From positions 2,310,001 through 2,342,000 of the forward strand of contig NC_014972.1 of the NCBI RefSeq assembly GCF_000186885.1: DNA of 32,000 nt, written 5' to 3'. This document shows, piece after piece, positions 1 through 32,000 of the stretch (the stretch's first letter is position 1; the number at the start of each line of letters is the position of its first letter). Source of the DNA: Desulfobulbus propionicus DSM 2032 (GTDB lineage Bacteria > Desulfobacterota > Desulfobulbia > Desulfobulbales > Desulfobulbaceae). A program made the position numbers and the translations under genes. Under the pieces are notes generated by a model, which was given only the letters and a program-made list of their open reading frames with translations, was not told where the DNA came from and ran no database searches.

Positions 1-190
1 GCACCTCGATGCCGCTCATCTTTTTGAGCTTGATGTCGAGAATCGCCAGATCCACAGGATGCTGGCGGGCAAAGGCGATAGCCGCGTCCTCTTCGGTGAA
101 GGTATGGACCACATGTCCCTTTTTCTTGAGAATCTTACCGACCAGCACGGTGGCGTCGAGCACATCGTCCAGGGTGAGAATTTCAGCCAT
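1..190 (-). CDS. Response regulator receiver (REC) domain protein, N-terminal ~63 codons only; gene runs off the left window edge
   Basis: Not in the ORF track because it is truncated. Minus-strand reading from ATG 190..188 gives MAEILTLDDVLDATVLVGKILKKKGHVVHTFTEEDAAIAFARQHPVDLAILDIKLKKMSGIEV, with a CheY-like acidic DD pair and a phospho-acceptor Asp in LAILDIKL. GGAGG (200..196) lies 5 nt upstream of the ATG. The start is 29 nt downstream of the kinase stop. Confidence 0.8.
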   Translation of the reverse strand, partial: MAEILTLDDVLDATVLVGKILKKKGHVVHTFTEEDAAIAFARQHPVDLAILDIKLKKMSGIEV

Positions 191-219
191 TTGTTCCTCC
201 TTGCTCTGAATCCAAATGG

Positions 220-1782
220 TTATTCTTTTATCGCTGCCGTTTCCTCGGCTTCGGGCAGCGCCAGGCGGAACAGGGTGCCCGGCAGCTGGGTGCCGGCCGG
301 TCCGGAAACGGGACTTTCAATTTCAATGGTCCCGCCGTGCTCCTGAATAATGCCGTAGGAAACCGAAAGCCCCAAACCGGTCCCCTTCCCCACCGGCTTG
401 GTGGTGAAAAAGGGGTCGAAAATCCGCGCCTTGATGTGTTCCGGAATACCGTGGCCACTGTCGCGAACCTCGGCAATGACCTTACCGGTCTGGCGGTCGA
501 AGCGGGTGGCAAGGTGCAACTCGCCGCTGCCCTGCCCTTCCATGGCGTGATGGGCGTTGTTGATCAGATTGACGACCACCTGGCGCAGCTTTTCCGGGTC
601 GCCGACAATGGGCGGCAGATCGGGGGCCAACGTCAACAGCACCTTGATATGACTGAGGTTGAGACTGTGTTCGGTGATCGCCACGGCATCCTCGATGATC
701 TCGTTGACATCCACCGTTTCCCGGGCGCTGCCCGATTGGCGCGAATACTTGAGCAGATCGGCCACAATCTTGCGGCTGGCCTTGGTCTGACGCTCGATGA
801 CTTCAAGGTTCTGGTATGTTTCCGAATCCTTGTCAAAATCATCCATCATCAACTGGGCGTACCCAAGAATGATGCCGAGCGGCGTATTGATCTCGTGGGC
901 GATACCGGCGGCCATCTGTCCGACCGAGGCCATCTTTTCGCTGGACACCAGCTGCTCCATCATGGTCTTCAGCCGGGTCAAATCCTTGGCAATCCCTTCG
1001 GAGCCGATGATGTTGCCCTGTTCGTCATAGAGGGCGGTGGCCGAAATCAGCACGTAAATGGTCGTGCCGTCCTTTTTCTTGAATTCGGATTCGAGATCAC
1101 GAATATATCCATCCTTTTCCAGCATCACGGCGTAGGTGCGCACATCTCCCTCGTGGCGGAAAATATCGCGCAGAGTCAGCCGGGAGAGCTCATCGGCCGT
1201 GTAGCCCAGCATTTCCGAACCCGAGGCATTCATATCAAGAATTGCGTGACTGCTGTCGGAAAAAAAGACCATGTCCTTGGAGGCGGTGAACAGATGACGA
1301 AATTTCCGCTCCGACTTGGACAGCTCGGCCGTGCGCTCCTCGACCTTGTCTTCCAGGTTGAGGTTCAACTCCTTCAGTTCGTTGGCGGTTTGGGTTAGAC
1401 GAATCTTGGACTGTTTGAGCTTGGCCGCCTCCTGCTCAATGGCCTCGTATGCCTGCACTCCCTTGTGATAAAAAATCATCACTGCGGCCACTGAAATCAT
1501 GCACAGGGTATTGAACCCTCCGGAATAGGGGGCAATGCCCTGCCAAAGTTCCCCCCTGCCGACAATAAAAAGCAGTTCCTTGGCGATGTGGCCAACGGCC
1601 CTGGACACGGCAAAGGCGGTAATCGCCAGGGTGACGTAGAAAAGGCAACCCCAGAGAAAATTCTCCGGCTTGAGCCGGGTGAGACGAAAGGCGTACCACA
1701 GGGACAAAAAGGAAAAAAGGATATTGGCCGCCGAGCCGGCGATGTCGACAATGATGGTCGGCAGCAGGGGCAGGCCGTTCAT
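220..1782 (-). CDS. Membrane-bound PAS-domain sensor histidine kinase
   Basis: Track ORF 220..2232 trimmed to ATG 1782..1780 ([13 protein letters not shown]...). This start forms an ATGA overlap with the upstream gene stop, and the 150 upstream codons are Pro/Arg/Gly-rich shadow sequence. Motifs: H-box [19 protein letters not shown]-box [14 protein letters not shown]1 RDSGHGIP, F-box FDPFFTTK, G2 GTGLGLS. A PAS-like block runs from [14 protein letters not shown] to [10 protein letters not shown]. The N-terminus has about 3-4 hydrophobic helices with short loops. Confidence 0.9.
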
Positions 1783-2258
1783 TTGCCGCTCCCCGCCGAG
1801 GCGGTGACCACCGAACGATAAAACGAACGCAGGCCGAGAAAGAGGCAGAAAAGGGCCGGCACGTACATCAGATGATCGAGCTTGGTGATGAAATAGAGAT
1901 ACTGGTGCAGGGTCAGGGGGCCAACCAGCCGGGTCTGCAGGTAGCAATCGGTCTGCAACAGGGCCTGCGGATCGAGATAGACACCGACAAGATGACCAAT
2001 GAAGGCCAGCGTGTTCCAGCAGGCCATCAGAATACAGAACATCTGCAAGTAGCGCCATCCACGGCCGGTAAAGGAAGCGCGGCGGATATCCCAGTAAAAA
2101 TAACCGAGGGCAAAGATGTAGTGCAAGTGGGCCATCTGATGGACGTACAGCCCTTCCGGCTCCCCGTGCACCTGCAGGGCCAAGGCATTGTCCGGAAGGA
2201 CAAGAGCCAGGACGGCCATCACAAAAAACCATGTACGAGTGACTGTTCCTCTGGTCAT
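1779..2258 (-). CDS. Small His-rich polytopic membrane protein of unknown function, translationally coupled to the histidine kinase
   Basis: Track ORF 1779..2354. The stop TGA (1781..1779) overlaps the kinase ATG (1782..1780) as ATGA. The start is ambiguous between ATG 2258 (MTRGTVTRTWFFVMAVLALVLPDNALA, signal-peptide-like) and ATG 2294 (preceded by a G6 run). Several hydrophobic segments and many His residues (VHGEPEGLYVHQMAHLHY, IGHLVG, LHQYLY, LDHLMY). No family recognised. Confidence 0.6.
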   Translation of the reverse strand: MTRGTVTRTWFFVMAVLALVLPDNALALQVHGEPEGLYVHQMAHLHYIFALGYFYWDIRRASFTGRGWRYLQMFCILMACWNTLAFIGHLVGVYLDPQALLQTDCYLQTRLVGPLTLHQYLYFITKLDHLMYVPALFCLFLGLRSFYRSVVTASAGSGK

Positions 2259-2310
2259 CAAGGCACGTTCAGTTCGGGTTTCATGCACACACATTGTTCT
2301 GCCCCCCATT

Positions 2311-2327
2311 AGCACGATGCGTACCAG
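2311..2327 (-). promoter_or_regulatory. Candidate sigma54 (-24/-12) promoter upstream of the membrane protein/kinase/regulator operon
   Basis: Minus strand reads CTGGTACGCATCGTGCT against consensus YTGGCACGrNNNTTGCW. The GG and GC dinucleotides have canonical spacing and 11 of 14 specified positions match. The predicted TSS near 2300 leaves a leader before ATG 2258. Confidence 0.3.
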
Positions 2328-2391
2328 CCTTGGCACGCACCCGCCAACAATCAACTAATTCATTGAAAAAACAAACTTATCTTTCCATAGC

Positions 2392-2405
2392 CCGCCATAT
2401 GGCGG
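2392..2405. repeat. Perfect 14-bp palindrome CCGCCATATGGCGG, a possible activator or operator site
   Basis: Read directly: CCGCCAT/ATGGCGG. It lies about 70 bp upstream of the -24 element of the candidate sigma54 promoter, relative to minus-strand transcription. A second inverted repeat, GCAAC-N6-GTTGC, sits at 2439..2454. Confidence 0.35.
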
Positions 2406-2750
2406 TAATGCGGCGTGCGCCTTGTGAAACGGGAAACCGCAACATAAAAGTTGCAGGAGAAACAAAAACAATGCGCCAGTCGCGAGACGGTTATTGAACG
2501 CTGATCAAGGAAGAAAAGAAATCAGGAAGAGAAAAGCGGGGCTTCAGCCAGCGTTCTGCCCGGCGCTGTGTTTCCCGTCAGAAATGACGCTGAACCGGCG
2601 AGGGGGTACGGCGGCAGCCGCCATCGGCCGATCCTCTGCGTGTCCCGGGCTGGCAAAGCACCCCTGAACCGGGAACCGCGCATGACAGCCGCCAACCCGC
2701 CGTCCCGGCAGGACTTTTTATACGGAAAACGAATTCGGCACGGACCGTTG

Positions 2751-4964
<2,214 letters not shown>

Positions 4965-5178
4965 TGCCGCCTCTCCAGGGAACATGTTCGTGTCACACGC
5001 TATCAACTTATTTAAAATACTTCAAAATCGTCGATAGATCAAGCCCCTCCAACCCCTCGTTCACTTCCAGTAGCCGTTTCCCCTTTTATCGCCCGCAAGC
5101 GGTGACGATCCACGGACCCTTGCGCTACCGCCTCCGGAACCAGGCCGCGCCCGCTCCTTCCCTGTTCCCCCTTGCGCG

Positions 5179-6561
5179 TCATGCCCCTGCGTCCGCAACC
5201 AATCGATAGCACGGGATGTAGGTGCTGGTCGGCAAGCGCATCCGTTGCTGCTCGACAAAGGCAGTGAGCAGGGTGTCGAGGGGCTGCATGATGCGGGCGT
5301 CGCCGCACAGTTCAAACAATCCCTTTTCCTCGATGGCCCGAATACCGGCATCCTTGACGTTGCCGGCGACGATCCCGGAAAAGGCCCGGCGCAGGTTGGA
5401 CGCCAGCAGATGCGGCGGCTGATTCTTGTGCAAGTTCAGACTGCGCATGTTGTCATGACTGGGCACAAAGGGGAGTTGCAGGCTGAGATCGATGTTGAGC
5501 ATCCAGTTGAAATAATAGGCGTCGTCGGTCTTGAGCCGGAACTGGCGGACCTTCTCGACGCCTTCCAGGGTCTTGCGGGCCACGGTTTCGGGATCGTCGA
5601 TGATGATCCGGTACATCTGCCGCGCCGCCGGCCCCAGGGTATCGGTGATGAAGTGGTCGATCTGCTCGAAATAGCCGGCCGCGCTGGCCGGTCCGGTGAA
5701 GATCAGCGGCAAGGGGATACGCGAGTTTTCCGGATCAAGCAAGATGCTGAGGATATAGAGAATCTCTTCGGCCGTGCCCACGCCGCCGGGAAAGACAATC
5801 ACCGCGTGGCCGACGCGGACAAAGGCCTCCAGCCGCTTTTCGATATCCGGCATGATCACCAGATCGTTGACAATGGGATTGGGCGATTCCGAGGCAATGA
5901 TCCCCGGTTCGGTGATCCCCAAATACTGGCCGGTGTAGATCCGTTGCTTGGCGTGGCCGATGGTCGCGCCCTTCATCGGCCCCTTCATCGCCCCCGGTCC
6001 GCAGCCGGTGCAGATGTCGAGCCCGCGCAATCCCAGCTGATAACCGACCTCCTTGCTGTAATCGTATTCCGCGGGGGATATTGAATGGCCGCCCCAGCAA
6101 ACCACCAGCCGTGGCGGGGTGCCGGGCCGCATGATGCGAGCGTTGCGCAGGATATGGAAGACGGCGTTGGTGATGCCGTCGGAGGTGGCCAGATCGAAAC
6201 GGGGATTGTTGTTGATGGTGTCATCGACGTAGACGATATCGCGGAGCACCGCAAACAGGTGCTCCGTGATGCCGCGGATCATTTTGCCATCGACAAAGGC
6301 GCTGGCCGGGGCGTTGCGCAGATCGAGCTTGATGCCGCGTTCTTCCTGAATCACCCGGATGTCGAAATCCTTGTACCGTTCCAACAGTTCCCGACCGTCG
6401 TCGAGATAACCGCCGTAGTTGAGCACCGCCAGCGACGAGTTGCGAAACAGGGGATAGAGCTCGCCCTGGCTGGCATTGAGCAGTTTGCCCACCTCCAGCC
6501 GGGACAACACGTCCAGGCTGCCGTTGGGGCTAATACGGCCGTCGATGACATCATACTGCAT
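5179..6561 (-). CDS. ppnN: Pyrimidine/purine nucleotide 5'-monophosphate nucleosidase PpnN (YgdH, LOG family)
   Basis: The 460-aa ORF is collinear with E. coli PpnN (LFRNSSLAVLN, VVCWGGHSI, ICTGCGPGAMKGPMKGA, IMPDIEKRLEAFVR, VFPGGVGTAEE, RRAFSGIVAGNVK, YIPCY). AAGGA lies about 8 nt upstream of the ATG. Confidence 0.9.
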   Translation of the reverse strand: MQYDVIDGRISPNGSLDVLSRLEVGKLLNASQGELYPLFRNSSLAVLNYGGYLDDGRELLERYKDFDIRVIQEERGIKLDLRNAPASAFVDGKMIRGITEHLFAVLRDIVYVDDTINNNPRFDLATSDGITNAVFHILRNARIMRPGTPPRLVVCWGGHSISPAEYDYSKEVGYQLGLRGLDICTGCGPGAMKGPMKGATIGHAKQRIYTGQYLGITEPGIIASESPNPIVNDLVIMPDIEKRLEAFVRVGHAVIVFPGGVGTAEEILYILSILLDPENSRIPLPLIFTGPASAAGYFEQIDHFITDTLGPAARQMYRIIIDDPETVARKTLEGVEKVRQFRLKTDDAYYFNWMLNIDLSLQLPFVPSHDNMRSLNLHKNQPPHLLASNLRRAFSGIVAGNVKDAGIRAIEEKGLFELCGDARIMQPLDTLLTAFVEQQRMRLPTSTYIPCYRLVADAGA

Positions 6562-6804
6562 AAAAAATATCCTTTAAAAACAATTGAATGAACATAATCC
6601 CTCCTATTGGGGCTGACGGAACAGCGCTTGCGTGAGGTTTGCGCGTACTCGACCCGTCTCGGCGAGCAACGGCAGACATTATCTTGCCCCTCTTGTAGAG
6701 AGAAAAAGGAAAAAGAGGGGCAACGAAGCCGTGAACGAAAATAACCCGAGGCAAACAAGTACGTCTCTTGTCCTAATCATGAAAACCGTGGACAAAAGAA
6801 GCTT

Positions 6805-7809
6805 TCAGTCGCCAATACGGACGATGGCCCTCCCCCGGTTTTTTCCTTGGAGAATGAGGCCGATGCGCTCATCCAGCGCCTCCAGATTGGGCAGTTCGGT
6901 GGTGATGGTGTCGAGGTGGTCCAGCTTCCACTCGCCTGACAGTCGCTTCCAAACCCGCCGGCGCAGCGGTGCGGGACAGTTGACCGAATCGATGCCCAAG
7001 AGGCTGACGCCGTTGAGGATGAAGGGGTAAATCGAGGTGTGCAGCTCACCGGAGGTAATATTGCCGCAACAGGTGACCGTGCCGCCGTAACGGGTGGCCT
7101 TGATCGCTGTGCTGAGGATATTGCCGCCCACCGTATCCACCGCGCCTGCCCAGCGTGGTTTAAGCAGAGGGCGACCGCTCTGGTCATCCACCTCGGAGGA
7201 GCTGATCACCTCGTTGGCGCCGATCTGCCGCAGATAGGACGTTTCCGCCCCTTTGGTGGTGGCTGCCATGACCTTGTAGCCGCACTTGGCGAGAATGGCC
7301 ACGGCGATGGAGCCCACACCGCCGGTGGCGCCGGTCACCAGAATCGGTCCATGGCCCGCAGCCACACCGTTGTCGATCAGCCGCAGGCAGGAAAGCGCGG
7401 CAGTAAACCCGGCCGTGCCGTAGATCATGCTCTCGCGCAGGCTCAATCCGGCCGGCAGGGGGACCACCCAGGCAGCAGGTACCCGGATATATTCGGCAAA
7501 GCCGCCGCTGGTATTCATCCCCAGGTCAAACCCGGTCACCAGCACTTCATCGCCGGGTTTGACGTTCGGCGCGCTGCTCTCGGCCACGATTCCGGCCGCG
7601 TCGATGCCCGGAGTATGCGGGTAGCGGCGGGTAACGCCCTTGTTGCCCGAGGCGGAGAGCGCATCTTTGTAATTAAGGGAGGAGTAACGGACCCGAATCA
7701 GCACCTCACCGACAGGCAGGTCGTCGACGTGCCGCTCGCCAATGGCGCGGACAAACTGCTTCTCTTCGGTTTCGGTGACGATCATGGCCTTAAATGCACG
7801 GTTGTCCAT
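6805..7809 (-). CDS. YhdH/AcuI-family NADPH-dependent quinone oxidoreductase / acrylyl-CoA reductase (MDR superfamily)
   Basis: The 334-aa ORF is collinear with E. coli YhdH (SSLNYKDALSASG, PGIDAAGIV, GTAGFTAAL, VTGATGGVGS, AGAVDTVGG, ILNGVSLLGIDSV). GGAGGAAG lies directly upstream of the ATG at 7809. Confidence 0.85.
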   Translation of the reverse strand: MDNRAFKAMIVTETEEKQFVRAIGERHVDDLPVGEVLIRVRYSSLNYKDALSASGNKGVTRRYPHTPGIDAAGIVAESSAPNVKPGDEVLVTGFDLGMNTSGGFAEYIRVPAAWVVPLPAGLSLRESMIYGTAGFTAALSCLRLIDNGVAAGHGPILVTGATGGVGSIAVAILAKCGYKVMAATTKGAETSYLRQIGANEVISSSEVDDQSGRPLLKPRWAGAVDTVGGNILSTAIKATRYGGTVTCCGNITSGELHTSIYPFILNGVSLLGIDSVNCPAPLRRRVWKRLSGEWKLDHLDTITTELPNLEALDERIGLILQGKNRGRAIVRIGD

Positions 7810-8043
7810 AGCTTCCTCCTTGGGCGGGTTGTGGGTCCTAGCGGATCATTGATCGGTGTACTACTATATGGAGTTCCTCGCTGCAGCGCAAGGTGTGCCG
7901 GGGCCGCCCCGAGGCTGGACAAAGAGATGTTTGCTTTCTCTTCGGGTGATGGTAAAAGAGCAACTTGGGGCAAGCCGCCGCCCCTCCATCCGCCGCTCCG
8001 CCCCTCATCAATCTTCTTATCGATCTGCGACCCGCTCTCTTTC

Positions 8044-9249
8044 ATGCTCAACCGCATACTCGTTACCGTGGTGCTCTCGGTGTTCATCGCCCTCTTGGGC
8101 GTTGGCATCATCATTCCGGTGCTGCCGGTTCTGGCAACTTCCCTGGGAGCCTCCGGCTTTGCCCTGGGGTTGATCACCGCCGCCTTTTCCCTGAGCCGCG
8201 GCCTGCTGCAACCGGTGGTTGGCAACCTGTCCGACCGTTGGGGGAGAAAAGGGTTTCTCGTCGGCGGCCTGTTCATCTATGGCTTGGTCGGCTTGCTCAT
8301 TCCCCACGCCGGCAGTGTTGGCCACCTGGTAATGATCCGCCTCTTTCAGGGTGTGGGCGCGGCGATGATCGTACCCGTGGCCATGGCCTATGCCAGTTTT
8401 CTCGCGCCTCCGGGCCAGGAAGGCCGATACATGGGGGTGATCAACATTGCCATCTTCTGCGGCATCGGCTGCGGCCCGATTGCTGGCGGAATTGTCTCTG
8501 ATATGTGGGGACTGGCCTCGGTTTTTCACATCATGGCCGGACTTTGCTTTTTCTCTTTCCTCCTCGTGATGGTCAACATGCCCTCGGTTTGTCCGATCGA
8601 TCAACGGCAACAGGTTGGGCTGTGGGTTAATATTCGGCTGATGCTGAACCGACGGCGAACAATGGGCATTTTCATTGCCCGCTTCGGCACCGTGCTGATG
8701 ATGGTCCCGACCATGGCCTTTCTGCCGGTGATGATGGCCCAATGGCCGGACAGCACCGGTTTCCAGACCGGGCTGGTCATTGCCGGCCGCACCCTGGTCA
8801 ACGCCCTGCTCCAATACCCCTTCGGCTGGGTGGCCGACCGCTGCGACAAGGTGCTGCTCCTGCTCATCGGCTGCGGCTGCATGAGCATAGCCGTTTTTCT
8901 CATCCCGACCATGACCACCTTCCCGACCATGGTCGGGATCTATCTGTTCCTCGGCTTGGGCGAAGCGGTGCTCTGGCCGGTGCTGGGCGCCTACGCCGCC
9001 GAAGAGGGTCGAACCCATTTCGGCCATGGCACGATGATGGGGGTATTCAACCTGGCGATGAGCGCGGGCGTGTTTACCGGCGCCCTGCTTGCGGGGATGA
9101 GCATGGATTCGCTCGGAATGCGGCAGGCTTTTTTCGTCACCGCCGGTGCCATCATGCTCCTCACCGTGATGGCGGCCATCTTGATCCGCAGCGGCGAGGC
9201 GGCTGGAGAGGCCGAAGAACAGCGCCCCCCCTCCTCACCTTGCGGATAA
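8044..9249 (+). CDS. MFS transporter (12-TM type, motif A GNLSDRWGRKG)
   Basis: Track ORF 7039..9249. The first 335 codons are antisense to the reductase gene, so the start is set at the in-frame ATG 8044 (MLNRILVTVVLSVF...), right before TM1. No obvious SD, so the start is uncertain. Hydrophobic throughout, with MFS motif A between TM2 and TM3. Confidence 0.8.
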   Translation: MLNRILVTVVLSVFIALLGVGIIIPVLPVLATSLGASGFALGLITAAFSLSRGLLQPVVGNLSDRWGRKGFLVGGLFIYGLVGLLIPHAGSVGHLVMIRLFQGVGAAMIVPVAMAYASFLAPPGQEGRYMGVINIAIFCGIGCGPIAGGIVSDMWGLASVFHIMAGLCFFSFLLVMVNMPSVCPIDQRQQVGLWVNIRLMLNRRRTMGIFIARFGTVLMMVPTMAFLPVMMAQWPDSTGFQTGLVIAGRTLVNALLQYPFGWVADRCDKVLLLLIGCGCMSIAVFLIPTMTTFPTMVGIYLFLGLGEAVLWPVLGAYAAEEGRTHFGHGTMMGVFNLAMSAGVFTGALLAGMSMDSLGMRQAFFVTAGAIMLLTVMAAILIRSGEAAGEAEEQRPPSSPCG

Positions 9250-9288
9250 TGTCTTAAATTTGTTGATAATACAACTTTTTCATCCCAT

Positions 9289-9318
9289 GGATCACTTGAC
9301 GTGATCCGTTATTCTGGT
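9289..9318 (+). terminator. Possible intrinsic terminator after the MFS gene
   Basis: Perfect 7-bp stem GGATCAC (9289-9295) / GTGATCC (9301-9307) with a 5-nt loop TTGAC, followed by the T-rich GTTATTCTGGT. The U-tract is interrupted. The loop also contains a TTGACG that could instead be a -35 box for the tRNA. Confidence 0.35.
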
Positions 9319-9341
9319 TATTTAATGCTGTTTAATGTAAT

Positions 9342-9426
9342 GCGAGCGTGGCGAAATTGGCAGACGCACCAGACTTAGGATCTGGCGGTACCCACCTTGG
9401 GGGTTCGACTCCCCCCGCTCGCACCA
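9342..9426 (+). tRNA. tRNA-Leu (anticodon TAG), type II with long variable arm, CCA encoded
   Basis: Folded by hand. Acceptor GCGAGCG (9342-9348) pairs with CGCTCGC (9416-9422), followed by discriminator A and CCA. Anticodon stem CCAGA/TCTGG has loop CTTAGGA, with the anticodon at 9376-9378. The 13-nt variable arm has a GGT/ACC stem. The T-arm is GGGGG-TTCGACT-CCCCC. Confidence 0.93.
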
Positions 9427-9540
9427 CCCTTCCCGAGCCCATCAAGCACAGCGCGCGAATCAAGACGAACAGCGAGCTGACAATAACTGCGCCGCCGGGG
9501 TCACAGCCGCGGAAACACGAACAAGAGGAACCGTAAGTCC

Positions 9541-10866
9541 ATGGAAATCGTTGTCGAACATCTCTCTGACCTGACAAAAAAACTGACCATCACCCTTCCC
9601 AAGGAAACCGTTGGCCCGGCCCTTGAAAAGGCCTATGCCAAGATCAACAAAGAGGTCAAGTTGAAGGGGTTCCGTCGCGGTAAGATTCCCCAAAGCGTAC
9701 TCGAAAACAATTTTGGTGCGCAAATTCAAGCCGAAGTGGGGGAAAAACTGGTCCAGGAGAGCTACTTTGACGCCATTGAAAAGGAAAAGCTTGAGCCGGT
9801 CGTCCATCCCGAAATTACCGAGCACAACTTTCCCGAAGACGGGACCTTTGTCTACGTTGCCTTGGTCGATATCAAACCCCAGTTCGAGCTCAAGGAGTAC
9901 AAGGGCCTTGAGGTGGAAAAACCGGTGGTCACCGTCAGCGATGAAGAGGTCGAAAACGAGATCAAGCTGTTGCAGCGCCATCAGGCGGTACTGCAGACCG
10001 CCGAGGAAGGCCACGCCATCGCCATGGACGACGTGGCCATCGTCGATTTTCAGGGCTTCCACAACGGCAAGGCGATGAAAGAGGTGCGCAACGAAAATTT
10101 CAGTGTCGATATCGGCATGCACCGCCTGGGCAAGGATTTCGAGGAAAAGCTGCTGGGCCTGAAAAAGGGCGACAAAACTCTTTACGAGATCACTTTCCCG
10201 GCCGACTATCCCAATCCGCTGCTGGCGGGTAAAACCGTTGAGTTCAAGGTGGACGTCAAAGACGTCAAAGTGCGGGTCAAACCCGAACTTGACGATGAGT
10301 TCGCCAAGGATATCAAGCCTGAACTGACCACCTTGGAGGAGCTGAAAAAGGATATCCGCGACCGTCTGCAGAAAACCAAGGACGATGCCCTGAAGGGTGA
10401 TCTTGACGACAAGATCATGCACAAATTGATTGACCTCAATCCTTTCGAGGTACCCCAACGGCTGGTCAACTACGAGATCCAGGAGATGCTCAAGCAGACC
10501 GAGGAGAATCTCAAACGCAGCGGCTTGTCGTTTGAGTCCGCCGGTATTAATTTGGAAGAGCTAGTCGAGAAAAACAAGGAGGTGGCCGTCAAGCGGGTCA
10601 AGGGCGATTTCCTGCTGAAAAAGATTGCCGAGATCGAGGAAATCAAGATTGCCGACGAGGACATCCAGCGCGGCTATCAGCGCATTGCCGACCAATATCG
10701 CATGACCCTGGATGAAGTGAAAAAATATTTTAAACGCCGCGAGGAAATTCTGCCGTTCATGAATGAGCTGCACAACGAGAAAATCCTCAATTTCCTGCGG
10801 GAACAGGCTAAATTCATCGAAGTGGCCGCCGCTACCGAACCCTCGGCGGCGCAGGCCGAAGCCTGA
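9541..10866 (+). CDS. tig: Trigger factor (ribosome-associated chaperone / PPIase)
   Basis: 441-aa acidic ORF with a typical Tig N-terminus and a GFRRGKIP ribosome-binding signature. It sits immediately upstream of clpP-clpX-lon, the conserved bacterial arrangement. Confidence 0.93.
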   Translation: MEIVVEHLSDLTKKLTITLPKETVGPALEKAYAKINKEVKLKGFRRGKIPQSVLENNFGAQIQAEVGEKLVQESYFDAIEKEKLEPVVHPEITEHNFPEDGTFVYVALVDIKPQFELKEYKGLEVEKPVVTVSDEEVENEIKLLQRHQAVLQTAEEGHAIAMDDVAIVDFQGFHNGKAMKEVRNENFSVDIGMHRLGKDFEEKLLGLKKGDKTLYEITFPADYPNPLLAGKTVEFKVDVKDVKVRVKPELDDEFAKDIKPELTTLEELKKDIRDRLQKTKDDALKGDLDDKIMHKLIDLNPFEVPQRLVNYEIQEMLKQTEENLKRSGLSFESAGINLEELVEKNKEVAVKRVKGDFLLKKIAEIEEIKIADEDIQRGYQRIADQYRMTLDEVKKYFKRREEILPFMNELHNEKILNFLREQAKFIEVAAATEPSAAQAEA

Positions 10867-10886
10867 TATTTGTTAAAGTGTTCCCC

Positions 10887-10926
10887 GACGGCGGGCCAGT
10901 CGGCCCGCCGTCACAATGTGTTTTCT
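10887..10926 (+). terminator. GC-rich hairpin between tig and clpP (partial terminator/attenuator candidate)
   Basis: Perfect 11-bp stem GACGGCGGGCC (10887-10897) / GGCCCGCCGTC (10902-10912) with a 4-nt loop. A TTTT run (10921-10924) starts only 8 nt after the stem, so this is not a textbook terminator. Confidence 0.45.
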
Positions 10927-10938
10927 GGAGAAGTGAAC

Positions 10939-11541
10939 ATGAACCTAGTCCCCATGGTTGTTGAACAGAGTCCGCGCGGCGAGCGGGCTTTTGATATCTA
11001 TTCCCGGCTGCTGAAGGAGCGGATCATCTTTCTTGGCACGCAGGTTAACGACGACGTGGCCAGCCTGGTGGTCGCCCAGCTGCTCTTTCTTGAAGCCGAG
11101 GATCCGGACAAGGATATCACCTTTTACATCAACTCCCCGGGAGGTTCGGTGACCGCCGGCATGGCCATCTATGACACCATGCAGTACATCCGTTGCGATG
11201 TGGCCACCCTCTGCATGGGGCAGGCCGCGTCCATGGGGGCCCTGCTGCTGGCCAGCGGCGCGGCTGGCAAACGGTTCGCCCTGCCCAATTCGCGGATCAT
11301 GATCCATCAGCCCATGGGCGGCTACCAGGGACAAGCCACGGATATCGATATTCATGCCCGGGAGATTCTACGCATGCGGCATGATCTCAACACCATTTTG
11401 GCCAGGCATACCGGCAAATCGATGAAGAAAATCCAGGCCGACACTGAGCGCGACAACTTCATGAGCGCCACGGAGGCATGCGAGTACGGTATCATCGACA
11501 AAGTTTTAACCAACCGCGAGGAACTGGGCGGGGAGAAGTAA
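10939..11541 (+). CDS. clpP: ATP-dependent Clp protease proteolytic subunit
   Basis: Track ORF 10870..11541 trimmed to ATG 10939 ([33 protein letters not shown]), with GGAGAAG 5 nt upstream. The catalytic Ser context GQAASMGA and the His context MIHQP are present. Confidence 0.95.
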
Positions 11542-11543
11542 CG

Positions 11544-12812
11544 GTGAGCAACGATTTCCACGATGAGCACAGTATAACCTGTGTGTGTTCGTTCTGCGGT
11601 AAAAGCCAGGAAGAGGTCGGCAAGCTGATTGCCGGACCCAACGTCTATATCTGCGACGAGTGCATCGGACTGTGCAATGAAATCATGATGGAATCTTCCG
11701 AGGAGGAGCACTCGCCGGCCGAGTTCGGCAATCAGGTGCTCAAGCCCAAGGAGATCAAGGCCTATCTCGACCAATATGTGGTCGGCCAGGAGCATGCCAA
11801 ACGAATCCTCTCGGTCGCGGTGCACAACCACTACAAACGCATCAGCGCCCCACCTGCCGACGACGATGCGGTGGAACTGCAGAAGTCGAACATCATACTG
11901 ATCGGCCCCACCGGCAGCGGCAAAACCCTGGTCGCCCAGACCCTGGCCCGACTGCTCAAGGTTCCGTTCACCATTGCCGACGCCACCACCCTGACCGAAG
12001 CCGGTTATGTCGGCGAGGATGTCGAAAACATCCTGGTCAGTCTCTTGCAAGCGGCGGACTATGACATCGAAAAGGCGCAACGGGGCATCATCTACATCGA
12101 CGAGATCGACAAGATCGCCCGCAAGTCGGATTCCGCCTCGCTGACCCGCGATGTCTCCGGCGAAGGCGTGCAGCAGGCCCTGCTGAAAATCATCGAAGGC
12201 ACCATGGCCTCGGTACCGCCCAAGGGCGGACGCAAGCACCCGCAACAGGAGCTGGTCCGCATCGACACCACCAATATCCTGTTTATTGTTGGCGGTGCCT
12301 TTGTCGGCCTGGACGGGGTGATCAAACGGCGAACCGGCACCCAGGCCATGGGATTTGGCGCCAAGGTGGTCAGCCAGAAGGAGCGCTCCATCGGTGAAGT
12401 GCTGGCCTCGATCCAACCCGAGGATCTGCTCAAGTTCGGCCTCATTCCGGAGTTGGTCGGCCGCCTGCCGGTGATTGCCACCATGGAAGAGCTGGTCGAG
12501 GAAGATCTGATTCGCATTCTCAAGGAGCCGAAAAATGCTCTGAGCAAACAGTATCAGAAATTGTTCGAATACGAAGGAGTCACCTTGCGATTCACCGAGG
12601 GCGCCTTCAAGGCCATCGCCCAGAAGGCCCTGGCGCGCAAGTCCGGCGCCCGCGGTCTGCGCTCGGTGATGGAAGAGTGCATGCTGGATGTGATGTACGA
12701 GCTGCCGTCAGACGAGCACGCCACCGAATGTGTCATCAATGAACAGGTCATCACCAACGGTGAGTACCCGGTCATTCTTTACGACAATGCCGAGACAAAA
12801 AAAATTGCCTGA
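11544..12812 (+). CDS. clpX: ATP-dependent Clp protease ATP-binding subunit ClpX
   Basis: Track ORF 11478..12812 overlaps clpP, so the start is set at GTG 11544, 2 nt after the clpP stop and preceded by GGGAGAAG. Zinc-finger motifs CSFCGK...YICDECI, Walker A GPTGSGKT and Walker [10 protein letters not shown] are present. There is no in-frame ATG before the zinc finger. Confidence 0.93.
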
Positions 12813-12821
12813 CAGCCGCCC

Positions 12822-15239
<2,418 letters not shown>

Positions 15240-15255
15240 TGCCGGCTGGCCTGAA

Positions 15256-15308
15256 CTCGGGTCGGACCGGCAACTGACTTTTGCCCACACCGAGCCTTTC
15301 TTTTTTCC
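15256..15308 (+). terminator. Possible intrinsic terminator downstream of lon
   Basis: Imperfect composite stem with outer CTCGG (15256-60) / CCGAG (15290-94) and inner GGCAA (15269-73) / TTGCC (15281-85), followed by CC and TTTCTTTTTT (15297-15306). The stem is irregular, hence the low confidence. Confidence 0.3.
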
Positions 15309-15324
15309 GGCACGGGCGACAAGG

Positions 15325-15741
15325 CTATGGCGTCTCGGGGTGCGAGCGAACACCTCTCGCGGCGCGGAAAAGACTCCGCTCGATCCGCGACTGAATGAGC
15401 TCCAAAAGTCCTGGATTTTCCAAATAAGGACAGGGGGCGTCATAAGGGAATTCACGGCACTGCCTGGGGCGGGCCTCATGAATGGTGCAACGCTTGCACA
15501 TTCGATCATCGGCCAACAGGATGCAGGAGCCGTCTTCCCTTGTTTTGAAGGTATTTTTGTTCTCCAGATAGCGACGCCGCACCTCGCCGTCATTGATGCC
15601 AAAGTGACGGGCCAAGCGGTTGATATCCTCGGCGGTGAGATACAGGGTGGCACCGGGCAAACGATAGCAACAGTAACCGGGGCAGAAGGTACAGTAGGAT
15701 TTGTTGCGGGCTAAAACGTATTGTTTCGGCATGTCGTCCAT
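15325..15741 (-). CDS. YkgJ-family Cys-cluster protein (CxxCxxCC zinc/iron-chelating domain, UPF0153-like)
   Basis: Track ORF 15325..15744 begins at TTG; the ATG at 15741..15739 is preferred. Motifs are CTFCPGYCC and CILLADDRMCKRCTIHEARPRQCREFP. The ATG shares one nucleotide with the upstream regulator stop (TGATG). Confidence 0.75.
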   Translation of the reverse strand: MDDMPKQYVLARNKSYCTFCPGYCCYRLPGATLYLTAEDINRLARHFGINDGEVRRRYLENKNTFKTREDGSCILLADDRMCKRCTIHEARPRQCREFPYDAPCPYLENPGLLELIQSRIERSLFRAARGVRSHPETP

Positions 15742-17171
15742 CAACGAAAACTCCTTGATTCAATGTGGTACCGCCGTAGCAGACGCTGGAAAGCCTGCCG
15801 TTCCATGCCGCAGTTTCGTGCGGCGGCGGTGACGTTGCCGCCGGCCGCTTGCAAGGCCCCGGCCAGGTAGACGGCGTTGAACCGGTGGAGGATGGCATTT
15901 TTTGCTTCCCGGTAGGGCAAGTGATCCAGCCCCTCCACAGCCAGCGGTCCGTGGCCGGACTCCGCATGGGGTTGCGGCGGTACAGGCGATTCCGACTCCT
16001 CCCAGAGATCCGCCACCTCAAGGACTGAGCCGCGGCAAAGCAGCACAGCCCGGTTGATTGTGTTCTGCAGTTCACGGACATTGCCCTGCCATCTGTGCTG
16101 CATCAAAGCCTGCAAGGCCTCGTCGCTGAATTCCAGACCATCCCGTCCGTGCTCGCGGCTGTACCGCTCAAGAAAATGCTGGGCCAGCAGCGGGATATCG
16201 CCAACCATGGCCGCCAGGCTCGGCATGGTCACGGTCATGACGTTGAGCCGGTAAAAAAAATCCTCCCGAAACTCTCCCCGCCTGATCTTGGCTTCCAAAT
16301 CCTGGTTGGTGGAAGCGATTACCCGGACATCCACCCTGAAGGTCTTGGTTTGTCCCAGGGGCTGGACTTCTTTTTCCTGCAACACCCGCAGCAGCTTGGT
16401 CTGCACGCTCACCGGAATATCGGCCACCTCGTCCAGCAGGATGGTTGTACCGTCGGCTTCGACGAACAAGCCGATCTTGTCGCGATCCGCTCCGGTAAAG
16501 GCCCCCTTGCGGTAGCCGAACAACTCGCTCTCCAGGATATGCTCGGGCAATGCCGGGCAATTCACCGTGATCATGGGACGGCCGGCCCGCGGCGAGAGGC
16601 CATGCAGGGCCCGGGCCGCCAATTCCTTGCCGGTGCCCGATTCACCGCGAATGAGCACGGTGACGTTACTCGCCGCAATCCGCCGCAACAGATCCACGGT
16701 TTGGACCAAGCGCCGCGAACGGCCAATGAAACCGTGCTGTTGCTCCTGGCTGCTCAGCCGGTGCTGGAGCTGCACGTTTTCTCGCAGCAGCTGGGTTCGT
16801 TCGAAAGCCCGGCCGACGGTGCGGATGATCCGTTCGTTATCGAAAGGTTTTTCGATGAAATCGTAGGCCCCGTCCTTCAACGCCTGAACCGCCATGCCTA
16901 TGGTGCCGTAGCCGGTCATCAGGATGGTGGTCACCGCAGGATCGATCATCCCTATCTGCTGGAGCAAGGCCAGCCCGTCCATGCCCGGCATCTTGATATC
17001 CGTGAGCACCACATCGGGCGAATCGCCCCGCATCCGCTCCAAGGCCTCCTCGGCTGAAGTGGCCGCGGTCACGTCATAGCCGCCCTTTTTCACCAGCACC
17101 TTGGTCAACAAAGTGAGCATGTCGCGTTCATCGTCAACGACCAGTACCTTGGCCTGTTTTCCGTGCTCCAT
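15741..17171 (-). CDS. NtrC-family sigma54-dependent response regulator (REC + AAA+ + Fis-type HTH)
   Basis: Track ORF 15741..17183 begins at TTG; ATG 17171 (MEHGKQAKVLVVDDE) is preferred, with GAGAGGG upstream. REC has phospho-acceptor VVLTDIKMPGMDG. AAA+ has Walker A GESGTGKE, the GAFTGA loop (RKGAFTGAD) and Walker B ILLDEV. The C-terminal HTH is NVTAAARNCGMERQAFQRLLRRY. Confidence 0.93.
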   Translation of the reverse strand: MEHGKQAKVLVVDDERDMLTLLTKVLVKKGGYDVTAATSAEEALERMRGDSPDVVLTDIKMPGMDGLALLQQIGMIDPAVTTILMTGYGTIGMAVQALKDGAYDFIEKPFDNERIIRTVGRAFERTQLLRENVQLQHRLSSQEQQHGFIGRSRRLVQTVDLLRRIAASNVTVLIRGESGTGKELAARALHGLSPRAGRPMITVNCPALPEHILESELFGYRKGAFTGADRDKIGLFVEADGTTILLDEVADIPVSVQTKLLRVLQEKEVQPLGQTKTFRVDVRVIASTNQDLEAKIRRGEFREDFFYRLNVMTVTMPSLAAMVGDIPLLAQHFLERYSREHGRDGLEFSDEALQALMQHRWQGNVRELQNTINRAVLLCRGSVLEVADLWEESESPVPPQPHAESGHGPLAVEGLDHLPYREAKNAILHRFNAVYLAGALQAAGGNVTAAARNCGMERQAFQRLLRRYHIESRSFR

Positions 17172-17179
17172 GATCCCTC

Positions 17180-18223
17180 TCAATCGTTGGCGCCGACCAT
17201 GGCCTGAAAATAGAGCTGGACAAACTTACCGGACATGGTGTCGGCCGAGGAAAAGCGAAGATCGTCCGCTGGTGGGATGCGGCCGGTCAGGGTTTCAAAG
17301 GCGTGCCGCGACAAACCGGAGATCGTTCCTTGCAACTCATCGCTGCGACGTTCCTTATCTGGGATGCACCAATAGCGGCAACGCGGCGGCCGATCAGCAA
17401 AGACCAGGCAGCCATCCTGGCCAAGCAGCGGACAACGAAGCGGCGCTTCGGGAAAGGCGTCGGCCAAGGCATCGGCGCTCAAACCGGGCTGGCGGTGGTG
17501 AAGTTCCTTGAGCAGCCGGGCCAGGCCGAGGGCCCGATCAATCACCTGCTGACGCTGTTCCTGGGTGAGACTCCTGTTGATTGCCTGGCTGAGGTGCATG
17601 CTTTCTATCAGCAGAAGTTCAAACGGCCGGCCGCAGCAGGCCGTGTCCCCCCGGCCGCAGCAGGCGTGGTCCGCGGGCGGGCTCCACAGTTCGTCAAAAT
17701 GGGCGATCAGTTGATCAAAGGCCCGAAGCAACGGCGAAACATCCAGGGACGGACGGTTGTCGATCCGAGGCAGCGCCGTCTGCAAGGAACCCACCTGCTT
17801 GCCGTATTGTTTCAGAAAGCGACGTTGGGCGAAAGTGGCCGGATTGGCGCTTTTCCCCTTCATGGTCTGTTCCGCCCGTTTGTAGTCAAAGCCCCGGCGC
17901 AGCAAATAGGCGGCGATAAAGGTGCCGGTGCGACCATGCCCCATGCGGCAATGCACCAGCACCTTCTTGTCGAGATAGATGGCCTCGTCCATCCAGTCCA
18001 GCACCTGTTCCATGGCTTCGAGATCCGGGGCGCATTCGTCGACCACCGGCAGATAGCGGACCTCGAAGCCGCTGTTTTCCTCAATCTGATGCAGATCGCA
18101 GAACTCGCCGCAGAGATTGACAATGGCGCGAATTCCCTGGGCGCGAATGGCATCCAGATCCTCGTAGGACATGGGCGCGTGGCCAGTGGCCAAATGGGGG
18201 GTAATCCAGTTCAACTGGTACAT
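17180..18223 (-). CDS. Dual-specificity (Cys-based, CX5R) phosphatase domain fused to a C-terminal YkgJ-type Cys-cluster domain
   Basis: 347-aa ORF. The N-terminal ~150 aa are DSP-like, with a P-loop VLVHCRMGHGRTGTFIAAYLL. The C-terminal half carries ACCGRGDTACCGRPFELL and CPLLGQDGCLVFADRPPRCRYW, the same pattern as the stand-alone YkgJ protein at 15325..15741. The start lies 4 nt after the dikinase stop. Confidence 0.8.
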   Translation of the reverse strand: MYQLNWITPHLATGHAPMSYEDLDAIRAQGIRAIVNLCGEFCDLHQIEENSGFEVRYLPVVDECAPDLEAMEQVLDWMDEAIYLDKKVLVHCRMGHGRTGTFIAAYLLRRGFDYKRAEQTMKGKSANPATFAQRRFLKQYGKQVGSLQTALPRIDNRPSLDVSPLLRAFDQLIAHFDELWSPPADHACCGRGDTACCGRPFELLLIESMHLSQAINRSLTQEQRQQVIDRALGLARLLKELHHRQPGLSADALADAFPEAPLRCPLLGQDGCLVFADRPPRCRYWCIPDKERRSDELQGTISGLSRHAFETLTGRIPPADDLRFSSADTMSGKFVQLYFQAMVGAND

Positions 18224-18227
18224 GATT

Positions 18228-20792
18228 CTAGGGGATAATGGAAGTTGTGGAGCCGTGGAAGCGGTCGGCCTTTTGAAAAAACAGCTGCACGCGCGAATCG
18301 ATTTCTTCCTCGCGCAGCACCATGTCGAGCAATTTGGTCATGCCGAGCAAACGGCCCACCGCAACCAACACGTCCAACAGCTCGCCAGCTGGACAACCCA
18401 TCAGGCGGGCATCGAGCAGGTCGGCGCGAACACTGACCTCAAACCCCAAACGTCCGAGAATCTGCCGCAGCAAGGCAATGCGGATCGAGCGTCCCTGATA
18501 ATCGCCGCCCCCGCCGGCAAAGCGCAACTGGCAGTGATTGGCCCGGCTGTCGCGGCCGCAGAGGCAGTCAATCAAGGTGAAGTGAAAGCCAAAGCGCATG
18601 TTCAGATTGAGATACTCCGGGCTGACCACCGCATAGGAGGCAAAATCCTTGGACCCGCCGCTGGCGATGCCGCCGGCCAGGGCCATGTCGCCGAATCCCT
18701 GCCAATCGAAATGGAGGTGACTCTGCCAGTCGATCTCAGGACTGCTGAGCCCCTGCCACAGGGCAAGAAACGGTGCGGCCTGCAAGCTCTCGGGGGCGAT
18801 GGCCGCCTGCTGTTCCTCGTTGGCAAAGGCACCGCCCACGTCAAGGAGGTAGATGTCGAGAGGCAGTTCGGTGGCCAGCTTGCGGCAGCGGGAGGCGGCG
18901 CCGCCGGCAGCAATATCGCCGAGGCCAAACATGATCTGCACCGCTTTTTCATGGGCATAACGGATGATGTCATGCAGCGAGCGGCAGGATTGGGGTCTGA
19001 ACTCTGGAGAGTGCGGGTCGAGTAGATGCAAGGGGGTGATATGGTCGAGCAGGCTGCGCAGCTTGGCAGCGTAGGGCGATCCTGCCACCTTTGCTTTCTT
19101 GCGGCTGCTGTCCAACAGTGCGTCAATCTTGCCCGGATACACCCTGCCCTGGTCGCCATCGACAGTAACCTCCTGGCCTTCAGGCAGGAGGACACGGGCC
19201 TGGGTTGCCTCCACCAGCAACACCACCCCGAATTCCCGACAGACAGTGGCAAAATGCCCCGTCACCGACCCCTGCTCACAGATCACCGCCGCAAGTCGGT
19301 CGATATACCGCACCAGGGATGGCGCAATGTGGCGGGTGACCAGAACGGTGGCGGAATCGAGAGCGGCTTGTTCCAAGCGGTCGAGATGCCGAATCACCCC
19401 GAGGGCAACACCGCCGGCCGCCCGCTTGGCATTGGCAAGCAGGGGATGACATTTCGCAGGCAGAGGGTTCGTCGTTATTTTGGCTGGCGGCTCCGTTCTG
19501 GACGATTCCCGGCACAACGGCCGCGATTGGAGGATGAACAGATGTCCCTCTGAATCCATGGCCCACTCGATATCCTGCGGGACGACGAAAAAACGCTCCA
19601 GTTCCCGGCCAACAGCTGCAAGGCGCGCGGCTTGCGCCTGGGTGAGCGAAAGAGTCGCGGCCTGATCAGCTGCCAGATCCTTCTCTTGGAGCTGTCCTTG
19701 GAACAGAACCAGCTGCTGCCGCTGGTTGCCGGCAACGATCCGGGTGGGGTGCTCACTTTCCGGACCAAAAACGAAAACATCCGGAACTACCGCTCCTCCC
19801 ACCAAGGGGAGGCCGAGGCCGCGGATGCTGTGCACCAGCAAAGATTGTCCCTCGGTCACCGAGGGGTCGCGGCTGTAGAGCACGCCGCTGGCCACGCTTT
19901 CCACCATCACCAACACCAGCACCGCCATGGCCGCGTCCTCGTCGCCAATACCGGCATGGATGCGGTACAGCAGGGCCTGGGGGGTATACTTGGAGGCCAA
20001 CACCTCGAGATAGGCCGCCAGCAGTCCATCCCGGTCAATGCCAAGCAGTGAATGGTATTGGCCGGCAAAGCTGTGGTCACCGTCCTCGTGCAGGGCGGAG
20101 GATCGAACCGCGACCCGGAGGATTTCATCCGGCCCCGTGACGGCCAGGCGGTCGTATTCAGCCAGGATTTCCTGGGCCACCAGCGGCGGAAGCTCCATCC
20201 GCCGGATCAGGGTCATCAGCGCCTGCGAGGCCTCGTCCAGGCTGAGGGGCACTTCGAGGTCAATTGCGGCCAAGAGCAAATCCAGGGCGGGCCGCAGTCG
20301 ATTATGCTCGATCAACAGGTCAAAGGTCGTGGCGGTGATGGTGAAGCCGTCGGGTACCTGGGCTTTGGCCTCGTGTTTGAGCAACAGTAGATGTTGGCTC
20401 TTGTTGCCTACCAGGGACGGCTCCGCTGGACTGTTGTGGTCGACAACAAAGGGAGGAATCAAGAATCGCTCCGGCGGAGCCAACACCAGACGGGCGTAAA
20501 AATCGTACTTGTTGAAATAGTCGCGCAGTGAACCGGCTATTCCGGGATGCATCTGCTCCAGGGCGGCAATCATGCCAGCTACCGCCTCGGCCAATTGCCG
20601 ATAGCGGCCGCGAGTCCGCGCCAGGTCTTCCTTTCGCCCCTCGTGGTAAAGCACCTCGAACTCGGCCATCAATTCATGGCACCTGCCGTCGAACCCAAGC
20701 AAGGCCTTGAACCCCTCGTAGGTTTGCTGGAGGATCCGGTCCGGAGCGAACAGCCGCAGTGACCAGTGTTTAAACAGCGCGCCGACCGCCAT
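18228..20792 (-). CDS. PpsA/PPDK-family dikinase-like protein (ATP-grasp PPDK_N + swivelling phospho-His domain) with unassigned N-terminal (~125 aa) and C-terminal (300 aa) regions
   Basis: Track ORF 18228..20930 trimmed to ATG 20792 (MAVGALFKHWSL), with GGGGAGGGGGG directly upstream; it overlaps the thiL end by 23 nt. ATP-grasp motifs: LVGNKSQHLLLL, VRSSALHEDGDHSFAGQYHS, MAVLVLVMVESVASGVLYSRDP, DIEWAMDSEGHLFILQSRP. Swivel-His motif: EQGSVTGHFATVCREFGVVLLV. The last 300 aa (18231..19130) lack the GTNDL and CGE motifs of PEP-utilizers_C. Confidence 0.8.
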   Translation of the reverse strand: MAVGALFKHWSLRLFAPDRILQQTYEGFKALLGFDGRCHELMAEFEVLYHEGRKEDLARTRGRYRQLAEAVAGMIAALEQMHPGIAGSLRDYFNKYDFYARLVLAPPERFLIPPFVVDHNSPAEPSLVGNKSQHLLLLKHEAKAQVPDGFTITATTFDLLIEHNRLRPALDLLLAAIDLEVPLSLDEASQALMTLIRRMELPPLVAQEILAEYDRLAVTGPDEILRVAVRSSALHEDGDHSFAGQYHSLLGIDRDGLLAAYLEVLASKYTPQALLYRIHAGIGDEDAAMAVLVLVMVESVASGVLYSRDPSVTEGQSLLVHSIRGLGLPLVGGAVVPDVFVFGPESEHPTRIVAGNQRQQLVLFQGQLQEKDLAADQAATLSLTQAQAARLAAVGRELERFFVVPQDIEWAMDSEGHLFILQSRPLCRESSRTEPPAKITTNPLPAKCHPLLANAKRAAGGVALGVIRHLDRLEQAALDSATVLVTRHIAPSLVRYIDRLAAVICEQGSVTGHFATVCREFGVVLLVEATQARVLLPEGQEVTVDGDQGRVYPGKIDALLDSSRKKAKVAGSPYAAKLRSLLDHITPLHLLDPHSPEFRPQSCRSLHDIIRYAHEKAVQIMFGLGDIAAGGAASRCRKLATELPLDIYLLDVGGAFANEEQQAAIAPESLQAAPFLALWQGLSSPEIDWQSHLHFDWQGFGDMALAGGIASGGSKDFASYAVVSPEYLNLNMRFGFHFTLIDCLCGRDSRANHCQLRFAGGGGDYQGRSIRIALLRQILGRLGFEVSVRADLLDARLMGCPAGELLDVLVAVGRLLGMTKLLDMVLREEEIDSRVQLFFQKADRFHGSTTSIIP

Positions 20793-21804
20793 CCCCCCTC
20801 CCCTCGCCGTTGCGGAAATGATCAAACCCTCCATAGGTGACGGCCCGCTCCTCGGTGCGACCGTCCGGGAGTTGGCGCAGCAGGAGAACCCCTTCGCCAT
20901 GGACGATGGTGCCGACCGAAGCCAGGGCAAGCCCGCATTGTTCGCCGATTACCCGCAGGGAGTTCTCGGATTCCGGCGCGGCGGTGAAAAGCAATTCATA
21001 ATCCTCACCGCCGCCAATCATCCATTGGAGGGTATCGGCATGGCACAACCTCGCAGCCTCGTCTAAGGGAGCTATACCGGGCAGGGCCGACGAAGTCAGC
21101 CGTGCCCCCACCCCGGACCGCTTGCACAGGTGGGCGAGATCGGTGGCCAACCCATCAGAGAGATCCATCATCGCGTGCGCCAGCCCGGTTTTACCCAGCC
21201 GTTCCCCGAGCTCTACCCGGGCCCTGGGGTTCAGATGCTTCTCGTATAACGGACCAAAATCCTCCCGATCGATCATTCCCCGGTGGAGCAATTCCAGGCC
21301 GGCGGCAGCCAACCCGAGCGGGCCGCTGACCCAGATGACATCACCCGGCCTGGCACCGCTGCGATAGACCACCTGATCCACCGCTGCCTCGCCAATAACG
21401 GTCAGGCAGAAATTAAGCCCCTGCGGGCTGGCCACGGTATCGCCGCCAATGAGCAGGCAGCCGTATTCCCGGCAGGCATCATTCAGCCCCTGGGCAAACG
21501 CTTTGAACCAAGATTCGTCGAAACCGGGCGGCATGCCAACCGACAGCAGAACAAAAAGCGGCTTTCCCCCCATGGCACCGATATCGCTGACATTGACGGA
21601 AACTGCCTTGCGGCCCAGTTTTTCCGGCGGGTGAAAGGCGCAGTCAAAGTGGACCGATTCGATCAGGGTGTCCATGGTCAGCAGCCAGACTTCGTGATCA
21701 TTCTTGGCAATCACCGCGCAGTCGTCACCGATCCCTTGAATCAATCGTCCATCCATGGGGCCGACAAGTGTAGTGATGTATTCGATGAGTTGGCGTTCGT
21801 TCAC
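20770..21804 (-). CDS. thiL: Thiamine-monophosphate kinase
   Basis: Track ORF 20770..21855 starts at GTG. The start is set at GTG 21804..21802 (VNERQLIEYITTLVG), which forms a GTGA overlap with the ptsI stop (21803..21801). This gives the usual ~24 residues before GIGDDCAV. Other motifs: DTLIESVHF, GRKAVSVNVSDIGAMGG, LIGGDT, GGGEDYELLFT. Confidence 0.88.
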   Translation of the reverse strand: MNERQLIEYITTLVGPMDGRLIQGIGDDCAVIAKNDHEVWLLTMDTLIESVHFDCAFHPPEKLGRKAVSVNVSDIGAMGGKPLFVLLSVGMPPGFDESWFKAFAQGLNDACREYGCLLIGGDTVASPQGLNFCLTVIGEAAVDQVVYRSGARPGDVIWVSGPLGLAAAGLELLHRGMIDREDFGPLYEKHLNPRARVELGERLGKTGLAHAMMDLSDGLATDLAHLCKRSGVGARLTSSALPGIAPLDEAARLCHADTLQWMIGGGEDYELLFTAAPESENSLRVIGEQCGLALASVGTIVHGEGVLLLRQLPDGRTEERAVTYGGFDHFRNGEGRGDGGRRAV

Positions 21805-23594
21805 GATTGATAAAAATCTCTTGGATAAAAACGTTGAAAGAAATCGGTCACACACGCACGCACCTCGCCACTGTCCGCGCAGTGGAGGACCTCTTGGGCC
21901 AATAAGTGCAGCTCTCCGCTGTGGGAATGCCGTAACAACCGTTTGATCCAGGGAATAACCGCAGGGCGCATCGACAGCTCATCCAGCTCAAACCCTATCA
22001 ACAGCGGGGCACAAAGAGGGTCACCGGCCATCTCGCCGCAGAGCGACACGGGAATGGCGCGGGCATGGCCGGCGTCGACCGTCTGTCGGATCATCCGCAG
22101 CACCGCGGGATGAAAGGGGTCGTACAAATGAGCCACATACTGATTGCCGCGGTCAATGGCCAGGGAATACTGGATCAGGTCGTTGGTGCCGATGGCAAAA
22201 AAATCCACTTCCATGGCAAGGACATCGCTCATGATCACGGCACTGGGAACTTCGATCAACACCCCGATTTCAAGGTCCTGGTCAAAAGGGATTCCTTCGG
22301 CCGCCAATGCATTCATCGAGTCGTGGATCATCTCCTTTGCCTGGCGCAGTTCCTGCAAGGTTGACACGAGAGGCAGCAAAACGCGCAACCGGCCATGGAC
22401 CGAGGCCCGGAGCAGCGCTCGCACTTGACAGCGAAAAATCTCCCGCTCGTACAGGGAAAAACGAATCGAACGCAGACCGAGAGCCGGATTGCGTTCCCGA
22501 TCGAGCCACGCCTTGTTGCCGGGAAAACGGGCAAGGATCTTATCGCCGCCTACATCGAGGGTGCGGATGGTCACCGGATGCGGGGCCATAGTTGCCAGGA
22601 GGCGGGAATACGTAGCCAGTTGCGCCTCTTCCGTCGGTGGCCGGATCCCTTGAAAAAAATCGAATTCGCTGCGAAACAGCCCTATTCCCTCCGATCCGTA
22701 GCGAAGCACGGCAGAGAGTTCCTCCAGCATCTCGATATTGGCGCTCAAGCGAACGGGACACCCATCCTTGGTTTCCGAGGTCAGATGCACATAGCGGTCC
22801 AGCCCCTCGGCCACGGCGCGATAGTGCTGATCGTTCTCCTGCAGTCGAATAATTTCATTAGGTTGGGGATGAACGACCACCTGGCCCGTTCCGCCGTCGA
22901 GGATAATCGGCTCGCCGGTGTGCAGGATGGAGGTCGCATGCTCCAGGCCGACCACCGCCGGTATATTGAGAGATCGAGCGACGATGGCGGTATGGGAGAT
23001 TGTCCCCCCTTTTTCCGTTATGAAACCAAGAACATTGGCCGACTGCAGTCGCAGGGCATCCTCTGGCGAGAGATCATTGGCAACCAGGATGGTGGGCTGG
23101 TCTGCTGTCTTGCCCTTGGGCGCATATTCCCGGCCGGTAAGCAGACCGAATACCCGATCGGCCACATGCTTGATATCGGCATATCGGTCGCGAATATAGG
23201 GATCGTCAATCAGGGCGAACCGCTCCTTGATTTCGTTCAGGGTCTGGGTCAACGCCCATTCCGCATTGACCTTGTTTTCCCGGATAATGGCCGCGGTGCG
23301 TTCGACAAACATCCGGTCTTGGAGCATCAGCAAATGGGAATCGATGATCGACAAGGCATCATCCATGTGGTCAGCCAACTGCTGCCGCAACTGGATGAGT
23401 TCCTCCCGGGCGGCAGAGATGGCCTGGAAAAAACGTTGGATCTCCGATGCAAGGTGCTCGGCCGGCAGGTGGCACCAACCAGCTCGCCACGTCTGCCGTT
23501 TGACGACAACGACCGTGGCGACCACAATACCGGGCGACACACCAATGCCCTGTAAGACGCGGGAAGTTGTCGACCTGCTTTTCGTATTCTCCAT
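21801..23594 (-). CDS. ptsI: Phosphoenolpyruvate-protein phosphotransferase (PTS Enzyme I)
   Basis: 597-aa ORF with the active-site His context EKGGTISHTAIVARSLNIPAVVG and C-terminal barrel motifs FFAIGTNDLIQYSLAIDRGN and SLCGEMAGDP. Confidence 0.93.
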   Translation of the reverse strand: MENTKSRSTTSRVLQGIGVSPGIVVATVVVVKRQTWRAGWCHLPAEHLASEIQRFFQAISAAREELIQLRQQLADHMDDALSIIDSHLLMLQDRMFVERTAAIIRENKVNAEWALTQTLNEIKERFALIDDPYIRDRYADIKHVADRVFGLLTGREYAPKGKTADQPTILVANDLSPEDALRLQSANVLGFITEKGGTISHTAIVARSLNIPAVVGLEHATSILHTGEPIILDGGTGQVVVHPQPNEIIRLQENDQHYRAVAEGLDRYVHLTSETKDGCPVRLSANIEMLEELSAVLRYGSEGIGLFRSEFDFFQGIRPPTEEAQLATYSRLLATMAPHPVTIRTLDVGGDKILARFPGNKAWLDRERNPALGLRSIRFSLYEREIFRCQVRALLRASVHGRLRVLLPLVSTLQELRQAKEMIHDSMNALAAEGIPFDQDLEIGVLIEVPSAVIMSDVLAMEVDFFAIGTNDLIQYSLAIDRGNQYVAHLYDPFHPAVLRMIRQTVDAGHARAIPVSLCGEMAGDPLCAPLLIGFELDELSMRPAVIPWIKRLLRHSHSGELHLLAQEVLHCADSGEVRACVTDFFQRFYPRDFYQS

Positions 23595-23603
23595 GCCTGT
23601 TTA

Positions 23604-23873
23604 TCAGGAATCATCCTGGCTAGTAAGCAGCACAAGGGCAGCCTGCAACGCCCCTTCAGCCCTGTCGCCATCGGCACGCAAGGTCAGGTTCGTTCCCTCG
23701 ACCAGGGCAAGGGCCAGAACATCGAGGATTGAAGAACAATCAACCGTTTCATCTGCTCGGCTGATGGACAGCACCACACCGAATTCCGCCGCAATTCCCG
23801 CCAGCCGGGTGGCCACCCGGCTGTGCACCCCGCGCCGATTGCCGACAACAAGGTCGCACGCACAGGTCTTCAC
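23604..23873 (-). CDS. ptsH: HPr-family phosphocarrier protein
   Basis: 89-aa ORF with a GTG start. His15-like site GNRRGVHSRVATRLA and a Ser46-like region DCSSILDVLALAL. It ends 9 nt upstream of ptsI, and its GTG overlaps the upstream gene stop as GTGA. Confidence 0.85.
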   Translation of the reverse strand: MKTCACDLVVGNRRGVHSRVATRLAGIAAEFGVVLSISRADETVDCSSILDVLALALVEGTNLTLRADGDRAEGALQAALVLLTSQDDS

Positions 23874-24250
23874 TTGACAATCCGCAAACCCGGTTTTCGC
23901 GGCCCTTGTTGTTGCCCTTTTCGTCGCGCCGTTGGATCAATTGCCTCGCTCGCGGGCGGGTCAAACCGAACCGCCTTGATAAATCTTCCCTCACCGCCCA
24001 TGGTGAAGGTTTCCTGGCCGGTGAACTGGGGCGTGCGCAGGGTCCAAATCACCGTCTGCACCGGAATGGACAACAGGTGCAGGGTCACATGCCACCATTC
24101 CTCCTTGCGGGTCTGATCGCGTTCGATATCGCCCACTAATGCGTACACGAGCATCTGCGGTGATTTTGCAGCAATAAGAACAATATCGCCCACGGTGGTG
24201 GTTTCTTTGAAGGACACAATTTTTTTGAGCTCAGCAACCAACTGTTCCAT
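23870..24250 (-). CDS. Hypothetical 126-aa protein with a basic C-terminal tail, coupled to ptsH
   Basis: ATG-initiated ORF (MEQLVAELKKIVSFKETTTVGDIV...) whose stop TGA (23872..23870) overlaps the ptsH GTG (23873..23871). No family recognised. Support is positional (operon context and overlap) only. Confidence 0.55.
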   Translation of the reverse strand: MEQLVAELKKIVSFKETTTVGDIVLIAAKSPQMLVYALVGDIERDQTRKEEWWHVTLHLLSIPVQTVIWTLRTPQFTGQETFTMGGEGRFIKAVRFDPPASEAIDPTARRKGQQQGPRKPGLRIVK

Positions 24251-24282
24251 GAATAATTCCGAAAAATGAAAAAACTCTTGAT

Positions 24283-24301
24283 CCGTGTTCGGTGAACGCG
24301 G
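24283..24301 (-). terminator. Weak hairpin between the 550-aa unknown gene and the hyp/ptsH operon
   Basis: The minus strand reads CCGCGTTC-ACC-GAACACGG (8 bp including one G-U pair), followed 8 nt later by TTTTTTCATTTTT (complement of 24261-24276). The gap before the U-run and the short stem make this doubtful. Confidence 0.25.
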
Positions 24302-24312
24302 ATGTTTTGTGG

Positions 24313-25965
24313 TCAGTGGCGCATCGTATATTCGATCTCCAGCGCCAGTTCATCCTCGTGGGCGTAGCTGCGGAGGCGGCTGGTTTCAATTGACTCCATC
24401 CGCTTTAAGGCGGGAAGCACAATCTGTTGAATCAGCACTCTGGTCTCCGGCGTCAGGATGTCTGTCTTTCCCCCGTTGCCCTTGGCCAGGAGGGTCAACA
24501 AAGGAAGCAATCGTTGCACGATCTGGCCTGTTCGTAGAAAAAGAATAACATTGCTCCCTTCCCTGACAGTGTCCCGCGCAGCCTGATCAGATTGGACGAT
24601 ATATCGATGCACTTGTTCGATCAGGTCAACACGGTCGGCGAAAACGAGCATGTTTCCCATGAGAGAATAGGCCGGTTGCAGCAACCCGCCGGCGAGAATG
24701 ACGGAGACAATTTCCGCTTTCTCGCTGACCACGGTTACCGCTTGAAGATCGGCAAGCATCTTCCTGAGCAATGCCTCAACCCGGCCACGGTCACGCACCT
24801 CAATGGCCACACAAGCCATGGAGCGAGGCGATTGATGAGCCTCCTGCTGTCTCGTTATGAATACCCCGAATTCGCTGCCGAATACATCAAAAAACGTTTG
24901 CGTGGTTTGTTCGGTGGCGTGCGCGAGGTAGGTGGAAAAATTGGCCAGGAGGGAGGTGACCTCGGGTGTCCCCGTGTTTTGTACTAACTCCCAGAACGAT
25001 TGCAGATTGAACCAGTTGGTCCAAAAGAGAAACTCTGTCTCTGGAGAAATGTATTGAAACCATCGTCTCTCCACAGGGAACGTCATATGATATCGGTTGG
25101 TTAACGCAGACAAACGTTCCTGATCGATCAGAGCCAGCGCGCCAAACCGTCCTTTTCCGCCGTCGTGCTGGTGAAAGAGAGCAATCTGTTGCAGAGGGCT
25201 TTCTTCTCCGTCTTTACCTAAATAAGGAAAGGGAGATAGAACCTGGAAATTGGCGAAGAGAAAGGGATCGGCCTTGGCCCCGGCAAATGTTTTCAACCGA
25301 TGATACCGTTGATTGACCCGTAATCCGGTCTGATTCTGCACCATGTGCTGCAAGGATTGATTGATGCATCGTTGCACCGACCGTGCCGTCAAAGAGGCGA
25401 TCAATATCTGGCGGGTCAGGCAGTACGATACTGCAATTCCGTGGTCAAATTGAAGTGTGACCAGACGTTGCCGTTGGTAGGTCGAAACCGAGGTTGACCG
25501 GACCGGGCCGAAAGAATCCTCAAACCATTGCAGCGGTACAGTTTCCTTGGGCACCCGGACGAGGACGACCAAATTATGGGCCATCGATTCGTTGGACAAT
25601 CGTGTTTGCGATGGATCTGGCAACAAGGCAACAGCGGCTTTGCGGGTGAACAGTTGCGCGAACAGAGGCACCTTGGTGACCTGCTCAATGGAGGCGCCAA
25701 AGGTGGACAGTTGGCGGGTAAATGATTCCGGTAGCCCCTGCCTGGAAAGCAAGGATACCAGGTCGAAACGACGCAGCTGCTCCCCGACCAGGCTCTGACG
25801 CCATTGGCCCCAAGTGTGGGCCAGGTTGTCACCCTCGAGCACGATAGCGGTTTCTGCAGGGAGAAAATCGACCAATTCGGGAGTCGGCGGACGTTGGCGG
25901 GTAAGCCAATACCCGCTCAGCCCCACAACGAGGCAACTAGCCATCAGCGCTAACAATCGTTTCAT
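24313..25965 (-). CDS. Membrane-anchored/exported protein of unknown function (~550 aa; size and layout reminiscent of DUF3352-type proteins, unverified)
   Basis: Track ORF 24313..26025 trimmed to ATG 25965 (MKRLLALMASCLVVGLSGYW, signal-anchor-like). It overlaps the hybrid kinase 3' end by 29 nt. No catalytic motifs recognised. Confidence 0.65.
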   Translation of the reverse strand: MKRLLALMASCLVVGLSGYWLTRQRPPTPELVDFLPAETAIVLEGDNLAHTWGQWRQSLVGEQLRRFDLVSLLSRQGLPESFTRQLSTFGASIEQVTKVPLFAQLFTRKAAVALLPDPSQTRLSNESMAHNLVVLVRVPKETVPLQWFEDSFGPVRSTSVSTYQRQRLVTLQFDHGIAVSYCLTRQILIASLTARSVQRCINQSLQHMVQNQTGLRVNQRYHRLKTFAGAKADPFLFANFQVLSPFPYLGKDGEESPLQQIALFHQHDGGKGRFGALALIDQERLSALTNRYHMTFPVERRWFQYISPETEFLFWTNWFNLQSFWELVQNTGTPEVTSLLANFSTYLAHATEQTTQTFFDVFGSEFGVFITRQQEAHQSPRSMACVAIEVRDRGRVEALLRKMLADLQAVTVVSEKAEIVSVILAGGLLQPAYSLMGNMLVFADRVDLIEQVHRYIVQSDQAARDTVREGSNVILFLRTGQIVQRLLPLLTLLAKGNGGKTDILTPETRVLIQQIVLPALKRMESIETSRLRSYAHEDELALEIEYTMRH

Positions 25966-28639
25966 GTTTGCCCAGCCTGTGCTTCGGGGGGTCCGGCACT
26001 CTCGTTGGCTGCAGATATTTTTCAATTATTTTCAAAACGCTGGAACCATCAATCGGCTTGGACACATAGTCATCCATGCCCGAAGAAAGACACTTTTGCC
26101 GGTCACTGGGCATGGCATGGGCGGTCATGGCAATGATGGGGATATGCTGATTGTCGCCTTCTGCCTCGCGGATTCGCGCAACCGCTTCATATCCGTCCAT
26201 TTCAGGCATCTGGATATCCATGAGAATACAATCAAAAAGGCCGCCACGCCAGGCATCCACAGCTTTTCGCCCGTTTTCCACCACGGTCACCTGATATCCG
26301 GCCTGTCGCAGAAGGGTTCGAATCAAAATTTTGTTGATATATTCATCCTCGGCCACCAGAATTCGTTGCCCGTGGTTTGATAGAGGCATTTGTTCATCAG
26401 ATGGCGAGGAAGGTTCTCTGCTTGGCTTCTGACTTTGCTCGATATCGGGGACAGTGATCGGCAAGGTAAAAGAGAATCGAGTTCCCTTGGCCAGTTCACT
26501 TTCAAACCAAATTCTCCCTCCCATGAGTTCCACTAGCCCCTTGGAAATGGATAGACCGAGTCCTGTGCCGCCAAAACGGCGGGAATGGGAGGAATCGGCT
26601 TGGGAAAAGGATTCGAACACTTTGTCATAGTAGGTGGGAGCGATCCCTATACCGGTATCGGCTACCTCAAACAAAAGCATATCGCCATTGGCAAAGGAAT
26701 TTGGGGACGGTTGGTTCGACACGGTAAGGGTAATCTGTCCTTTGCGTGTAAATTTGAGACTGTTATCGATCAGATTGGTGAGCACTTGCATAATCTTGGT
26801 TTGATCGCCAACCAGCATGTCCGGAACATTCGGAGCAACAATCAAGTGGAGTCGAAGATTTTTACGTTGCGCTGTCGGTTCCATGGGCTGGATCACTTCA
26901 TTGAGCAGATTACGCAAAGAAAACAACCGCTGCTCGAGTTCGAAACGGCCAGCCTCCAACTTGGAAAAATCAAGAATATCATTGATAATAATCATGAGCC
27001 GGATGGCGGATCGATGAATCAACTCCAATTGCTGCCGCTGAAGATCAGGTAAGTCCTCCCGCAACAAAATATTGGACAAGCCTATAATGCCATTCATAGG
27101 AGTGCGTATCTCGTGACTCATGTTGGCCAAAAATTCGCTTTTGGCTATGCTGGCGGTTTCGGCCGCTTCCCTAGCATGATAGAGTTCTTTTTCCACCGCC
27201 TTTCGTCGTGAAATATCTTCGATAACCCAAACTGTCCCTTTGGCGAGATCCTGGGGAGAAATAGCTTTACCGCTCAAGGTGCAAGGAATGAGGGAGCCGT
27301 CTTTCTTCTTGAGTTGGTATTCGATCTGCTCGACGTCTCCTTCTGCAAGCAAGTGAAGGTGTTCCCGGACAAAATGGCGAAAGGATTGTCGATCTGAAAA
27401 AAATTGCCGGATGTCTCCTGAAAGGATTTCTTCCCGAGAGTAACCGAAAATATCAGACATCCGTTTGTTTACATTGATAATTTTTCCCATGCGAACCAGG
27501 ATGATGCCAACTAGACTGGCACTGAAAATGGTTTCCAATTCCAATACAGAAACCCGTCTGGCGGATTCCGCCCGGTCACTTGCCTCCTGGCCCGCCAACA
27601 CTTGACTGGTCAGTTCCTGTTCCTTATGCGAATGGAGAACAATACTACCAGTCAGGATTCCCAACGACAGAACAATGCTATTGAGTACAAGAACAATTGC
27701 CCAAGGAAAAGGGGCGGGGACAAGAGTTGCTATGGACCAACCACTGTTGGAAAGCGGCAGAAGATCAACTGAATAACGAAGATTATTGCGATGAATAATA
27801 GGAGCTTGAAGGGAAAAAGGCAGTGAGGATAAAGAATGGTCACCAAATTGACGACCATCCTTAATTTCTTGCAACCGTTCTGGAGCTATTTTCCAAGCTG
27901 CTTTAAAGTTCCATTCATTTTTGGTTGAAGCAAAAACAATACCGTCGTTTGAAACAAGGAGCGCGTCAAAAGTATCTTTGATATGGGAAAAAAAGATATC
28001 GGCAGAGGTATCGGATGTTTTAATTACAACAACGCCGATTGGTTTTCCATGACTCGTTGTATAAATCGGTGCACCAAAATAGAACCCTCTTCGTTTGGTG
28101 GTCACGCCGACAGCAGGATAAAAAGTGGGATTACCGGCCAACGCATGAAAAAAATAGGGACGAAATGGGTATTCATTACCGGTGAGACTCGGTTCATCAA
28201 CATTCGCGGAACTACCAATCACAGTCCCTTCATGGTTCATGACATAGACTAGGGCAGCATTGAGTACCCCTTGGGCCGTATTCAAGACGCGGAGCAAGTT
28301 GCTGTTGTCACTATCTGTCTTTCCGACACAAACATCAATTATTTCTGAATACTTGGCTAACTCAAGGGCGGCGTTGGTATAGTTGGCTATGATATAGTTC
28401 TTCAGTTCTGCAGCCAGGTTAGTTGTTATGGGATGCTGTTCTTTCTTATACCGGAAAAGGATGTATTGATCGCTGCCAAGACTCACCAGGGCGAGACACA
28501 GCAAGGTAAATGCACCGATACAAACGAGTCGTCGCCGCACAGTGCCCAATGATTGATAAAAACCGCGGGAAGAAAAGGATTTACTGTTCTCAGGTGTTTC
28601 AATACTCAACGGATCGAACTCCAAGGGGCAAATGGTCAC
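25937..28639 (-). CDS. Hybrid sensor histidine kinase/response regulator (periplasmic Cache-like domain, TM, PAS, HisKA, HATPase_c, REC)
   Basis: 900-aa ORF starting at GTG 28639; there is no in-frame ATG before TM1, so the start is uncertain. TM1 is LVCIGAFTLLCLALVSLG. A ~270-aa extracytoplasmic region has a Cache-like pattern (RPYFFHAL, GAPIYT, GVVVIK). Then TM2 and PAS, H-box FLANMSHEIRTPMNGIIG, N-box LTNLIDNSLKFT, G1 DTGIGI, G2 GGTGLGLSISK, and REC RILVAEDEYIN...DCILMDIQMPEMDG...DDYVSKP. Confidence 0.9.
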   Translation of the reverse strand: MTICPLEFDPLSIETPENSKSFSSRGFYQSLGTVRRRLVCIGAFTLLCLALVSLGSDQYILFRYKKEQHPITTNLAAELKNYIIANYTNAALELAKYSEIIDVCVGKTDSDNSNLLRVLNTAQGVLNAALVYVMNHEGTVIGSSANVDEPSLTGNEYPFRPYFFHALAGNPTFYPAVGVTTKRRGFYFGAPIYTTSHGKPIGVVVIKTSDTSADIFFSHIKDTFDALLVSNDGIVFASTKNEWNFKAAWKIAPERLQEIKDGRQFGDHSLSSLPFSLQAPIIHRNNLRYSVDLLPLSNSGWSIATLVPAPFPWAIVLVLNSIVLSLGILTGSIVLHSHKEQELTSQVLAGQEASDRAESARRVSVLELETIFSASLVGIILVRMGKIINVNKRMSDIFGYSREEILSGDIRQFFSDRQSFRHFVREHLHLLAEGDVEQIEYQLKKKDGSLIPCTLSGKAISPQDLAKGTVWVIEDISRRKAVEKELYHAREAAETASIAKSEFLANMSHEIRTPMNGIIGLSNILLREDLPDLQRQQLELIHRSAIRLMIIINDILDFSKLEAGRFELEQRLFSLRNLLNEVIQPMEPTAQRKNLRLHLIVAPNVPDMLVGDQTKIMQVLTNLIDNSLKFTRKGQITLTVSNQPSPNSFANGDMLLFEVADTGIGIAPTYYDKVFESFSQADSSHSRRFGGTGLGLSISKGLVELMGGRIWFESELAKGTRFSFTLPITVPDIEQSQKPSREPSSPSDEQMPLSNHGQRILVAEDEYINKILIRTLLRQAGYQVTVVENGRKAVDAWRGGLFDCILMDIQMPEMDGYEAVARIREAEGDNQHIPIIAMTAHAMPSDRQKCLSSGMDDYVSKPIDGSSVLKIIEKYLQPTRVPDPPKHRLGKHETIVSADG

Positions 28640-28790
28640 GTGGCATGTTCAACAAAGTGAACACGCCAATCATTTCCTGTTCATTTGCGTTCGTTGTTCG
28701 GGGAAATCGGCCAAAGAGGTGTAAGCGAATATATTTTTCGTTCAGTTTCGACAATCTGTCAACAACTGATCGTAGCAAACAGGTGAGGAG

Positions 28791-28825
28791 TGTCTTGGTT
28801 CAACAGGAATAGGACAATCCTGCCG
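28791..28825 (+). repeat. IS left inverted repeat (IRL)
   Basis: TGTCTTGGTTCAACAGGAATAGGACAATCCTGCCG aligns ungapped with the reverse complement of 30183..30217, 23/35 identical. Confidence 0.55.
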
Positions 28826-28859
28826 TTTATGATAAACCATCATGAACGGAGGGAAGTCC

Positions 28860-29168
28860 ATGCGAAAGAAGCGTCACAACTACAGCCCTGAAGAGAAGGT
28901 CTTTATCCTGAAACGGCACTTGGTTGGCCGAGAGGCGGTTTCGGATTTGTGCGACGAATACCAATTGCAGCCGAAGATTTTTTACGATTGGCAGAAGCAG
29001 TTCTTTGAAAAAGGGGCTTCAGCGTTTGCCCGTGAAGGAAAGAGCAAACAGCAGGCGGAGGAGAAGCGCATTCGTGAGCTTGAGGAGAAATTGCGCCGGA
29101 AACATGAAGTGCTTTCGGAACTGCTGGAGGAGCATATCCAGTTAAAAAAAGAACTTGGGGAGCTCTGA
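28860..29168 (+). CDS. IS3-family transposase OrfA (HTH DNA-binding / leucine-zipper part)
   Basis: Track ORF 28842..29168. ATG 28860 is preferred because GGAGGG (28848-28853) lies 6 nt upstream. Sequence MRKKRHNYSPEEKVFILKRHL...IFYDWQKQF, followed by a coiled-coil EEKRIRELEEKLRRKHEVLSELLEE. Confidence 0.85.
   Translation: MRKKRHNYSPEEKVFILKRHLVGREAVSDLCDEYQLQPKIFYDWQKQFFEKGASAFAREGKSKQQAEEKRIRELEEKLRRKHEVLSELLEEHIQLKKELGEL
29144..29150 (+). other. Programmed -1 ribosomal frameshift site (A AAA AAA) joining orfA to orfB
   Basis: Seven consecutive A residues are read as TTA AAA AAA GAA in the orfA frame. Slipping -1 gives an open frame from 29150 (RTWGALNGGWVPHDTRDAVVDFSRRW...) that is continuous with orfB. 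This is the typical IS3-family arrangement. Confidence 0.7.
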
Positions 29169-29203
29169 ATGGCGGTTGGGTTCCCCATGACACCCGCGAT
29201 GCC

Positions 29204-30208
29204 GTGGTTGATTTCAGTCGCCGGTGGAGTGCAAAAGCAGAAATACCCACCAACAGGCTCATCGTCTGGCTTGGCGTGGCGCGGAGTAAATTTTACGCCT
29301 GGATTGGCCGTTGCGGCAAGGCAAACGAACATAACGGTCTAATCCCTCGTGACTTCTGGCTGGAGTCCTGGGAGCAGGAGGCCATCATCCGGTTTGCGCT
29401 CGATCATCCCCTGGAAGGGTATCGGCGGTTGACGTTCATGATGCTTGATCGGGACATTGTTGCCGTCAGTCCGAGTAGTACCTGGCGAGTCTTGGCCAAG
29501 GCCGGTTTGCTCAAGAAGTGGAACCGAAAAAACAGCGCCAAGGGAAATGGCTTCGTGCAACCGCTTCGTCCTCATGAACATTGGCATATCGATGTGTCAC
29601 ATCTCAATATCTGCGGCACCTTTTATTATCTATGCAGCCTGCTCGACGGCTGCAGCCGTTTCATCGTTCATTGGGAGATCCGGGAGCAGATGACGGAGCA
29701 GGATGTGGAGATCATTGTCCAACGGGCCAAGGAGAAATACCCCGAAGCCCGGCCTCGGATCATCTCCGATAACGGCCCGCAATTCATTGCCAAGGATTTC
29801 AAGGAATTCATCCGGCTCTCCGGCATGACGCACGTGCGGACATCACCGTACTATCCGCAGTCCAACGGCAAGTTGGAGCGATTTCATGCCACCATCAAGG
29901 GAGAGTGCATTCGCCCCGGCGTACCGCTTTCCCTTGACGACGCCCCGAGGATGGTGGAGAAGTTCATTGCCCACTACAACAACGTCCGGCTGCATAGCGC
30001 CATTGGCTACGTGGCTCCAGTGGACAAGCTCAGTGGCAGGGAGCAGGAAATTTTCAAAGAGCGGGACCGGAAACTGGAAGCGGCCAGAGAACTGAGGAAG
30101 ACAAAACGGCTTCGGGCGCCGTCGGCAAACCCGATGCTCTCTCAAAAAGACAATACGGCTCCTTCGGAGTCCTTACTGCAAACGGCAAGATTGTCCATTT
30201 CCAACTGA
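29204..30208 (+). CDS. IS3-family transposase OrfB (DDE / rve integrase core), probably made as an OrfAB fusion
   Basis: Track ORF starts at GTG 29204, and the frame is open from 29150. The DDE triad contexts are HWHIDVSH, IISDNGPQF and YPQSNGKLERFH, with a YNNVRLHSAIGY tail. Confidence 0.9.
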   Translation: MVDFSRRWSAKAEIPTNRLIVWLGVARSKFYAWIGRCGKANEHNGLIPRDFWLESWEQEAIIRFALDHPLEGYRRLTFMMLDRDIVAVSPSSTWRVLAKAGLLKKWNRKNSAKGNGFVQPLRPHEHWHIDVSHLNICGTFYYLCSLLDGCSRFIVHWEIREQMTEQDVEIIVQRAKEKYPEARPRIISDNGPQFIAKDFKEFIRLSGMTHVRTSPYYPQSNGKLERFHATIKGECIRPGVPLSLDDAPRMVEKFIAHYNNVRLHSAIGYVAPVDKLSGREQEIFKERDRKLEAARELRKTKRLRAPSANPMLSQKDNTAPSESLLQTARLSISN

Positions 30209-30217
30209 GGCGGAACA
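30183..30217 (-). repeat. IS right inverted repeat (IRR)
   Basis: The reverse complement reads TGTTCCGCCTCAGTTGGAAATGGACAATCTTGCCG. It overlaps the last codons of orfB, as is common in IS3-family elements. Confidence 0.55.
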
Positions 30218-30260
30218 AACAGCCGATCAAGGTTCATCGATCAACGTGCTGGGAAGAGCA

Positions 30261-30294
30261 AACGAAAAAGAGGCCTGAAATATATTTCAGGCCT
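30261..30294 (-). terminator. Rho-independent terminator of the nuo operon
   Basis: Perfect palindrome AGGCCTGAAATA/TATTTCAGGCCT (30271-30294), immediately followed on the minus strand by CTTTTTCGTT (complement of 30261-30270). It lies about 50 nt downstream of the nuoN stop. Confidence 0.8.
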
Positions 30295-30345
30295 CATGAA
30301 GATTCTTTTATCCTTTAAGTATTTCAGATCGTTTTCATGAAACCG

Positions 30346-31773
30346 TCAAACGGTAATAGGATACAAGCTAATCGCGAAAACACAAAGAACAAGGATAAAG
30401 GTACAAACTGGCGCAAAATTTGAGGGGAGGGGTTCGTCGAACTGCTCCTCCGGCTCGTGAAAGTACATGTTAATGATCAGACGCAGATAGTACCACATGG
30501 AAATAATGCTGCTGATGATGCCTAAAACTGCCAGGGTGATTTGGCCTGCATCGATGGCACTGGTAATAATATAAAATTTCCCCATAAAGCCTGCGGTGGG
30601 GGGGATACCGGCCATGGAAAGCAAAAACACGCTGATAGCTGCGGCGGAATAGGGACGAATTTTGGCAAGTCCCTTGAAATCATCAAATGTGTTTCTCTTT
30701 TCCTCGGCTCCGCCGAGATACGAGAGTGCGCAAAAAATACCAAGAGTCCCTGCGGCATAAGCGGCCAAATAGTAGGCAATCACACTACCGGAAAATTCTT
30801 GGCTGCTTACAGCAACAAGAGCGATCAACAAATAACCGGAATGAACAATACCGGAGGCAGCGAGCATTCTTTTCAAGGATTGCTGGCCGATGGCGATGAG
30901 ATTGCCAACAAACATCGTCAAGATGGAGATGTAAAACAGAAAGGTGATCCATCCACTATGCAATCCTTGATCGACAACCAAGAAATTGGCGAACACAGCA
31001 AAGATGGCAGTTTTTAACCCCGTGGCCATGTAGCCTGTGATTGGAACGGAAGCGCCGTCATACACATCGACGACCCAGGCATGGAAGGGAAAGGCGGCAA
31101 CCTTGAAAAGAAAGGCTACCAAGATGAAGAAAGCACCGCCCACCAATGCCGGTGTGTGCAAGAAGCCGTGGGCGGCAACGAATTTGCCGATGGCCACAAA
31201 CTTGGTGCTGGCGGTGGCCCCATAGACCAAGGCTGTTCCCATGGTCAAAAATGCACCAGCGAAGGCACCAAGCATGAGATATTTCAAAACAGCCTCAGTG
31301 CTGATAACATTCTTTCGGTTGTAACCAACCAGGATATAGATGGCCAATGACATAATCTCCAGAGCAATAAAAACGGATATTAACTCTTGGGCCATGGTCA
31401 ACAATAACATTCCTGAAGCGGCAAATACCGTAAGACTATAAAACTCCGGGCTGCAAAAAGTATTCTGTTTGAAATAGGTCTGCGCACTCATAACGGTAAA
31501 GAGTCCGCAAGCTAGAATAATCAGGCCAGCAGCCTTGGAAAAATTAGTGACCACGAGGAAGCTGTTGAAAATATCCGAGAAAAGGACTGCTTTCCCGGTA
31601 ATACACGAACCCAGTTGAACAAGAAATGCTATGGCAAATACAAGGGCACTCCCATAGGCAGCCATTTCATGAGAAATTTTTTCATAGGCAGAAGAGAGCA
31701 TCAACAAGATGGCTCCTGCCCCAACGATAATCAGTGGCATGAGTAACAGTAAATCGTTCGTCATAATGAACAT
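30346..31773 (-). CDS. nuoN: NADH-quinone oxidoreductase subunit N (antiporter-like subunit)
   Basis: 475-aa polytopic ORF with NuoN/ND2-type motifs (FKVAAFPFHAWVVDVYDGA, LKRMLAASGIVHSGY, LSMAGIPPTAGFMGKFY). It is the last gene before the terminator and follows a NuoM-like gene. The start is ATG 31773 or ATG 31764. Confidence 0.85.
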   Translation of the reverse strand: MFIMTNDLLLLMPLIIVGAGAILLMLSSAYEKISHEMAAYGSALVFAIAFLVQLGSCITGKAVLFSDIFNSFLVVTNFSKAAGLIILACGLFTVMSAQTYFKQNTFCSPEFYSLTVFAASGMLLLTMAQELISVFIALEIMSLAIYILVGYNRKNVISTEAVLKYLMLGAFAGAFLTMGTALVYGATASTKFVAIGKFVAAHGFLHTPALVGGAFFILVAFLFKVAAFPFHAWVVDVYDGASVPITGYMATGLKTAIFAVFANFLVVDQGLHSGWITFLFYISILTMFVGNLIAIGQQSLKRMLAASGIVHSGYLLIALVAVSSQEFSGSVIAYYLAAYAAGTLGIFCALSYLGGAEEKRNTFDDFKGLAKIRPYSAAAISVFLLSMAGIPPTAGFMGKFYIITSAIDAGQITLAVLGIISSIISMWYYLRLIINMYFHEPEEQFDEPLPSNFAPVCTFILVLCVFAISLYPITV

Positions 31774-31779
31774 CCGGTA

Positions 31780-32000
31780 TTATTGCTGTTCAATGTTGAG
31801 CTCAACGCCGTGAGCATTGGTGGTTGTGCTGTGTGCGACAACAGGAGCGTTCTGGGAAAATTGCAATGCAGCAGAAGGTGTGATCTTACTTATAAACGGC
31901 TGCGGATAAATTCCCATGATGATGATGAGTAAAATCACGGGGAGAAAGGTCAATCCTTCAACCAAGGTCAAATCTTTAAAATTCTCAGATGTTGCGGTGG
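31780..32000 (-). CDS. nuoM: NADH-quinone oxidoreductase subunit M, C-terminal fragment (gene continues beyond the right edge)
   Basis: The track shows 31780..31971 from a TTG, but the frame stays open to position 32000 (..TATSENFKDLTLVEGLTFLPVILLIIIMGIYPQPFISKITPS..). The C-terminal pattern D-L-x-x-x-E...GIYPQP is typical of NuoM, and the gene sits directly upstream of nuoN. Confidence 0.7.
   Translation of the reverse strand, partial: TATSENFKDLTLVEGLTFLPVILLIIIMGIYPQPFISKITPSAALQFSQNAPVVAHSTTTNAHGVELNIEQQ

Follow-up and report, generated by a model that had tools for sequence, protein, structure and literature searches.

The window analysed is a stretch of 32,000 nucleotides from Desulfobulbus propionicus DSM 2032 (contig NC_014972.1), and eight open reading frames, all on the minus strand, fill its positions 15325–24250. 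The first, unk126 (Despr_2046, 23870–24250), encodes a small beta-barrel protein and is translationally coupled by a GTGA overlap to ptsH, the gene of HPr (23604–23873; PF00381 at 59 bits, TIGR01003 over its cutoff). After a 9-nt gap follows ptsI (21801–23594), whose product Enzyme I has the three EI domains (TIGR01417, 543 bits against a cutoff of 342) and which shares a GTGA overlap with the gene of ThiL, thiamine-monophosphate kinase (20770–21804; TIGR01379, 316 bits against a cutoff of 184). The next reading frame, that of a dikinase-like protein of 854 amino acids (18228–20792), overlaps thiL by 23 nt and has the Shine-Dalgarno sequence GGGGAGGGGGG 5' of its start. A 4-nt gap leads to a dual-specificity (DSP, CX5R) phosphatase with a Cys-rich domain (17180–18223), and an 8-nt gap to an NtrC-type sigma-54 activator with REC, AAA+ (GAFTGA) and HTH_8 domains (15741–17171), which overlaps by 1 nt, as TGATG, with the gene of a standalone YkgJ/CxxCxxCC protein (15325–15741; PF03692, 40.8 bits against a cutoff of 23).

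All seven junctions, previously given in a sequence-only reading, were confirmed from the ORF coordinates and from independent gene calls on the identical public contig, where the starts are the same, and Pfam and NCBIfam/TIGR profile scores bore out all of its domain assignments. Among the main ORFs scanned of the window no EIIA, EIIB, EIIC or HprK was found, as it had remarked, and the residues for the four phospho-chemistries it had listed are indeed intact: His17 of HPr, His201 and Cys519 of EI, His513 of the dikinase, Asp58 of the regulator, and the CX5R loop of the phosphatase. The eight genes which it had put into one operon are real and coupled, but this extent was too short, as two more co-directional genes lie upstream.

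These are the genes of a hybrid sensor histidine kinase (25937–28639; PAS, HisKA, HATPase and REC by Pfam) and of a 550-amino-acid protein (24313–25965) with the N-terminal signal/anchor sequence MKRLLALMASCLVVGLSGYW, the two reading frames overlapping by 29 nt. Other gene callers start the kinase 18 codons later (~28585). Its orthologues have a periplasmic dCache-type sensor (dCache_1), and in 15 of 35 informative loci the kinase gene is kept 5' of the cluster. The 550-amino-acid protein matched nothing in Pfam and NCBIfam; its orthologues (19–44% identity) are invariably encoded between the kinase and unk126. The gap of 62 nt to unk126 (62–400 nt in relatives) holds a hairpin (24281–24303; inverted repeat, -12.8 kcal/mol, z = -2.2) with UUUUUUCAUUUUU 6 nt further on, which may be a weak terminator or attenuator, or nothing. 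Upstream of the hybrid kinase lies the best sigma-70-like promoter match (28733–28762, minus strand, TTGACA-18-AAAAAT, 10/12). It is no more than a match to the consensus, and such matches are not more numerous in the region than in shuffles. The ten-gene extent and a second two-component/TauE operon, described below, had both been missed in the first reading.

The products of the cluster genes

For unk126 no family was found in Pfam and NCBIfam, and its AF2 model (pLDDT 74) matched none of the EIIA, EIIB and Hpt-like folds. It has 680 homologues; of the best 120, those that carry a name come from Desulfobulbus or related MAGs. The gene was seen solely in the cluster context, with ptsH always adjoining. 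In HPr, His17 is invariant and Ser48 is present in 19 of 20 orthologues, and His201 and Cys519 of EI are invariant in 23 of 23. EI and HPr without a sugar permease and with a genomic tie to sigma-54-dependent regulation recall EI-Ntr/NPr/EIIA-Ntr, but a domain search found no GAF domain at the N-terminus of EI, neither EIIA-Ntr, HprK nor rpoN lies in the window, and the partner is an NtrC-type activator rather than a sigma factor operon. In 27 of 57 informative loci thiL directly precedes the dikinase gene, and it keeps its position in all PTS-containing versions of the cluster. Near the clusters no further thiL was found, the sole other 'ThiL-like' ORF there being HypE, and thiL is possibly a housekeeping passenger. 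Detection of the EI (GF1_10000), unk126 (GF1_09980) and dikinase orthologues in the D. dissulfuricans proteome indicates that cluster proteins are made, the dikinase at a low level of ~0.005% relative protein content (NSAF-based).

In the dikinase-like protein a PPDK_N ATP-grasp domain precedes a swivel phosphohistidine domain, as it does in PpsA and PPDK, and the catalytic histidine (His513) is invariant. The protein differs from these enzymes in an extra conserved N-terminal helical region (residues 1–125), in its obligate Cys-phosphatase partner, and in a conserved 280-amino-acid C-terminal domain which replaces the PEP/pyruvate-binding TIM barrel (PF02896), absent from the protein by Pfam/NCBIfam profile search. 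This unrelated domain belongs to no known family; its model, of moderate quality (pLDDT 73.5), is an alpha+beta fold and not a TIM barrel, and gave no fold match when compared with the PDB. From its many invariant arginines, histidines and aspartates it looks like a substrate site. The position two before the catalytic histidine, where a threonine is the PSRP/PDRP-type regulatory site, is alanine in 54 of 79 orthologues. Characterised PPDK_N/swivel-His enzymes (PpsA, PPDK, GWD, RPH, PigC) have small molecules or glucans as substrates, and we know of none that phosphorylates a protein.

The C-terminal domain of the dikinase is carried by 1344 representative clusters, and in some proteins the dikinase is fused to DSP, LMW-PTP or PP2C domains. 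Of 71 loci, 68 have the phosphatase fusion next to the dikinase, and in P0177 and P0207 the whole fusion is joined to the dikinase as one protein. The phosphatase (Pfam PTP-SAK/DSPc; loop HCRMGHGRTG) has the conserved motifs HCRxGxGRTG, DEcaPD and C..CC...CPL..C..RP.RCR, and the CX5R-Thr and Asp of its loop are those expected in a true hydrolase. The Cys-rich C-terminal domain is a divergent CxxCxxCC/YkgJ-like domain with weak PF03692 matches in 13 of 23 proteins. Elsewhere an ArsC-like LMW-PTP takes this place, fused to the dikinase in 12 clusters or encoded separately directly upstream of it; it retains the cysteine triad CxGNxxRS...LCxDxxxxCP...DP and scores 85–90 bits, well below the ArsC cutoffs of 174–215. 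In P0309 the fused domain is PP2C, and in Dissulfurispiraceae (L088, L089) a TrxB gene (TIGR01292, 358 bits against a cutoff of 343) follows the dikinase.

To our knowledge the only well-known pairing of a swivel-His dikinase with a dual-specificity phosphatase is that of GWD with SEX4/LSF2, which act on one substrate in the plant starch phosphorylation cycle. GWD, however, has another domain order, with carbohydrate-binding modules, the His domain and then a C-terminal nucleotide-binding domain. Around the dikinase here, moreover, nothing relates to starch or glycogen, and its partner phosphatase bears a Cys-rich metal-binding domain; a lectin-like domain occurs only in a 1060-amino-acid dikinase subfamily of other phyla. 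The partner in other phyla, with its three-cysteine relay and with TrxB in Dissulfurispiraceae, resembles ArsC of the pI258 type, and by analogy with ArsC and APS/PAPS reductase a Cys P-loop enzyme might resolve an oxyanion adduct with thiols. Set against this are the sub-cutoff scores, the lack of ars genes nearby, and the DSP fold with YkgJ-like domain of the partner in the window, which might only conceivably act as a reductase.

Conservation and separable modules

All ten genes were found in the same order in 11 scanned species genomes, with dikinase identity as low as 44–48%; the way the genes overlap or closely adjoin has been kept as well, and flanking genes differ from genome to genome. 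The same order at 45–75% protein identity in other Desulfobulbaceae shows that this conserved, tightly coupled arrangement exceeds chance, and the gene-neighbourhood check suggested in the first reading came out in favour of such a cluster. The proposal that the cluster forms one regulatory phosphotransfer module was nevertheless not supported: the modules are separable, and of 47 informative dikinase loci just 20 also encode EI and HPr. Three genomes lack EI and HPr and keep unk126-ThiL-dikinase or ThiL-dikinase. Loss of EI and HPr with the rest retained is seen in L012, L018, L021 and L030, and outside Desulfobulbales the two were absent from the dikinase locus in every case examined. D. rhabdoformis has two loci, one with PTS, ThiL, regulator and YkgJ together and the other with the dikinase pair beside TauE genes, and the modules are also separate in Desulfocapsa-type genomes. 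The locus is best read as a mosaic in which three conserved modules are combined, not as one phosphorelay, and the dikinase and Cys-phosphatase pair has been inserted into an operon of PTS, ThiL and sigma-54 regulator genes. A literature search found no published description of such a dikinase/phosphatase-PTS-sigma-54 system.

Asp58 of the regulator, whose gene follows that of the phosphatase in 49 of 56 loci, is invariant (60/60), and the standalone YkgJ occurs in 20 of 56 informative loci, each of them PTS-containing. In relatives regulator and YkgJ are directly followed by a PAS histidine kinase of a second module, which in the D. propionicus genome is displaced by 13 kb. Here it begins with f4, a small His-rich membrane protein (1779–2258, minus strand, 71–81% identical to f4 of relatives), and the kinase (220–1782, minus strand, 80–84%), and continues past the window edge (L096) with REC, GAF-GAF-PAS-HisKA and two TauE genes, directly after which no PhsA-like gene is present. 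A sigma-54-type -24/-12 element (2311–2326, minus strand, TGGTAC-N5-GTGCT) is located ~53 nt upstream of f4. Of 37 loci, 32 have an equivalent site between regulator and module kinase, where ~0.12 are expected per interval (background 0.116 per kb per strand). Judged from the position of this motif only, the regulator probably acts on the promoter before the f4/PAS-kinase/REC/GAF/TauE operon.

Other lineages connect the dikinase to the same transporter. In Nitrospirota it stands beside the ArsC-like phosphatase, TrxB, TauE and a cytoplasmic PhsAB-like molybdoenzyme, and six loci from four lineages (L088–L091, L094, L095) contain two TauE genes, PhsA-like, FeS, Fer2/4, flavoprotein, ArsC-like and dikinase genes. 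No PTS gene and no response regulator occur within these operons of Nitrospirota and other lineages. The TauE proteins are 71–80% identical to the TauE downstream of the regulator in Desulfobulbales and the Mo subunit is ~50% identical to its counterpart there. In D. dissulfuricans the TauE pair and the molybdoenzyme, published as PhsA-2/PhsB-2 (GF1_10120/10130; PMC9751629), lie directly downstream of the cluster copy. Under thiosulfate disproportionation the TauE pair of D. thermophilus is more abundant, and its neighbour DITHS69_1988, known here by its annotation 'PEP synthase', is up by log2 3.4. The sulfur-disproportionation proteomics papers that discuss the cytoplasmic PhsAB-like enzyme with TauE/SafE (PMC9751629, PMC13490349) name neither the dikinase/phosphatase pair nor the PTS genes nor the sigma-54 regulator as belonging to this system.

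Possible roles of the dikinase and phosphatase pair

We tentatively read the pair within this mosaic as a device for ATP-dependent phospho-activation in sulfur-oxyanion metabolism under local sigma-54 control, and infer its steps, acceptor and regulatory target as follows. The dikinase would pass phosphate from ATP via His513 of the swivel domain to an acceptor held by the family-specific C-terminal domain. The acceptor would most likely be a small anionic sulfur-related metabolite, a small molecule being suggested by the known substrates of such enzymes together with the invariant C-terminal residues. The adjacent Cys P-loop enzyme, with its DSP and YkgJ-like Cys/metal domains, would attack or hydrolyse the phosphorylated product, much as an activated oxyanion is resolved via cysteines by ArsC and by APS reductase, and the two enzymes would serve the TauE-family anion transporter and the PhsAB-like molybdoenzyme co-encoded across phyla. 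That they work as a pair is suggested by their adjacency and fusions, by a different Cys P-loop fold in the same place, and by TrxB nearby; the link to sulfur rests on the cross-phylum operon with the transporter and molybdoenzyme of Desulfobulbales. The recurrent sigma-54 site, the two separate loci of D. rhabdoformis and the cluster proteins detected in a proteome also speak for the reading as a whole. Against this count the low abundance of the dikinase, the true-hydrolase loop of the phosphatase, the C-terminal domain without fold relative and with a moderate model, and the D. propionicus TauE genes without a following PhsA-like gene.

DSP, LMW-PTP and especially PP2C are typically protein phosphatases, and three such unrelated families fused or adjacent to the dikinase favour a protein substrate. 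The dikinase might then be an atypical protein kinase, or itself phospho-controlled, with the Cys phosphatase reversing the mark, and the pair would set the activity of regulator, transporter or molybdoenzyme. The regulator directly after the phosphatase, the partner-switching genes (HATPase_c_2, RsbR/STAS, GGDEF) after the dikinase in L090 and the scarcity of the dikinase fit such a switch, which we nonetheless consider somewhat doubtful: a protein substrate would be without a precedent known to us, the PSRP/PDRP-type threonine is mostly replaced by alanine, Nitrospirota operons combine enzymes and transporters without a regulator, and the ArsC-like cysteine triad with adjacent TrxB points to redox catalysis. 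It is unlikely that ptsHI and thiL are housekeeping genes with no functional tie to their neighbours, brought onto one transcript by genome compaction and history. ThiL and EI do score as ordinary family members, and the lack of a second thiL, the varying flanks and the modules found apart would agree with this; the ten-gene order in 11 species, the conserved junctions and the confinement of unk126 to the cluster beside ptsH speak against it. Still less probable is a linear chain from PEP via EI and HPr to dikinase, phosphatase and the REC domain of the regulator, carrying metabolic state to sigma-54 transcription, for which we know of no precedent: tight translational coupling, intact phospho-acceptor residues, the D. 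rhabdoformis PTS locus without the dikinase pair, and a hybrid kinase for which the cluster encodes no Hpt partner, so that some unconventional carrier could come in, would suit it. But over half of the dikinase loci lack EI and HPr, which can be lost while the rest is kept, and the PAS kinase, REC and HisKA-only proteins that adjoin the regulator in most genomes form a conventional relay able to account for its phosphorylation. No computation showed phosphotransfer between any two of the products, nor was a computational signal of transfer from HPr or the swivel histidine to REC found.

Under the tentatively preferred reading of phospho-activation for sulfur-oxyanion metabolism, the sigma-54 activator, forming a module with YkgJ, would switch on the f4/PAS-kinase/REC/GAF-HisKA/TauE operon. 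The dCache hybrid kinase, the secreted 550-amino-acid protein, unk126, HPr, EI and ThiL would constitute a sensory front end added upstream, which is found only in part of Desulfobulbales and may pass the status of an extracellular ligand and of PEP/pyruvate to the same transcription unit.

The dikinase-like protein and its phosphatase partner

The dikinase-like protein of 854 amino acids (18228..20792, minus strand) contains a PPDK_N domain (227 bits) and a swivel-histidine domain (PEP-utilizers, 59 bits), and has the catalytic set found in the N-terminal part of PEP synthase and PPDK. It differs from these enzymes in its C-terminal part, where no match to their defining PEP/pyruvate-binding TIM barrel (PF02896) was found. 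The PpsA models cover only residues 128–565 of the protein, with 240–250 bits against cutoffs of 598–740, and PpsA chains from the PDB aligned to its N-terminal two domains only. In rifamycin phosphotransferase an ATP-grasp domain is followed by a substrate-binding domain and a C-terminal swivel histidine domain, whereas the swivel domain of the dikinase is central; the rifamycin phosphotransferase equivalog model NF041857 gave 184 bits against a cutoff of 999. Histidine 513 is invariant (79 of 79). A threonine two residues N-terminal to the catalytic histidine is the regulatory site in PpsA and PPDK. The threonine two residues ahead of the histidine in the dikinase is not conserved among its orthologues, which weakens the idea of a PSRP-type regulatory threonine as the target of the phosphatase.

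The C-terminal domain of 280 amino acids is highly conserved and contains the invariant motifs RSxHDxxRxxHE, LLDVG, HFDW, YxNxNxRFGxHF, CxxRFAGGGG, and GRLLGxTK. Its structural model yielded an alpha+beta fold (pLDDT 73.5) in which a TIM barrel was not seen, and comparison with solved proteins gave no significant structure or sequence match. An exhaustive profile search found the domain in 1344 representative clusters, and its position is constant in nearly all full-length proteins among the 150 matches listed, which are either about 820–870 or about 1060 amino acids long. A family of dikinases distinguished by a C-terminal domain of this kind appears to be undescribed in the literature searched. 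As its members are automatically annotated as PEP synthase or pyruvate, water dikinase, they can be misfiled under gluconeogenesis in omics studies. When one genome was scanned for each species, at least 197 genomes proved to have relatives of the domain; of the best 80, nearly all carry Desulfobulbales or related Desulfobacterota MAG labels. Full-length homologues from Desulfobulbales are 45–75% identical. The 1060 amino acid subfamily (P0302, P0289, P0304, and similar proteins) carries an additional concanavalin/lectin-like domain at the C-terminus (residues about 920–1050), with weak matches to PF21708, PF06439, and PF13385.

The partner of the dikinase is a fusion protein of 347 amino acids, composed of an N-terminal DSP domain (PF22784, 69.8 bits, cutoff 27) and a cysteine-rich tail. 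Its motifs HCRMGHGRTG and DEcaPD are kept across 69 orthologues; judged from these residues it is a predicted dual-specificity cysteine phosphatase, with the HCX5R(S/T) P-loop and the upstream general-acid aspartate of this class. The C-terminal half displays the invariant pattern C..CC...CPL..C..RP.RCR. It matched PF03692 weakly in per-member Pfam scans (13 of 23 members, best E = 3e-4) and YkgJ by hhalign with E = 0.003 and a probability of 10%, and the BLAST comparison was likewise only suggestive. This half is probably a divergent YkgJ-type domain. The last gene of the cluster encodes a CxxCxxCC/YkgJ protein (PF03692, 40.8 bits, cutoff 23) with all its cysteines invariant, so that the cluster would contain two such domains. 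Hallmarks of this family are a cysteine cluster near the N-terminus and the motif CPxL...C...RP..CR towards the C-terminus.

Phosphatases of three types occur fused to the dikinase. The entire DSP plus cysteine-rich protein is joined to it in the homologues P0177 and P0207, an N-terminal LMW-PTP domain in 12 clusters, and a PP2C domain in P0309. This near-obligatory pairing of a dikinase with a cysteine P-loop phosphatase fold, with occasional fusion, appears to be undescribed in the literature searched. P0309 (1290 amino acids) is a member of the 1060 amino acid subfamily with a C-terminal PP2C/SpoIIE phosphatase domain and stems from a metagenome contig of 4.6 kb; at another locus (L090) GGDEF, HATPase_c_2, and RsbR/STAS genes come after the dikinase, which is a hint of partner-switching signalling.

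Organisation and conservation of the cluster

All eight genes from unk126 to YkgJ are encoded by the minus strand. The junctions described in the sequence-only reading all proved exact: a GTGA overlap between unk126 and ptsH (23873-23870), a gap of 9 nt between ptsH and ptsI, a GTGA overlap between ptsI and thiL (21804-21801), an overlap of 23 nt with a strong Shine-Dalgarno sequence between thiL and the dikinase, gaps of 4 nt between dikinase and phosphatase and of 8 nt between phosphatase and regulator, and a TGATG overlap between regulator and YkgJ. The start codons are the same in independent gene calls on the identical public contig, and the domain assignments were borne out by Pfam and NCBIfam. 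Two more genes on the same strand upstream of unk126 had been overlooked. These encode a hybrid histidine kinase (28639..25937), the orthologues of which have a periplasmic dCache domain, and a signal-peptide protein of 550 amino acids (25965..24313) without known domain. The two reading frames share 29 nt, and between the second and unk126 lie 62 nt that include a modest hairpin and a U-rich tract; a single transcript and two transcripts are both possible. Scans for promoter and terminator consensus sequences within the cluster gave no more hits than shuffled sequences. The 5' two-thirds of the hybrid kinase gene have a GC content of 0.45–0.49 compared to about 0.59 (profile of 26001-29000). 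Between this gene and an antiporter gene (30346-31773) lies an IS3-family element (28842-30208, plus strand) with an HTH_Tnp_1 reading frame (28842-29168) and an rve integrase reading frame (29204-30208); a public draft assembly has a contig break in this region, and in D. rhabdoformis antiporter genes stand immediately ahead of the hybrid kinase. The rest of the window contains tig-clpP-clpX-lon, an MFS transporter, an alcohol dehydrogenase, PpnN, Ppk1, the IS3 element, and an antiporter subunit.

EI and HPr scored above the curated cutoffs of Pfam and NCBIfam (EI with 543 bits for TIGR01417) and are standard family members. An EI is characterised by an HPr-binding N domain, a swivel histidine domain, and a PEP-binding C domain with catalytic histidine and cysteine, and HPr by histidine 15. 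Histidine 201 and cysteine 519 of EI and histidine 17 of HPr are invariant among orthologues, and serine 48 of HPr is kept in 19 of 20. A sugar PTS is incomplete at the locus: EIIA, EIIB, and EIIC are all absent from the window reading frames scanned, and the earlier claim that neither EII nor HprK is encoded in the window holds for these. The Desulfobulbus version is an EI/HPr pair recruited without EII to a sigma-54/two-component operon. Unk126 is identical to Despr_2046. Its model is a small beta-barrel with weak Tudor/SH3-like matches only, a fold which resembles neither EIIA, EIIB, nor Hpt and rules it out as a hidden protein of these types; domain scans and the unk126 fold revealed no Hpt domain in the ten-gene cluster. 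ThiL is a standard family member at equivalog level (TIGR01379, 316 bits, cutoff 184). The sole "second ThiL" found near a cluster, an apparent paralogue in L030, is HypE, with 25% identity and a C-terminal PRIC motif.

A test of neighbourhood conservation, proposed with the initial reading, came out positive in that the gene order recurs. By direct look-up, Desulfolithobacter dissulfuricans and Thermodesulfobacteriota B35 have all ten genes in identical order, and a Desulfobulbaceae MAG keeps the order with an inserted transglutaminase-core gene and YkgJ missing. At three loci (L004, L051, L055) a transglutaminase-core gene (321 amino acids) and another reading frame lie between phosphatase and regulator, and the YkgJ gene is missing. 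When the ten window proteins were compared by tblastn with loci having enough flank to be counted, the phosphatase fusion adjoined the dikinase in 68 of 71 informative loci and the sigma-54 regulator was found in 49 of 56, as compared to ThiL in 27 of 57, EI in 20 of 47, YkgJ in 20 of 56, and all ten genes in 11 species. In Desulfocapsa, Desulforhopalus, and related genomes dikinase, phosphatase, and regulator occur with all upstream genes absent, and three loci (L012, L018, L021) have unk126-ThiL-dikinase with HPr and EI absent. Desulfobulbus rhabdoformis DSM 8777 (L092, L064) has the cluster naturally split over two contigs, one with kinase-550aa-unk126-HPr-EI-ThiL-regulator-YkgJ-f4-kinase-REC-GAF, the other with dikinase-phosphatase-REC-TauE-REC-TauE. 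The cluster, for which a single module was one earlier reading, is a mosaic, in which dikinase and phosphatase form an older unit that can separate from the rest and from which the PTS is absent at most dikinase loci. The lon protease gene stands beside the cluster in several lineages (L057, L063, L068, L079, L080, and the window, 12822-15239) on differing sides, convergent and downstream of YkgJ in the window and upstream of the dikinase elsewhere; this neighbourhood may be a remnant of ancestral synteny.

The regulator and a second module

The regulator has the REC, sigma-54 AAA+ (GAFTGA), and HTH domains of an NtrC-type enhancer-binding protein, the HTH_8 match (19.6 bits) being just under the cutoff of 22; aspartate 58 is invariant among orthologues. 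All reading frames of 87 loci were clustered. The usual order after the regulator (and YkgJ) is f4, a small histidine-rich membrane protein, then a PAS histidine kinase, a single REC protein, a GAF-GAF-PAS-HisKA protein without ATPase domain, a DUF8269-TauE membrane protein, a short TauE protein, and often a molybdopterin oxidoreductase. Just upstream of f4 a sigma-54-type -24/-12 element (TGGCAY-N5-xTGCW) was found in 32 of 37 loci, compared to a background of 0.116 sites per kb per strand and a mean interval of 1 kb. Ahead of the genes for the dikinase, unk126, and the hybrid kinase no site was consistent across loci, and a sigma-54 promoter driving these genes was dropped.

In the window this second module is displaced 13 kb from the cluster. 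The element TGGTACgcatcGTGCT (2326..2311) precedes f4 (2258..1779) and the PAS kinase (1782..220), which shares 80–84% identity with its counterpart in the modules of close relatives; all three are on the minus strand. A 670 amino acid kinase reading frame at 220..2232 is an over-extension, the true content being f4 and a kinase of 520 amino acids. Just after the PAS kinase, beyond the window edge, REC, GAF/HisKA, and two TauE genes follow. Ppk1 (2751-5006) and PpnN (5179-6561), both on the minus strand, lie between cluster and displaced module; relatives with a directly adjacent module are without this insert. A multistep His-Asp phosphorelay would have an Hpt or HisKA-only transferase placed between the REC domain of the hybrid kinase and the output regulator; the module encodes a lone REC and a GAF-PAS-HisKA protein without ATPase domain. 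Going by these positions, the regulator is most simply read as an activator of the f4-led operon, its predicted target, and it could in turn be phosphorylated by the conventional kinase, REC, and HisKA-only relay encoded there.

Proposed connection to sulfur metabolism and possible functions

In Dissulfurispiraceae, Thermodesulfovibrio, and two other lineages (L088-L091, L094, L095) the dikinase of about 1060 amino acids ends a conserved operon of TauE (about 420 amino acids), TauE (129 amino acids), a PhsA-like molybdenum subunit, an FeS subunit, Fer2/Fer4, an NAD(P)H flavoprotein, and LMW-PTP. The molybdenum subunit is without TAT leader, and the flavoprotein is NuoF/GltD-like. The LMW-PTP is nearest to thioredoxin-type ArsC and has a three-cysteine relay in every copy; in the Dissulfurispiraceae loci L088 and L089 thioredoxin reductase TrxB follows the dikinase. 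Compared to the Desulfobulbales module proteins, TauE is 71–80% and the molybdenum subunit about 50% identical. This linkage of the dikinase across phyla to TauE and a PhsAB-like molybdoenzyme without subunit C appears to be undescribed in the literature searched, where no paper on the dikinase/phosphatase/PTS/sigma-54 combination was found either. In Desulforhopalus (L054, 16369-19218) the molybdoenzyme encoded after the module bears a TorD-like chaperone domain as an N-terminal fusion; at other loci (e.g., L085, 18136-20800) it is preceded by a protein of 215 amino acids without family match. ThiM, hydroxyethylthiazole kinase, is divergent from the dikinase in Desulforhopalus (L054, 6895-7785, minus strand), and an NMT1/THI5-like (or sulfonate-binding SsuA-like) protein adjoins it in L095 (12594-13544); these neighbours could reflect a thiamine or sulfonate connection, or coincidence.

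The molybdoenzyme associated with the module may or may not belong to MOLY (MolyABC), a published marker cluster of disproportionation; the match obtained was to PhsA-2 of D. dissulfuricans, where PhsA-2/PhsB-2 form a thiosulfate-reductase-type enzyme lacking subunit C (PMC9751629) and are encoded ten genes downstream of the cluster. The proteome of this organism was found to contain the dikinase (GF1_10020) and EI (GF1_10000), both in small amounts, as well as unk126 (GF1_09980). During thiosulfate disproportionation Dissulfuribacter thermophilus has raised levels of a cytoplasmic PhsAB-like enzyme, of DITHS69_1989/1990, a pair of TauE plus co-occurring membrane protein, and of the adjacent DITHS69_1988, annotated as PEP synthase, the last with a log2 of 3.4 (PMC13490349). 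The latter is a candidate member of the dikinase family, a lead and not a result. The PEP synthase A0A1B9F8F1 is tagged DITHS69_1988 in Table 2 of that paper and DITHS69_1161 in its text; neighbouring UniProt accessions suggest the former, which would put it beside the TauE pair.

The firmest functional couple is that of the dikinase and the cysteine P-loop enzyme, which in different phyla is linked to TauE and to a PhsAB-like enzyme of the cytoplasm. Tentatively favoured is a metabolic role, in which the dikinase would transfer phosphate from ATP to a small anionic, probably sulfur-related acceptor, which would then be processed via the cysteines of the partner. It is preferred because the substrates of characterised enzymes with this architecture are small molecules or glucans, because the operons beyond Desulfobulbales are purely enzymatic, and because both common partners have extra redox/metal cysteines, with TrxB following the dikinase in some operons. 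Nearly as likely, and itself doubtful, is a regulatory kinase/phosphatase switch; the partners come from protein-phosphatase families including PP2C, the pair adjoins the regulator, and the dikinase protein is of low abundance. Mere co-location of the genes is improbable, being hard to square with the conserved order and coupling. Least probable is the single relay from EI to the regulator, a linear phosphotransfer left unsupported because PTS genes are missing at most dikinase loci; as the PTS-ThiL-regulator adjacency persists in D. rhabdoformis, a PTS input to the regulator stays alive.

A more specific form of the metabolic role, and an unlikely one, would be an unrecognised ATP-dependent dissimilatory step, in which a sulfur oxyanion is phospho-activated and resolved via cysteines and thioredoxin beside the PhsAB-like enzyme and TauE. 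If true, the pair would be a missing component with which Desulfobulbales, Dissulfuribacter-like bacteria, and Nitrospirota disproportionate thiosulfate or sulfur, the Desulfobulbaceae version being additionally wired to PTS and sigma-54 control. Every gene of the cluster belongs to a known superfamily. Among the present candidates for the biochemical steps by which microbes disproportionate sulfur compounds are TauE and the PhsAB-like enzyme, and the cluster places named, testable genes beside them. Should the pair act on a sulfur intermediate, concrete genes would be available for testing the missing steps; should it be regulatory, it would be the first swivel-histidine dikinase in the role of a signalling kinase.

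Follow-up and report, generated by a model that had tools for sequence, protein, structure and literature searches.

The window, that is, the whole 32,000-nucleotide stretch of Desulfobulbus propionicus DSM 2032 DNA that was analysed, carries on its minus strand a gene for a phosphatase fused to a cysteine-cluster (Cys) domain. The gene lies between those of a dikinase and a sigma-54-dependent response regulator. The features of the locus are listed below.

17180..18223, minus strand: whole gene of the 347-aa DSP/PTP phosphatase and Cys-cluster domain fusion (ORF, stop codon included)
17789..18223, minus strand: phosphatase domain, residues 1-145, with putative general acid D62 and invariant Q133 (Pfam, PDB profile, Foldseek, conservation)
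17924..17956, minus strand: P-loop VHCRMGHGRTG, residues 90-100, with catalytic Cys92 and Arg98 (sequence and conservation)
17183..17776, minus strand: C-terminal domain, residues ~150-347 (transitive PF03692 link and Cys conservation)
18228..20792, minus strand: partner dikinase, 854 aa from the conserved start MAVGALFKHW (Pfam; start from 44 orthologues)
15741..17171, minus strand: sigma-54-dependent response regulator (receiver, AAA+ and HTH_8), 8 nt past the phosphatase stop (Pfam/NCBIfam)
15325..15744, minus strand: stand-alone YkgJ with the canonical CxxCxxxCC, final operon gene in this genome (Pfam PF03692, 3.8e-10)
2751-5006: ppk1, 12-15 kb from the phosphatase gene
1782..2326, minus strand: displaced stretch in which the conserved cluster continues (tblastn with cluster members as queries)
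2326-2311, minus strand: sigma-54-type promoter-like site TGGTACGCATCGTGCT (promoter-like-site scan)
2282-1782, minus strand: 170-aa membrane protein behind this promoter-like site (tblastn)
to ~223, then 202-2, minus strand: PAS histidine kinase followed by a CheY-like gene, beyond the 170-aa membrane protein (tblastn)

The first-pass annotation had described a 347-aa frame at this site, placed 4 nt after the dikinase gene, and both statements agree with the minus strand as read; translation of the plus-strand frame at 17180..18223 gave nonsense. The dikinase stop codon (TAG, 18230-18228) is followed by the four nucleotides AATC and the phosphatase ATG at 18223, and the phosphatase stop codon (TGA, 17182-17180) by GAGGGA and the response regulator ATG at 17171. 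Homologues that align over the full length, with 43-82% identity, were found in more than 80 species-level genomes. The gene is real, the fusion of a DSP and a Cys cluster recurs in relatives, and it is conserved in sulfur-cycling deltaproteobacteria (Desulfobacterota). The AF2 model of the protein has a pLDDT of 84.8 and a pTM of 0.82. Literature searches retrieved no paper on the DSP-Cys-domain architecture or on DSP-PTPase/YkgJ function, and none that described a combination of a PpsA-type dikinase, a Cys-based DSP and a YkgJ-type domain.

The N-terminal domain passed the Pfam gathering scores of PTP-SAK (69.8 bits; cut-off 27), Tc-R-P (67.2 bits) and DSPc (43.4 bits; cut-off 33.5), and the CX5R motif that had been assigned to it from the letters alone was found at residues 90-100. 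Residue conservation was counted over 81 sequences of the phosphatase-Cys family. In the P-loop, H91, C92, R93, G95, G97, R98 and T99 were each invariant (81/81), as was Q133 (81/81); D62 was present in 80 of the 81. D62 occupies the general-acid Asp position, 30 residues before the catalytic Cys, and in the PDB profile alignment it is matched to the acidic Asp of ShufPTP. The equivalent residue in Tk-PTP is Asp63, a conserved general acid/base (PMC5965843). Profile matches in the PDB included ShufPTP (8.5e-18) and Tk-PTP (1.5e-16), and Foldseek searches with the phosphatase model returned VHZ, MKP5, Tk-PTP and SsoPTP with a TM of ~0.8. On these grounds, we assign the N-terminal half as a Cys-based dual-specificity/PTP phosphatase that is intact and most like the archaeal enzymes Tk-PTP and SsoPTP and human VHZ. 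An anti-phage defence role, prompted by the family names PTP-SAK and Tc-R-P, was rejected, since PADLOC gave no match for the phosphatase, the dikinase or YkgJ.

The small atypical DSP/PTPs Tk-PTP (5z5a), SsoPTP (2i6i), engineered ShufPTP (9e9l) and VHZ/DUSP23 (4erc) share their fold with the phosphatase and were its best sequence-profile matches (8.5e-18 to 4e-8). The HCX5R(T) P-loop, the upstream Asp acid and the conserved downstream Gln are common to all of them. These enzymes are stand-alone proteins of ~150 aa; the 347-aa protein adds a Cys-cluster domain of 200 aa and shares an operon with a dikinase or, in some relatives, is fused to one. In place of the second acid of Tk-PTP/VHZ (Glu132/Glu134), which is not conserved, manual alignment mapping puts Ala129.

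The C-terminal domain consists of a divergent CxxCxxCC/YkgJ-superfamily core (residues ~160-290, with C189, C196, C197, C264, C272 and C282) and a family-specific conserved tail of 55 residues (~293-347; LSR..LTG..PP..LRFS.ADT.SGKFVQ.YFQ). The window protein had no Pfam match in this half even at E<=10, PF03692 included; ten of 20 homologues matched PF03692 weakly (best E 3.6e-4), and the link through stand-alone proteins that pass PF03692 was strong, the profile of the Cys domain reaching them at E 1e-17 to 1e-20. Conservation was unequal among the cysteines: C188 was found in 11/81 sequences, C189 in 67/81 and C196 in 73/81, and C197, C264, C272 and C282 were the four invariant ones (81/81 each). 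The first "CC" (C188-C189) is thus no conserved feature of the domain. Of the eponymous N-terminal CxxCxxCC of YkgJ, a C-x6-CC is left, in which only the last Cys (C197) is invariant. The C-terminal C-x(7-8)-C-x(5-9)-RP-x2-C motif is present, with C264, C272, P279 and C282 invariant, and it is this C...C...RP..CR motif that the domain shares with the CxxCxxCC/YkgJ family (Pfam PF03692, COG0727 "Fe-S-cluster containing protein"); the 55-residue tail and the phosphatase fusion set it apart from that family. We conclude, from profile and motif comparison, that the domain belongs to the CxxCxxCC (YkgJ) superfamily as one of its divergent members and that the label "YkgJ-type" holds only at superfamily level.

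A stand-alone YkgJ is encoded two genes downstream of the phosphatase, and a gene of this kind has the same position in 25 related loci. The first-pass annotation had seen the same pattern in this protein and in two segments of the Cys domain, CCGRGDTACCGR (residues 188-199) and CPLLGQDGCLVFADRPPRCRYW (residues 264-285). This stood for the C-terminal Cys motif; the first CC is not conserved, and the kinship is remote. Direct kinship to the neighbouring YkgJ was rejected: the alignment (BLASTP E 0.33; hhalign probability 22%) is limited to the 28-column motif CPLL..C..RP.CR. As for the fold of the Cys domain, Foldseek with the full model gave matches to DSP domains only, and the PDB profile search was empty. 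The domain probably binds metal, most likely as a Zn site or an Fe-S cluster, and a metal or redox role is plausible given the four invariant Cys.

Several observations concern individual relatives of this domain. The JGI annotation of one homologue, P0118, already reads [quoted passage not shown]. A sigma-54 regulator that ends in half a Cys domain (P0150) is a singleton on a 2.8-kb contig and was therefore treated as a probable chimera. The contigs that carry the stand-alone relatives of the Cys domain were too short to inform on gene context.

The partner dikinase consists of an N-terminal helical domain (~1-110), a PPDK_N ATP-grasp domain, a swivel domain with His513 (in GHFATVCREFG, where it is invariant) and a C-terminal module of ~290 aa. 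The ATP-grasp and the swivel with its catalytic His are those of the PpsA/PPDK/rifampin phosphotransferase dikinases; PDB profile matches to PpsA/RPH covered only positions 110-565, and the match to PpsA 8a8e over these two domains had an E of 9e-101. Unlike PpsA and PPDK, the partner dikinase has no PEP/pyruvate TIM barrel and carries the novel helical domain and C module instead: no Pfam match to PEP-utilizers_C was found in residues ~565-854. Since the TIM barrel is replaced by a novel module, the enzyme is not a PEP synthase. Databases name it "pyruvate, water dikinase"; paralogues without a phosphatase exist (L083). The C module (~565-854) had no match in Pfam and none in the PDB, by sequence or by fold (best fold-search E 0.059, TM <0.25), and its predicted fold is alpha+beta. 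S719 and Y727 are invariant in it and Y720 nearly so. The acceptor module is new, and its many invariant Arg, His, Asp and Gly residues fit a small-molecule pocket.

The dikinase gene lies directly upstream of the phosphatase gene, on the same strand, in 67 of the 74 related loci with enough upstream sequence, typically (modal) with a gap of 2-6 nt; the link between the two genes is a strong one. In addition, dikinase, DSP and Cys domain form a single polypeptide in P0148 (1205 aa) and P0155 (1252 aa); NSW87159.1 is a natural fusion of this kind. The clusters of these fusions hold 4 and 12 members (12 for P0155), on many independent contigs. That of P0155 is found on dozens of them, 4.3-Mb Syntrophobacteraceae assemblies included, so that the 1252-aa form is present in Syntrophobacteraceae. 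Comparative evidence thus supports the dikinase and the phosphatase as functional partners. In five to seven related genomes (L016, L038, L040, L046, L052, L080), no dikinase gene adjoins that of the phosphatase. In Dissulfurimicrobium hydrothermale, the upstream gene encodes only the N and C modules of the dikinase, with the ATP-grasp and the swivel His lost, and an intact phosphatase-Cys gene still follows it; strictly, then, the partnership needs no kinase cassette in cis.

The sigma-54 response regulator adjoins the phosphatase downstream in 45 of 68 related loci, and a histidine kinase, CheY, a GAF-HisKA protein and a split TauE recur with it. The dikinase-phosphatase pair sits in a conserved two-component/sigma-54 signalling locus, a context absent from the first reading of this DNA. 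Both fused dikinase-DSP-Cys forms have HK-CheY directly upstream, and L038, which has no dikinase, has CheY directly upstream of the phosphatase. In the Desulfobulbus group, HPr and EI share an operon with the pair; this PtsI/HPr adjacency is limited to one clade (about 21-24 loci; 21 by gene-cluster count and up to ~24 in the tblastn table).

The ppk1 gene was located about 13 kb away, as noted before, within a ~13-kb tig-clpPX-lon-ppk block that is inserted into an otherwise contiguous conserved cluster; it was found in 0 of 80 related loci. Upstream of the membrane-protein gene in the displaced part of the cluster, a sigma-54-type element was detected in 16 of 29 related loci (<=2 mismatches), compared with 3.4% of random windows. 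This element precedes the membrane-protein/HK/CheY operon, further downstream, whose order is TM170-HK-CheY-GAF-TauE. A sigma-54 promoter in front of the dikinase-phosphatase operon was rejected: matches in the window occurred at chance (21 vs 20.1 expected), and a comparison of 44 loci showed no conserved site before the dikinase gene. A role of the dikinase as phosphodonor to an orphan response regulator became less likely as well, since the conserved locus has ordinary histidine kinases of its own, which the 13-kb insertion has merely displaced here.

Paired or bifunctional kinase-phosphatase switches include PFK-2/FBPase-2, HprK/P and the PPDK regulatory protein. In these, as here, the writing and the erasing activity are encoded side by side or in one polypeptide, an arrangement that implies control of a single phospho-state; the folds and chemistry of these switches, however, are wholly different from those of the pair described above. 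The explanation that best accounts for the locus as a whole, with a probability that we would put at roughly 45%, is that the dikinase and the phosphatase are an opposing writer/eraser pair that acts on one hydroxyl-bearing substrate. ATP would load the swivel His513 of the dikinase, and the phosphate would be passed to an acceptor held by the novel N+C module. The phosphatase, predicted to be an active Cys-dependent enzyme of the small atypical-DSP type, would remove the phosphate put on by the translationally coupled upstream dikinase, with Cys92 forming a thiophosphate intermediate, Arg98 binding the phosphate and Asp62 serving as general acid. Together, the two activities would set the phosphorylation level of the substrate, and the pair would be an output or modulator unit of the histidine-kinase/CheY/sigma-54 locus in sulfur-cycling Desulfobacterota. 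The tethered Cys4(-6) YkgJ-superfamily domain, most likely holding Zn or an Fe-S cluster, may be a docking or a redox/metal-gating element. We infer that the substrate is more likely to be a signalling protein or a small metabolite than polyphosphate or a glucan. Against a single shared substrate it may be said that, as in polynucleotide kinase-phosphatase, the two activities of a fused enzyme could be directed at separate positions or at successive steps. The phosphatase genes with no dikinase beside them, the dikinase paralogues that lack the phosphatase and the Dissulfurimicrobium hydrothermale gene that has lost the kinase cassette also count against the explanation.

One alternative is that the phosphatase acts on the dikinase itself, at a regulatory phospho-Ser/Thr/Tyr or an N+C-module phosphate, and so switches it on or off. 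PPDK and PpsA are indeed switched by PDRP/PSRP regulatory proteins, and the tight coupling and the natural fusion put the phosphatase beside the dikinase. The pairing with the N+C module persists where the ATP-grasp and the swivel His are lost, and S719, Y727 and nearly Y720 are invariant in the C module. However, a regulatory phosphosite on the dikinase is without support, the invariant C-module motifs are more suggestive of a ligand pocket than of a plain phospho-acceptor loop, and some genomes hold the phosphatase without any adjacent dikinase module; we regard self-regulation as doubtful. The phosphatase could also act on the CheY-like regulator, the sigma-54 regulator, the histidine kinases or HPr/EI, the dikinase being an alternative ATP-driven phosphodonor or a separate effector. 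The signalling genes conserved in the locus, the CheY genes directly before the fused enzymes and the L038 phosphatase, and the HPr and EI genes of the Desulfobulbus group are consistent with such targets, and transfer from a swivel His to a protein has a precedent in Enzyme I and HPr. Cys-based DSPs, however, normally hydrolyse O-phosphomonoesters, not phospho-Asp or phospho-His, the PtsI/HPr adjacency is restricted to one clade, and with ordinary histidine kinases nearby the regulator needs no special donor. This makes a signalling-protein phosphatase unlikely. A further, speculative reading, which we hold only tentatively, is a new bacterial switch in which the dikinase would write phosphate on a protein or on its own N+C module and a metal/redox-gated DSP would erase it, with the histidine kinase exerting control through the CheY-like regulator and the output going to sigma-54 transcription.

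The first-pass annotation had proposed reversible phosphorylation of a glucan, by analogy with plant GWD and SEX4/LSF2 or animal laforin, or else a polyphosphate-like substrate. The partnership at its core is supported by the adjacency and the fusions; neither analogy held. That a His-swivel dikinase is countered by a phosphatase of the DSP fold is common to both systems and is all that speaks for a glucan. Pfam scans, however, revealed no CBM20/45/48 or other carbohydrate-binding domain in either protein, nor a CBM as glucan-binding platform in the phosphatase, whether whole or as its C-terminal half. A glucan phosphatase depends on a CBM or on specialised sites on its surface, and VHR, a DSP without a CBM, frees no phosphate from amylopectin (PMC9254107). 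The nearest solved relatives of the phosphatase are Tk-PTP, ShufPTP, SsoPTP, VHZ and MKP5, not SEX4, LSF2 or laforin, and no glycogen genes appeared among the gene families that recur in the cluster, whose context is signalling, not carbohydrate metabolism. In GWD, N-terminal CBM45s are followed by the His domain and then by the C-terminal nucleotide-binding domain, whereas the dikinase here has the PpsA order, from ATP-grasp through swivel His to the novel module. Taken together, a glucan substrate is very improbable. Still more so is a polyphosphate or inositol-pyrophosphate-type phosphatase tied to ppk1. The proximity of ppk1 in the window and a partial P-loop match to PTPlike_phytase (32 bits, residues 49-108) favour it; against it, the Siw14/PFA-DSP family Y_phosphatase2 was not among the Pfam matches at E<=0.1, and ppk1 is absent from the 80 related loci and lies here in an inserted block that splits the cluster.

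If the writer/eraser reading is correct, prokaryotes would gain an example of an arrangement so far described for starch and glycogen metabolism in eukaryotes, here with a PpsA-type dikinase and a DSP-fold phosphatase working against each other, and no earlier pair of this sort would have been tied to two-component/sigma-54 signalling. Function could then be approached for the first time in two orphan elements: the YkgJ/CxxCxxCC domain, widespread but of no established function, and a new acceptor module of ~400 residues that is mislabelled "pyruvate, water dikinase" in databases. Should the more tentative switch reading hold, it would reveal a chemistry of protein phosphorylation with no relation to Hanks kinases, BY-kinases or classical two-component transfer. 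At minimum, the present results correct the annotation of several hundred genes. The organisms concerned, Desulfobulbales (to which the cable bacteria belong) and Syntrophobacteraceae, live along redox gradients, which makes a Cys- or metal-gated phosphatase plausible as a redox input to gene regulation.

The phosphatase-Cys gene is a real gene, and the plus-strand translation of 17180..18223 is meaningless. The relevant features are as follows, the start of the dikinase being fixed by its orthologues.

24319-26025, minus strand, conserved protein of ~569 aa (before HPr in 16 related loci)
23873-24250, minus strand, conserved protein of ~126 aa (before HPr in 22 related loci)
about 23605-23871, minus strand, HPr-like gene (PF00381, 4.1e-16)
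21801-23594, minus strand, Enzyme I
18228..20792, dikinase, 854 aa, start MAVGALFKHW
17180..18223, minus strand, phosphatase-Cys reading frame, 347 aa
15325-15744, canonical YkgJ gene, overlapping the end of the sigma-54 response regulator gene by 4 nt
2326-2311, minus strand, sigma-54-type promoter element upstream of the TM170 gene
2282-2, same strand as the phosphatase, TM170 (170-aa membrane protein), histidine kinase and CheY genes

The motifs quoted in the first-pass annotation were found at residues 90-100 (VHCRMGHGRTG), 188-199 (CCGRGDTACCGR) and 264-285 (CPLLGQDGCLVFADRPPRCRYW), and the 4-nt spacing from the upstream dikinase was likewise confirmed: its stop codon TAG (18230-18228) is followed by AATC and the phosphatase ATG at 18223. 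Downstream of the phosphatase stop codon TGA (17182-17180), a GAGGGA ribosome-binding site precedes the ATG at 17171 that starts the sigma-54-dependent response regulator. A total of 1584 database proteins matched the phosphatase-Cys protein; the best 120 of them are nearly all full-length (~345-370 aa, 45-99% identity) and carry one name, "protein-tyrosine phosphatase family protein". A locus scan using one genome per species gave 521 confirmed loci, 80 of which were kept; at this level the loci belong almost entirely to Desulfobulbales (Desulfobulbus, Desulfocapsa, Desulfurivibrio, Desulforhopalus and Hydrosulfovibrio).

Residues 1-145 score above the Pfam gathering thresholds for PTP-SAK, Tc-R-P and DSPc. 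The solved structures best matched by a profile of 31 homologues are the engineered archaeal-type ShufPTP (8.5e-18) and Tk-PTP (1.5e-16), followed by VHZ/DUSP23 and SsoPTP, and in superpositions of the AlphaFold model of the protein (pLDDT 84.8, pTM 0.82), the target TM is ~0.8 for VHZ, MKP5, Tk-PTP and SsoPTP. H91, C92, R93, G95, G97, R98, T99 and Q133 are kept in 81/81 sequences, as is C38 of the same domain, while D62 is kept in 80/81 and is aligned to the ShufPTP acid Asp, whose counterpart in Tk-PTP is Asp63, a conserved general acid/base (PMC5965843). Judging from the conservation of the P-loop residues and D62, the phosphatase half carries all residues needed for the standard Cys-thiophosphate mechanism.

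The C-terminal half had been described as having the same pattern as the stand-alone YkgJ. The YkgJ-type label held for the superfamily alone. Residues 150-347 of the window protein gave no Pfam match even at E<=10; BLASTP against the neighbouring YkgJ aligned the CPLL..C..RP.CR motif alone (E 0.33), and when profiles of 20 C-domains and of 15 YkgJ orthologues were compared, just 28 columns aligned, at 22% probability. PF03692 was weakly matched by 10/20 homologous C-domains (best 3.6e-4). When 1.84 billion representatives were searched exhaustively with a profile of the Cys domain, 1781 matches were retrieved, and below the fusion family these included stand-alone or tandem proteins (E 1e-17 to 1e-20) that exceed the PF03692 cut-off. 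Taken together, the weak direct matches and this profile link place the domain, by sequence, within the CxxCxxCC superfamily, where it is divergent and belongs to a subfamily other than that of the neighbouring YkgJ. C197, C264, C272 and C282 are present in 81/81 sequences, C196 in 73, C189 in 67 and C188, the first residue of the "CC" noted earlier, in 11; the four invariant cysteines are compatible with a putative Zn or Fe-S site. Conservation of the last ~55 residues (LSR...LTG..PP...LRFS.ADT.SGKFVQ.YFQ) is limited to the fusion family, and a Foldseek search of the model and a PDB profile search found no solved structures related to the domain. In a singleton cluster, P0150 (472 aa, on a 2.8-kb ENA contig), a receiver and a sigma-54 AAA+ domain are followed by the C-terminal half of the Cys domain in place of the DNA-binding end; this protein is probably a chimera, though a genuine domain swap is possible.

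The partner dikinase starts with the ATG at 20792, so that its first ~23 nt (20770-20792) are shared with the end of thiL; the mechanically listed 900-aa frame begins 46 codons too early. It consists of a conserved helical N-domain (~110 residues), a PPDK_N ATP-grasp, a swivel domain that carries the invariant H513 in GHFATVCREFG, and a C-terminal module of ~290 residues, rich in invariant Arg, His, Asp and Gly (motifs include CRSLHDIIR..HE, LDVGGG, HFDW, RFGYHF and RFAGGGGDY.GR). Because PpsA and rifampin-phosphotransferase structures align to positions 110-565 only and the C module has no Pfam, PDB sequence or fold match (pLDDT-76 model; best E 0.059, TM <0.25), we rejected the source annotation, "pyruvate, water dikinase", and with it a PEP synthase role. 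L083 (6784-11887), where there is no phosphatase, has two split dikinase paralogues (a PPDK_N gene plus a swivel and novel-C gene) in divergent orientation; their neighbours are sat/apr sulfate-activation genes and two pairs of TauE/Alph_Pro_TM genes. In L086, YeeE-like, TusA and Se/S-carrier genes lie upstream. These loci show a recurrent link to sulfur transport.

Among the related loci, 74 have 1 kb or more of upstream sequence; in 67 of these a same-strand dikinase lies immediately upstream of the phosphatase, most often at a gap of 2-6 nt, and in one more it is ~450 nt away. Dikinase, phosphatase and Cys domain form one polypeptide in two protein clusters, P0148 (1205 aa) and P0155 (1252 aa). 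An assembly artefact was rejected for P0155, since its 12 near-identical members come from dozens of contigs of independent origin, among them Syntrophobacteraceae assemblies of 4.3 Mb (NSW87159.1); the range thus reaches past Desulfobulbales. The association that the first-pass annotation proposed to look for is borne out, the fusion being conserved and both halves co-occurring with a PPDK_N protein. The adjacent dikinase is missing in a few genomes (L016, L038, L040, L046, L052, L080). In Dissulfurimicrobium hydrothermale, whose genome is complete (L082 8001-9182, CP085041), a 393-aa protein joins the dikinase N-domain straight to the C module, without ATP-grasp and swivel His; an intact phosphatase-Cys gene lies downstream, and CheY, sigma-54 response regulator and histidine kinase genes adjoin. 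It thus follows that the N+C module is a stand-alone unit and the partner most constantly found with the phosphatase.

Clustering of all ORFs of the 80 loci gave a recurrent gene order: two uncharacterised proteins, HPr, Enzyme I and ThiL (Desulfobulbus clade only), dikinase, phosphatase-Cys, sigma-54 response regulator (adjacent in 45/68 loci), optionally YkgJ, TM170, PAS histidine kinase, CheY-like regulator, GAF-GAF-PAS-HisKA protein and split TauE/SafE membrane protein. Directly upstream of both fused forms are genes for a PhnD-like protein, a histidine kinase and CheY, and in L038 CheY immediately precedes the phosphatase. In the window, a ~13-kb block (2283-15324; ppk1, ppnN, Zn-dehydrogenase, MFS transporter, tig, clpP, clpX, lon) separates ykgJ from the TM170, histidine kinase and CheY genes. 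Since these genes are contiguous in relatives such as L001-L006, a conserved signalling cluster has been split in this genome by insertion of the block. The TM170 gene heads the HK-CheY-GAF-TauE operon, and upstream of it a sigma-54-type element, TGGCA[CT]-N5-xTGC[AT], occurs in 16/29 loci at <=2 mismatches vs 3.4% of random windows; in L036 the distance from the phosphatase start downstream to the element is about 3.05 kb. No conserved element of this type was found upstream of the dikinase. The response regulator next to the phosphatase probably drives the downstream operon, with the element as its likely target. Close to the window's 3' end, an rve-family integrase/transposase ORF (29204-30208, plus strand) is adjoined by a hybrid histidine kinase gene (25937-28639, minus strand).

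The reading best supported by these data, to which we assign a probability of about 0.45, is that of an opposing dikinase/phosphatase pair within a kinase/CheY/sigma-54 signalling circuit. The dikinase would load its swivel His with phosphate from ATP and pass it to an acceptor held by the N+C module, the DSP would strip the phosphate off that acceptor, and docking or gating of the phosphatase would fall to the Cys4 domain. That the phosphatase instead regulates the dikinase or the N+C protein itself is rather unlikely. More doubtful is action on neighbouring signalling or PTS proteins. The HPr-like gene and Enzyme I stand at the head of a densely packed operon that continues with thiL, dikinase and phosphatase, an arrangement limited to the Desulfobulbus clade (21 loci by gene-cluster count, up to about 24 in the tblastn table), and the ~126-aa and ~569-aa proteins encoded before HPr have no Pfam match.

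The analogy to reversible glucan phosphorylation fails on several counts and is very improbable. Glucan phosphatases require a carbohydrate-binding module or an equivalent platform (PMC9254107), and Pfam scans revealed no such module here; the DSP subfamily is wrong, and the architecture of the dikinase (ATP-grasp, swivel His, novel module) differs from that of GWD. A polyphosphate substrate, suggested by ppk1 in the window, is less probable still: ppk1 is present in 0/80 related loci, and the Siw14-type family gave no match. Defence-system models did not match either. The remaining probability falls to readings not scored apart, for example that the two enzymes act one after the other or in unrelated processes.

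DSPs, YkgJ-superfamily domains and PpsA-type cassettes are known kinds of parts. We found no paper on the three-part fusion, the novel acceptor module or their sigma-54/two-component locus, and the database names of these proteins are generic or wrong. It is possible, though on balance unlikely, that they constitute a new type of protein-phosphorylation switch.

Follow-up and report, generated by a model that had tools for sequence, protein, structure and literature searches.

A PEP-synthase-like dikinase of Desulfobulbus propionicus with a previously undescribed C-terminal domain and a linked predicted phosphatase

The DNA analyzed here, a stretch of 32,000 nucleotides from Desulfobulbus propionicus DSM 2032 that we call the window, contains an operon on the reverse strand that includes the gene for a PEP-synthase-like dikinase, designated PpsL (Table 1). 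The mechanically derived open reading frame of this gene starts with a TTG at 20930; a start at the ATG at 20792 yields the 854-residue protein and agrees with the N-termini and lengths (about 840–860 residues) of 78 full-length relatives. The ThiL gene overlaps the dikinase start, and the start of the response regulator gene overlaps the phosphatase stop codon. An earlier note on this DNA had placed Enzyme I three genes upstream of the dikinase. It is actually two genes away, with ThiL in between, and the third gene is that of the 89-residue HPr. ThiL was found upstream in 21 of 57 loci and Enzyme I in 16 of 45; these two, like HPr, are clade-specific neighbors, confined to one clade. The gene order at the head of the operon is repeated at three related loci (L081, L082 and L083; 45–48% identity), where the relatives of the PAS histidine kinase also have a dCache domain. 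A sigma-54 promoter signal was sought within the window, and none was found.

Table 1. Genes of the operon and domains of the dikinase, in window coordinates.
Feature	Position	Strand	Remarks
PAS hybrid histidine kinase	25937..28639	(-)	Operon head; Pfam
570-aa protein	24313..26025	(-)	No known domain (Pfam)
126-aa protein	23870..24250	(-)	No known domain (Pfam)
PTS HPr, 89 aa	23604..23873	(-)	PF00381 4.1e-16
PTS Enzyme I	21801..23594	(-)	PF02896, PF05524, PF00391
ThiL (thiamine-phosphate kinase)	20770..21855	(-)	TIGR01379 316 bits vs cut-off 184
Dikinase gene (PpsL)	18228..20792	(-)	854 aa; stop codon 18228-18230; confirmed ORF
Dikinase N-terminal extension, aa 1-125	20418..20792	(-)	Predicted four long helices
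Dikinase ATP-grasp nucleotide-binding domain (PPDK_N), aa 127-436	19485..20414	(-)	PF01326 E = 4.9e-67
Dikinase phosphohistidine swivel (PEP-utilizers), aa 480-549	19146..19355	(-)	PF00391 E = 2.9e-16
Dikinase new C-terminal domain, aa 556-854	18231..19127	(-)	Linker helices, then alpha+beta core; presumed acceptor site
Partner phosphatase (predicted), 347 aa	17180..18223	(-)	Starts 4 nt past dikinase stop codon
Sigma-54-dependent response regulator (REC + AAA+ + HTH)	15741..17183	(-)	PF00158 7.5e-66, PF00072 9.9e-30
Small CxxCxxCC protein	15325..15744	(-)	PF03692 3.8e-10; final operon gene

From the N- to the C-terminus, the dikinase is made up of the four-helix extension, the ATP-grasp, the swivel and an alpha+beta C-domain, and the AF2 model of the full-length protein had a pLDDT of 85.8 and a pTM of 0.81. 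When the 854-residue protein was searched against Pfam, PF01326 and PF00391 were found and PF02896 was absent. The ATP-grasp and swivel motifs that the earlier note had described as intact (VRSSALHEDGDHSFAGQY, DIEWAMD..LFILQSRP and GSVTGHFATVCREFG) are all present in the translation, the last of them containing the catalytic residue, His513. The codon for this histidine (nt 19254–19256) was checked in the translation, and the residue is invariant in two alignments of 79 and 18 sequences. Invariant residues of the ATP-grasp among the relatives are R230, S231, S232, E236, D237, D407, E409, Q422 and R424, and Foldseek matched this domain to PpsA (2ols), rifampicin phosphotransferase (RPH; 5hv1-3/5hv6) and HpeI (9goj). 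With its grasp and swivel, conserved catalytic histidine and nucleotide-site residues, the dikinase is a member of the His-swivel dikinase superfamily.

The extension of about 125 residues that had been proposed to precede the ATP-grasp is real, and its first ~110 residues form a confidently predicted four-helix unit, with helices at residues 2–15, 17–50, 57–81 and 86–104 and a pLDDT of 83–97 from residue 21 onward. The first 125 residues matched no Pfam family at E ≤ 10, and a PDB sequence search gave no match. The extension is conserved within the Desulfobulbales, and across subclades it is the most variable part of the protein (13–33% identity).

At the other end of the protein, the homology with PEP synthases of solved structure ends near residues 565–572, the point at which the barrel would begin. 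The C-terminal stretch quoted in the earlier note (KIDALLDSS...STTSIIP) is present in the translation. The last 305 residues matched no Pfam family, even at E ≤ 10, a profile comparison of the C-domain with the PDB gave no match, and neither did a Foldseek search of its fold against the PDB and BFVD. In the AlphaFold models, the C-domain is an antiparallel alpha+beta domain and not a (beta/alpha)8 barrel. The GTNDL and CGE motifs are indeed missing from the dikinase and present in Enzyme I of the same operon (PF02896, E = 9e-100), and hhalign of the C-domain profile against the PEP-utilizers_C barrel of that Enzyme I gave a probability of 0.7%. The claim that the protein has no PEP/pyruvate barrel was thus borne out by Pfam, profile–profile comparison, predicted structure and fold search.

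These results bear directly on whether the protein might be a divergent but genuine PEP synthase, with a C-terminus that binds pyruvate or PEP, or a decaying paralogue without function. PEP synthases head its full-length matches in the databases, and public records label the relatives “pyruvate, water dikinase” or “PEP/pyruvate-binding domain-containing protein”. However, PF02896 was absent at any threshold, no barrel is seen in the predicted fold, and the equivalog scores fall far under their cut-offs. Decay is excluded by the strong conservation of the C-domain in 1425 clusters, and we consider this explanation, in either form, hardly credible. The gene is PEP-synthase-like, with its ATP-binding and phosphate-carrying parts kept and a previously undescribed domain replacing the pyruvate part.

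The 1425 representative clusters (50% identity) were obtained by a profile search with the C-domain and cover at least 537 species genomes; in the best 150 of them, the C-domain occurs only behind PPDK_N and the swivel. Identity across subclades is 31–43% in the C-domain vs. 32–39% in the ATP-grasp, and fixed polar, aromatic and glycine residues are kept. The invariant residues comprise C603, H607, D608, R611, H614, E615, D651, W679 and W689, and further Y727, N729, F734, H737, C745, N752, F758, G760, G761 and R771. Conservation equal to that of the ATP-grasp in distant subclades fits a functional acceptor domain with an acceptor other than pyruvate, and indicates that the C-domain is functional and not decayed. 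The earlier proposal that an unrecognized third domain implies a non-pyruvate acceptor is therefore supported by a C-domain that is both conserved and non-barrel.

The dikinase family is common in the Desulfobulbales, several of which are disproportionators of sulfur compounds. One subclade has an additional C-terminal ConA/CBM66-like tail, a ConA-like beta-sandwich whose profile gave a match to the levanase CBM66 of B. subtilis (E = 2.9e-9) and weaker Pfam matches to lectin and 3-keto-disaccharide-hydrolase families. This tail points to carbohydrate. One of the ConA-tailed dikinases has a DSP after it.

The gene following the dikinase in the window is predicted from its sequence to encode a dual-specificity/PTP-fold phosphatase. 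The DSP/PTP domain (residues 4–140) carries the P-loop HCRMGHGRTG at residues 91–100, including Cys92, and matched PF22784 (3.5e-19), PF22785 (2.1e-18) and PF00782 (3.6e-11, above its cut-off). The canonical HC-X5-R-T-G loop is kept across the phosphatase family, and a candidate general-acid Asp (P-V-x-D...P) is present in the window phosphatase and in both fusions described below. Among the 60 matches listed, the closest solved structures were archaeal and bacterial PTPs and human DUSPs. The Cys-rich C-terminal domain (residues ~185–290), which is included in 71 of 76 phosphatase matches, matched no family.

Linkage between the two genes extends well beyond the window. A DSP (Cys-X5-R) gene lies directly downstream of the dikinase gene in 73 of 75 related loci. 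Behind the dikinase P0305 comes a 171-residue DSP, its start overlapping the stop codon of the dikinase. In two proteins (P0220 and P0250), the dikinase, the DSP and the Cys-rich domain form a single chain, and in another (P0302), an N-terminal LMWPc (LMW-PTP/ArsC-like) domain is fused to the dikinase, in place of the DSP. The phosphatase–dikinase fusions of P0220/P0250 and of P0302 are independent events. The sigma-54 regulator comes after the phosphatase in 47 of 61 loci, and in Desulfobulbus-type loci the CxxCxxCC (PF03692) gene is kept behind the regulator. In other lineages, the dikinase–phosphatase pair was found beside a stand-alone REC protein, a PAS histidine kinase and a PhnD-like binding protein. 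Usually, the pair has as its neighbor either the sigma-54 regulator or a stand-alone receiver accompanied by a histidine kinase. The DSP adjacency, the phosphatase fusions, the regulator and receiver neighbors and the ConA/CBM66-like tail are all newly seen here. The near-obligate adjacency or fusion of a phosphatase suggests a new reversible phosphorylation system.

Linkage and fusion do not in themselves prove that the kinase and the phosphatase have a common substrate, and the role of the phosphatase could also be to control the dikinase itself or to catalyze a later step of a pathway. In the first case, the phosphatase would take an inhibitory or activating phosphate off the dikinase, in the manner of PDRP/PSRP, and the two would share no external substrate. 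Regulatory phosphorylation adjacent to the catalytic histidine is established for PPDK and PpsA, the window dikinase has Thr511 two residues before His513, and tight linkage or fusion would suit a dedicated regulator equally well. The -2 residue is not conserved, however, the family consensus being Ala, and PDRP/PSRP have another fold (DUF299) and a kinase activity of their own. Regulation of the dikinase would also leave the conserved, enzyme-like C-domain unexplained, so that an acceptor would still be needed. We consider this explanation quite unlikely.

The explanation that we favor, with moderate confidence, is that a His-swivel dikinase with a target other than pyruvate and a phosphatase that reverses its action on that shared target are encoded inside a signaling operon. 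The coupling to a phosphatase and the location in two-component/sigma-54 operons would make the acceptor part of a reversible phosphorylation module. Going by the chemistry of the family, ATP would be bound by the ATP-grasp, its beta–gamma pyrophosphoryl group would be moved to His513 of the swivel with release of AMP, and the gamma-phosphate would leave as Pi. The swivel would then deliver His513~P to the C-domain, where it is assumed to dock, and a non-pyruvate acceptor would be bound and phosphorylated there via H607, D608, R611, H614 and E615, the Gly-rich C-domain loops LDVGG and RFAGGGG presumably also participating in acceptor binding. The Cys-X5-R phosphatase would take the phosphate back off the acceptor. 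Since it would thereby remove the phosphate added by the dikinase, the two proteins would be writer and eraser for one common target and together determine how far it is phosphorylated. Such a pair would belong to a signaling circuit and not to bulk metabolism. Here it is co-transcribed with a sigma-54 regulator, and other lineages have stand-alone receivers and sensor kinases alongside it. The Cys-rich domain of the phosphatase and the variable four-helix extension of the dikinase would be the likely regulatory inputs.

As for the class of the acceptor, a protein side chain seems plausible without being probable, a small molecule or messenger somewhat less so, and a glycan or other polymer improbable. 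A small-molecule dikinase might produce a phosphorylated signaling metabolite whose level depends on the balance of kinase and phosphatase, as in PFK-2/FBPase-2; in another form of this explanation, a hydroxyl or oxyanion would be activated for chemistry by the Cys-X5-R/Cys-rich partner, making up a pathway and not a cycle. Several characterized non-pyruvate members of the superfamily have small-molecule substrates, such as rifampicin (PMC4844700) or phenols and hydroxyphenylethanones (PMC12167813), PigC and RedH are also among the NCBIfam matches, and the acceptor pocket is constant across lineages with unrelated neighborhoods. The best Pfam families of the DSP (PTP-SAK, Tc-R-P and PTP-NADK) are not classical protein phosphatase families, and the LMWPc domain of P0302 has an ArsC-like Cys pattern. 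Oxyanion and sulfur genes are also plentiful in the neighborhoods (TauE, YedE-TusA, a chromate transporter, PhnD-like binders and a Mo-oxidoreductase), but this theme is anecdotal and comes from few loci. Consistent linkage to enzymes of biosynthesis or catabolism was not seen, the phosphatase and signaling proteins being the constant partners; the acceptor domain also has no relationship to the substrate domain of RPH/HpeH, and the order of the domains is different. On balance, we consider a small-molecule dikinase possible but rather unlikely.

Under the glycan alternative, the pair would correspond in bacteria to glucan water dikinase (GWD) of plants with SEX4, LSF2 or laforin: the C-domain would bind a cytoplasmic polysaccharide (such as polyglucose or glycogen), which the dikinase would esterify and the DSP would dephosphorylate, controlling its solubility and turnover. 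The invariants of the C-domain are rich in Trp, Tyr, Phe, His, Asn and Asp, and the subclade tail that matches CBM66, in one case followed by a DSP, is consistent with such a role. However, ConA-like domains bind non-sugar ligands too, the window dikinase has no CBM, and there were no glycogen or polysaccharide genes in the neighborhoods examined. The best solved relatives of the DSP are protein phosphatases, glucan phosphatases being absent among the 60 matches listed, and its P-loop, CR[HML]G[HILQ]GR, is without the Ala of the glucan-phosphatase motif. The dikinase–DSP pair does parallel GWD and the glucan phosphatases as described in PMC13553574, but the domain order and the acceptor domain are unlike those given there for GWD, whose central domain is all-helical. 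Most likely, then, the acceptor is not a glycan.

Within the favored explanation of a reversibly phosphorylated common target, we tentatively put forward a more specific version, which we think possible but doubtful. The pair might represent a new signaling class in which a His-swivel dikinase acts on a hydroxyl of a protein (e.g., tyrosine) or of a cellular polymer and a PTP-fold phosphatase is the eraser. The conversion of ATP to AMP + Pi would then replace a Hanks, BY or histidine kinase and might feed into sigma-54/two-component control in sulfur-cycling Desulfobulbales. We know of no superfamily member that phosphorylates a protein hydroxyl.

Two further observations concern protein targets. 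Tyrosine is chemically a phenol, like the phenol-type dikinase substrates. Two loci (L085 and L088) have no adjoining receiver genes, yet the acceptor pocket is strongly conserved in them, which speaks against an operon-specific protein target.

In the His-swivel dikinase superfamily, the third domain picks the phosphorylation target, and earlier acceptor domains have led to new biology in antibiotic resistance, starch turnover, aromatic catabolism, pigment synthesis and virulence regulation. The annotation of the present genes as PEP synthase is wrong and would distort reconstructions of gluconeogenesis in the host organisms. Pairing or fusion with a phosphatase offers an experimental handle on the dikinase target. 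As the family lies next to genes for sigma-54 regulators and sensor kinases, it may represent a so far missing layer of control over the energy metabolism of the Desulfobulbales.

The dikinase has in common with PpsA and PPDK the PF01326 grasp, the PF00391 swivel and the order of grasp, swivel and acceptor domain, and presumably also the AMP + Pi chemistry via His~PP and His~P. Unlike them, it has a new alpha+beta domain in place of the PEP-utilizers_C TIM barrel with its GTNDL and CGE motifs, a four-helix N-terminal extension and a paired phosphatase. A PpsA equivalog was rejected at 250.2 bits vs. 598 for NF005057 and 240.2 vs. 739.75 for TIGR01418, with alignments that end at residues 561–565. 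In HprK/P, AceK and PFK-2/FBPase-2, two opposing activities that are jointly encoded or fused determine how far one regulatory target is phosphorylated; the logic is alike, by analogy only, as the folds and chemistry are unrelated.

Assignment to the VadK type was likewise rejected: PRK05878, the NCBIfam model that we take to represent VadK, gave 78 bits vs. a cut-off of 456, and the window dikinase has a conserved third domain of 300 residues. The PRK05878 model has 534 positions, suggesting that proteins of the VadK type are short and have no large additional acceptor domain. VadK (Rv1127c) of Mycobacterium tuberculosis is a PPDK-derived, regulatory, autophosphorylating His kinase that has moved away from the original PPDK role in central carbon metabolism (PMC13400623), and the present protein would likewise be a relative of the dikinases outside that metabolism. 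It differs from VadK in its large conserved third domain and its dedicated phosphatase.

The likeness to GWD with SEX4, LSF2 and laforin is a functional analogy, in which a dikinase writes a phosphate ester and a DSP-fold phosphatase erases it (PMC13553574); in addition, one subclade of the present family has a carbohydrate-module-like domain. The same source gives the GWD order as two CBM45 modules, an all-helical central domain, the His domain and the ATP domain (PMC13553574), and relative to this description the GWD architecture was rejected, the window dikinase having the reverse order and no CBM. In contrast to the GWD-linked phosphatases, the present phosphatase has no CBM, has a Cys-rich domain and is closer to protein PTPs, and the genes lie in signaling operons.

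Like the present protein, RPH, PigC/RedH and HpeHI are His-swivel dikinases whose acceptor is not pyruvate and is determined by a domain other than a barrel (PMC4844700, PMC12167813). For the ATP-grasp, the best structural match is in the RPH group, with a TM of 0.84–0.87 to 5hv6 (target-normalized). NCBIfam matches to RPH and PigC came in two stretches, the ATP-grasp scoring best, and membership of this class was rejected at 184 vs. 999 for RPH and 147 vs. 1300 for PigC. The C-domain showed no likeness to the rifampicin-binding domain, with no RPH among the 50 matches listed in its fold search. In RPH and HpeH, the substrate domain precedes a C-terminal swivel, whereas the window dikinase has an internal swivel (residues 480–549) followed by the acceptor domain. 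In both RPH (PMC4844700) and HpeHI (PMC12167813), it is the acceptor domain that decides specificity.

The dikinase gene described in the earlier note proved to be real: the open reading frame was found, and relatives of the protein agree with it. The mechanically called frame reaches back to a TTG at 20930; starting at the ATG at 20792 gives a protein of 854 aa, with an N-terminus (M....LFKHWS) and a length (≈840–860 aa) like those of 78 full-length relatives. Pfam assigned PPDK_N (PF01326) to aa 127–436 (E = 4.9e-67) and the PEP-utilizers mobile domain (PF00391) to aa 480–549 (E = 2.9e-16), and no other family; PF02896, which had also been proposed for this profile check, was not matched. 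Every dikinase motif quoted in the note was found in the translation, and the catalytic histidine is His513 (codon 19254–19256). GTNDL and CGE are missing from the dikinase and present in Enzyme I, as the note had stated. It had placed Enzyme I three genes upstream, but the distance is actually two genes, with ThiL in between; the third gene is that for HPr.

The note had seen no PEP/pyruvate-barrel motifs in the final 300 aa, and an alignment to the PEP-utilizers_C barrel was to refute its reading. This barrel was sought by Pfam, hhalign and AlphaFold2, and was absent. In Pfam, the last 305 aa had no match up to E = 10. Homology to PEP synthases of known structure stopped at aa 560–572, and alignments to the two NCBIfam PpsA models stopped at aa 561–565, scoring 250 bits (cut-off 598) and 240 bits (cut-off 740). 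A profile built from 43 sequences of the C-terminus matched PDB chains solely via swivel residues carried by fragment sequences, and when a profile of the C-domain only (aa 556–854) was aligned by hhalign with the barrel of the window's Enzyme I, the probability was 0.7%. The isolated 305 aa were modeled by AlphaFold2 with a pLDDT of 77.9 and a pTM of 0.72, block means being mostly >90 over a core at aa ≈90–290; the predicted fold consists of antiparallel strands and packed helices, with no β/α repeat. A divergent TIM barrel was rejected on the Pfam and hhalign results and this predicted secondary structure.

Foldseek searches with the predicted C-domain gave nothing below E = 1e-3 in the PDB (best E = 5e-3; TMq ≤ 0.22 among the 50 hits listed) and no match in BFVD. 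Together with the PDB profile search, this argues against any known fold, by which we mean one with a match in the PDB or BFVD. Resemblance to H-, G1- and G2-boxes is seen in the helix LHDIIRxxHE and in the loops DxGGG and GGGG, and DesK was among the weak Foldseek matches; however, a histidine-kinase-like DHp/CA module was rejected as unsupported: the Foldseek probabilities were 0.07–0.11, HATPase_c and HisKA gave no signal in the dikinase termini at E ≤ 10, and the topology did not fit. As modeled, the C-domain is a non-barrel domain without resemblance to anything known within the PDB, BFVD and Pfam.

The family defined by this domain is large and coherent, and the C-domain is strongly constrained. 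The profile of the C-domain only matched 1425 clusters (50% identity) at E ≤ 1e-3, including 732 at E ≤ 1e-30. In the best 150 of the 1425, the domain was always found at aa ≈520–850 of proteins with PPDK_N and the swivel; the shorter entries among these probably come from genes cut off at contig ends. Relatives are encoded in at least 537 GTDB species genomes, the best 80 being nearly all from Desulfobulbales. Across distant subclades, identity to the window protein is 31–43% in the C-domain and 32–39% in the ATP-grasp. Invariant C-domain residues are C603, H607, D608, R611, H614, E615, D651, W679, W689, Y727, N729, F734, H737, C745, N752, F758, G760, G761 and R771; His513 and residues of the nucleotide site are likewise invariant. 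Such a pattern is that expected of a catalytic or acceptor-binding domain rather than a decaying tail.

A full-length model built from 79 sequences had a pLDDT of 85.8 and a pTM of 0.81. Confidence in the invariant LHDIIRxxHE helix (aa 606–630) rose from ≈60 in the isolated domain to ≈90 in this model, suggesting contact between this helix and another domain; the conserved loop at aa 694–712 (HFDW...GGI) remained flexible. Foldseek with the full-length model retrieved PpsA (2ols), rifampicin phosphotransferase (RPH; 5hv1-3, 5hv6), HpeI of the HpeHI dikinase (9goj) and PPDK, and the aligned lengths of the best matches corresponded to the ATP-grasp or to the grasp plus swivel. For the first 125 aa, neither Pfam (up to E = 10) nor a sequence search of the PDB gave a match. 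They form four long, confident helices in the model (aa 2–15, 17–50, 57–81 and 86–104), and their identity to the window protein is only 13–33% across distant subclades. This variable extension may serve in regulation or docking in a lineage-specific manner.

Features of the dikinase operon and nearby regions (window positions)
Gene	Feature	Position	Strand	Match or detail
1	PAS hybrid histidine kinase	25937–28639	-	
2	570-aa protein	24313–26025	-	no Pfam or PADLOC match
3	126-aa protein	23870–24250	-	no Pfam or PADLOC match
4	HPr, 89 aa	23604–23873	-	GTG start; PF00381 E = 4.1e-16
5	Enzyme I	21801–23594	-	PF02896 E = 9e-100
6	ThiL	20770–21855	-	TIGR01379 equivalog, 316 vs. cut-off 184 bits
7	Dikinase	18228–20792	-	PF01326, PF00391
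8	DSP-fold phosphatase + Cys-rich C-terminal domain	17180–18223	-	Cys-rich domain 17180–17773
9	Sigma-54 response regulator	15741–17183	-	
10	CxxCxxCC protein	15325–15744	-	PF03692
	Likely IS3-type insertion sequence	28842–30208	+	HTH_Tnp_1 ORF 28842–29168, then rve integrase-core ORF 29204–30208
	Polyphosphate kinase 1 and nucleosidase region	2751–6561	-	kinase 2751–5006; nucleosidase 5179–6561

The operon is tightly packed: around the dikinase gene, adjacent genes are 4 nt apart or overlap at their stop and start codons. The identical ten-gene order occurs elsewhere at 45–48% identity, e.g., in Desulfolithobacter dissulfuricans. HPr and Enzyme I make up a PTS phosphorelay pair, and there are no EII genes within the window. 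The 570-aa and 126-aa proteins keep their position between the hybrid kinase and HPr in three of the related loci (L081–L083) and in many Desulfobulbus-type loci. The ThiL gene, with Enzyme I on one side and the dikinase on the other, is translationally coupled there, an odd site for a thiamine-salvage gene. The likely IS3-type element lies directly upstream of gene 1; elsewhere in the window, polyphosphate kinase 1 adjoins a PpnN-type nucleotide 5'-monophosphate nucleosidase. A consensus scan for a sigma-54 promoter 5' of the operon gave 21 matches vs. 20 expected, none of them well placed. An anti-phage defense system, prompted by toxin and "SAK" DSP families, was rejected, since PADLOC returned zero matches for the dikinase, the phosphatase and three neighbors.

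The window neighbors were then surveyed by tblastn against 80 related loci, counting those with enough flank; these are the best loci, all Desulfobulbales-like, and the wider family was sampled by seven contexts. The phosphatase lay directly 3' of the dikinase in 73 of 75 loci. This count comprises 72 automated matches and L039, which was added because it had been missed solely through the overlap of the dikinase and phosphatase genes. The sigma-54 regulator followed the phosphatase in 47 of 61. ThiL (21/57) and Enzyme I (16/45), found upstream of the dikinase, were rejected as core partners along with HPr, being confined to the Desulfobulbus-type clade. The constant partner of the dikinase is the phosphatase.

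The phosphatase has a canonical HC-X5-R-T-G motif, and among proteins of solved structure it best matches archaeal and bacterial PTPs, DUSP10, DUSP23, VHR and PTEN; no glucan phosphatase was among the 60 solved relatives listed. Its Cys-rich C-terminal domain of ≈200 aa (CC at aa 188–189 and 196–197; C264, C272, C282, C286) had no Pfam match and fell within the phosphatase match in 71 of 76 cases. Assignment to PF03692 was rejected: only a short C..C...RP..CR motif is common to this domain and the CxxCxxCC neighbor (E = 0.33). The Cys-rich domain and the CxxCxxCC protein suggest a metal or redox input. Loci of other Desulfobulbales (L081, L082, L083 and L044) carry further genes downstream of the regulator: one for a small protein, then those for a PAS histidine kinase, a stand-alone receiver and a molybdopterin oxidoreductase (≈950 aa) with a fused TorD-like (Nitrate_red_del) domain. 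In the window, lon-clpX-clpP-tig on the opposite strand takes the place of this region.

In two relatives, P0220 (1252 aa) and P0250 (1205 aa), the dikinase, DSP and Cys-rich domains form a single chain, with a PhnD-like binder, a PAS kinase and a stand-alone receiver encoded upstream. Another, P0302 (1248 aa; L088 2636–6382), carries an LMWPc domain at its N-terminus (aa 1–130) with an ArsC-like Cys pattern; its CSGNSIRS ... LCSDAGRVCP ... FDDP motifs are as in thioredoxin-coupled arsenate reductases and not the LMW-PTP DPYY loop. A chromate-transporter gene lies two genes from P0302, past an MFS transporter gene. A subclade of ≈1035–1085 aa has an extra 205-aa C-terminal domain, a ConA-like β-sandwich seen as the last ≈205 aa of P0251, P0253, P0258 and related proteins. 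P0305 is of this type, and the stop codon of its gene overlaps the start of a downstream gene for a 171-aa DSP. The family as a whole is therefore marked by coupling to a Cys-X5-R phosphatase, realized in four different ways. P0220 (L087 1465–4235) lies a few genes away from a cluster of YedE-like (Sulf_transp), TusA and Se_S_carrier genes, and in both L051 and L081 the pair is bordered by TauE sulfite-exporter-like genes; the module may be linked to sulfur-compound metabolism.

The C-domain sits where the acceptor domain is expected, next to an intact ATP-grasp and swivel histidine. By family chemistry (PMC4844700, PMC12167813, PMC13553574), ATP would be cleaved to AMP and Pi, and His513~P would swing over to the C-domain to phosphorylate a non-pyruvate acceptor. 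The linkage and fusions suggest that the phosphatase would undo this phosphorylation, making a writer/eraser pair, and the operon company is more consistent with a signaling device than with a bulk metabolic enzyme. A regulatory kinase, VadK, has evolved among dikinase relatives (PMC13400623).

We tentatively rank a protein target first among the possible acceptors, in keeping with the PTP-like nature of the eraser, the nearby genes for receivers and regulators (loci lacking the sigma-54 regulator have a stand-alone receiver, sensor kinases and a PhnD-like binding protein beside the pair) and the logic of a kinase/phosphatase switch, although the pocket is conserved also in lineages without receiver neighbors. 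A small molecule or messenger, for which there is precedent within the superfamily, ranks second, not far behind, and is disfavored by the lack of linked pathway enzymes. The analogy to glucan water dikinase (GWD) and SEX4 would fit a glycan, as would the tail of the ConA subclade, whose profile matched the levanase CBM66 of B. subtilis (E = 2.9e-9) and, more weakly, the lectin and 3-keto-disaccharide-hydrolase families of Pfam; however, the neighborhood holds no polysaccharide genes, the window protein has no CBM, and the architecture is unlike that of GWD, whose central domain is all-helical; a glycan is improbable. The small remainder includes action of the phosphatase on the dikinase itself, which is disfavored by the lack of conservation at position −2 relative to the catalytic histidine.

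The dikinase has the features of the His-swivel dikinase superfamily and is a member of it. Unlike PEP synthases, it lacks the barrel and falls below the equivalog scores, and on this sequence evidence it is not a PEP synthase. It also differs from the RPH/PigC type in domain order and substrate domain, from the GWD type in architecture, and from the VadK type in equivalog score. Pfam (2025 copy), NCBIfam release 20 and PADLOC hold no model for its N- or C-terminal domain, and a full-text literature search found no description of this dikinase family or of any bacterial pairing of a dikinase with a DSP. The catalytic chassis is already known; what is new here is the putative acceptor domain and the obligatory partner of the dikinase.
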